From assembly GCA_038087875.1 (NCBI GenBank), contig CM075993.1, positions 186,001 through 248,000 on the forward strand: a stretch of DNA of 62,000 nucleotides. Reading direction: 5' to 3'. Both the position numbers and the translations under genes were made by a program. The stretch is from Malacoraja senta (Eukaryota). Shown one piece after another: positions 1-62,000 of this stretch. The first letter of the stretch is position 1. Each line of letters starts with the position of its first letter. A model generated the notes under the pieces. The model did not search any database, was not told the origin of the DNA, and saw only the letters and a program-made list of their open reading frames with translations.

Positions 1-170
1 GAGGGGAAAGTGACAACGAGGCATACAATCAGCAAAATTAATCAGGAGGATAATGAAACTCGTCAGAGAACTAGGGGAGGGAGGGACGGAGAGAAGGGGA
101 AAGCAAGGGTTACTTGAAGTGAGAGAAATCAATAGTCATACCGCTGGGTTGTAAGCTGCCCAAGTGAAAT
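1..170 (-). mobile_element. Penelope-like element 3' fragment (degenerate)
   Basis: Reverse complement resembles the ORF end and 3' region of the Penelope copy at 9878-11262 (LGSLQPSGM.IDFS-like). Confidence 0.55.
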
Positions 171-234
171 TCGAATTTCACTGTACCTTAATTAGTACAT
201 GTGACAATAAACTGACCTTAACCTTGAAACCTTG

Positions 235-620
235 AAATACCTCTCCTGGATTTGCTTATATGTGGAAATAATTTCATCTATTTGTACAATTATCACACGT
301 ACAATAATTTCAAAACTTGCCTGTCAGGTTCGCTTTAAATCTTTCCCCTCTCATCTGAAAACTATGTCCTCCAGTTTTAAACTTCTACACCCTTGTATAT
401 AGACTGTGACCATCCATGTATCCATAAGCTGTAAATTGATTGATTGAAATCATATTGTCTTTCTGCTGATTGGTTAGCCGCACCAAACGCTTTTCACTGT
501 ACACATGACAATAAACTAAACTGAACTGAATTTTATAGACCTCTATAAGATCATCCTTCAGCCTCCTTCGCTCCAGGGAAAACAATTCCAATTTATCAGG
601 TCTCTCCTTTTAAGTCAAGC
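235..620 (-). mobile_element. CR1 LINE 3' fragments (degenerate, interrupted)
   Basis: ORF 385-591(-) begins MELFSLERRRLKDDLIEVYKI, the CR1 ORF2 C-terminal motif. Confidence 0.7.
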
Positions 621-1847
621 CCATTCCCAGTAGTTTTGTGTGACTTTTCTGTAGAATGGTATTGTGACAAATTGTATGAATGTGGTATATTTTTGAGAAA
701 AAAATAGACCCAGTTTCCTGTTCTTGTCATTGGCTATCAGCTAACTTGACTGTATGTAAATAAGTATGTGTAACCAGGCACCATTTTAGAGTGCATGAGT
801 CTGGGAATTGAAAACTGTTTAAAGACTGTTTTACCAATGGATAGAATTGAAAATAATGAGAGGTGAGTTTGGAACACCCTGAGGACATTTGTCAGCTTTC
901 TCATAGATTTTAATTGGAAGAAAGCCAGTAAATCTTTTTTTTTTTTGGTAAAACACGGCCATTCCTTTGACCATCAATTCAATTAATGGATAAAGATTGA
1001 TAGATAAGAAATTAAATGAGAAATGTTTAATTGGAGAAAATTGGTCACACAGTGGTCATAACAGTTATGGTATCACAAGTGCTTCGGTTATGACAAATGC
1101 TGCATCCTTATTTTCAAATGTTTTGTTGAACAATAGCATATTAGTTAAAATTGGATAGATTCCTGAATAGTTTGTTCAAGAAAGACATCAATAGTATGTA
1201 TCTCGCCAATGATTACTCCAAGCTTATTACCCAGAACTTGGTTAGCTACCTGCCTCAGTAGAAATGAAATTCTATATTTTACCATCTGGCCTGGACATGG
1301 AGTATAGTGGAAATCAGTCAGATTCAGACATGTCGCTTACTGCCCACGATCCCTGCTGAAGAGCTTATGCAGATGAACTCTGGCATTTTGTCCTTGTAGT
1401 AAAATAACCGACTGATGTTCATTATGATAGCTTTTAAATGAGATATCACTTCTTCTAACTGTGGACCAATTCTCCATTAGGAATTGGTGCTTTAAGGAGA
1501 GGAAATAAAATGTCAGAATTGTATTTGTTACATGTTGTCATTGCTCCTTCAGGAATACAATATTGATCTGACATGCCAATAAAGGTTCTAGTATGGATTA
1601 TGATTCCTTGACGTTTTAATATCTGAATGCTTTATTTTTGTTCAAAATATACTTCAGTCATGATGTTTGTAAATATTTATGGACATTCATGAGACACATA
1701 GTAATAAAAATCCTTTGATTTATAAGGATATCAGTACATTAGCATGAATTTGGTATTTACCCGCCGTACAGTTCAAAAATGTTAAATTCAAAAGGTTTCC
1801 ACAGGAGGTCCAGCCCTTAAGTCTGCACTATTGGCAATCCCCTAGAC

Positions 1848-2000
1848 CAGGGGTGGGCAACCTTGTTCTGCATAGGGGCCGGGACGCATGTCTGTAAGCG
1901 GATGGCAGGCCACATCTATCACGTGTACACATGGGTCCTGCCCCCATCCCGCCCCGGATGATTTCGTGTTACGGGCTGCATTGTAGGTTGCCGAACCCTG
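1848..2000. mobile_element. hAT (Charlie-like) MITE, 153 bp
   Basis: TIRs CAGGGGTGGGCAACC / GGTTGCCGAACCCTG; exact 8-bp TSD CCCTAGAC at 1840-1847 and 2001-2008. Confidence 0.85.
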
Positions 2001-2255
2001 CCCTAGACCATGGTCTCTCCCACAGCGGTCCTGTGGCAGCCTTCAGATCCTCATTTGCAGGCTCCCACTGGATTCTACCAACTGCTACCCTTGAACTGAG
2101 ACTTTCAGACATTTTTGTTGTCTCTGCCAATTAATGTTGCTACCACAAATATCTGATGGTAAACAACTGAAATGAAAAGTTGAATATTCACAAAATGTCA
2201 CTAATTAAAATTTGGTTGCTCGTGCAACCAACATTGTGCCTCTTGCTTTTTACAG

Positions 2256-2357
2256 GCCGACTAAACTGGTGGGCAGTTGTTTGTTCCAGCTGCAAACGTC
2301 TTTTACCATTAGCAACAACAGGAGATGGGAACTGCCTTTTGCACGCAGCTTCTCTAG
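2256..2357 (+). CDS. OTUD7A: OTUD7A internal exon (first in window): [37 protein letters not shown] catalytic Cys
   Basis: tttacag acceptor, GTAACA donor; GDGNC motif; CSSCKR matches OTUD7A (CTSCKR) rather than OTUD7B. Confidence 0.93.
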
Positions 2358-2446
2358 GTAACACATGCCCCACACTACGTTCTGTATATTTTGTTGCATT
2401 TTTTTTTTTTAAGTTTGACTCAAACAAGCTCTTGCTTATGTTAAAG

Positions 2447-2574
2447 GCATGTGGGGTTTCCATGATAGAGACCTGATGCTTCGAAAAGCTCTTTATGCAA
2501 TGATGAAAAATGGCCCAGAAAAAGATGCACTGAAGAGGAGATGGAAGTGGCAGCAAACACAGCAAAATAAGGAG
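2447..2574 (+). CDS. OTUD7A: OTUD7A exon: [43 protein letters not shown]
   Basis: aag acceptor after an 89-bp intron, GTAGAT donor; phase consistent; near-identical to the OTUD7 family. Confidence 0.93.
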
Positions 2575-2831
2575 GTAGATGCACTATCGATATCTCTGTT
2601 GGCTTTCACTTTGTAATGTTAGAAAGAATGTTGTGTGCAACCCCAAACCAGAAAGTTGGCCGTTCACAACCAAAGACATTTCTTCACCCAGACTTCAGTG
2701 AATCATTAGAATTTTCTACTCAAGGAGGCTGTAAGAGGTCACTCATTGAATACATTCAAGACAATGGATTTTTAAGTATTACTAGACCAAGTGGGATCCA
2801 TCGGGTCCCATTCCCTCAACGTGGTGCGGCC

Positions 2832-3506
2832 ACACACACACACACACTCACATACACTCGCGCCACCCCCCACACACGCGCCACCCCCCACACACGCGCC
2901 ACCCCCACACACACGCGCCACCCCCCCCACACACACACACGCACCACCCCCCACACACACACACGCGCCACCCCCCACACACACACGCGCCACCCCCCCA
3001 CACACACGCGCCACCCCCCCACACACACGCGCCACCCCCCCACACACACGCGCCACCCCCCACACACACGCGCCACCCCCCCACACACTCGCGCCACCCC
3101 CCCACACACACAGACGCGCCACCCCCCCCACACACACAGACTCGCCACCCCCCCCACACACGCGCCACCCCCGCCACACACACACACACACACACACGCG
3201 CCACCCCCACACACGCGCCACCCCCACACACGCGCCACCCCCACACACGCGCCACCCCCACACACGCGCCACCCCCCACACACGCGCCACCCCCCACACA
3301 CGCGCCACCCCCCACACACGCGCCACCCCCCACACACGCGCCACCCCCCCACACACACACGCGCCACCCCCCCACACACACGCGCCACCCCCCCACACAC
3401 TCGCGCCACCCCCCCACACACACGCGCCAACCCCCCACACACACATGCGCCACCCCCCCACACACACACACGCGCCACCCCCCACACACACACACGCGCC
3501 ATCCCC

Positions 3507-3548
<42 letters not shown>

Positions 3549-3551
3549 ACC

Positions 3552-3582
<31 letters not shown>
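2832..3582. repeat. (CA)n-derived minisatellite, unit ~CACACACGCGCCACCCCCC
   Basis: Visible tandem array; explains the spurious TPHTRA / VCGG ORFs. Confidence 0.95.
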
Positions 3583-3584
<2 letters not shown>

Positions 3585-3910
3585 GTCAAGTCACATTTAT
3601 TTATATAGCACATTTAAAAAACAACTCTAGTTGGCCAAAGTGCTTTACATTTGTTATAAGAATAATATAAACAAACAAACTACATACATATATACATATA
3701 GCCCTCGCTCAGAGGACGTCAAGAAAGGCTTGGGAGTATAGATACGTTTTTAGTCTTGACTTAAAAGGAGTCGATGGAGGGGGCAGTTCTGATGGGAAGG
3801 GGGATGCTGTTCCACAGTCTAGGAGCTGCAACTGCAAAGGCGCGGTCGCCCCTGAGCTTATGCCTAGACCGTGGGATATTCAGCAACCCCAAGTCAGCCG
3901 ATCTGAGGGA
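3583..3910 (-). mobile_element. L2-clade LINE 3' end
   Basis: Minus-strand peptide ADLGLLNIPRSRHKLRGDRAFAVAAPRLWNSIPLPIR (L2 ORF2 C-terminus); AATAAA and (CTTGA)n tail. Confidence 0.8.
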
Positions 3911-4039
3911 CACACACACCACTCCCCCCCCCCTCCCCCACACCCACACACTAACTATCCCCCACACACTAACCCCATACACTAAACTAGATTGGCAGGG
4001 AGGTAGGATCCTATACAGCACCATGGCAGGTGGGAGGCT

Positions 4040-4510
4040 GGAATTTGGTATGGAGGGTGACGAGAGAAAGTTTAGAAAGAAAGAATAGGCAGGAGAAAGG
4101 AGCAAGGAAGGACTGTTGGTTTAAATCGCGCTTATTTTAATACAAGAGGCCTGACGGGTATGGCAGATGTACTTGGGGCAATGATTGGTATGTGCGACTG
4201 GGATATTTTAGCCATTACAGAAACCTGGTTAAACCAACCAACATATCTTACTCATCTGGATCAGTCTACCTTGAGGAACTTTCAGCAATGCTTCACTAAA
4301 ATTCATGTTGACGGCATCCGCTGCCCTACCCTTATTGATCACTTTCATCACCTCAAAATACTGAATCAAGTTAGGTAACCTGCCCCTGACGAAACCATGC
4401 TGACTATCCCTAATTATTATATTTTCTTCCAAATGCGAGTAAATCTTATTAGTTTCCTTACGACTGACATGAGGCTCACTGGTCTTTGATTTCCTAGATT
4501 ATTTTTGCTT
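4040..4510. mobile_element. CR1 fragments (endonuclease part on +, RT part on -)
   Basis: WDILAITETWL (APE domain) on +; IRDSQHGFVRGR on -. Confidence 0.65.
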
Positions 4511-5100
4511 CTCATTAGGATTAGGGTGTAAACAAAGTTAGTTATTGCTGTTTCCCACAAGTGGAGGGATGCTCTCTCGAAGGGAGTTGCAGTTATAGCT
4601 CTAAAACTATGTCCACACCATGACTTGACTTATGTCCAGTCTACTAATGTGTTAATGGCCACCCAGACAGACAGGAATCAGAGCACTCACGACAGCAATA
4701 TAAACTGTGGCCCAAACTGTGCTAGGTGTTAAGCAAGCATGGATTTTATTGTATGGCTGAGTTCTTAGCCAAATTCTACAAGATCTTAAGATTGCTGGCC
4801 TTTGTCCACTCAATACATACATTGCATAAAGTGTCAGATTTTCCATGGGTACATCGTGTGTGTACCTTCTACTGTAATAACACAGTCTTGCACGAGTTGC
4901 TTCAGTGGTCTCTGCAATGTCTCTTTCCCACATCAATTGAATGGACGGTGCTAATAGTGGTTCTTTGTAACTTTCAACATGGGATATAATATATCTGTTA
5001 TTATTGCTTTTCTAAGAACTTGAAATTTGAATTTTGTAAATATCTTTAAAACGTGGCATCAAATTTGAATGAACTGATTATATCTCATTTGACAATCTAG

Positions 5101-5213
5101 TCTGGTTTAGTTTACACTGAAGAGGAATGGGAGCGAGAGTGGAATGAGCTACTTAAACTTGCTTCCAGTGAGCCCCGAACACACTACAGTAAGAGTACAG
5201 GCACCTGTGGGGG
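5101..5213 (+). CDS. OTUD7A: OTUD7A exon: [37 protein letters not shown]
   Basis: ctag acceptor, GTAAGT donor; [19 protein letters not shown] is OTUD7A-type. Confidence 0.93.
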
Positions 5214-5404
5214 GTAAGTGGGCTGTTTTGATAGCTTTGTGTTCATACTAGTTTAAGCATGTATGTGGTTGCAATGTTCCAAATATTGTTACTTCTTAAC
5301 CCAATTAATGATCCTTTTTATTTCAAATCCTTTGTTCAAATATAGGGAACCAAAACATTTTATTATGGTCAATCTTTTTACAATGGCATTAATTGTAATT
5401 GTAA

Positions 5405-5825
5405 TTTCCCCCCTCCCCTCACTATCTCCCCCCCCCCCTACTATCTTCCCCCCCCCCCCCCCCTATCTTCTCCCCCCCCCCCCCCCTCCACCTCTTGCCA
5501 CTTTCCTCTCTTTGGCTTTACATTTCTTCAAATCTGTCTCACACCTTCCTTTCTTCCTTCCTTTCTTATCTCTGACCTTTGTTTTAACCATCTGCCAATC
5601 AACCCCCCCCCCCCCCCCCCGCCTGTGCCGACCTTTCACCTGCCACGTTTTGTCCTGCCTCTTTTCCAATTTTCTTCTCACCCCCCCAAAATCAGTCTGA
5701 GGAAAGGTCTCAAACCAAAACGTCACCTATCCATGTTCTCATGAGACGCTGCCTGGCCCGCTGAGTTAATCTAGCAATTTGTGTCCTTTTGTGTATTAAC
5801 CAGCATCTGCAGTTCTTTGTTTCTA
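5405..5825 (+). mobile_element. Penelope-derived 3' repeat with degenerate hammerhead motif
   Basis: C-rich tract, then CAGTCTGAGGAAAGG...AAAACGTCACC...GCTGAGTT...CAGCATCTGCAGTT. Confidence 0.7.
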
Positions 5826-6605
5826 CAAAGAGAGATACAGCTTAACTCCTCTCTTTTTCTGTATCTGACTATCTAATACAGAGTTGATTTGGATTGTTTG
5901 TATAACAGGAATGATTAGATTCTACTAAAGGAAGATCCAGAACCTTGATATTTCCTTGATTAGTGCATCAGCATTTAACATGACTAGCAGATCCTCAGGT
6001 TGGTGATGCTGCCAGCTCACAGCCCCAGCGTCCAGGGTCCACAGTGACCTTGGCTCTCTGTGGAATGTGTGAGTTCACCTGTTGACACGGTGCTTGGGTG
6101 CTCTGGTCGTGTCAAACCTTGTGCTGGTGGGTTACTTGTTGGGTGTGAGAATGAATGAGTTGCAGCAGAATAGGGCTGATGGAAATGGTGTGCTGTGAAC
6201 CAGTATAAAACCAGCCAGTCAAATGGCAGCCTTGTGTGTCGTATGAAATACTGTAGGTAGGGGACCACCTGTTAGCTAAGTAAAAACTACGTGTATAATC
6301 TCCTTGATATCACACGCCTGTTCACTCATTGAAGCTTACCTTCCTGTTCTTCTTTGTAAGATTACAACCTACCTCAAAATTTAACTCGGGGTAAAATCTT
6401 ATTTTAGTTTACTTAGTTTAATACACCACACATTATGTTCTGGTAAAATGTCAAGGAATATTAGCTGGAACAAGTGTATAAAAATTGGTGCATTATTAGT
6501 GAAGTTTTGGTGTTCCCCGTTTCCTCCCACAATTTGTGACAGGTACACTTGAATATTCTTGAGGTGAGGTTGTGGAAGGCAATTGGAGGTTGAGCTGCCC
6601 CAGAT

Positions 6606-7250
6606 CACACTCTCTCTCTATCTCCCTGGACCACACTCTGTCTATCTCCCTGGACCACACTCTCTCTATCTCTCTGGACCACACTCTCTCTATCTCCCTG
6701 GACCACACTCTCTCTAACTCCGTGCACCACACTCCCTCTATCTCACTGGGCCACACTCTCTCTATCTCTCTGGACCACACTCTCTCTATCTCTCTGGACC
6801 ACACTCTCTCCTCTATCTCTCTGGACCACACTCTCTCCTCTATCTCTCTGGGCCACACTCTCTCCTCTATCTCTCTGGACCACACTCTCTCCTCTATCTC
6901 TCTGGACCACACTCTCTCCTCTATCTCTCTGGACCACACTCCTCTATCTCTCTGGGCCACACTCTCTCCTCTATCTCTCTGGACCACACTCCCTCTATCT
7001 CCCTGGACCACACTCTCTCTATCTCTCTGGACCACACTCCTCTATCTCTCTGAACCACACTCTCTCCTCTATCTCTCTGGACCACACTCTCTCCTCTATA
7101 TCTCTGGACCACACTCTCCTCTATCTCTCTGGACCACACTCTCTCCTCTATCTCTCTGGACCACACTCTCTCCTCTATCTCTCTGGACCACACTTTATTT
7201 CCCTGGACCACACTCTCTCTATCTCCCTGGACCACACTTCATCCTCTATT
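6606..7250. repeat. Minisatellite, 24-27 bp unit GGACCACACTCTCTCCTCTATCTCTCT
   Basis: Visible tandem array. Confidence 0.95.
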
Positions 7251-7962
7251 TGCCCAGGACTGCACTTCCTTGTTGTTCTGCACCTTAGGGTTGAGTAGCA
7301 CAAATGCTTTTGGTCAGGTTGCCTTACTTTCTTTCTACCTGCTAGATGTTGAGAGAGGGATGGGAGGCAAAAGAAAAGAGCTGCCGGATTGAGAAATCTC
7401 ACCTTCAGGATGGAAGGAGCTTCAGCTGGGTATGCCAGTACTTCATATCAACTTAAAGCACGCTACTCTGACAAGGATATACAGGTTCTGACACCACTCA
7501 GGTGTACAGGTTTGTTTTATTAAGTATCTTTTATGTAGAGGTTTAGTGCTACTAGACATAGTATTCATTTCAAGGCCTGGCCCTGGGTCAGAGAATTATT
7601 TAATTGCATTTTTTACATATAATATTTGAAACTGCCTGCTATTAGTACAGATTGCTTGTAGAAAAATAGTTGTTTTAAAATGTGTTGTGCATTAGGTGGA
7701 GTATTAGGTTGGTGCTGTCTACTTACCTCTGGGATTGGTTTCAAACCCTGCTCAGTTCCATAAGAAGCAAAATTACCTCTATTCCAGCTGCAAAGGTTCT
7801 GTGTGAAATGACGTTGAGCTGTCCCAAAGCATATCCTCATAAATACAGATCGACCATGTAACAGTGAACAAGAATGGAGATGTGGGAAATAAGATAGGAT
7901 GGTACAGGGTTGATTGAGAGGATTTGCTTGAGTCCCCTTGCATCTAGCTGTAACACGTGTAA

Positions 7963-8244
<282 letters not shown>

Positions 8245-8384
8245 TAGTCTGACTTTATTCTCACCACAATAGAGTTGTTTCTGTTTTATTTGTTCAGTCA
8301 TTTTTTCTGGTAACAGTGTTCCTGGAGGCAGCTCTGAGAAAGGATACAGGTCCCCACATTCTATCTTCGTCCCTCCCCTGACAT

Positions 8385-8478
8385 CAGTCTGAAGAAGGGT
8401 CTCGACCTGAAACGTCGCCAACTCCTTCTCTCCATAGATGCTGCCTTACCCGCTGAGTTACTCCAGCATTTTGTGTCT
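8385..8478 (+). mobile_element. Short Penelope-derived repeat with hammerhead core (CTGAAGA...GAAACGTC)
   Basis: CAGTCTGAAGAAGGGTCTCGACCTGAAACGTCGCC...GATGCTGCC...GCTGAGTTACTCCAGCA; a second copy at ~8809-8900. Confidence 0.8.
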
Positions 8479-9360
8479 GGCCTGCTTTGTCATCAAGCAT
8501 CTGCTCTATTAAAGCCTGACATTTAAAGCATCTTTTCAAAGGAAACAATAATGTGAACGATTAAAGAATGTTAACATTAGATGAGCTGAAGTGCAACGTT
8601 GGAATTTAGCACAGATTCAATCATTTTGCGACTAATCTAATCTGTACATGGATCTGGAGTTGGAGGATTAAGGCAATGATATGCAGCAGGATACATGGAA
8701 TGGGAATCAGTCCTTACTGTCTGGTATGTTGTGGACATTCCTATTAACGCTGTAAAGCTGCCTAAAGCTAGATTTTCATTGGTAGAAGATTGCCGGTGCA
8801 TCGCAGCCCAGTCTGAAGAAGGCTCTTAACCCGAAACATCACCCGTTCCTCCTCTGCTGAGATGCTGCCTGTCCCGTTGAGTTACTCCAGCATTTTGTCT
8901 AACTTCGCTTGAATTTCATTATTTTATTCCCAGTGAATAATGACAATTAAACACACCTGAATATTGCACTGCTGTTTTACTTGGATTTTAAACTATATGA
9001 TCTGTAAACTGTGTTAGAACTATAGAAACTATCAAAACCAATATAACTCAAGCCAATTATTTTAAACGTTCTTAATTTAAAACCACTTTAGGCACAGAGA
9101 CCAAAGCAGTCACTTAAAACCGGAATGCCTGCACTTCAGTGGTTTAGAAATCATTATCTCAATATAATATTATGGACTCTTTCCAGCTTTCAAATGGCAC
9201 TTTAGGCTTCTGTTATGGAATGCAGCAAATGATGTTATAATTTGAAGTAGAAAGACTACCTAAACATCACTAGAAAATGGGTACAGGCCAATCAAGAATG
9301 TCGTGAACGTTTCAGTGATGTCATTCATTAGAGTATTGTGAAGAACTGTTTACTGGTTGA

Positions 9361-9801
<441 letters not shown>

Positions 9802-9877
9802 TAACTATGCACAAGGAATATAAACAGTGGTCATTCATTCACTCACATTTGCTCAAACATGCAATGAGAATATGGCT

Positions 9878-11262
9878 TCTCGTTTCACTCCTCCCATTTC
9901 CTCCAAATACAAGGCGTAGCTATGGGCACACGCATGGGCCCCAGCTACGCCTACCTCTTTGTCGGGTACGTAGAACAATCCTTGTTCAATACGTACCAGG
10001 GCCCCATCCCCGACCTCTACCTCCGCTACATCGACGACTGCTTTGGTGCCACCTCCTGCACCCACACACAATTGACTGACTTCATCCGCTTCACCACCAA
10101 CTTCCATCCGGCACTCAAATACACCTGGACTATTTCCAACACTTCCCTACCATTCCTTGACCTCACTATCTCCATCGCAGGTGATAGACGTCTTACCGAC
10201 ATCCACTATAAACCTACTGACTCCCATGGCTATCTGGACTACACTTCTTCCCACCCTGCTTCCCGTAAGGACTCCATCCCCTACTCACAATTCCTCTGTC
10301 TACGCCGCATCTGCTCCCAGGATGAGGCGTTCCACACCAGGGCATCCGAAATGTCCTCATTCTTCAGGGAACGGGGGTTCCCCTCCTCCACCATAGATGA
10401 GGCTTGCACCAGGGTCTCTGCCAAACCCCGCAACACTGCTCTCTCTCCCCATCCCCCCACTCACAACAAGTGCAGAGTTCCCCTAGTCCTCACATTTCAC
10501 CCCACCAGCCGTCACATACAACAAGTAATCCTCCGTCAGTTTCGTCACCTCCAACGTGACCCCACCACTCGCCACATCTTCCCATCTCCCCCCATGTCTG
10601 CCTTCCGCAAAGACCGCTCCCTCCGTAACTCCCTTGTCAATTCTTCCCTTCCCTCCCGTACCACCCCCTCCCTGGGCACTTTCCCTTGCAACCGCAAGAG
10701 ATGCAACACTTGTCCCTTCACCTCCCCCCTCGCCTCCATTCAAGGACCCAAGCAGTCGTTCCAGGTGCGACAGAGGTTCACCTGCATCTCCTCCGACCTC
10801 ATCTATTGTATCCGCTGCTCTAGATGTCAGCTGATCTACATCGGTGAGACCAAGCGGAGGCTTGGCGATCGTTTCGCCGAATACCTCCGTTCGGTCTGCA
10901 ATAACCAACCTGACCTCCCGGTGGCTCAGCACTTCAACTCCCCCTCCCATTCCGTATCCGACCTCTCTGTCCTGGGTCTCCTTCATGGCCAGAGCGAGCA
11001 ACACTGGAAAATGGGTAGTCTGCATCCTGGGGGCATGAACATTGAATTCTCCCAATTTTGCTAGCCCTTGCTGACTCCTCCCCTTCCTCAGCCCTCGGGC
11101 TGTCTCCCAGCCCTCGGGCTCCTCCTCCACCTTTTTTCTTTTCCTTTCTTCTCCCCACCCCCCATCAGTCTGAAGAAGGGTTTCGGCCCGAAACGTTGCC
11201 TATTTCCTTCGCTCCATAGATGCTGCTGCACCCGCTGAGTTTCTCCAGCAATTTTGTGTACC
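9878..11262 (+). mobile_element. 5'-truncated Penelope-like retroelement (Neptune type): RT C-terminal half, Cys linker, GIY-YIG endonuclease, 3' hammerhead
   Basis: ORF 9922-11064: GVAMGTRMGP, YLRYIDD, CNRKRCNTC, IYCIRC..C.LIYIGET; 14-bp TSD ATG(A/T)GAATATGGCT at 9864-9877 and 11263-11276. Confidence 0.92.
11166..11200 (+). ncRNA. Minimal type I hammerhead ribozyme motif in the Penelope 3' terminal repeat
   Basis: CTGAAGA (11170-11176), extra A, stem II GGGT-TTCG-GCCC, GAAA (11190-11193), palindromic ACGT in place of stem III, GTH site. Confidence 0.7.
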
Positions 11263-13244
11263 ATGTGAATATGGCTGATGGTTAATCAACAACATGTTTC
11301 AGCATTTCATGTCCTTTAATATTCAAATATCACTCATTCCACTTATTGAATGTACTCAGCAAGAACATTTCACAATCCTGTTGAGTGAATCTCACTCTCT
11401 GGGTAAAGAGATTCCCTCAATTCTGTCCTGAGTGGTTAACCCTTATTTTGAGACTGACCACTAGTTTTCAACACCACAGCCAGAGAAATATCATCCCTGC
11501 ATCGAACCTGTGAGCCACCTGAGATGCGTGTATGTTTTAATATGATCACCTCTCATTCTCATAACCCCAGGATGATAGACGTCTGCTTAGTCTCTTCTCA
11601 AAGGCTGAATCGCCTATCCCAGAGTGCTACTTCACTTAAGTCATGTATTATAATGATTTTTTTATCTGTGAATACATGTGGAGAAAGGTCAGCTCATGAC
11701 TTTGCGTTCCCACCGTTGCAGTTTAATTTATATTTACTGAGAGACATTCTTGCCTCTCAATCAAATGGAGCAAATGGTGAGAACTGAAAGCACAATAGGC
11801 ACGTTGCTGAGAAAAGATGCGTGTGAGAACTGGCAATATGTGTGTTGGATGGAGAGGAAATTGTGCTTCAACTTCAAGGTCTCAAATAGATAAGCACGTC
11901 ATAGTTCTATACAGGAAGCTGTATGATTTACTAACAGGTATTGCAACAAACTAATAAGTAATGTAAACAAGAACATAAAAAATCTTTAAAACAGTGGATA
12001 GTGCTTTCTGCTGCATTCTGGATCTGTGCTACTGTCCTTAAACCCAAGCAAGATATTCCCAGAAATGCTAACATATGAAAGTTATTGGAGCTGAGCCCGT
12101 CGGTTTCTCCATCCCGTGGCTGATGGTGGTTTCGCCCTCATATCCAGCATTCCCAGTTTGCTTCAACACTCTGCTGTTCCTGTTATCTGGTCCACTCCAT
12201 GCTGCATTAGGTTGATCCTGTCCTGCTAATAATTCAACAATTGTTTCCTTGGGATTTTTTCTGGACATTTAGAGCATATGGTTAATGTTGTCTGAGCCGA
12301 GACAATCAGTTTGGATTATTCCATACCATGGGTGCCTGACAAGGTGATGTTTTAGAAAGCTAATTGATTCGGGTAGTCTGGAGGGGGAGATAATGTTGGT
12401 GTATGTAGCGATGTAAATGGCAGTGCAAAGCAGAGGTGGGACCGATCACTGGATATGTTTAGGGGTTTAAAGTGGAGTGTTCCTAGAGTCACCAGTGTGA
12501 AGATGCTGGGTCCTGCACCGAGATCCAGACAGAGATGAGGGGAAATCGGATCTTGAAATCGAGCTCAGAGCTTTGGAAGCCCAGGTGTGTGTTTCAGATT
12601 TTATATGATGATCTTTTATGTCTTTTCGTAACTAAAGATGCATCAAACCTCTTGATTTGGTATCATATTCTTTTGCTGTTTTGGTGGCTGACGAGATCAT
12701 CTGACTGTTTATGGAGGTGATTGAATACGAGCGTTTGTGTGTTATGAGGAAATGATCTATGGTGTTGACAACAAATTTAATTATAAAACAAAGTATTTGT
12801 GCCTGTAAGTCTGAAAAATCTAATCCAATGAAAATTTCAGTAGAGCTAAGGAAATATCAGAGCCCCACCCACAGTTTATCATTGTTTTAGGACGATGTGG
12901 TTATTGCCATCTGCTGGTGTACTTTATGTAACATTTCATTTGTGTTTTATATGCTCGCAAATCAGAAATTTAATTGAACCATTTATCATTACTTATTAAA
13001 GAGAAATGAATGCATCAGTCTAAAAAACAGCATTTCGAACTTACATTAGTGGATTAAAGTTTATTCCATCTTCAGAAGCATAGCTGCAAATTGCTGTTGA
13101 GGGGCAGATGTGGTGCATTTAGTGATATCTGAGACATTGTAAAAAAAAGGATGGCGAAAACATCACAGCAGTACTTGCAGAGGATATTTTGGGGGTAACA
13201 TCCAGGAAGGCGACAAGGGTGGAATTTAGAAATGAGAAGGGAAT

Positions 13245-13388
13245 TGTTATATTCCGGACAGCAGAATGAATAACTACTTACACGCAGGTTGCCTGGATCA
13301 CGAGAGAGAGTTTTATTACCCAACATTCCCTGCTTATATACAACACCAACTTATTAACATATACATGAATATGTATGAATACATTACA
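13245..13388 (-). repeat. Putative 3' LTR (144 bp) of the Gypsy element
   Basis: On -: polypurine tract AAAAAAAAGGAGAGCAG, then TGTAAT...TATATAAG...AATAAA...ATAACA (TG..CA, imperfect terminal inverted repeat). Confidence 0.6.
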
Positions 13389-13568
13389 CTGCTCTCCTTT
13401 TTTTTAAGTATTAAATCTAAGTACTCTGTTACAATTTTGTTGTTGTGATACTTGATTTAAGCAGTATTTATGAAATCTTAAATGATAAACATAACATTTA
13501 TTTTACATTTTAACACATTTTCGTTTTACTTATACAATGAGTTACTTAACTTACAAACCTAATCTGAC

Positions 13569-13752
13569 GGTACACAAAAATGCTGGAGAAACTCAGCGGG
13601 TGCAGCAGCATCTATGGAGCGAAGGAAATAGGTAACGTTTCGGCCCGAAACGTTACCTATTTCCTTCGCTCCATAGATGCTGCTGCACCCGCTGAGTTTC
13701 TCCAGCATTTTTGTGTACCTTCGATTTTCCAGCATCTGCAGTTCCTTCTTTA
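13569..13752. mobile_element. Fold-back Penelope-derived insertion with perfect 75-bp inverted arms
   Basis: Arms 13569-13643 and 13645-13719 are exact reverse complements; 14-bp TSD AAACCTAATCTGAC at 13555-13568 and 13753-13766. Confidence 0.9.
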
Positions 13753-13900
13753 AAACCTAATCTGACTACTGGTTTACAGATCCTGCCTGATTGTCCAACA
13801 GTAACAGGTGTAACAGGTTTAGGTGTTGACTCAACTGTTGGCTTGTTTGGCTCTGTTTTAGCACCCTGACTTTGACCAGAGGAATCTGTTTCATTGTCTG

Positions 13901-15175
13901 TAGAAATATAGAAAATAGGTGCAGGAGTAGGCCATTCGGCCCTTCGAGCCTGCACCGCCATTCAATATGATCATGGCTGATCATCCAACTCAGTATCCTG
14001 TACCTGCCTTCTCTCCATACCCCCTGATCCCTTTAGCCACAAGGGCCACATCTAACTCCCTCTTAAATATAGCCAATGAACTGGCCTCAACTACCTTCTG
14101 TGGCAGAGAATTCCACAGATTCACCACTCTCTGTGTGAAAAATGATTTTCTCATTTCGGTCCTAAAAGACTTCCCCCTTATCCTTAAACTGTGACCCCTT
14201 GTTCTGGACTTCCCCAACATCGGGAACAATCTTCCTGCATCTAGCCTGTCCAACCCCTTAAGAATCTTGTAAGTTTCTATAAGATCCCCCCTCAATCTTC
14301 TAAATTCTAGCGAGTACAAGCCGAGTCTATCCAGTCTTTCTTCATATGAAAGTCCTGCCATCCCAGGAATCAGTCTGGTGAACCTTCTCTGTACTCCCTC
14401 TATGGCAAGAATGTCTTTCCTCAAATTTGGAGACCAAAACTGTACGCAATACTCCAGGTGTGGTCTCACCAAGACCATGTACAACTGCAGTAGAACCTCC
14501 CTGCTCCTATACTCAAATACTTTTGCTATGAATGCTAACATACCATTCGCTTTCTTCACTGCCTGCTGCACCTGCATGCCTACTTTCAATGACTGGTGTA
14601 CCATGACACCCAGGTCTCGTTGCATCTCCCCTTTTCCTAATCGGCCACCATTTAGATAATAGTCTACTTTCCTGTTTTTGCCACCAAAGTGGATAACCTC
14701 ACATTTATCCACATTATACTGCATCTGCCATGCATTTGCCCACTCACCCAGCCTATCCAAGTCACCTTGCAGCCTCCTAGCATCCTCCTCACAGCTAACA
14801 CTGCCCCCCAGCTTTGTGTCATCCGCAAACTTGGAGATGTTGCATTCAATTCCATCGTCCAAATCATTAATATATATTGTAAATAGCTGTGGTCCCAGCA
14901 CTGAGCCTTGCGGTACCCCAATAGTCACTGCCTGCCATTCTGAAAGGGACCCGTTTACTCCTACTCTTTGCTTCCTGTTTTCCAGCCAGTTCTCTATCCA
15001 CATCAATACTGAACCCCCAATACCGTGTGCTTTAAGTTTGTATACTAATCTCTTATGTGGGACCTTGTTGAAAGCCGCCTGAAAGTCCAGATATAACACA
15101 TCCACTGGTTCTCCCTTATCCACTCTACATCCATGCTGACTTTGTCCAATGATTTCACCACTTTCCAAATGTGCT
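13901..15175 (-). mobile_element. Young 5'-truncated CR1 LINE nested in the Gypsy integrase
   Basis: Open RT ORF 13990-15198 (YLDFQ.AF.KVPH, GVPQGSVLGP, KFADD); near-identical to the 55757-57067 copy apart from an internal in-frame deletion. Confidence 0.93.
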
Positions 15176-18135
15176 TCTAACTGAAATTTTTGTTTCAATC
15201 ACAGTGGTCTCTTCCAACTCACTTTCAGATAAAAACTCAGGCATTAGGACTTCATGCTCAGTTTTTGGTTCATCTTTGGCTGGAATCATTTGATCAAAAT
15301 GAACACTTTTAATCCTATCTCCAACTTCAACTAAGTATCTTTTTGTTCCGCGCACTTCCACTATTTTCCCAACATCCCATTTGTCTCGACTGGACTTGTT
15401 GGGAGGACTGAGAACACGAACCTGCTCTTCTGGCTTGAAGTACCTCTCCTTTTTGTGGGAGTCAAAATGGCGTTTTTGACTTGACTGTTTTTGCTCAACT
15501 CTCAAGGGCCAAATTGGGTTGAACTAGACTTTGGCGTATTCTAAGCCTTCTCTTCATCAACAGTTCTGCAGGTGAGTAACTGTTGTGTGTTGTGTGGTTC
15601 TGTACTTAAGCAAGAAACTAGCCAAACGATGTTTCATGCTGAGCTTTGAACTACCCTGCAAAACCTGTTTCTTGAGAGCATCTTTGACAATTCTAACAGA
15701 TCTTTTCCGTCGCCCTGTTGGAGGCTGGATGGTATGGGGAAACAAGTGTGTGTTTTACACCATTTCTGCTGCATGAACTCTGAATCATTCTGAACGAAAC
15801 TGAGGCCCGTTATCAGAAACAAGTTCTTCCGGTAAACTATGGCATGCAAAAATTGATCTCAACTCATCTATGGTACATTCAGTAGTAGTGCTTGACCCCA
15901 TATGCTTAACCTCAATCCATTTCACAAAAATCTACATGAACTCTCTGTAAAGGTCTACTTGGCCATAACGAGGGTTGCAGTGGTGTTTTTGGTGGTTTAC
16001 TCCGGCAATTTTGGCAGACGCTACATTTGCTCACCAGTGACGCGATGTCACTGTCAATGCCAGGCCAATACACAACATTTCTGGCAATTTACTTCATGCT
16101 TACTATACCAGGATGTTCGGCATGAAGTTCATTCAGAATTTTGTTTCTCAAAGACTCTGGTACAACCACTCTGTAACCCCACTTAATGCATTCCTGCTCA
16201 CATGATAATTCATGGCGTCGATTATGGAAAGGCTTCAGCTCTGAGTTCAATCCACTATCGATTTCGTCCAACCGTTCAATGTCAGTTCATAGACCCACTT
16301 CAGCACAGTGTCTTTCTCTGTTTCTGCTGCAATGTTTGTTGCAGTCACTGGAAAGTCTTCATCTACAACTTGCAGTGTATAGATTGAGTTCTCACTTCCC
16401 ACGTCAGAGTTCTCATGGGGCAACAGGGACAACGCGTCTGCAACTGCGTTGCACTTGGAGCTTATATACTCAACCTTGTAGTCATACTGGGATAGCAAAA
16501 TTGCCTGGTGCTGCATCCTTGAAGGTATAGCTGACCTGGGACCAAGAATCACTAGTAGTGGTTCGTGATCAATCGCTAGAGTGAATGGTCTGCCGAGAAA
16601 AAACTGATGGAATTTCCTGTCCATCATTAATTACCTGGGAGATCACTGCACCTACACCATAACTTGAAGCATCACAAGTAAGATTCATCTCGCGTGTCGT
16701 ATCGTAGTGAACAAGGAGTTTGTCACTTGTCAAGTTTTCCTTGCAGATGTCATATGCACGTTGCTGTTCCTTTCCCCACGTCCATTTCACATCTTTTTGT
16801 AGCAGATAATGTGGTGGATTTAGCACAGTTGCTAAATCTGGAAGGAATCGTGCATAGAACTGCACCATCCCCAGGAATGATCGTAGCTCTTGACACATTG
16901 TTGGGGTTTGGAGTATTCACTATTGTTTCAACTTTCGCCTTCACAGGGCGAAGTCTGTTGGCATCTACTTTGAGTCCAAGGTAGACCATCTCTGACTGCG
17001 CAAATGCACATTTACTTTGTCGCAGTTTGACATTGTGGCAGTTCAGGCGTGTGAGAACTTGCTTAAGGATTTCCAGATATTCTACCATGCCCTCTGAATA
17101 TCAGCAGGTCATCCTGGTTGCACACACAGTGCGGAATGCCTTGTAACATTTTGTCCATGACAGACTGGAACATTTTGGCGAGGATTTCACACCATAGGGC
17201 AGCTTTGTATATGAATACAAGCCCTTATGTCTGTTGATAGTCTAGTACTGCTGACTTTCCTTGTCGACATTGAGTTGGGCGTAAGCGTGAGACAAATCCA
17301 GTTTAGTGAAGACTCTTGCTCCGCTAAGTTCTGCGTACAGATCTTGCGAGGTTGGTAACAGATATTGTTCGTCATCAACGGCTTGGTTGATTGTGACTTT
17401 GTAGTCACCACATAGTCAAACAGTTTTGTCGGCCTTGGGTACGGTCACAATTGGCGTTGCCCAGTTACTCTGGTCTGTCTTCGTGAGTACTCCATTCCGC
17501 TCTAACCTGTCGCGTTCTTCCTCCACTTGTTGCTTTAGTGCATACGGTACAGGTCTTGGTCGACAATACACAGGTCTCACATCTTGCTTAAGTCGAATGT
17601 GTGCAGAGTACCCTGTTATTCCCGTGTTACTGTCGGCAAAAATCTGCATGTTTCCTCATGACGTTTTCAAGACGTGATTTGGACAAATCAACGTGGAAAA
17701 TGTTCTTCCAGTCTAACTCTATTCTACTCAGCCAATCCTTTCCAAGGAGGGTTGGTTTCTTTCTGTACCTGGCCACTATGATGGGCAGTGTTACTGACTG
17801 ACCATTATGCTGAACTTTACAGTTTGTTTGTCCACATGTCTCCAAAACTTTGCCCGAGTAGGTTCTCAGCTTGACCTTACTCTCAAACGATGGTATCTGT
17901 ATGAACTTTGTTTCGTACAGGTCTTTGCTCATGACCGAGCAATCTGCTGCCTTGTCAATACACATATCGACTAGCTGTTCAATTATCATTAGTTTAGTTC
18001 GAAAGTCCTTGCCTTGGCTGGTTGTAGGCTTATCGATGTTGGTTGCATAAATGGTGTACAACCCAAGTTCATTTCCATCTGGGTTCACCTTCAAGTTATG
18101 AACTCCTCTCTGGTGTTGACGCTTGATTCCCGCAG

Positions 18136-20165
18136 ACTCGGACCGACCCTGTTACTGCTATCCAAATGTTCGGCTATTTCATCTTTTATAATTGACTCCA
18201 GCATCTTCCCCACCACCGATGTCAGGCTAACTGGTCTATAATTTTATCTCTCCTGCCTTTCTTAAAAAGTGGGATAACATTAGCTACCCTCCAAACCACA
18301 GGAACTGATCCTGAGTCTATAGAACATTGGAAGATTATCACCAATGCATCCACGATTTCTAGAGCCACTTCCTTAAGTACCCTGGGATGCAGACCATCAG
18401 GCCCTGGGAATTTATCAGCCTTCAGTCCCATCAGTCTATCCAACACCATTTCCTGCCTAATGTGGATTTCCTTCAGTTCCTCCGTCACCCCAGATCCTCT
18501 GGCCACTACTATATCAAGAAGATTGTTTGTGTCCTCCTTAGTGAAGACAGATCCAAAGTACCTGTTCAACTCATCTGCCATTTCCTTGTTCCCCATAATA
18601 AATTCTCCTTTTTCGGTCTTCAAGGGTCCAACTTTGGTCTTAACTAATTTTTTCCTCTTCACATACCTAAAGAAGCTTTTACTATCCTGCTTTATATTCT
18701 TGGCTAGCTTACCTTCGTACCTCATCTTTTCTCCCCGTATTGTCTTTTTGGTTATCTTGGATAACACACAATGGAAACTACACTCGCCCCTCTGCAGGAA
18801 CTATACATCAGGAGGTGCAACTCCAGAGCCAATAAGATCATGGGAGACCCCTTCTACCCCTGCAACGGACTGTTCCAGCTGCTATGGTCAGGCAAAAGCC
18901 TCCGTTGCCATGCTGTGAGAACAGAGAGGCTGAGAAGGAGTTTCTTCCCAGAGGCCATTAGGACTGTAAACTCCTATCTCACCAGGGACTCTTTACTATA
19001 CCACTCTAATGTTTTTTAAAAATCGCTGTTTTTTTCCCCCTTTTTCCCCTTTTTCCTTCCGCCCACAATATTTAATATGTAAAAGAATATGTGATTCTAT
19101 TCTTCCATTCTGTTTGTAGTTTGTTTTTGCACAAAGTCCGCAAGCATTGCCACTTTTCATTTCACTTCACATCTCGTATGTGTATGTGACAATTAAACTT
19201 GACTTGACTTCTGTTGTTCTTAAACATTACCCAATCCTCTTGCTTCCCGCTCATCTTTGCTACGTTGTACTTCTTCGCTTTAATTTTTATACTGTCCCTG
19301 ACGTCCCTTGGTCGCCCCTTTCTTCCCTTGGAATCTTTCTTCCTCCCAGGAATGAACTAATCCTGCACCTTCTGTATTATTCCTAGAAATACCTGCCATT
19401 TTTGTTCCACTGTCATCCCTGCTAGTGTATCTTTGCAGTCAACTTTGGCCAGCTCCTCCCTCATGGCCCCATAGTCCCCTTTATTCAACTGCAACACTGA
19501 CACCTCCGATCTACCCTTCTCTCTCTCCAATTGTACCATACCATGTTATGGTCACTGCCTCCTAATGCCTCATTAATCTTGAGGTCCTTTATCAAATCCG
19601 GTTCATTACATAACCCTAAATCCAGAATTGCCTTCTCCCTGGTAGGCTCCAATACAAGCTGTTCTAAGAATCCATCACGAAGGCACTCTACAAAGTCCCT
19701 TTCTTGGGGTCCAGTACCAACCTGATTTTCCCAGTCTGCCTGCATGTTGAAATCTCCCATAACAACCACAGCATTACTTTTGCTACATGCTAATTTTAAC
19801 TCCTGATTCAACTTGCTCCCTATGTCCAGGCTACTGTTTGGGGGGCCTGTAGATTAGTCCCATTAGGGTCTTTTTACCCTTACAATTCCTTAGTTCTATC
19901 CATACTGACTCCACATCTCCTGTTTCAATGTCACCCCTTGCAAGGGACTGAATTTCATTCCTCACCAACAGAGCAACCCCATCCCCTCTGCCCACCTGTC
20001 TGTCTTTTCGATAGGAGATATACCCTTGAATATTCAGTTCCCAGCCCTGGCCCTCTTGTAGCCATGTCTCAGTAATTCCCACAACATCATAGTTGCCCGT
20101 TTCTAACTGAGCCTCAAGCTCGTCCACTTTATTCCTTATACTTCGCGCATTCATGTTCAGCACTT
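18136..20165 (-). mobile_element. CR1 LINE (APE endonuclease to RT N-terminus), interrupted by a Rex fragment
   Basis: NARSIRNK, VVGITETWL, MGDFN, GGSDHN, KFPGPDGLHPRVLKE. Confidence 0.9.
18759..19210 (+). mobile_element. Rex1/Babar-type LINE 3' end nested in CR1
   Basis: LQELYIRRC...RLRRSFFPEAIR; (CTTGA)n tail; splits the CR1 sequence gttatctt|ctgttg. Confidence 0.8.
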
Positions 20166-20341
20166 TGACCTCCGGATTCGACCTACATGATTGGAATTTT
20201 AATGTTTCTTAATGTTTTAATGTCACTAAGTTTGCAAAGAAAAATGTACAGCATGAAATATAATTGTCATTGCGGACACTTTGCCTTGGATGCTAATTGT
20301 TTTCATTTTCCCTTTTATTTAATGTGCTATCTGTCATTTAG

Positions 20342-20453
20342 CTGCAATTCCTTTGACTGATTCAGAACACAAACTGCTACCTTTGCACTTTGCAACGGAT
20401 CCCAAGGATTGGGAATGGGGAAAGGATGACAACGACAATATCAAACTGGCTAA
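20342..20453 (+). CDS. OTUD7A: OTUD7A exon: [37 protein letters not shown]
   Basis: tttag acceptor, GTAAGT donor; phase matches the previous exon. Confidence 0.93.
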
Positions 20454-20750
20454 GTAAGTGGGTGTGGTTCATTGCCATATTAACTTTTATCCCTTTCAGT
20501 GCGATAGATCAGTTAATGAACTCCTCCAGGCATGTATTAATTCATGCTCTGCATTCCATGTAGTAAGTGCAGTGTCTTTTCATTTGCAAATTGTGAACAC
20601 TCTTTCAGCTTCATCTGGTGACATCCAGATTGTTTGGGTTTGTATAAGTTCATTTCACAATCAAGATTTACTACATTTATCACTGAAGCTGTTTAAGTTT
20701 GTTTGTTTTCTGTGTTGATGCTTTTGTCATTCTGCATTCTTTTATTCCAG

Positions 20751-20835
20751 TTTGATCCTCTCCCTGGAAGCGAAACTTCACCTACTGCACAGCTACATGA
20801 ATGTGTCCTGGATTTGTATTCCTGCTGAAACCAGG
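20751..20835 (+). CDS. OTUD7A: OTUD7A exon: [28 protein letters not shown]
   Basis: ttccag acceptor, GTAATT donor; 85 bp, phase consistent. Confidence 0.93.
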
Positions 20836-21011
20836 GTAATTCCCTGCAACCTTGTACGAGAAGCACCAAAGGATCGTGCTGTGATATAATCGACATATGG
20901 ACCATTGCTCCAGTGATTCAGTGGAAAAGATATCTTGGCTCTGTGTGAAAGATTGTCATGAATTACATTGTAAATTAGCCTTACGGTATTGTAAGAAAGC
21001 TTTAAATACCT

Positions 21012-22400
21012 TAGAACATAGAACAGTACAGCACAGGAACACCCCCTATGCCCACAATATCTGTGCGAACATCATGCCAGGATCAACCCTTATCTGCCTG
21101 CATGCAATCCATGTCCCTCCATTCCCTGCCGATCCGTGTCCCTATCCAAAGATCTCTTAAATGCTGCTGTCATATCTGCCTCCATCACCATCCCTGGCTG
21201 CGCACATCTCATCTAAACTTTGTCCCTCACCTTAACTATGCCCTCTAGTCTTTGACATTTCTATTCTGGAGCAAAGGTTCTGACCGTCTGCCCTATTTAT
21301 GCCATTCATAATTTTATAATATCTTTTATAATATTTTATCTTCAACCTCTGACCAGGGAAAACAATCAAAATTTGTCCAGCCTCTCTTTATATTTAATAC
21401 GCACATATCCAGCCAACATTCTGGTAAATCTGTTGTGCGACCTCTCCAAAGCCTCCACATTGTTCCTGTAAAGGAGCCACCAGTACTCTAAATGCAGCCT
21501 AGCCAAAGTCCTATAAAGCTACAACTTGGCTTCCTGACTCTTCTACACAATCCCCTGACTGATGAAGGCAAGCATACCATATGCCTTCTGTACTACTTTA
21601 TCTATTTGTGTTGCTTTTTCCGGGAGCTATGAACTTGGACCCCAAGAACCCTCTGTAATCAATGCTGTTAACGGTCATGTTATTAACTGTATAATTTCCT
21701 CTTACATTCGGCCTCTTAAAATGCAACACCTCACACTTGCTTGGATTAAATTCCATCTGCCAGTTTCCCACCCATTTCTGCACTGTATACTTTGACAACT
21801 TTCCTCACAGTCCACAACTCCACATCTTGGTCTTATCTGCAAATTTACTAACTAACCATTCAAAATTTCTATCCAAGTCATTTATATATATGATAGAAAC
21901 CAGAGGTCCAAGCACAGAGATCCCTGTGGAAGTCCACTGGTCACAGACCCCCAGCCAGAGTAACAGTCTTCCACCACAACCCACTCAGTTCTTAGAGTAA
22001 GCCACCTCTGAATCCACATGACCACCATGGAGCCCATTACATTTTAATCTCCTGAATCAGCTTACTATGAGGGACTTTATTAAATGCTTTACTAAAATAC
22101 ATGTAGGCAACATCCTCAACCCTACCCTCATCAATGTCACCTCCTAGAAAAACTCCATCAAGTTCTTGCAGCGAGAAAAGCCATGCAGACTGTCCCCAGT
22201 TCGCCCATTCCTATTCAAATGATAGTAAATCCTATCAGAGAGTCCTCCAATAGCTTCCCTGCCACACACATGAGACACAACTTCCTGCATTATCCCTATT
22301 TTCCTCCTTAAACAAAGAAACAACACTGGTAACTCTCCAGTCCTCCAGGACCTCGCCTGTAATCTCACTGCAATCTCCCCTCTTGCCTCTCTCAATAACT
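21012..22400 (-). mobile_element. Old CR1 LINE (degenerate)
   Basis: WQMEFNPSKCEVLHF and EDWRV..VV.LFK remnants; CR1-type tail at ~21012. Confidence 0.75.
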
Positions 22401-23188
22401 TTTCTGTCCTTCTGGTGTCCCAAATGCCTGTATATTTGGAAAATGTAAGGCCTGTATAGAAGAAACCAGAAGTAATGCATAGCTTTCTTTACATTCAAAG
22501 TTTAATTCTCAATATATTAATCGTGTGATCACTTGTATACATTTAGCTCCTTTTATCTACAAAGCACCACATGTGGTCTCCTTCAACAATGCAACTTCCA
22601 GTTGAGTGGGGCCTTTACCCAGGGCTGAGCCACTCAGCGTTCAGTGGCAAGTCGCCTGCCATGATGGTGGTCCTTCCCCACAAAGCTTTGGCATTGGTAG
22701 CATCAAACGTTCCTTGGCATGTGGGTCTACAGCCTGGAATGTGCCAGCCAGTAGCATTCCCTTACTGACATCTCATGTACAAGACAACCAACAAGTTTTA
22801 GACATGCCAAAGAGACTTTTCCACGCAGCACACAATGTTTGTTTCAGTGCGAGTCCCTGGGAACAACTTGCAGATCAGGGTGTCTGGTATGCAGCTACTT
22901 GGGATGAACCTCGACAAGGATCAATTATTTTATGCCAGTGCATTTATAGGTGACAAATGATCAGCATAAGCTCAATAAGCCTGATGCTGTTACTCAAAGC
23001 TTGTTCACAGAGGGGTTTAGGTATTGGATGGTGATATTGTCACCAGAGATTGTGTAACCTGCCACAGAAGTCTTGGATCAGTCGAAGAGCTGCAGGCAGA
23101 CTTTGTAATTGTTTCTTTCTCAATATTTTTCTTAAAGTGTTGGTCAGAATTGTTTTTAAACTTATTCCTGCATAATTTGTATTGACAG

Positions 23189-24586
23189 GCACCTTTGGCC
23201 CAACCAGAGTCACCAACTGCTTCAGCAGGGGAGGATGTTCATTCTCTAGCTGACTCAATGGATTCAGACAGAGACTCCATCTGCAGCAACTCCAACCTGA
23301 ATGGAAACAGAAACAAGAAAGAGAAAGGAGATAAACAAAAGAAGGATAAGGAAAAGAACCGGACAGATTCTGTTGCAAACAAGCTTGGAAGCCTTAGTAA
23401 AACTCTGGGAATTAAACTGAAGAAAAACATGGGAGGACTTGGTGGCCTGGTGCATGGAAAGATCAGCCGGGGAAGCACCAGCAATGGGCGCAACGGAGAG
23501 ACAGTGGAGAAACTCAAGAAGAAAGAGTCCAACAAAACTCGGAAAGGAAGCAAGGAGGAGTCATCGCATTCTGCAAGCTCATCCCCTACAGATAAGTCAA
23601 CTGCCTCAGTTAAATCTCCAGTCGAGAAACAATCTGATCAGTGGAAATACAGCACCGATGTCAAACTCAGCCTCAACATACTGAGAGCTGCCATGCAAGG
23701 AGAGAGGAAGTTCATCTTTGCAGGTCTTCTGTTGACCAGTCATAGGCACCAGTTTCATGAGGAGATGATTAATTATTACCTGACCACTGCTCAGGAGCGC
23801 TTCAATGCTGAACAGGAACAGCGGCGCAAGGAGACAGAGAGAAAAACATGCAGCAACTCATGTAAAAACACGTGCAACAACTCTTCATGTAAAAAAGAGG
23901 AGCAAGAGCCATCTCGGAGAAGCAGGTCAGAACCAAATTCACAAGAGGACACATTTCAAGGCTCTTCTCAAAGCCATATAGGTCACCTGAGCTCAAACCT
24001 ACAGGGGATCAGTGACCAGATATCGATGAGCACTTCACCACCAAACGGTGGAACCCTTAAAGCTGGGACTCTCACCTCTGCCCATTTCACCCATACGCCA
24101 GCTTTGCTGCAGCATGTCATTCATGTATCTGAGGTGAGATCACAGCCATCAAGTTATCAATCTGACAATCAGTCACCCGTCATCAGCTCTCTGAAAACAT
24201 GTGCTACTTACCCGCAACATAGTCGCTCGATGTCTTATCAAAACTATTGCCCTGTGGGCCTGTCAGGGCTCCCTACTGTGGAAACCATGGAACCTCTGAA
24301 ATGTTTGCTGCCCCCTGAACACAAAAGTCACACATATACGAATGGGTTTGGTTCTGGTGATGTTAGTGATTACCTGGAATACGCAGATGAGGCCCCTTCC
24401 TTTGTGCGACAGAGTGGAGAGAAAAGCAAAGTGCGAGGTGTGGCAGCCACGCCTTATTCACTCCAACAGAACCGCTGCAAACAGCACAACTGCCCCTTCT
24501 ACGGACGCCCGGAGACTGAATTTTACTGCTCCTACTGCTACAAGGAGGAGCTGAAACGCAGGGATCGAGGAAACAGGTCTGTTTGA
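23189..24586 (+). CDS. OTUD7A: OTUD7A terminal coding exon with basic NLS-like region and A20-type zinc finger
   Basis: gacag acceptor; APLAQPESPTASAGEDV, KYSTDVKLSLNILRAAMQGERKFIFAGLLLTSHRHQFHEEM, CKQHNCPFYGRPETEFYCSYCY; TGA stop. Confidence 0.96.
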   Translation, partial: APLAQPESPTASAGEDVHSLADSMDSDRDSICSNSNLNGNRNKKEKGDKQKKDKEKNRTDSVANKLGSLSKTLGIKLKKNMGGLGGLVHGKISRGSTSNGRNGETVEKLKKKESNKTRKGSKEESSHSASSSPTDKSTASVKSPVEKQSDQWKYSTDVKLSLNILRAAMQGERKFIFAGLLLTSHRHQFHEEMINYYLTTAQERFNAEQEQRRKETERKTCSNSCKNTCNNSSCKKEEQEPSRRSRSEPNSQEDTFQGSSQSHIGHLSSNLQGISDQISMSTSPPNGGTLKAGTLTSAHFTHTPALLQHVIHVSEVRSQPSSYQSDNQSPVISSLKTCATYPQHSRSMSYQNYCPVGLSGLPTVETMEPLKCLLPPEHKSHTYTNGFGSGDVSDYLEYADEAPSFVRQSGEKSKVRGVAATPYSLQQNRCKQHNCPFYGRPETEFYCSYCYKEELKRRDRGNRSV

Positions 24587-27000
24587 CTGTGATGCTTGTA
24601 TGGAAAGTTCTTTCCAGCTTTTCCGTATGAACCAACTCTGGAAAATTACAAATATTTTGATGAGCAATTTGTTAAGTGTAAATCTTTAAATCAGGATCAA
24701 GAGTCTGTTCATTACCTTTCAAGAATCCTGGATCTGTGGAGTTGGATCTATTGGAACAGTGATGAATCTGTGCCTCTGGGATTGGAACCAGACCCTGACT
24801 CCTCCCCAGACTCCAGGGCAATATGAACCCTTCATGTTACTACTCCATGGACTGTTACCAAATAGTTGATTATATTCCAACATGTATGGTTTTTTTTAAT
24901 TACACTACTGCAAGATAATTTGCACATTAATTACAACTGTAAAAGTAACATATAGCAGAAAATAACCAATTATTTATGTGTTTGTGAACTGGAAGATGCA
25001 TTATGATGGAACTTTACAAGCAAAAGTTTAAAAATTGTAATATAGAAATTATTTTTATATTATTTTCACAAATGTGCTGCAAAGCAATATTTTGCGCTTT
25101 TTATTAAAACACAATTGCCACTTTAGTAGATGACTATATTGCTGAAACTAATTAGAGGCATACAGCAGCATTGTGATGTATGTTTACGGGCCCAAGGAGT
25201 GGCTTGAGTGTTCACACCTTTTGATACTTCGTCAACATGCAACTTCATTTGATGAAAGCTTTTTCCCCAAAGCTTATTTCCGATATTTCAATTAAAGCCT
25301 TGGCTACATCTGGTGCTGTGAAGCATCTGCTAAATTTATTTTGCTGTTTCAGCTTAGAATATCTCAAGAAGAAAAATGCACACTTATCTTGAATTTCCTG
25401 CCTGCAAACAGCACTTACCGTTGCAGATGCAAAGCAATTGAAAAGAGAAAGAAAGCCAATGAGCTGGGCACCTTCGACCTAAATCCAAAAACTTTGATTC
25501 ACTTGCCTGGTGACTGACATAAAAAATTCACAAGCAGTCGCATCTGGCTAAACTTGTCTTTTCATCTACTTACAGGAGCATTAGACAATGGCCTAGGTTA
25601 GCAGCTGAGCACCGTGACGCTCCTGATGCAGATATTCTGTAAGTCATGACAAGGGAGCATTTCCTAGAGTTCCTTTAAAAATGTAAAGCAACTATTTCTG
25701 TGTAGTTTTTATTTTCAATGATTTTGTCTTCTGCTTTAATATGAAATTAAACTCTGGAAATACTTTATTCTACATTGATCTTAGCACTATGCACACAATG
25801 ACAGAAGCAAAAATAAAGGGATGAGGTTTCCTCATGGCCTCCCCTCCTCCCCCCCCCCCCCCCCAAACAACCTGAATCTGTTGTATGACCCATTGACCCC
25901 CTGCAACCTTTTCCTTCGCCCCTTAACACTGTTCCTTCAATTAACCAAAAAGTGCAGCGAAGAATGCAAATAGAGCTAACTAACTTCACCGTAATACTTG
26001 ACTGGAATTCCTGTGTTATCTCTGCTGTTTATGGAACCCAGCAGTTTTGCTGCCTCAAGCATTGTTCATACAGGAAAACAAACTCCAGCACTATGTGGGA
26101 AGCTGCCCGTTTCTGATCCATCCTGAGCCCAGGCGATAAGTGTGTTCCCCATGAACGTGGGGGGAAATGCAAATGAGGTTAAAATATTAAACTGTTCCAT
26201 CCAAAGCCTCCTTCCACTGGGCACAGGAGAAATCTTCTGTTGAATCTTCCATGAAAATTTAAGGAGATTTTGGGGTTAATTGTATAATATTTACTGATTA
26301 TTGTGAACTTTCGGGACAAGCAAGTTCACTGAAACTTTAAAGAACAAAACTGAAAGAAAAATAAGCATTATTTTGTTGGATTTTAGAACAAGAAATGAGT
26401 TTAGGTGTGGCTAACATTTTTAGTAAAGATTTAAAGCATTTTAACCTAGAAAATAATAGTGAATTCAGGATAAGGTCCTTTTAAATATTGAACAACATAG
26501 TAGCTTTTGTTTAACTTAGGTTGGTTGTTCCTGGATTATTTTTCTGTATATAATCATCCTAAGATTTTCAAATGGTCGGAAGCATAAACTAGTTTTCAAA
26601 AGGTGGTTGAAATATAATGCCAAATCCTGAACAATATCTGGCAATAACGTCCGAGATTAAATAATGGATTGAACCTAATGTAAGAGGATGCGACCAAATT
26701 GAGCATTCACTGTGTGACACATTCTCTTCCTTGTTTGATCATAATATTCTGCATTGTTTTAAATGTTTGTCACCCAACTTGCACTGAAAAATTAAAACCC
26801 AAGTTATTCCGACTTTCTGTATTGCAATGTTTTCTGTGTCTTTATAAAATTAAGAAATAATACTGTTTCAATTGTAGATTGTTGATCTGAATGTCTGACA
26901 GATTGAGTGGTTATATGGGGAATCGCAAAAGAAGATTCTCTTAGAGAAAATGTCTTGCATGGTTTAATTTCAAGAAATAAATTGACAGTCTTATTCTATG
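24587..27000 (+). other. OTUD7A: Probable OTUD7A 3' UTR (end uncertain)
   Basis: AT-rich, transposon-free stretch after the stop; candidate poly(A) signals AATAAA 25812, ATTAAA 26791, AATAAA ~26976. Confidence 0.5.
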
Positions 27001-27526
27001 ATGTATTAAATGATCTGGAAATTGAGCGATTGAACCTGGTCGCTGAGGAGAGGTTAACATTACACATTTATTTTCTAAGTCGATATACAAGGAAGCCATG
27101 GCTTGGGCGAATCGGTGCTTTGTTCTTTATCCTTACAAGCATTACCTGAAGATTCAGGATTTGTTCAGCAACATCAGTTTAAAATATGATGTTTGTGTAA
27201 TGAAGCTATATACAAATCATTTCATTGATTAATGCATATTTTACGAGTTGTGAAGAAAATGTAACCATCATTGTTCTCTATTCCACTGCATAATGCTGTC
27301 CAGCTCAGTTCAATAATCATCGTCACTCAGCACAGAAACAGCCCTAAGCCCACCATCTCCGAGTCCACCTCTGTAGAACACAGTGCTGGAGTATCTCAGC
27401 GGATTAGGCAGCATCGGAGGATATGGTTAGGCAATGCTTTGGGTACGAGACTTCATGCGATGTGCCTGACCTGCTGAGTTACTCCAGCACTGTGCATGAT
27501 TCCTGCATCTGCAATTCATTCTGTCT

Positions 27527-30500
27527 TTCAATAAGATCCTCTCTCGCCCTTCTAAATTCCAGAGTATACAAGCCCAGCCGCTCCATTCTATTAACATATG
27601 ACAGACCCGCCATCCCGGGAATTAACCTCGTGAACCTATGCTGCACTCCCTCATTAGCAAGAATGTCCTTCCTCAAATTTGGAGACCAAAACTGCACACA
27701 ATACTCCAGGTGTGGTCTCACTAGGGCCCAGTACAACTGCAGAAGAACTGCTTTGCTCCTATACTCCTCTCTTGTTATGAAGGCCAACATGCCATTCGCT
27801 TTCTTCACTGCCTGCTGTACCTGCATGCTTGTTTTCAGTGACTGATAAACAAGGACCCCCCCCCCCACCCCGATCCCATTGTACTTCCCCTTTTCCCAAT
27901 TTGACACCATTTAGATAATAATCTGCCTTCCTGTTTTTGCCACCTAAGTGGATAACCTCACATTTATCCACATTAAACTGCATGTGCCTTGCATCTGCCC
28001 ACTCACCCAACCTGTCCAAGTCATCCTGCATCCTCAGCATCCTCCTCACAGTTCACACTGCCACCCAGCTTTGTGCCTTCTGCAAATTTACAAATGTTAC
28101 TTTTAATCCCTTCATCTAAATCATTAATATATATTGTAAATAGCTACAGTCCCAGCAGCGAGCCTTGCGATGCCCCACTAGTCACTGTCTGCCAACCTGA
28201 AAGGGACCCGTTAATCCCTACTCTGTTTCCTGTCTGCCAACCAATTTTCTATCCATGTCAGCGCCCTACCCCCAATACCAGGTGCTCTAATTTTGCCCAC
28301 TAATCTCCTATGTGGGACCTTATCAAATGCTTTCTGAATGTCCAGGTACACTACATCCACCCTTGTCAATTTTATTAGTTACATCCTCAAAAAATTCCTG
28401 AAGATTAGTCAAGAATGATTTCCCCTTCGTAAATCCATGCTTACTCGGATCCTGCGACTGCTATCCAAATGTGCTGCTATTTCATCTTTTATAATTGACT
28501 CCAGCATCTTCCCAACCACCAATGTCGGGCTAACTGGTCTATAATTCCCTGTTTTCTCCATCCCATTTTTAAAAAGTGGGATAACATTAGCTACCCTCCA
28601 ATCCACAGGAACTGATCCTGAGCCTTTAGAACATTGGAAAATTATCACCATTGCATCCACGATTTCTAGAGACACTTCCTTAAGTACCCTGGGATGCAAA
28701 CCATCAGGCCATGGGGATTTATCAGCCTTCAGTCCCATCAGTCTACCCAACACCATTTCCTGCCAAATGTGAATCTCCTTAAGTTCCTCCATCTCCCTAG
28801 ATCCTCTGGCCACTAGTACATCAGGGAGACTGTGTCCTCCTTAGTGTAGACAGATCCAAAGTACCTGTTCAGCCATTTCCTTGTTCCCCATAATAAATTT
28901 ACCCTTTTCAGTCTTTAAGGGTCCAATTTCAGTCGTATCTATTTTTTTCCTCTTCACATACCTAATGAAGCTTTTACTATCCTCCTTTATATTATTGGCT
29001 AGCTTACCTTTATAACTCATCTTTTCTCCCCATATTGCCTTTTTAGTTATCTTCTGTTGCTCTTTAAAAGTTACCCAATCCTCTGGCTTCCCGCTCATCT
29101 TTGCTATATTATACTTGTTCTATTTTATTTTTATACTGTCCCTGACATCCCTTGTCAGCGACGGTCGCCCCTTACTCCCCTTGGAATCGTTCTTCCTCTT
29201 TGGAATTAACTGTCAAGTCAAGTTTATTCGTCACATACACATACGAGATGTGCAGTGAAATGAAAAGTGGCAATGCTTGCGGATTGTGCAAAAAAAAACT
29301 ACGAAACAGAATGGAACAGAATCACATATTCACATATTACATATTTATGGGAGGGAAAAAAAGAAAAAACAGCAATTTTAAAAAGACACCACACAACAGT
29401 AAATTGGTACAGTGAAGTTAGTCCCTGGTGAGATTGGAGTTTACAGTCCTAATGGCCTCTGGGAAGAAACTTCTTCTCATCCTCTCCGTTTTCACAGCAT
29501 GGCAAAGGAGGCATTTGCCTGACCATAGCAGCTGGAACAGTGTTGCTGGGGTGGTAGGGGTCCCCCATGACCTTGTTGGCTCTGGAGTTGCACCTTGTGA
29601 TGTATAGTTCCTGCAGGGGGGTGAGTGTATTTCCCATAGTGCGTTCGGCCGAACGCACTACTCTCTGCAGAGCCTTCTTGTCCTGGGCAGAGCAGTTCCA
29701 AAACCAAATTGTGATGTTTCCGGACAAGATGCTTTCTACAGCCGCTGAGTAGAAGCACTGGAGGATCCTCCGAGACACTCTGAATTTCCTCAATTGTCTG
29801 AGGTGGTAAAGACGCTTCCTTGCCTTACTCACCAGTGCGGCAGCGTGTGATGTCCATGTCAGATCCTCTGAGATGTGGACTCCCGGTATTTAAAGCAGCT
29901 CACCCTATCCACAGTATCCCCATTTATCATCAATGGTGTGTACGTCCTCGGATGTTGTGCCCTCCTAAAGTCCACGATCAGCTCCTTAGTTTTTTTGACA
30001 TTCAAGAGGAGGCTGTTGTCCTGACACCAGAGTGCCAGATCAGCCACCTCCTCCCGGTAGGCCTTCTCATCGTTATCGGAGATCAGGCCCACCACCACAG
30101 TGTCATCAGCAAACTTGATTTTTGAGTTGGAGCTGAACCTAGCCTTACAGTCATGTGTGTACAGGGAGTACAGTAGGGGGCTGAGGACGCAACCCTGGGG
30201 GGATCCTGTGCTCAGGGTGAGAGTCTTTGATGTATTTCCTCCCATCTTGACTACCTGGGGCCTGGCGGTGAGAAAGTCCAGGACCCAGGCACACAGGGGG
30301 GTGTTGAGCCCCAATTCCAGCAGCTTCTCAGCAAGTCTGGTGGGGACTATCGTGTTGAAGGCTGAACTGAAGTTTATGAACAGCATCCTCACATAGTTCC
30401 CCCTTCTGCCTGTCAAAGTGAGAGAGAGCGGTGTGCAGAACCTGGGAGACCGCATCGTCCGTGGATCTGTTCGGACGGTATGCGAATTGTAGCGGGTCCA

Positions 30501-31090
30501 TGTTGCGAGGGAGGAAGGCGCAGATGTGTTTCTTGACCAGCCTCTCAAAGCATTTCATGACTACCGAGGTGAGGGCCACCGGACGGTAGTCATTCAGACA
30601 AGCTGGGGAGGCATTTTTTGGTACAGGTACAATGATGGATCCTGCACCTTCTGTATTATTCCCAGAAAAACCTACCATTGTTGTTCCACTGTCATCGCTG
30701 CTTGGGTATCTTTCCAGTCAACTTTGGCCAGCTCCTTCCTCATGGCTCCACAGTCCACTTTGTCCAACTGTAATACTGACACCTCTGATTTACCCTTCCT
30801 CTCAAATTGTAGATTAAAACATCATATTATGGTCATTACCTCCTAATGGCTCCTTTAACTCAATTTTCCTTATCAAATCCGGTTCATTACACAAGGCTAA
30901 ATCCAAAATTCCCTTCTCCCTGGTGGGCTCCAGTACAAGCTGCTCTAAGAATCCATCATGGAGGCACTCCACAAACTCCCTTCCTTGGGGTCCAGTACCA
31001 ACCTAACTTTTCCAGTCTACCTGCATGTTGGAATCTCCCATAACCCATAACATAAAGGTAGCATTACCTTTACGACATGCCATTTTAACT
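27527..31090 (-). mobile_element. CR1 LINE (frameshifted) split by a Rex insertion
   Basis: RT and APE remnants (PHLEYCVQFWSP; KSPWPDGLHPRVLKE; MGDSNMQVDW); sequence resumes at ~30638 after the insertion. Confidence 0.88.
29212..30632 (-). mobile_element. Rex1/Babar-type LINE, 5'-truncated, nested in CR1
   Basis: [49 protein letters not shown]; (CTTGA)n tail. Confidence 0.88.
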
Positions 31091-31800
31091 CTTGAGGAAA
31101 GATGTAACGGGAAACTGAGGGGCAACTTTTTCACACAGAGGGTGGTGGGTGCATTGAATGAGCTGCTAGAGGAGGTTGGTGAGGCAGGTATTATAAGAAC
31201 ATTTAAAAGACATTTGGACAGGTACGTAGATAGAAAAGGTTTTGTAGGATATGGGCCAAACACGGCCAGGTGACACTAGTGTAGGTGAGGCATCTTGATC
31301 CACATGGGCAAGCTCTGGTGAAACAGCTGGGCCTGTTTCCATGTTATATGACTAGAATAAAATCCCATTCACATACCTAACGTAGTTTACAACCCAACAG
31401 TATGAACATCAAATTCACTGCCTTTACGTAGCCCCTCACTATACCAGCCCCTCTCTCCTTCCCCTGTGTCCCATCTGGGTGTTTTCGTCCCTCCATTCAC
31501 CCCCCCCCCCCCCCACTTTCCTCCCTCTAGCCTTACAATCTTCAAACCTGTCTCGCACCGTTTCTTATCTCTAGCCTTTGTTCCAACCATCTGCTTATCA
31601 ATCACCCCCCCCCCTCCCCAGCATGTCAACCTATTATCTGCCAGTCCTTGTCCGGCCTCTCTGCTTTTCCATCTTTCTTCTCCCCTCCTCCCTCTGCAAT
31701 CGGTCTAAAAAGGGGTCTCCACCCGAAACGTCACCTATCCATGTTTTCCGGGGGTGCTGCCTGATCCGTTGAGTTACTCCAGCACTTTGTGTCCTTTTGT
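31091..31800 (+). mobile_element. CR1 3' fragment followed by a Penelope 3' fragment with degenerate hammerhead
   Basis: LRGNFFTQRVV..LNEL..EV; then ...CCCGAAACGTCACC...GAGTTACTCCAGCA. Confidence 0.7.
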
Positions 31801-32374
31801 GTAATATTTATTTGCTATCCAAATCCTTCCACTTAAAATATTAAAGATTCTTCTTCTACTTTCCATTGGAGGATAATGACAATGACTCAATCCTCTGAAC
31901 TGGAGAATTATATCTCCAGGGTCACTCCCGAACTGTTGTAAACAGTAACCCCAGTCTGATTCTCCCACAAGCTGAGACTTCCTCTCCACATCCACTGTCA
32001 AAACCTGCACGATCTCATCTCTTCCAGCCTCCAGTGTAAGCACATCTTGCCCTTTCCAGGTATTGATACAGTTAACCTGCCCTGAACTGCTCCCAATCAT
32101 GTCAGTTTGGAAACCAGTGTGGTATCCATTGGCCAGAGGTGCTGTGACCTGGGCTCAATATAACATATCTAACTTTCCAACAATGAGCAATAATGCTCTG
32201 TTAGCTTTTGTAATTAAGGGCTGCATCTGCATAATGAGCCTGGTGTGCATTAAACACTCATATACACAGTTCCACGTTTAAGACATGAGATGATGTCCTG
32301 CCTATTTGCTGGAAATTTTGGGACAGATTTAGTTCCTCATCGTTGAACTCTGGCAGGGAAGATGCTCAATCCAA

Positions 32375-33000
32375 GAGTCCAGAGAGTTTAATTGTCATGG
32401 CTACTGACAATGGTGCAATGAAATTGTTACTTGTTACAGCTTGGTATAGTCACAATAACGTACTTACAAATTAATAATACTTAATTCAATAGATTAATAA
32501 CCATAAATAAGTAACCATGATAGTGAAAAACCAAAGTCTATAGTGCAACTAAGGACACAGTTCACAGAAGATCATAGTTGCTGAGGTTGGTGTTGTGCAG
32601 TGGTTGCTGGGCAGAAACTGTTCTTGAACATGGTGGTCACTGTTGTCAGGCTCTTGTACCTTCTCCCCGATGGTAGCAGCAAAATGAGAGCATGGCCAGG
32701 GTGATGCGAGTCTTTGATAATATTGGCTGCCTTTTTCAGGCAGTGTTTCCAATGGATGGAATGGTGGGGAGGTCAGACCTGTCATGGGCCTTCGTTCCTG
32801 GGTGTTCGAGTTACCAGACCAGGCCATATTTCAAACAGTTAGTGTGCTCTCTACTCTACAAATGTAGAGATTCTACTGAATATTTGTCAACTTACCAAAT
32901 CTCCTCAATCTTCTAAGGAAGTGGTGTTGTTAATCAGCTGTCTGTGCAATTGCATTAATGCAGTGGGCCCAGGAAATTTCCAGATATGCACACCCAGGAA
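32375..33000 (-). mobile_element. Old Rex1/Babar-like fragment
   Basis: Degenerate similarity to the 3' part of the 29212-30632 element. Confidence 0.55.
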
Positions 33001-33010
33001 CTCGAAGGGA

Positions 33011-33100
33011 GACAAAAATGCTGGAGAAACTCAGCGGGTGAGGCAGCATCCATGGAGCGAAGGAATAGGTGATGTTTCGTGTCGAGACCCTTCTTCAGAC
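33011..33100 (-). mobile_element. Short Penelope-derived hammerhead repeat; further copies at 34523-34612(-), 35823-35914(-), 38221-38350(+), 48040-48158(-)
   Basis: Reverse complement reads AGTCTGAAGAAGGGTCTCGAC..GAAAC.TCACC...GCTGAGTTTCTCCAGCA. Confidence 0.8.
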
Positions 33101-35789
33101 TCTCCTGTCGATGAAACAATCAACAAAATTGCTCATGCTGGAAATCCAAAATAAAATTAAAATCCTGGAAATACGGCAATGGGGGAAGGGACAAGAACCA
33201 TTGACTCTGTTTCTCTCTCTGCAGATGCTACAAAGCCAGCTGAGTATTCTCAGCATTTGCTGTTTTATCTGCGTTCACATACCAGGCAGTAAGTAACAAA
33301 GTGTTTCAGCCTGAAGTGTCAGAGCCACTACAGTGCCCACCCTCAGCAACATGGGGAGACATCCGATTCATTCCAAACACTCGTCGGCTCAGCAGCCTCA
33401 TTCCAGTAGGATTATAACTGTGCAGTTGATTTGTGATTAGAGGACACTTTTACAATGATGAATGTATCTAATCCGCTTCATGCAGACTCACATGTTTGGT
33501 TTACACATCTGGTGAAATGCCCAGGTTTTGATTTTTGTTCATATGGATCTGAGCTTCACTAAGCCAACGTGACCATTTAAGAGATGAGGATTGTGTTATG
33601 GGCATGGACTTGACCGTTCAGTTGCAGACACAGTGTGGAGTCCAGAGCAACGAGATGGGGTGACTGCCGCACTGAGACCCAGTGGGCATCGTAAGCAGGG
33701 ACAACATGGGGCAATGCCCAACATCCTCCTGGACCATCTGGCTGCAGGACGTTGCTCTCCTCCCAACTCTGACCGAACCCATGCTCTACAATGGTATAGA
33801 CATTTGCTGGCAGTGTTCAATTAAAGCAGGGAGTTTGAGCAGATCAACGTTTCATATGCAAGAGGGAAGGATTAAGAAATTTAAAATCAAGTCAATTGGA
33901 AAAATTTGGATTGATTAGCACAGTTAGTGTCACTAATGGTGACTGTAGACTGGCATTGTACTAAGTCACTAATTTGTTGATACCACCATCTGATTATGTG
34001 TGACTCCAGACGTGCATGCTTTGTTCACTCAACTACCCTCCGAAATTGACATGTGGCCATAAAAAATGTACATTCCCACCAAGATAATAAACTGACGATA
34101 CAACTTCTCATTGTTTACCTCTAATATTTAAAAAAAAACGCTGGAGGAACTCAGCAGCTCAGGCATCATCTGTGGAGTTACTGCTTGATCTACTGGGTTC
34201 CTCCAGAAGTTTGTTTTTTGCTCCAGATCCCATCATTTGCAATCTCTTGTGTCTAAGCCAACATAGTTCCCGAGCTCTGGCAGCAAAATATTTGAGATGG
34301 GAGCTAACCTGAAACCTTCTCTCAGAACAGCACAGCACAGGAACGGGACCTTTTCCACAGAAGACTGTGAAGGCAACACCACTGAACACGCTGAGGAAGA
34401 TCAAAAGATTTCCAGACACAAAGAACGGGGAGGGAGCTCAAGTACAGTAAGATGGAACTGCCCAAGAGGTTGGAAGGCTTACTACTGCTCCTAGAAAACT
34501 ATCATGTCAATAGACTTAGGAAGACACAAAATGCTGGAGTAACTTAGCAGGACAGGCAGCATATCTGAAGAGAAGGAATGGTTGACGTTTCAAGTCGAGA
34601 CCCTTCTTCAGGCGTCATTGGACTTGTTACGCCATCACTTTCACAAACAAATGAATTGAGAGCAAGAGAAGCAATTCGTCCTTGACCTGCTTGTAGATTG
34701 GTTACTTTACTTTCTAACCAATGCAGTGCTTTATTTTCATAGCTCCGCCTACTACGTTCATATTATTGCAACCCGGCATGTGCAGTCAGTCTATGCTGCT
34801 GCACAGTAGAAACAACATGCTGTAGTGTGTTATATGACTTACTCAATAAATACTGTTGTACCAGATCTGTCAGTATGTATGATTCACTCAACACTGTTCA
34901 TTTCATAACATTACAGCTGATGCAGTTTTCACCTCAAGCCCTGTGGCAAGCATGTAACACCTCTTGCCCCTCTGCTCATCCTTGCTCCACTTCGTTCCCA
35001 CACCCAAAGGACAACCTCGTTTGCTCCCAAGGAGTTCCATCTCACAGTTTTACTCACTTATAAAACACAACAGGCCAGGCACCAACTGTGGAGGAAAATG
35101 GACAAATGATAGGGTCAGGACTCTTCTTCAGACTGTTCATTATCCCCTCCGTAGATGCTGTCTGGCCCGCTGAGTCCTTCCAGCACTTTGTATTTTGCTC
35201 AGGATTTCAGCCTCTGGTGCCTCTCCTACTCACAACTCGCTTTATGCGTCTTTGTAACTGTCTTAATCTAAGATCTTGACTGAACTATCAGCTATCCCTC
35301 TGTGTTCACAGGTGCTGCCTGGCCCACTCCCAACAGTTTGTTCTTTGCCTTTAACTTTCCAGTCCTATTAAACAACATTCTGTTATTAAAGTTATTGGCC
35401 ACTGGGGAAGTCCAAACTAATCTCCAGCCTCTCAAACAGAGAGGAACCTTTTATTCAATCCCCATCCTAATGTTATTACTAATTCCCAACTGTGCCATCT
35501 ATGGGAGGTCCTGAGATTGTGAAAGGTTTTATAAAAATATGAAATATTTTTATTCTTCCTCATGAAGTCTAGATTTCTTGGTCAATTTGATATGGAATAA
35601 CTCGTGTGATCCAGAGGGCATTCTGACAAGTCGTGGCATATTCCCAAACTACAAGGAAACCAACGAGTTTCCATCAGATGGAATTCGCCGCCCAGCACAA
35701 TCGACACATGTTGGATTGTTGGCTGCGACATGATAAGGTGCTGGGTACAGTGCAGCATGGGTGTAACAGTTAGATTCGAGGGGGGGTGT

Positions 35790-36200
35790 GTGGATTAGGT
35801 TGGGCAACCCATGGAGGAAATGGACACAAAGTGCTGGAGTAACTCAGCGGGACAGGCAGCATCTCTGGAGAGAAGGAATGGATGACGTTTTGGGTCGAGA
35901 CCCTTATTCAGACTTAGTTGGTTACAAATTGATTTGCTGAATGGTGCAAAGATCAATAGTTTCCATGAGGCAGGCAACTACTGTTTTAATCCATAAATAG
36001 GAAAATTTCCAGCAATGGGAAATGCAAAAACGCAAAGTAAAGATTTTGCATCCATTTGTCACAGTAATTAATTGCCTCACAAGTGGCCATATGCCCTGAC
36101 TGTTTAGTGGTCAGTTTAGTTATGAGCTCAGTGGTCAGATTAGACTCCCAGCACCTGTAGTATAAAAGCCAGCGCTTGTCTCCTGCATTTGGTCTTTTCC
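35790..36200 (+). promoter_or_regulatory. Candidate TRPM1 promoter: TATA box plus OTX/CRX-type homeodomain sites
   Basis: TATAAAA 36161-36167; TAATCC 35987-35992; GGATTA 35792-35797; TAATTAATT ~36065; ~350 bp upstream of the first ATG; motifs are short, so inference only. Confidence 0.45.
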
Positions 36201-36514
36201 TGAGATTAGTTATTTCCATCTGACGCTTGGATGATTATGGAATATCCACTATGCAAAGCAGATTTATCTTCAATCACATTTGTTAAATCTCCATCCTTTC
36301 AGTGGATGTTGAAGCAGTGCATTAACCTGATTACAACGGGATAAAGTGGGCCAACTGCATGGTTCTGTGACTCATCCTGTCCACGTCACCCAGCACAGCT
36401 TCATGCTGTGATCTCTGTCCCTTGTTGAACACGGTGCATCCGACCACTGCCTGAAGCCAGAGCGATTCCCAACATGTGTGGAGACCCATCGGCGTGGGCA
36501 GGCTGCTGACGGAG

Positions 36515-36595
36515 ATGTTAACCAGTTCTCTCAAACAAATGAGTGGCTCTTTGAAACGTACGTCCATTAAACGCACTATATCTGGGTCGCAGAAG
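36515..36595 (+). CDS. TRPM1: TRPM1 first coding exon: (MLTSSLKQ)MSGSLKRTSIKRTISGSQK, start ATG 36515 or 36539
   Basis: Resembles the N-terminus of the long mammalian TRPM1 isoform (ending SGSQK); AAG|GTGAGT donor, phase 0 matches the next exon. Confidence 0.8.
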
Positions 36596-39008
36596 GTGAG
36601 TAAGAAGTTTGGGTCGAGGATGATTAGCTCGAGTTCTGTGAGCTCCAAGATTATTTGGGTATCTGGTGGGAAATGTCTAGATTCTGTGGCACAGGGTCAT
36701 AGCCAACTTCCTCGGCCCTGGTGTGTAGTCTGGTGCATGGGAGCTCTGTGCATTCACGGTCAACCCTCTCCTAAAAAGAGCAAAGTTGTTATTAAATGAC
36801 AGCAGTTAAAACAAAAATTAAACTTGCATATTGTTCGTGCCTTCTATAAGCCACAGTTTGAGGGAATGTGATGCTGTAGTTTGGGACAGTTTATGTGTCA
36901 TTCATTCTGGGATAGTAACACTCGCCCTTTTTAGTGCAAATTAATTACTTCAAAGTTTAAAATGTGTTCTGGAAAGTAATTTTTGAAATTATCTTATCAG
37001 GGAATATTTAACTGAGTGTAACATGTTGTCATTACTGGAATGAGCAGAATGACCGGGATCTAACCGTGTACATATGTGGGTAGTGTTTACTGAACAATAT
37101 TAGTATGATGTAAAATATTAAAACCATTTGTGATGTCAAGGTTGGGAAAGTTCTTGTTTTTGCATGGAGTTGTTTTCCAGTTCTACTCTGGGCATTGCGG
37201 CCAAACAAGGTGTGGAGTTCCCTCATACCTCCTAGGTCCAGGCTGCAGAAACAGCAGCTGAACATGATGTGTGGTGCCCATAAGATGGCTTCAGATTCAA
37301 GGATCAAGTATGGTCGATTATGTAGAAACAGGGACTGCAGATGCTGGTTTAAATTAAAGTTCACAAAGTGTTGGAGTAACTCAGTGGCTTACAACCACAA
37401 CATGGATGTTCTCCAGAGATTCTGCCTGACCTGCTGAGTAACTGCCGCACTTGCTGTCCTTTTATGTTAGATTATGTATTGGACAGTTGACATCTTGAGT
37501 TATGTCTCATCCATAAAATTAGTTTTACAATACGGGAGCAGTTTGTCCAACCCACTCTGGCCAGGGCAGAGCTAGAGCAACAAAATGCAGCTGCTATAAA
37601 TCAGAAGTAACAGCTTCACATTCTGACACTAGTTACCGGGTCGATACAACGCTTCAAGTCGTTGATCTGCAACTGCTCCGGGCAAACTCTCACCAGCGCC
37701 CAACCGCTCGGTTCCATGGCAGGGTCCCGGGACAGGGGGACGTCAGGATGGGAGGGCTCCTGGGATAGGTGGGGTGGTGGGGTGGGGGGGGGGGGGGGGA
37801 TCAGCATCCACAGTTTTTGTTTTCCATTCAGGTGAGATAGAGAGTATGGAGTTTGAGACAAAGAGATATGGACAAGCTAAATGAATGGGAGAGGTCGCGG
37901 CAGGTGGCATGTTATGTTTTTTCTGTGTTAATGATCCAGACTTGTGTGCAACTCATAATATCTAAGTTTGTTCTTGACCCAACATTGGGATAATAGTGAT
38001 ATTGCAGCACAAAATAAAGAGGGCAGTAGAATGGGGGACACATGAAAAATGAAGCTTAGTGAGGAGGGTGAGTGGATGCAATTTGTCGGAAAAATAAGGA
38101 GAAGCAATATTGATTAAAGCATCACAATGGTATTTATGCAGTTATTTATTTTATTCATACCTTTAATTCATTTGTTCTTTGTACCTTTTCATACCTCCAT
38201 GTTCCCTCTCCCCTGACTCTCAGTCAGAAGAAGGGTCTCGACCAGAAACATCACCATTCCTTCTTTCCAGAGATGCTGCCTGTCCAGCTGAGTTACTCCA
38301 GCAGTTTGTGTCTACCTTTGATTTAAACCAGCATCTGCAGTTCTTTCCTACACACTATGCCTCTCACAATTCTATCCATCAGCCTCCAATGCTCCAGAGT
38401 GAACAATCCATGTTTGCACCAATCTCTTCTTGTAACTAATTCTCTCTAATCGAGACAGCATCCTAGTAAACCTCCTCTGCACCCTTTCCAAACCATCCAC
38501 ATCCTTTCTGTAATATGGGTCAACAAGAACTGCACCCAATACACCACATGGAACCTTACCAAAGTCGCAAAAGTATAGAAGAATGAGATGTGATCTCACT
38601 GAGGTATAAAATAGCAAGCTAAATGACTGGGAGAATGTTTCCCCTCGTGTGACCATCATTGTTTCATTTGTTGTCTCAGGAGATCCACCTGTAAGCCTCT
38701 CCAGTCTCTCCTCCTCTTGTTTATCACTTTAAAATATTCATCATGTTTTTAACTCACCAATTCTCATATCTTTACTTTACTTCCTTATGTAACGTGTCAG
38801 TTTTAGTTGGTATACTGCAGAGGATCTGTTGCTGTAGGTGTGAGAACAGTGGGTGTCATCGCTGAGTGTAGGATAGTTTTCTGTTTGCAGCTCTCACACT
38901 GGGTTAATGCCAAAAGAGATTAACAGCCTTCTCACTGTATTACAGTATTCAAAAGCTTTCTAATATTCATGCCATCTGGATTGTAAAACTCTTTATTTCT
39001 AACTGCAG

Positions 39009-39088
39009 GGACACAAAGCTTGGATTGAGAAAAACTTTCAGAAGCGTGAATGTATTTTTATCATTCCCAACACCAAAGAACCGCACAG
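39009..39088 (+). CDS. TRPM1: TRPM1 exon 2: GHKAWIEKNFQKRECIFIIPNTKEPH(R)
   Basis: tgcag / GTAATG; WIEK.F.KREC motif. Confidence 0.92.
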
Positions 39089-39172
39089 GTAATGCTGGAG
39101 ACAAACAGGTTTCATTGGGGTGGTTGTGGTCTAGGGATTGGTGAATGAATGTCGACTCTGCTATTGTCCCAG

Positions 39173-39365
39173 GTGCTGCTGTGGTCAGCTGGTCAGTCAA
39201 CATGTCACGAGGCCCCAACCGATTCCATCCAGCACCACCACCGTGGAGGAGAAACCACCGGTTCAGGCTGAGAAATGGTCGCCCAGCAAACACACGGAGG
39301 CCGCGCCCACCGATGCCTTTGGGGTGATGGAGTTGCAGGGTGGTGGTCACACCAGCAGAGCCATG
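39173..39365 (+). CDS. TRPM1: TRPM1 exon 3: CCCGQ...EKWSPSKHT...PTDAFG.MELQGGGHTSRAM
   Basis: cccag / GTGAGC; MHR1 motif. Confidence 0.93.
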
Positions 39366-39924
39366 GTGAGCAACGTCGGGAGTCAGAGGGCCGGCTACAA
39401 ATGACACAGAGTTGGGGGTGTGGGGTCAGAGGGAGAGGCGACTGAGTCCTGGACGTGCCAGTGCATTGTCCAGCACAGAACAGCTATCCACCACCAGGGT
39501 CTGGTGGGTTGGGAAGTGGCTAGTTATGATACATGAGGTTATGGAGTTGGTGGAGAATTTGGTTGTGCTGATGGTGCTGGTTATGGAGGTGGGGATGTGG
39601 GAAGGGGAAAGGGAGTGTGGATTAGCGAGAGTGGGAAGGAGCTAGTGATGGGTAAAGGTGTTGGTGTGGGTGGGGCTGGGGTGGCTGGGTTGACCGTAGG
39701 CCATTCCACCCCTCGTGTTATGCAGCCCAATCTTGGCTGAGGTTTTGCCTCAGTTCTATTTTCCCGCGTGAATTCTCCATCTTGATTTCTGCCCTGAACA
39801 CTCAAGGACTTGCCTCCGCTGCCTTTTGGAGATAAAATTCCAAATAGTTCATTCATTGGCAGCATGAGGCAACATCTAATTGTCCTTGAGGGGATGGTGG
39901 TGATGCTGCCTCCCTGAGGTGTGG

Positions 39925-41140
39925 GGATGCCCTTTGCATCTGTTTTCACTGAGGAGAAGAACATGGAGGACAGTGAGATCAGTGTGAGGAATGCTAATGT
40001 GCAGGGACAGTTTGAGATGAAGAATGAGGAGGTGTTGGAGCTCTTGAAGAGCATTATGGTGGATAAATCTCCAGAACCTAATGAAATCTATCCCAGGTTA
40101 TTGCGATAGTCAAGAGAAGAGATTGCAGGAATCTTGACAAAGATCTTTGCATTTTCTCTTGCCACGAGTGAGTTCCCGGAGGACTGGAGAATTGCTAATA
40201 TTGTTTTTTTATTTAAGGAGAGAAATGGGTAGAATCCAGGAAGTTATGAGGTGGTGAGCCTCGCTTGAGTGTTTGGGAAAATATTTGAGAGCATTCTTCG
40301 GGATAGGATTTCATAAGACATACGCGCGGAATTGGGCCATTCAGACCATCGAGTCTACTCTGCCAAACAATCATGGCTGATCCATCTTTGATACCGTTAC
40401 TAATCAAGAACATGTCAATTTATGCTTTAAAAATACCCAATGACGGTCTCTGCAGCCAATGAATTCCACAAACTTGCCATCAGATTCACTTCCATTTGGA
40501 GGAGAATGGGTTAATTAAGGAGAGGATTTGTACTTGTCAGGTCGTGTTTTACTAACTTAGAGTCATAGAGTGATACAGTGTGGAAATAGGCCCTTGGGCC
40601 TAACTTGTCCACACCGGCCAACAATGTCCCAACTACACTAGTCCCACTTACCTGCGCTTGGTTCAACTTGATCGACTTTTTTGAGGAGATATCGAAGGTG
40701 ATCGATGAGGGTGGCATCGTGGATATTGCCTACATGGATTTGATAAAGTCCCCCACAATGGGCTGATCCAGAAGATTAAGGTGCACAGGATTAACAGTGA
40801 CTTGGTCGTATGGATTCAAAACTGGCTTATTGATAGAAGGCAGAGGATTGTGGTGGAAGGACAATATTCAGACTGGAGGTCTGACCAGTGGAGTTCGGCA
40901 GGGATCTGTGCTGGGACCGCTGTTGTTTGTGATGTATATAAATGACTTGGACGTAAACGTAGATGGGTTGGTTAGTAAATTTGCAGGAGACACCAAGATT
41001 TTGGTTGTGGACTGTGAGGAGGGCTGTCAGGGTATACAGCGGAATATCAATGGACTACAGACGGAATTTAATTCGAGCAAGTGAGAGGTGTTGCACTTTG
41101 GGAAGTGAAATGTAAGGAGAAAATATACAAACAATGGCAT
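39925..41140 (+). mobile_element. Old CR1 LINE with small nested CR1 tails
   Basis: FASVFTEE, DKSPEPNEIYPRLL, SGVRQGSVLGPLLF, KFAGDTK. Confidence 0.8.
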
Positions 41141-41668
41141 GAGCTGCACTACTTCCTTTTTTTTTTGCCTGAAAGCTGAAATGTTTCTGGAAACCCATGT
41201 ATTAATTCTTGAAATATTAGCCATTGATTGTTTACAGTGTACCTATCGGGGTATTTCCCCATTTCTTCCCCCGTGTCATAATTTGCTTTATTAAGAATCT
41301 AAAGCCCTAGTTTCAAATTGAACTAAATTACATTCCATTTCTTTCTAAAACTCTACAATATTCTGATTACTGTTCCCTTTAACTTCCAGCTAAACAATTA
41401 ACCCATTCTTGATACAGTTTAAATTTATCGTTCCCTTGTTGGTTGTTGGTTCCCCAACAAATTGCTTTAATAAATCATCTCTGTCTAGAATATGTACATG
41501 CTCCATGAATTGCTGCTCAATAGGGTAAGAGTTCTAGCTGCAGAGATCGAGAGGTTAAACATCATAAATGTGGACTGAAGTCCCGGTGATTCTATTACCC
41601 TTGTAACATGCTCCTCTACTTTCCTGATGTGTTCCATGCTTTACATAAGCATTATGTTTACATTGCAG

Positions 41669-41882
41669 TATATCCGTGTATCATACGACACAAGGCCCGA
41701 TCTCCTGCTCCACCTCATGACCACAGAGTGGGAGCTGGAGCTGCCCAAACTGCTCATCTCCATCCACGGTGGCCTTCAGAACTTTGAGCTGCAACCCAAG
41801 CTGAAGCAGGTGTTTGGAAAGGGCCTGATCAAAGCCGCAATGACCACGAGCGCCTGGATATTCACTGCCGGAGTCAGCACAG
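41669..41882 (+). CDS. TRPM1: TRPM1 exon 4: [17 protein letters not shown]...[10 protein letters not shown]
   Basis: ttgcag / GTGAGC; 214 bp, in phase. Confidence 0.95.
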
Positions 41883-42360
41883 GTGAGCAGAGGGCAACAT
41901 GACATTTATATACGATTAGTTTCCTGGCCTGCAGACCCTCACACAACCTTGCACCTCACTGGAAACCAAACAGTTACAGGAACTGGCAGCTGGGTTCCTG
42001 GTAGTTGGAGTCTGAACAATCGACACCAAGGTTCTGTCCCTGGGAATCATTGCCTTGGGATTTGGAACTTGGATTTGTTGCTTTAAATTGTTAAAATGGC
42101 ACCTTCAATTGGTTATTTTTCAACCCAAGGATTTGTCCTGAATTCCTCCATTATGCCATACTTTCCAAACCTGTCCTCTTTCTCTGTCTCCACATCCACC
42201 ACCACTCTTCAATCAACCCTCTCTCCTTCCCACTTCCCCTTTACTCCCCCATTCAATCCTCCTCCTCCCTCCAACCTTCCCCGCTCCATCCCCTTTCCCC
42301 TCCGCCCTTCCTTCACCGATCGCCTTAAGGCCTGCAGTAACCCTTATTGTTCATTTTCAG

Positions 42361-42485
42361 GTGTCATCCGTCACGTGGGAGATGCCTTGAAAGACCATTC
42401 ATCCAAATCTCGGGGAAGGATCTGTGTGATTGGATTTGCTCCTTGGGGAATTATAGAAAACAGGATGGATTTAATTGGGAAAGAC
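42361..42485 (+). CDS. TRPM1: TRPM1 exon 5: [42 protein letters not shown]
   Basis: tttcag / GTAGGT; 125 bp, in phase. Confidence 0.95.
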
Positions 42486-43054
42486 GTAGGTTTGAAAAAC
42501 ATTAACTAGTGATGAGGAAGCTTGACCACAGAGCCTGCCCAAAATAGAAATGTCTTACTGCCTAGTGTATTGATACCCATTCTCCTCCCCCATCAGACAT
42601 CATTGACCTTGTCTTCATTCATGCCATGCACGTTTTGTTGAACAAGGTGAGAATTTTTTGTCATTGGCTTGTTAGCATCTCAGAATTGGTCAGAACTAAA
42701 TTGTACTTGTTGTACTTTAACTGCCCATAATGGTGTTTGTTGTGAGGCATTTGACAAAGCCAGATGGACACTACCTGTGGTAAGGTTTTCTCCCCCACTG
42801 GGTACAGCCTTACAAAGTCTGCTTGGACCTTAGGGTGCTTTCTTTTATAATCTGAGCTCCGGAAGATTGGAGAATTTGTATTCAGTTTTGGTCACTCTGC
42901 GATGGGAAGGATGGAAAAGCTGGAAAGAGCGTGGAAGAGAACTCCTGAGAGCAGAGGTCTCTCGGAAACAGGTATCAGAGGTCACGGAGCCTGTAGACGG
43001 GAATACCGAACCGGGGTCGTGGAGGCACAATGTAGGGGTTGGACTGGGAGATCA

Positions 43055-43200
43055 GGGGGTCACTGAGTTAGGGTCATGGGTCACACTGGGAGATCGGGGG
43101 TTACTGAGTTAGGGTCATGGGTCACACTGGGAGATCAGGGGTCACTGGGTTAAGGTCATGGGTTACTGGGAGATATGGGGTCACTGAGTTAAGGTCATGT
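43055..43200. repeat. Short ~40-bp tandem repeat just upstream of TRPM1 exon 6
   Basis: GGGGTCACTGAGTTAGGGTCATGGGTCACACTGGGAGATC, ~3.5 copies. Confidence 0.85.
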
Positions 43201-43225
43201 GTCATTGAGAGTGCTTCTGTTGCAG

Positions 43226-43397
43226 GTCACCAGACCTTACCAAACGATGTCGAGCCCCCTGAGCAAGCTGACGGTGTTGAGCAGCACGCACTCGCACTTC
43301 ATCCTAGCTGACAACGGCACGCTGGGCAAGTACGGTGCCGAGATCCGGCTTCGCCGCCAGCTGGAGAAACATGTCTCCCTGCAGAAGATCAACGCAT
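43226..43397 (+). CDS. TRPM1: TRPM1 exon 6: [15 protein letters not shown]...[34 protein letters not shown]
   Basis: tgcag / GTAAGG; 172 bp, in phase. Confidence 0.95.
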
Positions 43398-43530
43398 GTA
43401 AGGGAGGCTTCAGGGGAACCGGGGGGGCGGAACAGGGGTAAGGGGGGGAGATGGAATGGGGAATGATGAGAGGGGGGGGGGGGAAGTAGGCGGGCAGGCC
43501 GGGCCTTTGCTGGAGTTGACCTCGCATCTC

Positions 43531-43612
43531 TGTGACTCCTGGGTTTCCCTTTCTCATCCTGTGCCTGGGGTACAACGAGGCCAGGAGGGGAAAGGAGGAC
43601 TCTGCCGTCATC
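43531..43612 (+). ncRNA. MIR211: Intronic pre-miRNA of the miR-204/211 family; mature 5p 43545-43566 UUCCCUUUCUCAUCCUGUGCCU
   Basis: Seed UCCCUUU intact; conserved flanks TGTGAC...GTCA; 5p pairs with AGGCCAGGAGGGGAAAGGAGGAC; lies in TRPM1 intron 6, the known miR-211 position. Confidence 0.88.
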
Positions 43613-44139
43613 AGCTCAGCCATGTCCCTGCAGCCTTGGCATCTCTCGCCCAGAGCCCTGTTACACCCCCCTGTCCCTGTCCCACACCGCTGTCCCCTCG
43701 ACCTTCCCCCCAACTCTCTCCCCTCCCCTCCAACTCTCTCCCCTCCACTCCACTCCCCTCCCCTCCAACTCTCTCCTCTCCACTCGACTCTGCCCCTCCC
43801 CATGGAATATTTGCATCATGGTGACGATCCTCAGTGTTCTTTCTGCAGCACATACTCCTGATGGAGCCATACTCAGTGTCTACCCCACGCCTCCCCTGCC
43901 CAGGGAGTGTGCTCACTTACTCCTGAGCTTGGAGAAAGCCAGTTGGCAGCACCCACTGGTGGACATCTGCTTGTGGGATTTGGATAGGGAACGGCTGTGA
44001 AATCGAATCCATTTAATGGCTGTTGTAAATAAAGGCTTTTGGAAATGGATTGAATGTCATCATGTGCCAGGACCACATGTTATCACCCTGCAGAATCCCA
44101 ACAACATACTGGAACATGGGTGATGTACAGAGTAGACAC

Positions 44140-44530
44140 AAAGAACTGCAGATGCTGGAATGTTGGAGACGGGAGAAGCGTGGATACTGGGAGGTGCGGA
44201 CTCCTTCATGATCCCAGGGAGAACACCAGGACATGCTTGGAGCTGGTTGAGATGTGGGTGCTCCTGATGTGGCCTCCTTTACATCAGCGAGACCAAGCGT
44301 GAACTGGAGCAGTGTTACGCCAAACACATGCGCGTGGCCCATCAGGCCTGCTGGATCTCTGGGTTGCTAACTATTTTAACTCCCCTTCCCATTCCCATTC
44401 TGACCTTTCTATCCTGGGTTTCCTCCATTGCCAGAGTGAGGACCCACAGACTGGAGAAACAACACCTCATATTCTGAGGTAGTTTAGGTAGCTTACAACC
44501 CTTGGCATGAATATAGAATTTTCCAATTTT
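44140..44530 (+). mobile_element. Degenerate Penelope-like fragment (GIY-YIG end)
   Basis: Similar to 10810-11060 (LYI.ETKR...FNSPSHS..DLSILG...LEKQHLIF). Confidence 0.65.
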
Positions 44531-44981
44531 AGGCAACAACCAACAGCAGCAATTTATTTTTGTTTTGTGGTACAAAGTACATCTCCCTATCACACACTCT
44601 CTGGGCAGTGGCAGCATGGATTAGACATTGGGTAAAGTTCCATTGTCCCCTTACCCACTCCCATGTGAGAGGTAGTGTGTGTTAGACACAGGGTAAAGCT
44701 CCCTCTGCACTGACCATTCATTGTGCTCAATTTCCATTGTGCTGAAACCGTATCCTGGGACTGGGATGTTTGGGATGAGGTCGTTTGACCCTTAGATGTA
44801 GAGTGAGAGTGATGTGGAACCACTGTCTGCTGTGGAGATCTGTGTGGAGCAGTGATGAAGTGCAGCTGACCCAGATTATTAATAGCTCGGTGTTCTGCTC
44901 TTTTGAAAAGGCTGGATTGCCTTTTCTCCACAATCCAGTGACTTGGTGCTGCAATGTACTTGTATTCTGTGTTGCCTGCAG

Positions 44982-45156
44982 GTCTGGGTCAGAGAGTGCC
45001 GGTGGTTTGCTTGGTGGTGGAAGGTGGTCCCAATGTGATCTCAATGGTGCTGGAGAGCCTGCGTGCTGAGCCGCCCGTCCCCGTGGTAATCTGTGATGGC
45101 AGTGGCCGAGCCTCCGACATCCTGGCCTTCGCACACAAGTACTCAGCAGATGGAGG
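44982..45156 (+). CDS. TRPM1: TRPM1 exon 7: [18 protein letters not shown]...[21 protein letters not shown]
   Basis: ctgcag / GTAAGG; 175 bp, in phase. Confidence 0.95.
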
Positions 45157-45169
45157 GTAAGGTTAGGGT

Positions 45170-46440
45170 AACATAGAAAATAGGTTCAGGAGGAGGCCAT
45201 TTGGCCCTTTGAGCCTGCATTGCCATTCATTGGCAATGCAGGCTCAATCATGGCTGATCATTCACAATCAGTAACCCGTGCCTGCCCTCTCCCCATATAC
45301 CTTGATAGCGCTAGCCTCTAGAGCTCTATCTAGCTCTTTTAAATTCATCCAGTGAATTGGCTTTAACTGCCTTATGTGGCAAAGAATCCCACAAATTCAC
45401 AACTGAGTGAAAAAGTTTTTTCTCATCTCAGTTTTAAATGGCCTCCCCTTTATTCTTGTAGACTGTGGCCCCTGGTTCTGGACTCCCCCAACATTGGGAA
45501 CATTTTTCCTGCATCTAGCTTGTCCAGTCCTTTTATAATTTTATACATTTCTATAGGATCCCCTCTCATCCTTCTAAATTCCAGTGAATACAAGCCCAGT
45601 CTTTCCAATCTTTCCTCATATGACAGTCCCGCCATCCCGAGAATTAACCTCGTGAACCTACGCTGCACTGTTTCAATAGCAAGGATGTTCTTCCTCAAAT
45701 TAGGAGACCAAAACTGCACACAATAGTCCAGATGTGGACTCACCAGGGCCCTATACAACTGCAGAAGGACCTCTTTACTCCTATATGCAAATCCTCTCGT
45801 TATGAAGGCCAACATGACATTCTTCACTGCCTGCTGTACCTGTGTGTTTACTTTCAGTGACTGGTGTACAAGGACACCCAGGTCTTGCACTCTCCTTTTT
45901 CCTAATCTGACACCATTGAGATAATAATCTGCCTCCTTGTTCTTGCCGCCACATTTACCTCACATTTACATTATACTGCATCTGCCATGCATCTGTCCAC
46001 TCACTCAACTTGTCCAAGTCACCCTGCAACCTCCTAGCATCCTCTTCGCAGTTCACACTGCCACCCAGCTTTGTGTCATCTTCAAATTTGCTAGTGTTGC
46101 TTTTAATCCCATCATCCAGAGGCGCATCCCCCGAGGTCTCCTGTACTCCAAGCTTCATTCCCTTCCTCATCGTCACCTACCTTCTCTCTTCCAGTATCTT
46201 CGGTGTAACGATCTCGCTGTAGGCCCTGTCCAGGAAACTCTGGTTTTCCCAGATGATGCTGAGGTCATTTAGTTGCCTCTCCAGTGCCCTAACATGGTCC
46301 TTCAGGAGCTGAACCTGGACACACTTTCCACAGTTGTAGCAGCCAGAGGCACCATCAGTGTCCCTGACCTCCCACATCCTGTCAGCATCGCACTGAATCA
46401 GCTTACCTGTCATTTCTTCACTGCGTCTCACCCTCTCCAA
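45170..46440 (-). mobile_element. CR1 3' portion (45170-46110) joined to a CR1 ORF1-like fragment (46130-46440)
   Basis: PHLDYCVQFWSP, KFEDDTKLGG; MWEVR...CGKCVQVQLL...LERQL zinc-finger/coiled-coil piece. Confidence 0.8.
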
Positions 46441-47247
46441 CGTTTGTCGTAGTCTCCTCCCTCAGCCTCCTCTCAAGCCACAGACTCGCACTTTTCTCAC
46501 AAGGCACTTCCCTCGACAAGGCTGCTCCCCGACAGGCCACTCCGCTTCTCAGCCAATCCCCGCACTCACTCCTTCACCTGCCGCTCCCCTGCCGACCTTG
46601 AAGTGACTCTCACCCTAATGTTTCTCTCGTCCACCCCAAACTCTCAGTCCCCAGAAGAATCTCACCTGACCAAGCTCAGAATCCCAAAGCCACACAGTTC
46701 CAAAGGAAATCCACGACACATATTCCAGGGAATCCTCCACCAGGGTCCACTGCTGCACTGGCCAGACCAGTTGTCCACCATCAGCCCTCAGACCCTGCAT
46801 CCTCAACTCCAGAATTCCTTCTCTAACTCACCAGTCCTCATGAAGGTTCCAGACCACATCTGGCACCCGCTCCACTATTCTGTGGTTTCACCATGAGGAA
46901 GATCCAAGTCCCAGCTATAAGGCAGCGGTGGACTGGTCCAGAGAAGGCACCAGAGCCTCTGGCAGAGTCTGATGTGACCCGGCCCCTCCATCACGTCACT
47001 CTCCTGCCTTGAAAGACCTTGAACAGTTTGTGCCTCAGAGAATCATGGTTAAAGTATATTTAAATACATGTTTTAATGTTAAAAATGACTGTAAAATGTA
47101 TATAAATAGACCAAAAATGTGTTGGTTATTAATTAAAATAATTAATATTAGATACTAAAGATTTGTGGGTTGTTTTTGAGCAGCATCTTTGGGCTGGTTC
47201 ACCGTGTTGAAGGCTACAGAGAAAGGCAGGTTTTAGTTGGTCGGCCT

Positions 47248-47843
47248 TCCCACTGACCGGCCCTCTGTTCCCACTGACCGACCCTTTGTTCCCACTGACC
47301 GGCCCTCTGTTCCCACTGACCGGCCCTCTGTTCCCACTGACCGTCCCTTTGTTCCCACTGACCGGCCCTTTGTTCCCACTGACCGGCCTTTGTTCCCACT
47401 GACCGGCCCTCTGTTCCCACTGACCGGCCCTCTGTTCCCACTGACCGGCCCTCTGTTCCCACTGACCGGCCCTCTGTTCCCACTGACCGTCCCTCTGTTC
47501 CCACTGACCGTCCCTCTGTTCCCACTGACCGTCCCTCTGTTGCCACTGACCGTCCCTCTGTTGCCACTGACCGTCCCTCTGTTGCCACTGACCGTCCCTC
47601 TGTATGCCACTGACCGTCCCTCTGTTGCCACTGACCGGCCCTCTGTTGCCACTGACCGGCCCTCTGTTGCCACTGACCGGCCCTCTGTTGCCACTGACCG
47701 GCCCTCTGTTGCCACTGACCGGCCCTCTGTTGCCACTGACCGGCCCTCTGTTGCCACTGACCGGCCCTCTGTTGCCACTGACCGGCCCTCTGTTGCCACT
47801 GACCGGCCCTCTGTTGCCACTGACCGTCCCTCTGTTGCCACTG
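47248..47843. repeat. 21-bp minisatellite CCACTGACCG(G/T)CCCTCTGTT(C/G), ~28 copies, abutting the exon 8 acceptor
   Basis: Visible array running straight into CTGCAG|G. Confidence 0.95.
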
Positions 47844-47846
47844 CAG

Positions 47847-47970
47847 GATAATCAGCGAGTCTGTGCGGGATCAACTTATGGTCACGGTGCAGAAAACCTT
47901 CAACTACAGCCGGCAGCAGGCTCAGCAGCTCTTCCTCGTTGTCATGGAGTGCATGAAGAAGAAAGAGTTG
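47847..47970 (+). CDS. TRPM1: TRPM1 exon 8: [41 protein letters not shown]
   Basis: ctgcag / GTGGGT; 124 bp, in phase. Confidence 0.95.
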
Positions 47971-48157
47971 GTGGGTTACAATTCTGTTTATTTCACCTTG
48001 CCGACATCTACCATGCACTTAGTTCCAATGTAATAGGAAGGAACTGCAGATGCTGGTTTATGCCAAAAATAGGCACAAAATGCGAGAGTTACTCAGCGGG
48101 TTAGGCATTATCTCTGGAGAAAATGGATGGGTGATGATCTGGGTCGAGATCCTTCTG

Positions 48158-48655
48158 TATTTACACTGGGTTTACTGTCACGGGGCCTGTGTTTACACTG
48201 GGACCTCGTTTACACTGTCACGGGGCCTGTGTTTACACTGGGACCTCGTTTACACTGTCACGGGGCCTGTGTTTACACTGGGACCTCGTTTACACTGTCA
48301 CGGGGGCCTGTGTTTACACTGGGACCTCGTTTACACTGTCACGGGGCCTGTGTTTACACTGGGACCTTGTTTACACTGTCACGGGGCCTGCGTTTACACA
48401 GGGACCTGCATTTACGCTGTCACGGGGCCTGTGTTTACACTGTCACGGGGCCTGTGTTTACACTGAGACCTGTATTTACACTGTCACAGGCCTGTGTTTA
48501 CACTGGGACCTGCATTTACACTGTCACGGGGCCTGTGTTTACACTGAGACCTGTATTTACACTGTCACGGGCCTGTGTTTACACTGAGACCTGTATTTAC
48601 ACTGTTACGGGCCTGTGTTTACACTGAGACCTGTATTTACACTGTCACGGGCCTG
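48158..48655. repeat. Compound minisatellite (~40-bp unit) built on GTTTACACTG
   Basis: TGTTTACACTGGGACCTCGTTTACACTGTCACGGGGCCTG repeated. Confidence 0.93.
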
Positions 48656-48803
48656 TTTTTAACCTGGGCCTACTCTGGCCCACTAAGGATGTGCACAACC
48701 TACTCGTCTACCCTTAAGCTGTGGTTTTCATCTCACCTTCCCGCTGACCCATCCCTGGCCTGTCGTTCACCTTTGACCTGTTGGCACGAGGCCTGGCTGC
48801 TGA

Positions 48804-48914
<111 letters not shown>

Positions 48915-49529
48915 TGAGGAACTTGTTATCCTTCCCCCACCTCTCAAAGACCAGCTCAGACCGGTCCAAGTGCAATGATTAAAGGGTTAGGGAACCAATG
49001 GCTCTGACGTCCATCTCTCACATGGGCCCTGTGTGACCAATCGCCAGTAACGTCGAGGCCCTCCCTGTAACGCCCAGCACCTTGGGGTGGGATCAGGGAC
49101 AAGGCAGGGTGGGTGAGCACCTGGGGCACTGCTGGCTTTGTGGTGAGGTGTGTGACAGGTGGGTGTGAAGTTGGGGCTCTGTGGTCACGTGGGTGTGAGG
49201 TTGTACCTCAGGGTGTACATCATGAGTAGAATTCAAAATACTGCAGATGTTAAATATCTGAAACAAAAACTGAAAATGCAGGAAACACTCATCAAGTCAA
49301 GCAGCATCTGTGGAGAGAGAAACAGAGTTAATGTTTCAAGTCCAAACCTTTTGTTGGCACTGGGAAAGAGAGACAACAAGTTGGTCTTCAGCAGCAGAGA
49401 CCGTGGGAGGGCGTGAGGGATATCTGAGGTCGGGTGCGACCCGATTAATTTATGGAACCACTGGAAACTATTTAGTTTGTCATTTGTATGTTGCTAATGG
49501 CAAGTAATCGGTTTGGCCCCATATGTGAA

Positions 49530-49970
49530 TTACAGGGATCTCAGCCCTACACAGAGTTACACGGATCTCTGGCCTACACACAGAGTTACACGGATCTCCA
49601 ATCTACCCACAGAGTTACAGGGATCTCTAATCTACACACAGAGTTACAGGGATCTCTAATCTACACACAGAGTTACAGGTACTCTGACCGACACACAGAG
49701 TTACAGGGATCTCTAATCTACACACAGAGTTACAGGGATCTCCAATCTACCCACAGAGTTACAGGGATCTCTAATCTACACACAGAGTTACAGGGATCTC
49801 TAATCTACACACAGAGTTACAGGGATCTCTAATCTACCCACAGAGTTACAGGGATCTCTAATCTACACACAGAGTTACAGGGATCTCTAATCTACACACA
49901 GAGTTACAGGTACTCTGACCGACACATAGAGTTACAGGTACTCTGACCGACACACAGAGTTACAGGGATC
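49530..49970. repeat. 29-bp minisatellite CACAGAGTTACAGGGATCTCTAATCTACA, ~15 copies
   Basis: Visible array ending ~35 bp before exon 10. Confidence 0.93.
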
Positions 49971-50004
49971 TGTGCCTGACCTTTCACTGTTTCTCTTGCT
50001 CCAG

Positions 50005-50105
50005 GTACAAATGCATCGGCTCCTGACCAGCTCAGTCTGGCCATGGCGTGGAACAGGGTGGATATTGCCCGCAATCACATCTTTGTCTTTGGCAACTACG
50101 GACCG
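50005..50105 (+). CDS. TRPM1: TRPM1 exon 10: [34 protein letters not shown]
   Basis: ccag / GTAAAT; 101 bp, in phase. Confidence 0.95.
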
Positions 50106-50583
50106 GTAAATCCTAAGACCTTCTCTCAAGCTGCAGTTTTCCAGAGAATGGGGGCAAAGAGGGGCTCTGCGCACGAGGGCTCTGCACACGAGGGCTCTGC
50201 ACACAAGGGCCCTTGAGCACGAGAGCCCCTGTGCACGAGGGCCCCTGCGCACGAGGGCTGTTGGTCACATGCTCCTCGTATCTGCCCTGCAGAGTCGTGT
50301 CTGCTCAGTGCCCTCAGCACCAGCCCCTGTTGGAAGCTCACAGCCGTCCGTGATCCTGTTCACACCCTCATTTCCCTCCAGCTCAGTGATGAAGCGTCCA
50401 CAACTCTGCTGGACGGGAACCTCAGACGTCCAGCACCCTTGGCTGGTGAACCCTCGTTCTGTCCCAGTCCTAGGTCGCCTTCCCCTCACTCCGACACACA
50501 ACCCCTGGTTCTAGCCATGGCAACACCATCCACGCGTGTGCGTGTGCGGAGGCTCTGTGACCGTCTCTCTTGTTCTCTTGCAG

Positions 50584-50727
50584 CCGGGGTCCAGCACCTC
50601 GGAACCCATCACTCGACAATCAACAAAGTTGGTGAGACAGCGGGTGAACAAAGGCAAAGGGAGAAAGAAGAGTAAAGAAGAGGTGAAGGTGGAGACTGAT
50701 CCACGCAAACTGGAGCTGCTGAACTGG
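50584..50727 (+). CDS. TRPM1: TRPM1 exon 11 (TRPM1-specific basic insert): PGSSTSEP...KGKGRKKSKEEVKVETDPRKLELLNW
   Basis: ttgcag / GTGAGG; ETDPRK.ELLNW is present in TRPM1 and absent from TRPM3. Confidence 0.93.
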
Positions 50728-50821
50728 GTGAGGACCACCCCTGTGTCCCCTGTCTGTCCCAGTGTGGTGTGTGTCTGCCGCCTGCCTGTGTGGGTACTGA
50801 CTGCCTGTAATCTCGCTATAG

Positions 50822-50956
50822 GTACACTCGCTGGAACAAGCCATGATAGACGCACTGGTGTTAGACCGTGTTGACTTTGTGAAGCTGCTGATCGAAAATG
50901 GAGTAAATATCCACAACTTCCTGACCATCCCACGGCTGGAAGAGTTGTACAACACT
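50822..50956 (+). CDS. TRPM1: TRPM1 exon 12: [45 protein letters not shown]
   Basis: tatag / GTGAGT; 135 bp. Confidence 0.95.
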
Positions 50957-51400
50957 GTGAGTACAACATTCACACCAGCCCTCCCACTGAGTACAACATT
51001 CACACCAGCCCTCCCACTGTAGGGGGGGTGACTACAGACAGTGGGGGCACCAGCTCTTTCCCCGTAAGTCCAAACATGTCCCATACAAGCAACATCTCTC
51101 CACTCCCCCTCACCTCCCTCCATACCAACACCCCCCTCACTCCCTCCGCACTTCCTTCACACACTATCACACTCCCTAAGTCCCACTGCCCCCCATCTCT
51201 CTCTGACCCTGGGGAACTCTGACTGACCCTGCGGGTTCTCTCTATGAGGGTAGATGTGAGGGTCTTTGCCGGGCCTACGGTGTGTGTGAGACGCTCAGAC
51301 CAGGAGCTGGGGCCGACAGGAGGGACCATGCCTGTAGCTGAGGCGGTGAGGATGAAGTGGAGGGATCTTGCAACGAGTGACAAAGTGTTTTGTGTTTCAG

Positions 51401-51451
51401 AGACTCGGACCCCCGAACACTCTGCACTACCTGGTGAGGGATGTGAAGAAG
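51401..51451 (+). CDS. TRPM1: TRPM1 exon 13: RLGPPNTLHYLVRDVKK
   Basis: tttcag / GTGAGA; 51 bp. Confidence 0.93.
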
Positions 51452-52092
51452 GTGAGAGCAGGCCTGCAGGCCCCGCGTGTGTGGGGCCACACTGTGTCTC
51501 CTTGACCAACTCCACATGATGTGTGGCCTTCAGGGTCCTGGGATGATTGACCTCCACCAACCCACAGGCCCTTGTGTGGGAATTGATTCCAGGCACCAGG
51601 CACCAGGCCCTGTGCCTTTTCCTGCTCATTAATGCCCACAGCGTCACACGGCCTTCGTGATGCCACGCGTCACACAGCCTTCGTGATGCCACACGTCACT
51701 GGCGGCCTCGATGCCCTCGCACATCACCTCTGGACCCCTGACCTCTGGCCCATGTTTGGTCCAAGGGAGAGATGAACTCTGCACCTCTGATCCTGGCAAG
51801 ATATAGACTGGGCAGTAATTAGATGATTATTCCAGTGTGCTGTTTGTGAACAAACATACCTGAGCCACATCCCTCATTGTCAGGTTGGTGCCAGTGCTGG
51901 CTGTAACCTCTGCTCATCATGACACCCAGGCTCCAGGAGGGTTAGTACTGGAGCGCAGGTGTACAGCTGCACAGATGATGCAGTGAACCTGGTCCCAACA
52001 CAGTCTGGCCCTTATCCCCTGCCTGGTTGCTTCCATTACAGTGGTGGGCAGTAAGATGCTGTGTTTGTGACTGTCTCTGGATCAAGCCTTAA

Positions 52093-52290
52093 GGGCCTGT
52101 CCTACTTGTGCGTCATTTGCGCGTCACGCAGATGGCACGCGAAGATTTTGTACATCCCAAAATCCTGAGGCGCCGTGCGCGACCGCGCGTCACTGCCTAT
52201 GTCACCACGCACCATGCGCGCGTAATGCGTTGTGACGCGTAAATGATGTTGCATAAATGACGCGCAATGATGCCCAAGTGGGACAGGCCC
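52093..52290. mobile_element. CpG-rich MITE with GGGCCTGTCC(T/C)ACTTG TIRs, flanked by TTAA (Kolobok- or PIF/Harbinger-like)
   Basis: TTAA-GGGCCTGTCCTACTTG...CAAGTGGGACAGGCCC-TTAA. Confidence 0.8.
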
Positions 52291-52323
52291 TTAACTTACA
52301 CAGGATGTCTGTTTATGTTGCAG

Positions 52324-52464
52324 GGAAACCTGCCCCCCGATTACCACATCAGTTTGATCGACATCGGCTTGGTCATAGAGTACCTGATGGGAGGAGCCTA
52401 TCGCTGTGCTTACACTCGCAAATCCTTCCGAACTCTCTACAATAATTTATTCGGACCAAAGCGG
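52324..52464 (+). CDS. TRPM1: TRPM1 exon 14: [47 protein letters not shown]
   Basis: ttgcag / GTAAAT; 141 bp. Confidence 0.96.
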
Positions 52465-52794
52465 GTAAATCTCAGCCTCAAAGTTGGAATGATTTGTAAA
52501 CTTATTTTCATTTGTAAATTGTCATAAACATATAATCCACTCCAGGTCATGGGTCTCCCTCCGTGGTCAGTGCAGGGTCCCTCTTGTCCCCAGTGGTCAG
52601 TGCAGGGTCCCACTTCCCAGTGGTGGTCCTTCTGCCTCCACCCCAGGACCAGCCGCTCACTGGGAGAGGACCAGACACTCAGATGCTGAGTGGTTACATG
52701 TGTCACCCAAACTCTCAGTGTCTGTGCATAGACTTGGCCGGGCAGATGTACGGAGTAAAGTCCGTCTTTCCCATCATAGGGATTTAAAATGGAA

Positions 52795-53580
52795 TGTAGA
52801 ACAGTACAACACAGGAACAGCCCTTTTGACCTACAATGTCCGTGCCAAACATGATGCCAGGTGTAACTAATTTCCTTTGCCTGCACGTATTCCATTTCCC
52901 TCCCTTCCCTGCATATCCACGTGCCTATTTAAAAGCTTCATGGTGACTACGTATCTGCCCCTCATTATCACCCCAGACGAGGTGGTCCAGGCGCTCAACA
53001 CTCAGTGCCTCGACTGATGAAAGCAAGCAGACTATATATGCCTTCTGTACCATGCTATCTACATGTGTTGCCACTTTCGGGACATGAAGATCCCTCTGTA
53101 CATAGAAAATAGGTGCAGGAGTAGGCCATTCGGCCCTTCGAGCCTGCACCGCCATTCAATATGACCATGGCTGATCATCCAACTCAGTATCCTGTACCTG
53201 CCTTCTCTCCATACCCCCTGATCCCTTTAGCCACAAGGGCCACATCTAACTCCCTCTTAAATATAGCCAATGAACTGGCCTCAACTACCTTCTGTGGCAG
53301 AGATCATCATTGTAAGGGGTCTATACTTGTTCTCTGCATTCAACATCTAAAACTTGCTCAGATTAAATTTACTAACCAACCCATCTATATTTATGTCTAT
53401 TCCTTCGCTCCATAGATGCTGCTGCACCCGCTGAGTTTCTCCAGCATTTTTGTGTACCTTATATTTATGTCTAAGTCGTTTATATAAATCACAAACAACA
53501 GAGGTCTCAGTACAGATCCCCGCAGAACTCCACTGGAAACAACCCCCCCCCCCCACCAGAATAAAGCTCACTGCCATTCT
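52795..53580 (-). mobile_element. Old CR1 fragments with a nested young CR1 3' end (53101-53303) and a Penelope-derived piece (~53395-53460)
   Basis: 53101-53303 matches 13908-14108 almost exactly; TCCTTCGCTCCATAGATGCTGCTGCACCCGCTGAG motif. Confidence 0.8.
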
Positions 53581-53895
53581 CTCTCCTCTGAGATAAACTC
53601 CTGTCTAACCTCTCTCTAACCCTCATAGTGTAACCTCAGTAATGTCAGCCTCACCATTCTTTGCCACAGATCTGTCTTCCTTGTGAACTCTCCTCAGAAC
53701 TCTAACTGTTGTCTCCACAAAGGGTAGGGAGATCACAGGCCAATGGCATTGTGTTTATGGGTGTTGACAGGTGACCTGTCACCACAAGCATGATTACAGT
53801 CTGTGTAGAGGTACATATAACATCACTGAGACAGACTTCATACATTATCACGTAGATGAGACCTCCTTACATGCTTTCATTCTGTCTTCCTGCAG

Positions 53896-53925
53896 CCAAA
53901 AGCTCTGAAACTTCTGGGAATGGAG
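53896..53925 (+). CDS. TRPM1: TRPM1 exon 15 (30-bp micro-exon): PKALKLLGME
   Basis: ctgcag / GTGAGT; conserved TRPM1/3 peptide. Confidence 0.93.
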
Positions 53926-54059
53926 GTGAGTACTGTGTCTAATACTTGTTGTTTCTGGTAAATCTAGTTAATATCATGGTTCTCGTCCACCTCACGCTCC
54001 TTCTTTTCCTGGACCATGTATCATTCCAGCCCCTTCCTTCAATCTCTGTACAAATGGTG

Positions 54060-55050
54060 GGACCTGCAGTCCGGGGCACTTTATGTCCGGACAGTGAACA
54101 CACCAGTAACCAGTTTGTCTGGTGTTCCCCTCAAAGATGCATTCTCAAACCCCGACTATACTCCCCAGGCACTCCAAACTGTACGGCCAGATTTGGCTCT
54201 AACTCCATCTACAAGTTTGCAGCTGACACCACTGAGGTGGGCCGAATTACAGAAAGGAGAAAAAGAAGTTTGTCTCATGGCGTCAGGACAAAAACCTCTC
54301 CTTCAATGTTAGCTAGTTGTTGACTCCATGAAGCGTGGTGGAGTATTGCCCCACTCAGCATCAATGGTGGAGGTGGAAATGGTTGAGACCTTCATGTTCC
54401 TTGGCATTAATATTACCAATGATCTGTCATGGACCAACCACATCGAAGCCTCTACTTCCTGAGAGAGGATATTTAGCATGGCTCTTACAAACTTCTATAG
54501 ATGCACTGTAAAAAGCATACTGTCGGGTCGCATCACAGTTTGGTTGAGGAGTAGTTCTACGCAAGACCGCAAGAATTACAGAGAGCTGTGGATGTAGCCC
54601 AGTCCATCACACATACTAGACTTTTCACAGGTGACTCCATCTACACATTATGCTGTCTCGGAAATGCAGCTAATATAGTCAAAGATGTCTCACCCTGGTC
54701 ATACTTCTCCCTGCTCCCATCCCATAGAATGTATAGAAGCTCGAAAGCAGACTCTGCGAGACTCAGGAACAGCTCCTTCCCCTCTATTATCAAGCTTCTA
54801 AATGATCCTTCTGTAAGCTAGGCTGCTGTCTGATTCACCTCTACCCCATTATGGACATTGGACTTTGTCTATGGAACTGATGCACTACAATTCTGAGAAC
54901 GATTCTCTGCACTCCGTTTCTTCCTCTTTGCACTAACTATTGTACTTGAGTTTGACGATTGTATTTGTGCATGGTTATCTGATCTGTTGGGACAGCATGC
55001 AGAACAAAGCTTTTCACTGTACCTCGTTATGCGTGACAATAATAAACCTA
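54060..55050 (+). mobile_element. Old Rex1/Babar-like LINE
   Basis: SPQRCIL...CTARFGSNSIYKFAADT; RLRNSSFPSII; AATAAA tail. Confidence 0.7.
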
Positions 55051-55437
55051 AGGCCAGGCTCTGATCAGCATTGCCACGGATAGAACACAGCACTAAGGCA
55101 GTAAACATCACATAAACCCTTTGGTGATAATGTAACCACTTGATCTGTGTTGCCCTGATCAGGAATGTTTCATTAACCCCTCAATGCTCAGCTCTCGACA
55201 CGGAACTCCTTAGCACAGCATACACAATCTTGCTCAGCATTCTGATCTATTGTTATGATCACAGGACCTTTAATTACTTTCAGAGGGAAAGTATAACTGG
55301 GTAATTGAAAGCCTTGTGAAGAGTTGCTGGTTGTCCCCGGGCTTGTCCCTGGCTGCAGTGCTTTGTGTCTCTGCAGATGGTGGGAGTTGTTTGGATATTC
55401 TCTGCCTGCTGCTCACTGCTGTCCCGGCATATCCTAG

Positions 55438-55733
55438 GATGATGACCCGCCCTCCAAATCCAAGTGGAAGAAGAAGAAGAAGAAGAAGGAGGAGAAGGTA
55501 GACATTGATGAGGACAACCCTGCCCTTGGCCGCTTCGCCTTCCCCTACCACGAGCTGCTGGTGTGGGCGGTGCTGATGAAACGCCAGCGTATGGCCCTCT
55601 TCTTCTGGCAGCAGGGAGAGGAGGCCCTGGCCAAGGCCCTGGTGGCCTGCAAACTCTACAAGGCCATGTCCAACGAGTGTTCTGCCAGTGAGCTCGTGGA
55701 CGACATCTCTCAGGATCTCGAAAACAATTCCAG
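55438..55733 (+). CDS. TRPM1: TRPM1 exon 16: [26 protein letters not shown]...[35 protein letters not shown]...[10 protein letters not shown]
   Basis: cctag / GTTCGA; 296 bp, in phase; poly-Lys tract as in TRPM1. Confidence 0.95.
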
Positions 55734-55756
55734 GTTCGAAGCCCTGTTCCTCGCTC

Positions 55757-57067
55757 ATAGAAACATAGAAAATAGGTGCAGGAGTAGACCATTCGGCCCT
55801 TCGAGCCTGCACCGCCATTCAATATGATCATGGCTGATCATCCAACTCAGTATCCTGTACCTGCCTTCTCTCCATACCCCCTGATCCCTTTAGCCACAAG
55901 GGGCACATCTAACTCCGTCTTAAATATAGCCAATGAACTGGCCTCAACTACCTTCTGTGGCAGAGAATTCCACAGATTCACCACTCTCTGTGTGAAAAAT
56001 GATTTTCTCATCTCGGTCCTAAAAGACTTCCCCCTTATCCTTAAACTGTGACCCCTTGTTCTGGACTTCCCCAACATCGGGAACAATCTTCCTGCATCTA
56101 GCCTGTCCAACCCCTTAAGAATCTTGTAAGTTTCTATAAGATCCCCCCTCAATCTTCTAAATTCTAGCGAGTACAAGCCAAGTCTATCCAGTCTTTCTTC
56201 ATATGAAAGTCCTGCCATCCCAGGAATCAGTCTGGTGATTCTTCTCTGTACTCCCTCTATGGCAAGAATGTCTTTCCTCAGATTTGGTGACAAAAACTGT
56301 ACGCAATACTCCAGGTGTGGCCTCACCAAGACCCTGTACAACTGCAGTAGAACCTTCCTGCTCTTATACTCAAATCCTTTTGCTATGAATGCTAACATAC
56401 CATTCGCTTTCTTCACTGCCTGCTGCACCTGCATGCCTACTTTCAATGACTGGTGTACCATGTCACCCAGATCTCGTTGCATCTCCCCTTTTCCTAATCG
56501 GCCACCATTCAGATAATAGTCTACTTTCCTGTTTTTGCCACCAAAGTGGATAACCTCACATTTATCCACATTATACTGCATCTGCCATGCATTTGCCCAC
56601 TCACCCAACCTATCCAAGTCACCTTGCAGCCTCCTAGCATCCTCCTCACAGCTAACACTGCCCCCCAGCTTCGTGTCATCCGCAAACTTGGAGATGTTGC
56701 ATTCAATTCCCTCATCCCGATCATTAATATATATTGTAAATAGCTGGGGTCCTAGCACCGAGCCTTGCGGTACCCCACTAGTCACTGCCTGCCATTCTGA
56801 AAAGGACCCGTTTACTCCTACTCTTTGCTTCCTGTCTGCCAGCCAGTTCTCTATCCACATCAATACTGAACCCCCAATACCGTGTGCTTTAAGTTTGCAT
56901 ACTAATCTCTTATGTGGGACCTTGTCGAAAGCCTTCTGAAAGTCCAGATATAACACATCCACTGGTTCTCCCTTATCCACTCTACTAGTTACATTCTTGA
57001 AAAATTCTAGAAGATTCGTCAGACATGATTTACCTTTCATAAATCCATGCTGACTTTGTCCAATGAT
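55757..57067 (-). mobile_element. Young 5'-truncated CR1 LINE with intact RT reading frame
   Basis: ORF 55847-57040 (KSCLTNLLEFF, YLDFQKAFDKVPH, GVPQGSVLGP, KFADD); tandem-repeat tail. Confidence 0.94.
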
Positions 57068-57493
57068 AATCCCAGTCCCCTCCCCCCCTGCTTTCCAATC
57101 CCTCCTCCTCTGCTACCAGTGACTCTCGGTGTCAGGCAGAATCCATGGGTGGTAACGAGAACTGAATTACTAGAGCCCTCTCGCCTGCTCAGACTCGGCG
57201 CTGGTGGTTAAACTCAGCACAGCCTTCATTAGAGTTCATTAACCCATATTCCTGGATTCCCTTCATGTCTGTAGAACTTTTAACCTCTTTCTTCAATATC
57301 TCCTCAAAGAACAATTGCTCCATTCCAGGAATCACTCCAGAACCAGAAGGTTCCAGAACCTTTGCCGCATTCTCTAAATCATGTGCATCCTTCCTTAAGA
57401 CCAGATGATTCACACCATCTGCGTCCTTTATAGTATTTCACTGACCTCACTGATCGCAAACATGTCACAAGGAGGTGTTAAACTGAATCACTG

Positions 57494-57760
57494 TCCCAGT
57501 CTCACTCCCTGGGTCCCACTCCCTGTGTACCAGTCCCACTCCCTGGGTACCAGTCCCATTCCCTGAGTACCAGTCCCATTCCCTGAGTACCAGTCTCACT
57601 CCCTGAGTACCAGTCTCACTCCCTGAGTACCAGTCCCACTCCCTGGGTACCAGTCTCACTCCCTGAGTACCAGTCCCACTCCCTGGGTACCAGTCCCATT
57701 CCCTGGGTACCAGTCTCACTCCCTGAGTACCAGTCCCACTCCCTGGGTATCAATCTCACT
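57494..57760. repeat. 20-bp minisatellite CCCTG(A/G)GTACCAGTC(C/T)CACT
   Basis: Visible array, ~12 copies. Confidence 0.93.
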
Positions 57761-58082
57761 CGATGGGTGATCCAGAAGTTGAGGTTCCAGTTGGTAAGAT
57801 TAGCTCACACTGCCAATGAGAACAAACAAATTTGACCAACGATGCTAATGCCAATGTGGTCTCATCTCTCGATATCCTGACAGCAGCAATACTAGGAGCA
57901 TACTTTCAGTTGCGATTGATGTGCGTTCAATTTTGAATAACTGCAAAAGTAAATTGATTATTGGTTGGGAAGATTCACATTGCATTTCTACACCTCTCCC
58001 CCTCTCCCTCCCCCTCCCCCTCTCTCTCCCCCCCCCCCCCCCCCCCCCCCTCTCTCCCCACCTCTCCCTCCCTCTCTCTCAG

Positions 58083-58311
58083 GGACTTTGGGCAGCTTGC
58101 TGTTGATCTGCTGGATCATTCATACAAGCATGATGAGCAGGTGGCCATGAAACTGCTGACATATGAGCTGAAGAACTGGAGCGACTCGACCTGCCTGAAG
58201 CTGGCAGTGACAGCCAAGCACCGGGACTTCATCGCCCACACCTGCAGCCAGATGTTGTTGACTGACATGTGGATGGGACGACTTCACGTCCGCAAGAACC
58301 CGGGCCTCAAG
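58083..58311 (+). CDS. TRPM1: TRPM1 exon 17: [42 protein letters not shown]...[14 protein letters not shown]
   Basis: Long pyrimidine tract + cag / GTGGGA; 229 bp, in phase; KHDEQ and RKNPGLK are TRPM1-type. Confidence 0.96.
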
Positions 58312-58859
58312 GTGGGATGTTTACATCCGTGCCTTAACTCAGTCGGTCTCAGCAGCAATTTTCCGAACCTCTGCATGCTTCCCAAGTGTTGAAGAGTTTG
58401 AACAGGAAATGCAGCAGCCACAAACAGCAAGCTGATGAATGGCCGGCCCTGTGTTGGTGTCATTGCTGTTGGCAGAATGGGAAATGTCAGCTACACTCTG
58501 GGGCAAGCTCCTCTACCCTTCCTTGAAACCGAGTCGCACCAGATTTGGTGCCTCAGTTGAACACAGAGTCTGATAGTGCAGAGATGTGCAGGCATCACCC
58601 TGGGCTGTGGGCCTGGAAATCTTTATCCTTCTGAGTGAGAGGCAAGAGTTAGGGTTGGGGCTAATGCCCGCTAATCCCAGCGTCCCAGTGAGCCTTGGCT
58701 TTCCATTCCTGCTCACATCACATTGTTGTATCTTCAACATTTTATTCATAAAACGTGATGCACCAACAAATGTTACACATGTTGATGTCGGTGGGACCTT
58801 GCTGTGCCAATCGCTGTTGCCATTCTACAACAGTGCCCACCTGAAGGTCAGTGAGGAAG

Positions 58860-60000
58860 GTGAATGACGGGAGGTGTTGTTTTCATGGATTTTAGTTAAA
58901 CCCGTCATGATAAGGTGATGCAGAAGATTAAGATGCATGGGATCCATCCTGACCTGATCATTGGCTGACCTGGTCATTGGGGTTGAGGACAGAGGGTTGT
59001 GGTGGAACGGTGTTACTCTGGCTGGAGGTGAATGACCAGTGGACCTTCATAGGGATCTGTGTTGGGACCTCTGTTACATATATAAACTATTTGGACATAA
59101 ATGTAGATAGCTTGGTTGGTGAGTTTGTAGATGTCACCAAAAAGTTTTAATGCTTTAAGGTGAGCATGGCAGGTTATGTACGAGGTCTACACGAGGTGTA
59201 TAGACCAAGTTCTTTTACAGAGTGTTGGGTGCCGAGAACTAGTGTTGGAGGCAGATACAAGGATGAGATTTGTGCCGATGGATATGGAGGGATATGGGTC
59301 ATGTGCAGGCAGAGGAGATTACTTTAACTTGGTGTCATGTTCGACATGGATATTGTGGGCCAAAGGGCCTCGTTCTGTGCTGTCCTGTGTTCTATACTCC
59401 TGGGCACATGCACATGAACATACAAGTGCGTGTATACTGCAATGAACAGATATACATTTCACCACATGCACATGCATACCCAAATGTTTTTGAAGTGCAG
59501 ATCTATGTTTACCAGAGACAGAGTTAAAGCTTACAATGGGAGAGGATTTCAGTATTAACTGGCATCACATAGTGTGAGAGGGTAGAGAGCGTGGAGTTTT
59601 TTAAATGTATCGATAATCCTACCAGAGAGGGGTGCAGTTTGGAGAGAATGATATTATATCTGCAAATCCGTAGTTAGTACTGGAAAGGGTTAAGAATGGT
59701 CCACAAAGTAAGGTCCTAAATTTGGGACGGTTAATTTCAAACTCACAAGATGGGACCTGGCAAAGGTAGACTGGGAGTAGGTCCTTGCAGGTCAGGCTGC
59801 TAGACTGGGAATAGGTCCTTGCAGGTCAGGCTGCAGTGATCACTGGGACACATTCAAAGTACAATCATGAGTTTTGGGCAAATGTGTTGCCATAAGTGTA
59901 AAAACTAAATTCATCAGATCCAAATAAACCTGGGTTTCATGGGATACTGAGGGCTTGAAACAAGAAGCATGTGACAGGGATAGAGAATGGAACAAAGGGA
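58860..60000 (+). mobile_element. Old CR1 fragments
   Basis: Degenerate RT and tail (gggccaaagggcct...gttctat) and endonuclease-linker remnants. Confidence 0.6.
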
Positions 60001-60286
60001 GGCCCTTCGTAGAGTCAAACAGCACGGACACAGACCTAATGCCCACCACAACCAAGATACCCCATCAAGAGCCTCAATAAGCGTTGGAATCGCTGAGGCA
60101 AAGGCGGTAAATGGGATGTTGTGGGAATGGAGTCAATGGGCTGAAGGATCTGATGCTGTTTGACTGTGACAAGGAGGATGTGATGTTAACAGCAGCTTTA
60201 CCCAGTGAGTTTCACCATGGTGTCATTAGTAACGTGGATCTGATTGGAATCAAATTCCCTGAGACGTTCTTGTGATTTCTTGACAG

Positions 60287-60406
60287 ATTATGCTAGGAAT
60301 AATATTCCCACCCACCATTCTCCTCCTGGATTTTAAAAGCAGCGACGAGTTGTCGTATGAAGCAACTGGAGACAACGAGCCTGGGAAAGAGAAAGAGGAG
60401 GAAAAC
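60287..60406 (+). CDS. TRPM1: TRPM1 exon 18: IMLGIIFPPTILLLDFKSSDELSYEATGDNEPGKEKEEEN
   Basis: tgacag / GTAAGT; pre-S1 helix. Confidence 0.93.
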
Positions 60407-60504
60407 GTAAGTGGTGGTGAAGACAATGAGTGTCGGTGAAGACAATGTAAGTGTCGGTGAGGATGCATAGTGGGGTGTGGAAGGGTGAGGGGGAGAAGGG
60501 TGCA

Positions 60505-60724
60505 TGTGTTGCTGTGTGCGTGTATATGTGTGTGTGTATGCGTGGGTGTGTGCACATGCGCGCGTGTGTGTGGGTGTGCGCATATATGTGTGCATGGGTG
60601 TGCTTATATATGTGTGTATGGGTGGCTACATGTGTGTGTGTATGGGTGTGTGTGTGTATGGGTATGCGTATATGGGTGTGCGTGTGTGTATGGGTGTGTA
60701 TGTATGTGTGTGTGCGCGCGTGCG
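60505..60724. repeat. Degenerate (TG)n microsatellite
   Basis: Visible. Confidence 0.9.
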
Positions 60725-60894
60725 TAGGGGTGGAAGGTCACGATCTGACAGATGGATGGCAGGGTGAGTGGATTAAACACAGTGATGAATGAACGTGAGA
60801 GAAGGTGAGGTTGTAGAGGTGAGCACTGCTGGGTATGGGGTTGGACTGCACTGCCCCAGCACACCTGCTCAAGGTAAAACACTGCTCCTTCCAG

Positions 60895-61026
60895 GAGGCA
60901 AACACGGAAGCGGTTTCCAGAAAAGGGGATGAAGAAGATGGAGTGGAAAATCACCGCAGTATCCCGATTGGAAGGAAGATTTACGAGTTTTACAACGCAC
61001 CCATTGTTAAATTCTGGTTCCACACG
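60895..61026 (+). CDS. TRPM1: TRPM1 exon 19: [44 protein letters not shown]
   Basis: ttccag / GTAAGG; 132 bp. Confidence 0.95.
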
Positions 61027-61188
61027 GTAAGGCTAGGTGTTCCAGGTGTGGTGTCCCTGCAACTGTGTAACCACCCTCACCCCTCGAGTGCCCCCATCAC
61101 TCACCACCATCACCCCTCGAGTGACTGTAACCACCCTCACCCCTCTAGTGTCTGTAACCGCTCTCACCCCTCGAGTGTCTCTCTCCAG

Positions 61189-61317
61189 ATGGCCTACCTC
61201 GCCTACCTGTTCCTCTACAACTACGTAATTCTGGTGAAGATGGAGAGTTTGCCCTCGATTTCAGAGTGGATTCTCATCTCCTACATCTTAATGCTCGCCA
61301 TTGAGAAAATCCGAGAG
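61189..61317 (+). CDS. TRPM1: TRPM1 exon 20 (S1-S2): [43 protein letters not shown]; gene continues beyond the window
   Basis: ctccag / GTAAGC; 129 bp. Confidence 0.95.
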
Positions 61318-61469
61318 GTAAGCTGCCAGAGTTCGATCAGGTTCAGATTGAGACCTTTATCCTGAGACAAAAGTTCCAACTCCAGCAGGTGACAAGCTCT
61401 GCTCCAGTATAGATGGTTGTTGACGGCTAGCATGAACAGAGGGGACCGAAGGACCTGTTTCTGTCGATG

Positions 61470-61762
61470 ACTCAATGCACCAAGCCTTGCGGCAATCCAC
61501 TCGCCACTGCCTGCCATTCTGACAGGATCCCGTTTATTCCTACTCTTTGTTTCCTGTCTGCCAACCAATTCTTTATCCATGTCAATACCCTACCTCCAAT
61601 ACCATGTGCTCTAATTTTGCCCACTAATCTCCTGTGTGATACCTTATCAAAGGCTTTCTGAACGTCCAGATACACCACATCCACTGGCTCTCCTTCATCC
61701 ATTTTACTTGTCACATCCTCAAAAAATTCCAGAAAGTTAGTCAAGATTTCCCCTTCATAAAT
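61470..61762 (-). mobile_element. CR1 RT fragment
   Basis: TNFLEFFEDVTSKMDEGEPVDVVYLDVQKAFDKV. Confidence 0.85.
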
Positions 61763-61918
61763 CGCGAAGACTCTCGCACTGCCGTGACCTACTGTGACCT
61801 ACTATTCCTAAACTCTTGTACTTGGGTATGGTTGTGCTCGTGTGTGGTAGTGTTCACTGAGTTATATGTAAAGAATGAATGTTGCTGTGGCTTGGTGACA
61901 ATGAAACCATATTGAACC

Positions 61919-62000
61919 TGGTCTGAAGAAGGGTTTCGGCCCGAAACGTTACCTATTTCCTTCGCTCCATAGATGCTGCTGCACCCGCTGAGTTTCTCCA
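61919..62000 (+). mobile_element. Young Penelope-derived repeat starting at its hammerhead motif (cut by the window end)
   Basis: GGTCTGAAGAAGGGTTTCGGCCCGAAACGTTACC..., almost identical to 11168-11250 and 13645-13705. Confidence 0.85.

Follow-up and report, generated by a model that had tools for sequence, protein, structure and literature searches.

The OTUD7A-TRPM1 locus of Malacoraja senta

The window (the whole stretch of DNA analysed, 62,000 nucleotides of the Malacoraja senta genome) contains coding exons of OTUD7A and TRPM1, both on the forward strand, and a microRNA hairpin within a TRPM1 intron. The OTUD7A stop (24586) and the TRPM1 ATG (36515) are 11,928 bases apart, in agreement with the ~12 kb of a first-pass annotation, and there is no N anywhere in the window. 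The features are the following.

2198..24586, + strand: OTUD7A coding exons, starting near residue 137 of the thorny skate protein and ending at the canonical stop (tblastn)
23189..24586, + strand: last canonical coding exon of OTUD7A, with the C-terminal zinc finger and the stop at 24584-24586
25576..25638, + strand: alternative OTUD7A 3' exon A, matched by skate isoforms, AG/GT sites intact
27379..31095, - strand: cluster of decayed LINE fragments (reverse transcriptase pieces), with RVT_1 matches, very high contig depth and further copies in the window
28214-28378, 29862-30554 and 30331-30717: RVT_1 matches within the LINE cluster (Pfam)
31500..35917, no strand: unique DNA broken by short high-copy repeats, without a KLF remnant
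~31.5-31.8, 33.0-33.3, 34.5-34.6, 35.15-35.2 and 35.8-35.9 kb: the short high-copy repeats
34326..34494, + strand: alternative OTUD7A 3' exon B, matched by skate isoforms, with two acceptors 5 nt apart
36515..36595, + strand: first coding exon of TRPM1, matching TRPM1 N-termini from sharks, rays and chimaera
36515..61353, + strand: TRPM1 coding exons as far as residue ~915, the gene continuing beyond the window
43530..43615, + strand: miR-204/211 family hairpin in a TRPM1 intron (Rfam RF00646)

OTUD7A of the window is identical to that of the thorny skate, Amblyraja radiata, at 677 of 683 compared residues (99.1%), and its last exon is 98% identical to OTUD7A of both A. radiata and the little skate, Leucoraja erinacea. 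This exon contains an internal splice donor after 24576, from which skate isoforms splice 24576 -> 25576 -> 34326, and every site involved is intact in the window. Exon B can be read in a long frame with its stop at 34492-34494 or, from 34331, in a short frame with its stop at 34368-34370. The alternative tail is present in five retrieved proteins (three RefSeq records of thorny and little skate and two transcript-type proteins 98% alike), three of which use the long frame and two the short one, and it is missing from the shark, other ray and softnose-skate records retrieved, which end at the canonical stop. From the stop of the long isoform to the TRPM1 ATG there are 2,021 bases. Judged from these isoforms, transcription of OTUD7A in other skates crosses most of the slot in which KLF13 would be expected, which argues against an assembly join there.

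LINE and SINE debris is present in the gap, and 3,418 of its 11,928 bases have another copy inside the window. An earlier description of the gap as 3' UTR and transposons is borne out as regards the transposon debris; that it is filled only by these does not hold, as the two alternative OTUD7A coding exons lie inside it. None of the public contigs covers the entire gap, some parts of it are uncovered, and the breaks fall at the LINE cluster (27.4-31.2 kb) and at the short repeats. In both of two sequencing runs from other organisms, the unique gap pieces occur at a contig depth like that of the flanking exons (48-54.6 versus 50.4 and 9.1-13 versus 11.7). Two further runs, which may come from the source of the window itself, were left out of this support.

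TRPM1 matched the thorny skate protein XP_032870702.1, identified as TRPM1 in PMC13143021, at 800 of 810 compared residues (98.8%), and no stop or frameshift was seen in the matched TRPM1 exons of the window. The intronic hairpin scored 66.3 bits on RF00646, for which the gathering score is 48.4, and folded with a z of -3.5, none of 200 shuffles being equally stable. Two of its 22 mature-arm positions deviate from the Rfam consensus; neither falls in the seed, which agrees with it. By its position, this hairpin is miR-211.

Phylogenies of both genes, a check that the first-pass annotation had proposed, grouped the window with skates, nested the skates within rays and joined elasmobranchs to the chimaera, in trees rooted on bony vertebrates that included neither TRPM3 nor OTUD7B. 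OTUD7A was assigned from its best matches and its position among OTUD7A sequences in species order, with no OTUD7B among the best 120 matches listed and bony-vertebrate OTUD7A as the root. TRPM1 clustered with TRPM1 in species order and has the intronic miR-204/211 hairpin; its tree contained no TRPM3 outgroup, and it was PMC13143021 that assigned the thorny skate protein to TRPM1. Judged from their sequences, the two genes of the window are ordinary chondrichthyan orthologues. Distances from the elasmobranch ancestor, summed by hand from the trees, were 0.15 for the window and 0.09 for Carcharodon in TRPM1, and 0.14 and 0.08 in OTUD7A, so that the window is ~1.7 times further than Carcharodon in both genes alike. 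TRPM1 of Narcine and Mobula is as far from this ancestor as TRPM1 of the window. The faster branches are thus a ray-wide rate effect rather than the mark of a relaxed extra copy. Neither the channel nor the microRNA, which had been called divergent, is unusually so, given the TRPM1 identity, the hairpin score and the ray-wide rate; longer branches common to both genes and to other rays remove the argument for a duplicate that was built on a divergent channel.

Search for KLF13 in the interval

No strict C2H2 pattern and no linker of the TG-E-K/R-P-F type was found anywhere in the window by a six-frame motif scan. The scan returned from the gap one loose C2H2 pattern containing a stop and one five-residue motif; the latter, at 34305-34291, was considered as a KLF trace and rejected as a chance occurrence. 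The gap contains 160 open reading frames of at least 40 amino acids, of which the 107 of at least 50 amino acids were tested against Pfam. None of these 107 matched a C2H2 family, and the strong matches among them were limited to three reverse-transcriptase pieces and one family, inside the LINE cluster.

Three C2H2 fingers with conserved linkers were likewise not found in the gap with a finger HMM made from 11 KLF9/13-class sequences, whose best gap score was -2.1 bits, with 20 shuffles reaching 2.4 bits and two positive controls scoring 175-176 bits. A full-length profile of 118 KLF13 proteins gave a best gap score of -4.6 bits, within the range of the shuffles (-6.0 to -2.6 bits, 19 of 30 scored), and tblastn with the same 118 proteins, a check suggested in the first-pass annotation, gave no gap match at E<0.1. 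The N-terminal Sin3-interacting segment and the C-terminal tail of KLF13 were absent from the gap by these two full-length searches. Elsewhere in the window, 22 of the 118 KLF13 queries produced a weak tblastn match at 41910-41761 on the minus strand (best E 2e-4), which was rejected as KLF13: it is antisense to a conserved TRPM1 exon and is without the histidine ligands.

The sensitivity of these searches was assessed by planting KLF13 exon 2 in the sequence. The planted exon outscored every shuffle in all 10 trials at 30% DNA divergence; at 35%, 40% and 50% it did so in 8, 7 and 3 of 10 trials, respectively, the 3 at 50% by a narrow margin. Since recovery falls above 30% divergence, an ancient KLF13 fragment could escape detection. 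KLF13 or a recognizable remnant of it is absent from the interval, and the earlier statement that no C2H2 triple finger or TGE(R/K)PF linker lies between the two genes is upheld by motif scan, Pfam, HMM and tblastn alike.

Block order and KLF genes in cartilaginous fishes

The human OTUD7A-TRPM1 gap spans several hundred kilobases, as against 12 kb in the skate. The order OTUD7A-KLF13-TRPM1 that the first-pass annotation gave for mammals agrees with the human listing in the accessible text of PMC12705849 (MTMR15/FAN1, MTMR10, TRPM1, KLF13, OTUD7A, CHRNA7). In coelacanth, lungfish, Xenopus, caecilian and reptile records, KLF13 is apparently on the same contig as OTUD7A. The window itself ends inside TRPM1; for the little skate, the accessible supplement of PMC9605692 lists under the consecutive identifiers G0017098-104 the genes otud7a, LOC116968169, mtmr10, fan1, mphosph10, apba2 and tjp1. 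LOC116968169 (17099), the sole gene between otud7a and mtmr10, is taken to be TRPM1 by position. The canonical 15q13.3 genes MTMR10, FAN1, APBA2 and TJP1, named in the first-pass annotation for a synteny check, therefore all follow otud7a and TRPM1 in the little skate, and in these rows the run of identifiers leaves no free slot for KLF13 on either side of TRPM1. Both the gene annotation and the scaffolding of the little skate derive from the thorny skate, so that the two make up one line of evidence, in which an unannotated GC-rich KLF13 would be missed. CHRNA7 was not visible in the skate or catshark table rows examined.

The skate block shares with human 15q13.3 the genes OTUD7A, TRPM1 with its intronic miR-211, MTMR10 and FAN1 in the same order, followed by APBA2 and TJP1, and the same strand for OTUD7A and TRPM1, whereas it differs in having no KLF13 between these two and extra OTUD7A 3' exons in the slot. 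The OTUD7A matches and the little-skate neighbour genes led us to reject an assignment of the window to the OTUD7B/MTMR11 sister block. A 2026 survey that includes the thorny skate describes, in its accessible parts, TRPM1 with its intronic microRNA as single in chondrichthyans, as here, with no surviving 2R duplicate of either; KLF, OTUD7 and MTMR genes appear nowhere in those parts of its text or supplement (PMC13143021). OTUD7A and TRPM1 are apparently on one contig in 15 of the 17 chondrichthyan species in which both were recorded, TRPM1 being on a small scaffold in the remaining two. Two near-identical OTUD7A-TRPM1 blocks, whose copies differ by 1-2 residues, are present on one chromosome of Narcine. 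No second skate lineage of either gene was found among the best 120 of 508 and the best 120 of 1063 matches, and the trees contained no copy-specific long branches.

OrthoVenn pairs one little-skate gene, LOC116989246 (G0014096), one-to-one with mouse and chicken KLF13 in the accessible tables of PMC9605692. In those tables, a klf9 symbol is present for the skate and a klf13 symbol is absent, LOC116989246 having none (PMC9605692). This gene is ~3,000 identifiers away from the otud7a block and near micos13 (14105), fam174c (14109) and klf2 (14214) in the rows available. We take these three to be human 19p13 genes and KLF16 to be located there. From these neighbours, 9 to 118 identifiers away, LOC116989246 is probably the KLF16 ohnologue. 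The chicken tables available show no KLF16, so a KLF16-type gene of the skate would pair with KLF13 by default. On the most economical reading, skates have KLF9 and a KLF16-type gene but lack KLF13.

In the accessible parts of a 2015 survey, one KLF9/13-class transcript is given for the little skate, in an incomplete transcriptome with 18 KLF/SP genes listed, two for the catshark (one named KLF13) and none for the elephant shark (PMC4558859). Homologue searches contributed little: among the best 120 of 3190 matches to KLF13 exon 2, all that were named were lobe-finned or tetrapod, and since ray-finned fish were missing too, this result says nothing on sharks. KLF13 made up 1 of 150 matches in a profile search of representatives, which multi-finger proteins dominated.

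Annotation records bear on the timing. In Leucoraja the accession numbers of OTUD7A and TRPM1 almost follow one another (..790, ..792), and in both Narcine copies they do so without a gap, which suggests that the adjacency is a ray-wide state; accession order is a weak proxy, the numbers of the two genes being far apart in Amblyraja, Carcharodon and Heptranchias. The 2018 locus tags of a bamboo shark have one gene model (chiPu_0014746; GCC36253) between OTUD7A and TRPM1 (0014745 and 0014747), and a second bamboo shark has two unused accession numbers between the genes (XP_043536272-273). The elephant shark protein identifiers of OTUD7A (P002614-16) and TRPM1 (P002617-19) are consecutive. In the accessible rows of a catshark-mouse table of reciprocal hits there are 12 Klf rows, with no row for Klf13 and none for Klf9 either (PMC13200729). 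The shark signals on a KLF13 in this slot conflict with one another.

Loss, relocation and other explanations

The first-pass annotation held that KLF13 was either lost or moved in this lineage; its absence from the locus stands, by the gap searches and the little-skate identifiers, and the choice between loss and relocation is one of likelihood. The reading we favor, at a probability of roughly 0.62, is that the window belongs to a single orthologous 15q13.3 block from which KLF13 was deleted in a skate ancestor, probably one common to all rays, and that the gene is probably gone from the genome. It builds on the lack of KLF13 or a remnant in the gap, the orthology of the flanking genes and the splicing of OTUD7A across most of the slot. 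As to the mechanism and order of events that we infer, KLF13, a small two-exon gene, would have been deleted in a repeat-rich region, plausibly by recombination between repeats, in an event so old or so clean that nothing of the gene is left. The loss may have been tolerated through redundancy, since KLF9 remains, as does a KLF16-type ohnologue whose fingers are near-identical, and after it OTUD7A transcripts would have run on and recruited the two extra 3' exons. A wider proposal is more tentative, and we consider the odds to lean against it: KLF13 would be gone from skates and all rays, possibly from most cartilaginous fishes, with the KLF16-type ohnologue taking over, further genes such as CHRNA7 possibly shed, and the slot annexed by OTUD7A exons.

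It is unlikely, in our estimate, that KLF13 left the block and persists at another place in the skate genome, either without annotation or as the gene LOC116989246. The OrthoVenn pairing would be explained in this way, GC-rich KLF genes are often missed, and the accessible part of the 2015 survey has no KLF9/13-class gene for the elephant shark; however, LOC116989246 sits among 19p13 markers, where a KLF16 ohnologue is expected anyway, its pairing is likely a default one given the chicken tables, and the accessible skate table names klf9 but not klf13. We hold it quite improbable that OTUD7A and TRPM1 were already adjacent in the ancestor of jawed vertebrates and that KLF13 moved in between them only in bony vertebrates, as might be read from the consecutive elephant shark identifiers and the available catshark rows without Klf13. 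In the sister block at human 9q21, KLF9 adjoins TRPM3; the link between KLF and TRPM genes would then predate the genome doublings, which makes loss likelier than an insertion in bony vertebrates. Moreover, KLF13 is not downstream of TRPM1 in skates either, and the gene model in the bamboo shark slot and the catshark transcript named KLF13 in the accessible 2015 data also speak against an ancestral adjacency.

That KLF13 was dropped at an assembly join inside the repeat cluster seems very unlikely. The absence of a contig spanning the gap, with breaks at the LINE cluster and short repeats, would allow for it, but the window contains no N, RefSeq models of thorny and little skate splice the same exons across the LINE cluster, no gene occupies this place in the gene order based on the thorny skate, and several assemblies would need to share the omission. 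Least credible of all, and hardly to be entertained, is the earlier suggestion of a duplicated OTUD7A-TRPM1-miR-211 block, a second copy that lost KLF13; a complete block would then exist elsewhere. Narcine does have two blocks, and a very divergent paralog could rank below the best 120 matches of either search; however, the Narcine copies are nearly identical, and in neither of them does an accession fall between OTUD7A and TRPM1. The species-order trees, the ~99% identity to the thorny skate genes, the canonical downstream neighbours, the survey result for 2R duplicates and the single skate copy among the listed matches all contradict a duplicate.

Under the favored reading, then, KLF13 is missing from the single OTUD7A-TRPM1 locus of skates and was most likely lost, in what is probably an undescribed event. 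We found no report of KLF13 synteny or loss in cartilaginous fishes in the open-access literature, and the accessible part of PMC6354393 does not mention KLF, OTUD7 or TRPM genes. Events in which a single ohnologue disappears are common. The single-gene losses of noggin1, the pregnane X receptor and shortwave opsins published for cartilaginous fishes are, in the accessible accounts, similar in that a conserved vertebrate gene is missing from an otherwise intact neighbourhood with paralogs kept; they were checked genome-wide, whereas the loss of KLF13 is observed locally and extended to the genome by inference. According to PMC12705849, the deletion at human 15q13.3 removes KLF13 among other genes, and KLF13 has a link to congenital heart defects. 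A lineage with the block but without KLF13 would mean that the gene is dispensable while KLF9 and a KLF16-type gene remain and that the conserved block order is independent of it. If the loss is genome-wide, these fishes would amount to a natural knockout of a transcription factor of heart, blood and brain, one that bony vertebrates retain in the 15q13.3 block. Skate studies that use the automatically assigned "KLF13 ortholog" may be examining KLF16. The new OTUD7A exons, if the reading is correct, would extend the protein past its terminal zinc finger.

OTUD7A 3' ends and the TRPM1 locus

Two alternative OTUD7A 3' exons were placed in the window from isoforms in skate records, and among the records compared they were found in the skate ones only.

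25576-25638, plus strand: alternative OTUD7A 3' exon
34326-34494, plus strand: alternative OTUD7A 3' exon

These exons lengthen the OTUD7A protein by ~30 or ~75 residues past its terminal zinc finger, and a pair of acceptors 5 nt apart gives the alternative 3' end two reading frames.

The TRPM1 exons matched in the window showed no break. The Leucoraja erinacea TRPM1 record (P0246) is labeled "low quality protein" by its source, a flag that probably reflects an assembly error in that record. A weak KLF-finger-like match on the minus strand (41761-41910; best E value of 2e-4 across 118 queries) was judged to be due to chance, as the histidine ligands are missing and the frame is antisense to a TRPM1 exon. 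In the miR-211 hairpin (43530-43615, plus strand), the mature arm matches the Rfam consensus except at two positions, both outside the seed and one of them immediately 3' of it.

Neighboring genes in other elasmobranchs

In human, the other neighbor of OTUD7A is CHRNA7. The PMC9605692 supplement tables compared contain no CHRNA7 symbol for skate and no entry for little-skate id 17097, which immediately precedes otud7a, and in the PMC13200729 supplement the catshark reciprocal hit of mouse Chrna7 is CHRNA8. PMC6354393 reports CHRNA7 in every vertebrate that it examined. It is possible that CHRNA7 represents a further loss in elasmobranchs or that it has been misannotated.

In amniotes, MCEE, FAM189A1/ENTREP2, and NSMCE3 lie between MPHOSPH10, APBA2, and TJP1. 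In the PMC9605692 supplement, the little-skate ids of mphosph10, apba2, and tjp1 run without a free slot between them, leaving no place for these three. The supplement also has the ids of nyap1, ache, and mink1, from a different chromosome set, shortly ahead of otud7a, and the little-skate OTUD7A block may therefore adjoin a scaffold end.

Narcine bancroftii (protein records P0009 and P0254-P0261) carries the OTUD7A and TRPM1 block twice on a single 107.7-Mb chromosome. The two copies are near-identical (890/892 and 1619/1620 residues the same); the second is either a haplotype that was left uncollapsed or the product of a duplication of very recent date.

Transposon-like pieces in OTUD7A introns

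The list of open reading frames, with the LTR family assigned by eye, included the following.

9868-11061, plus strand: open frame of 398 residues in an OTUD7A intron, which we take to resemble a Penelope-type reverse transcriptase with a putative GIY-YIG-like end
~15150-18150, minus strand: decayed pieces of LTR-retrotransposon-like pol, within an intron of OTUD7A

Adjoining the pol pieces is a further frame.

13993-15198: nearly intact LINE reverse-transcriptase frame
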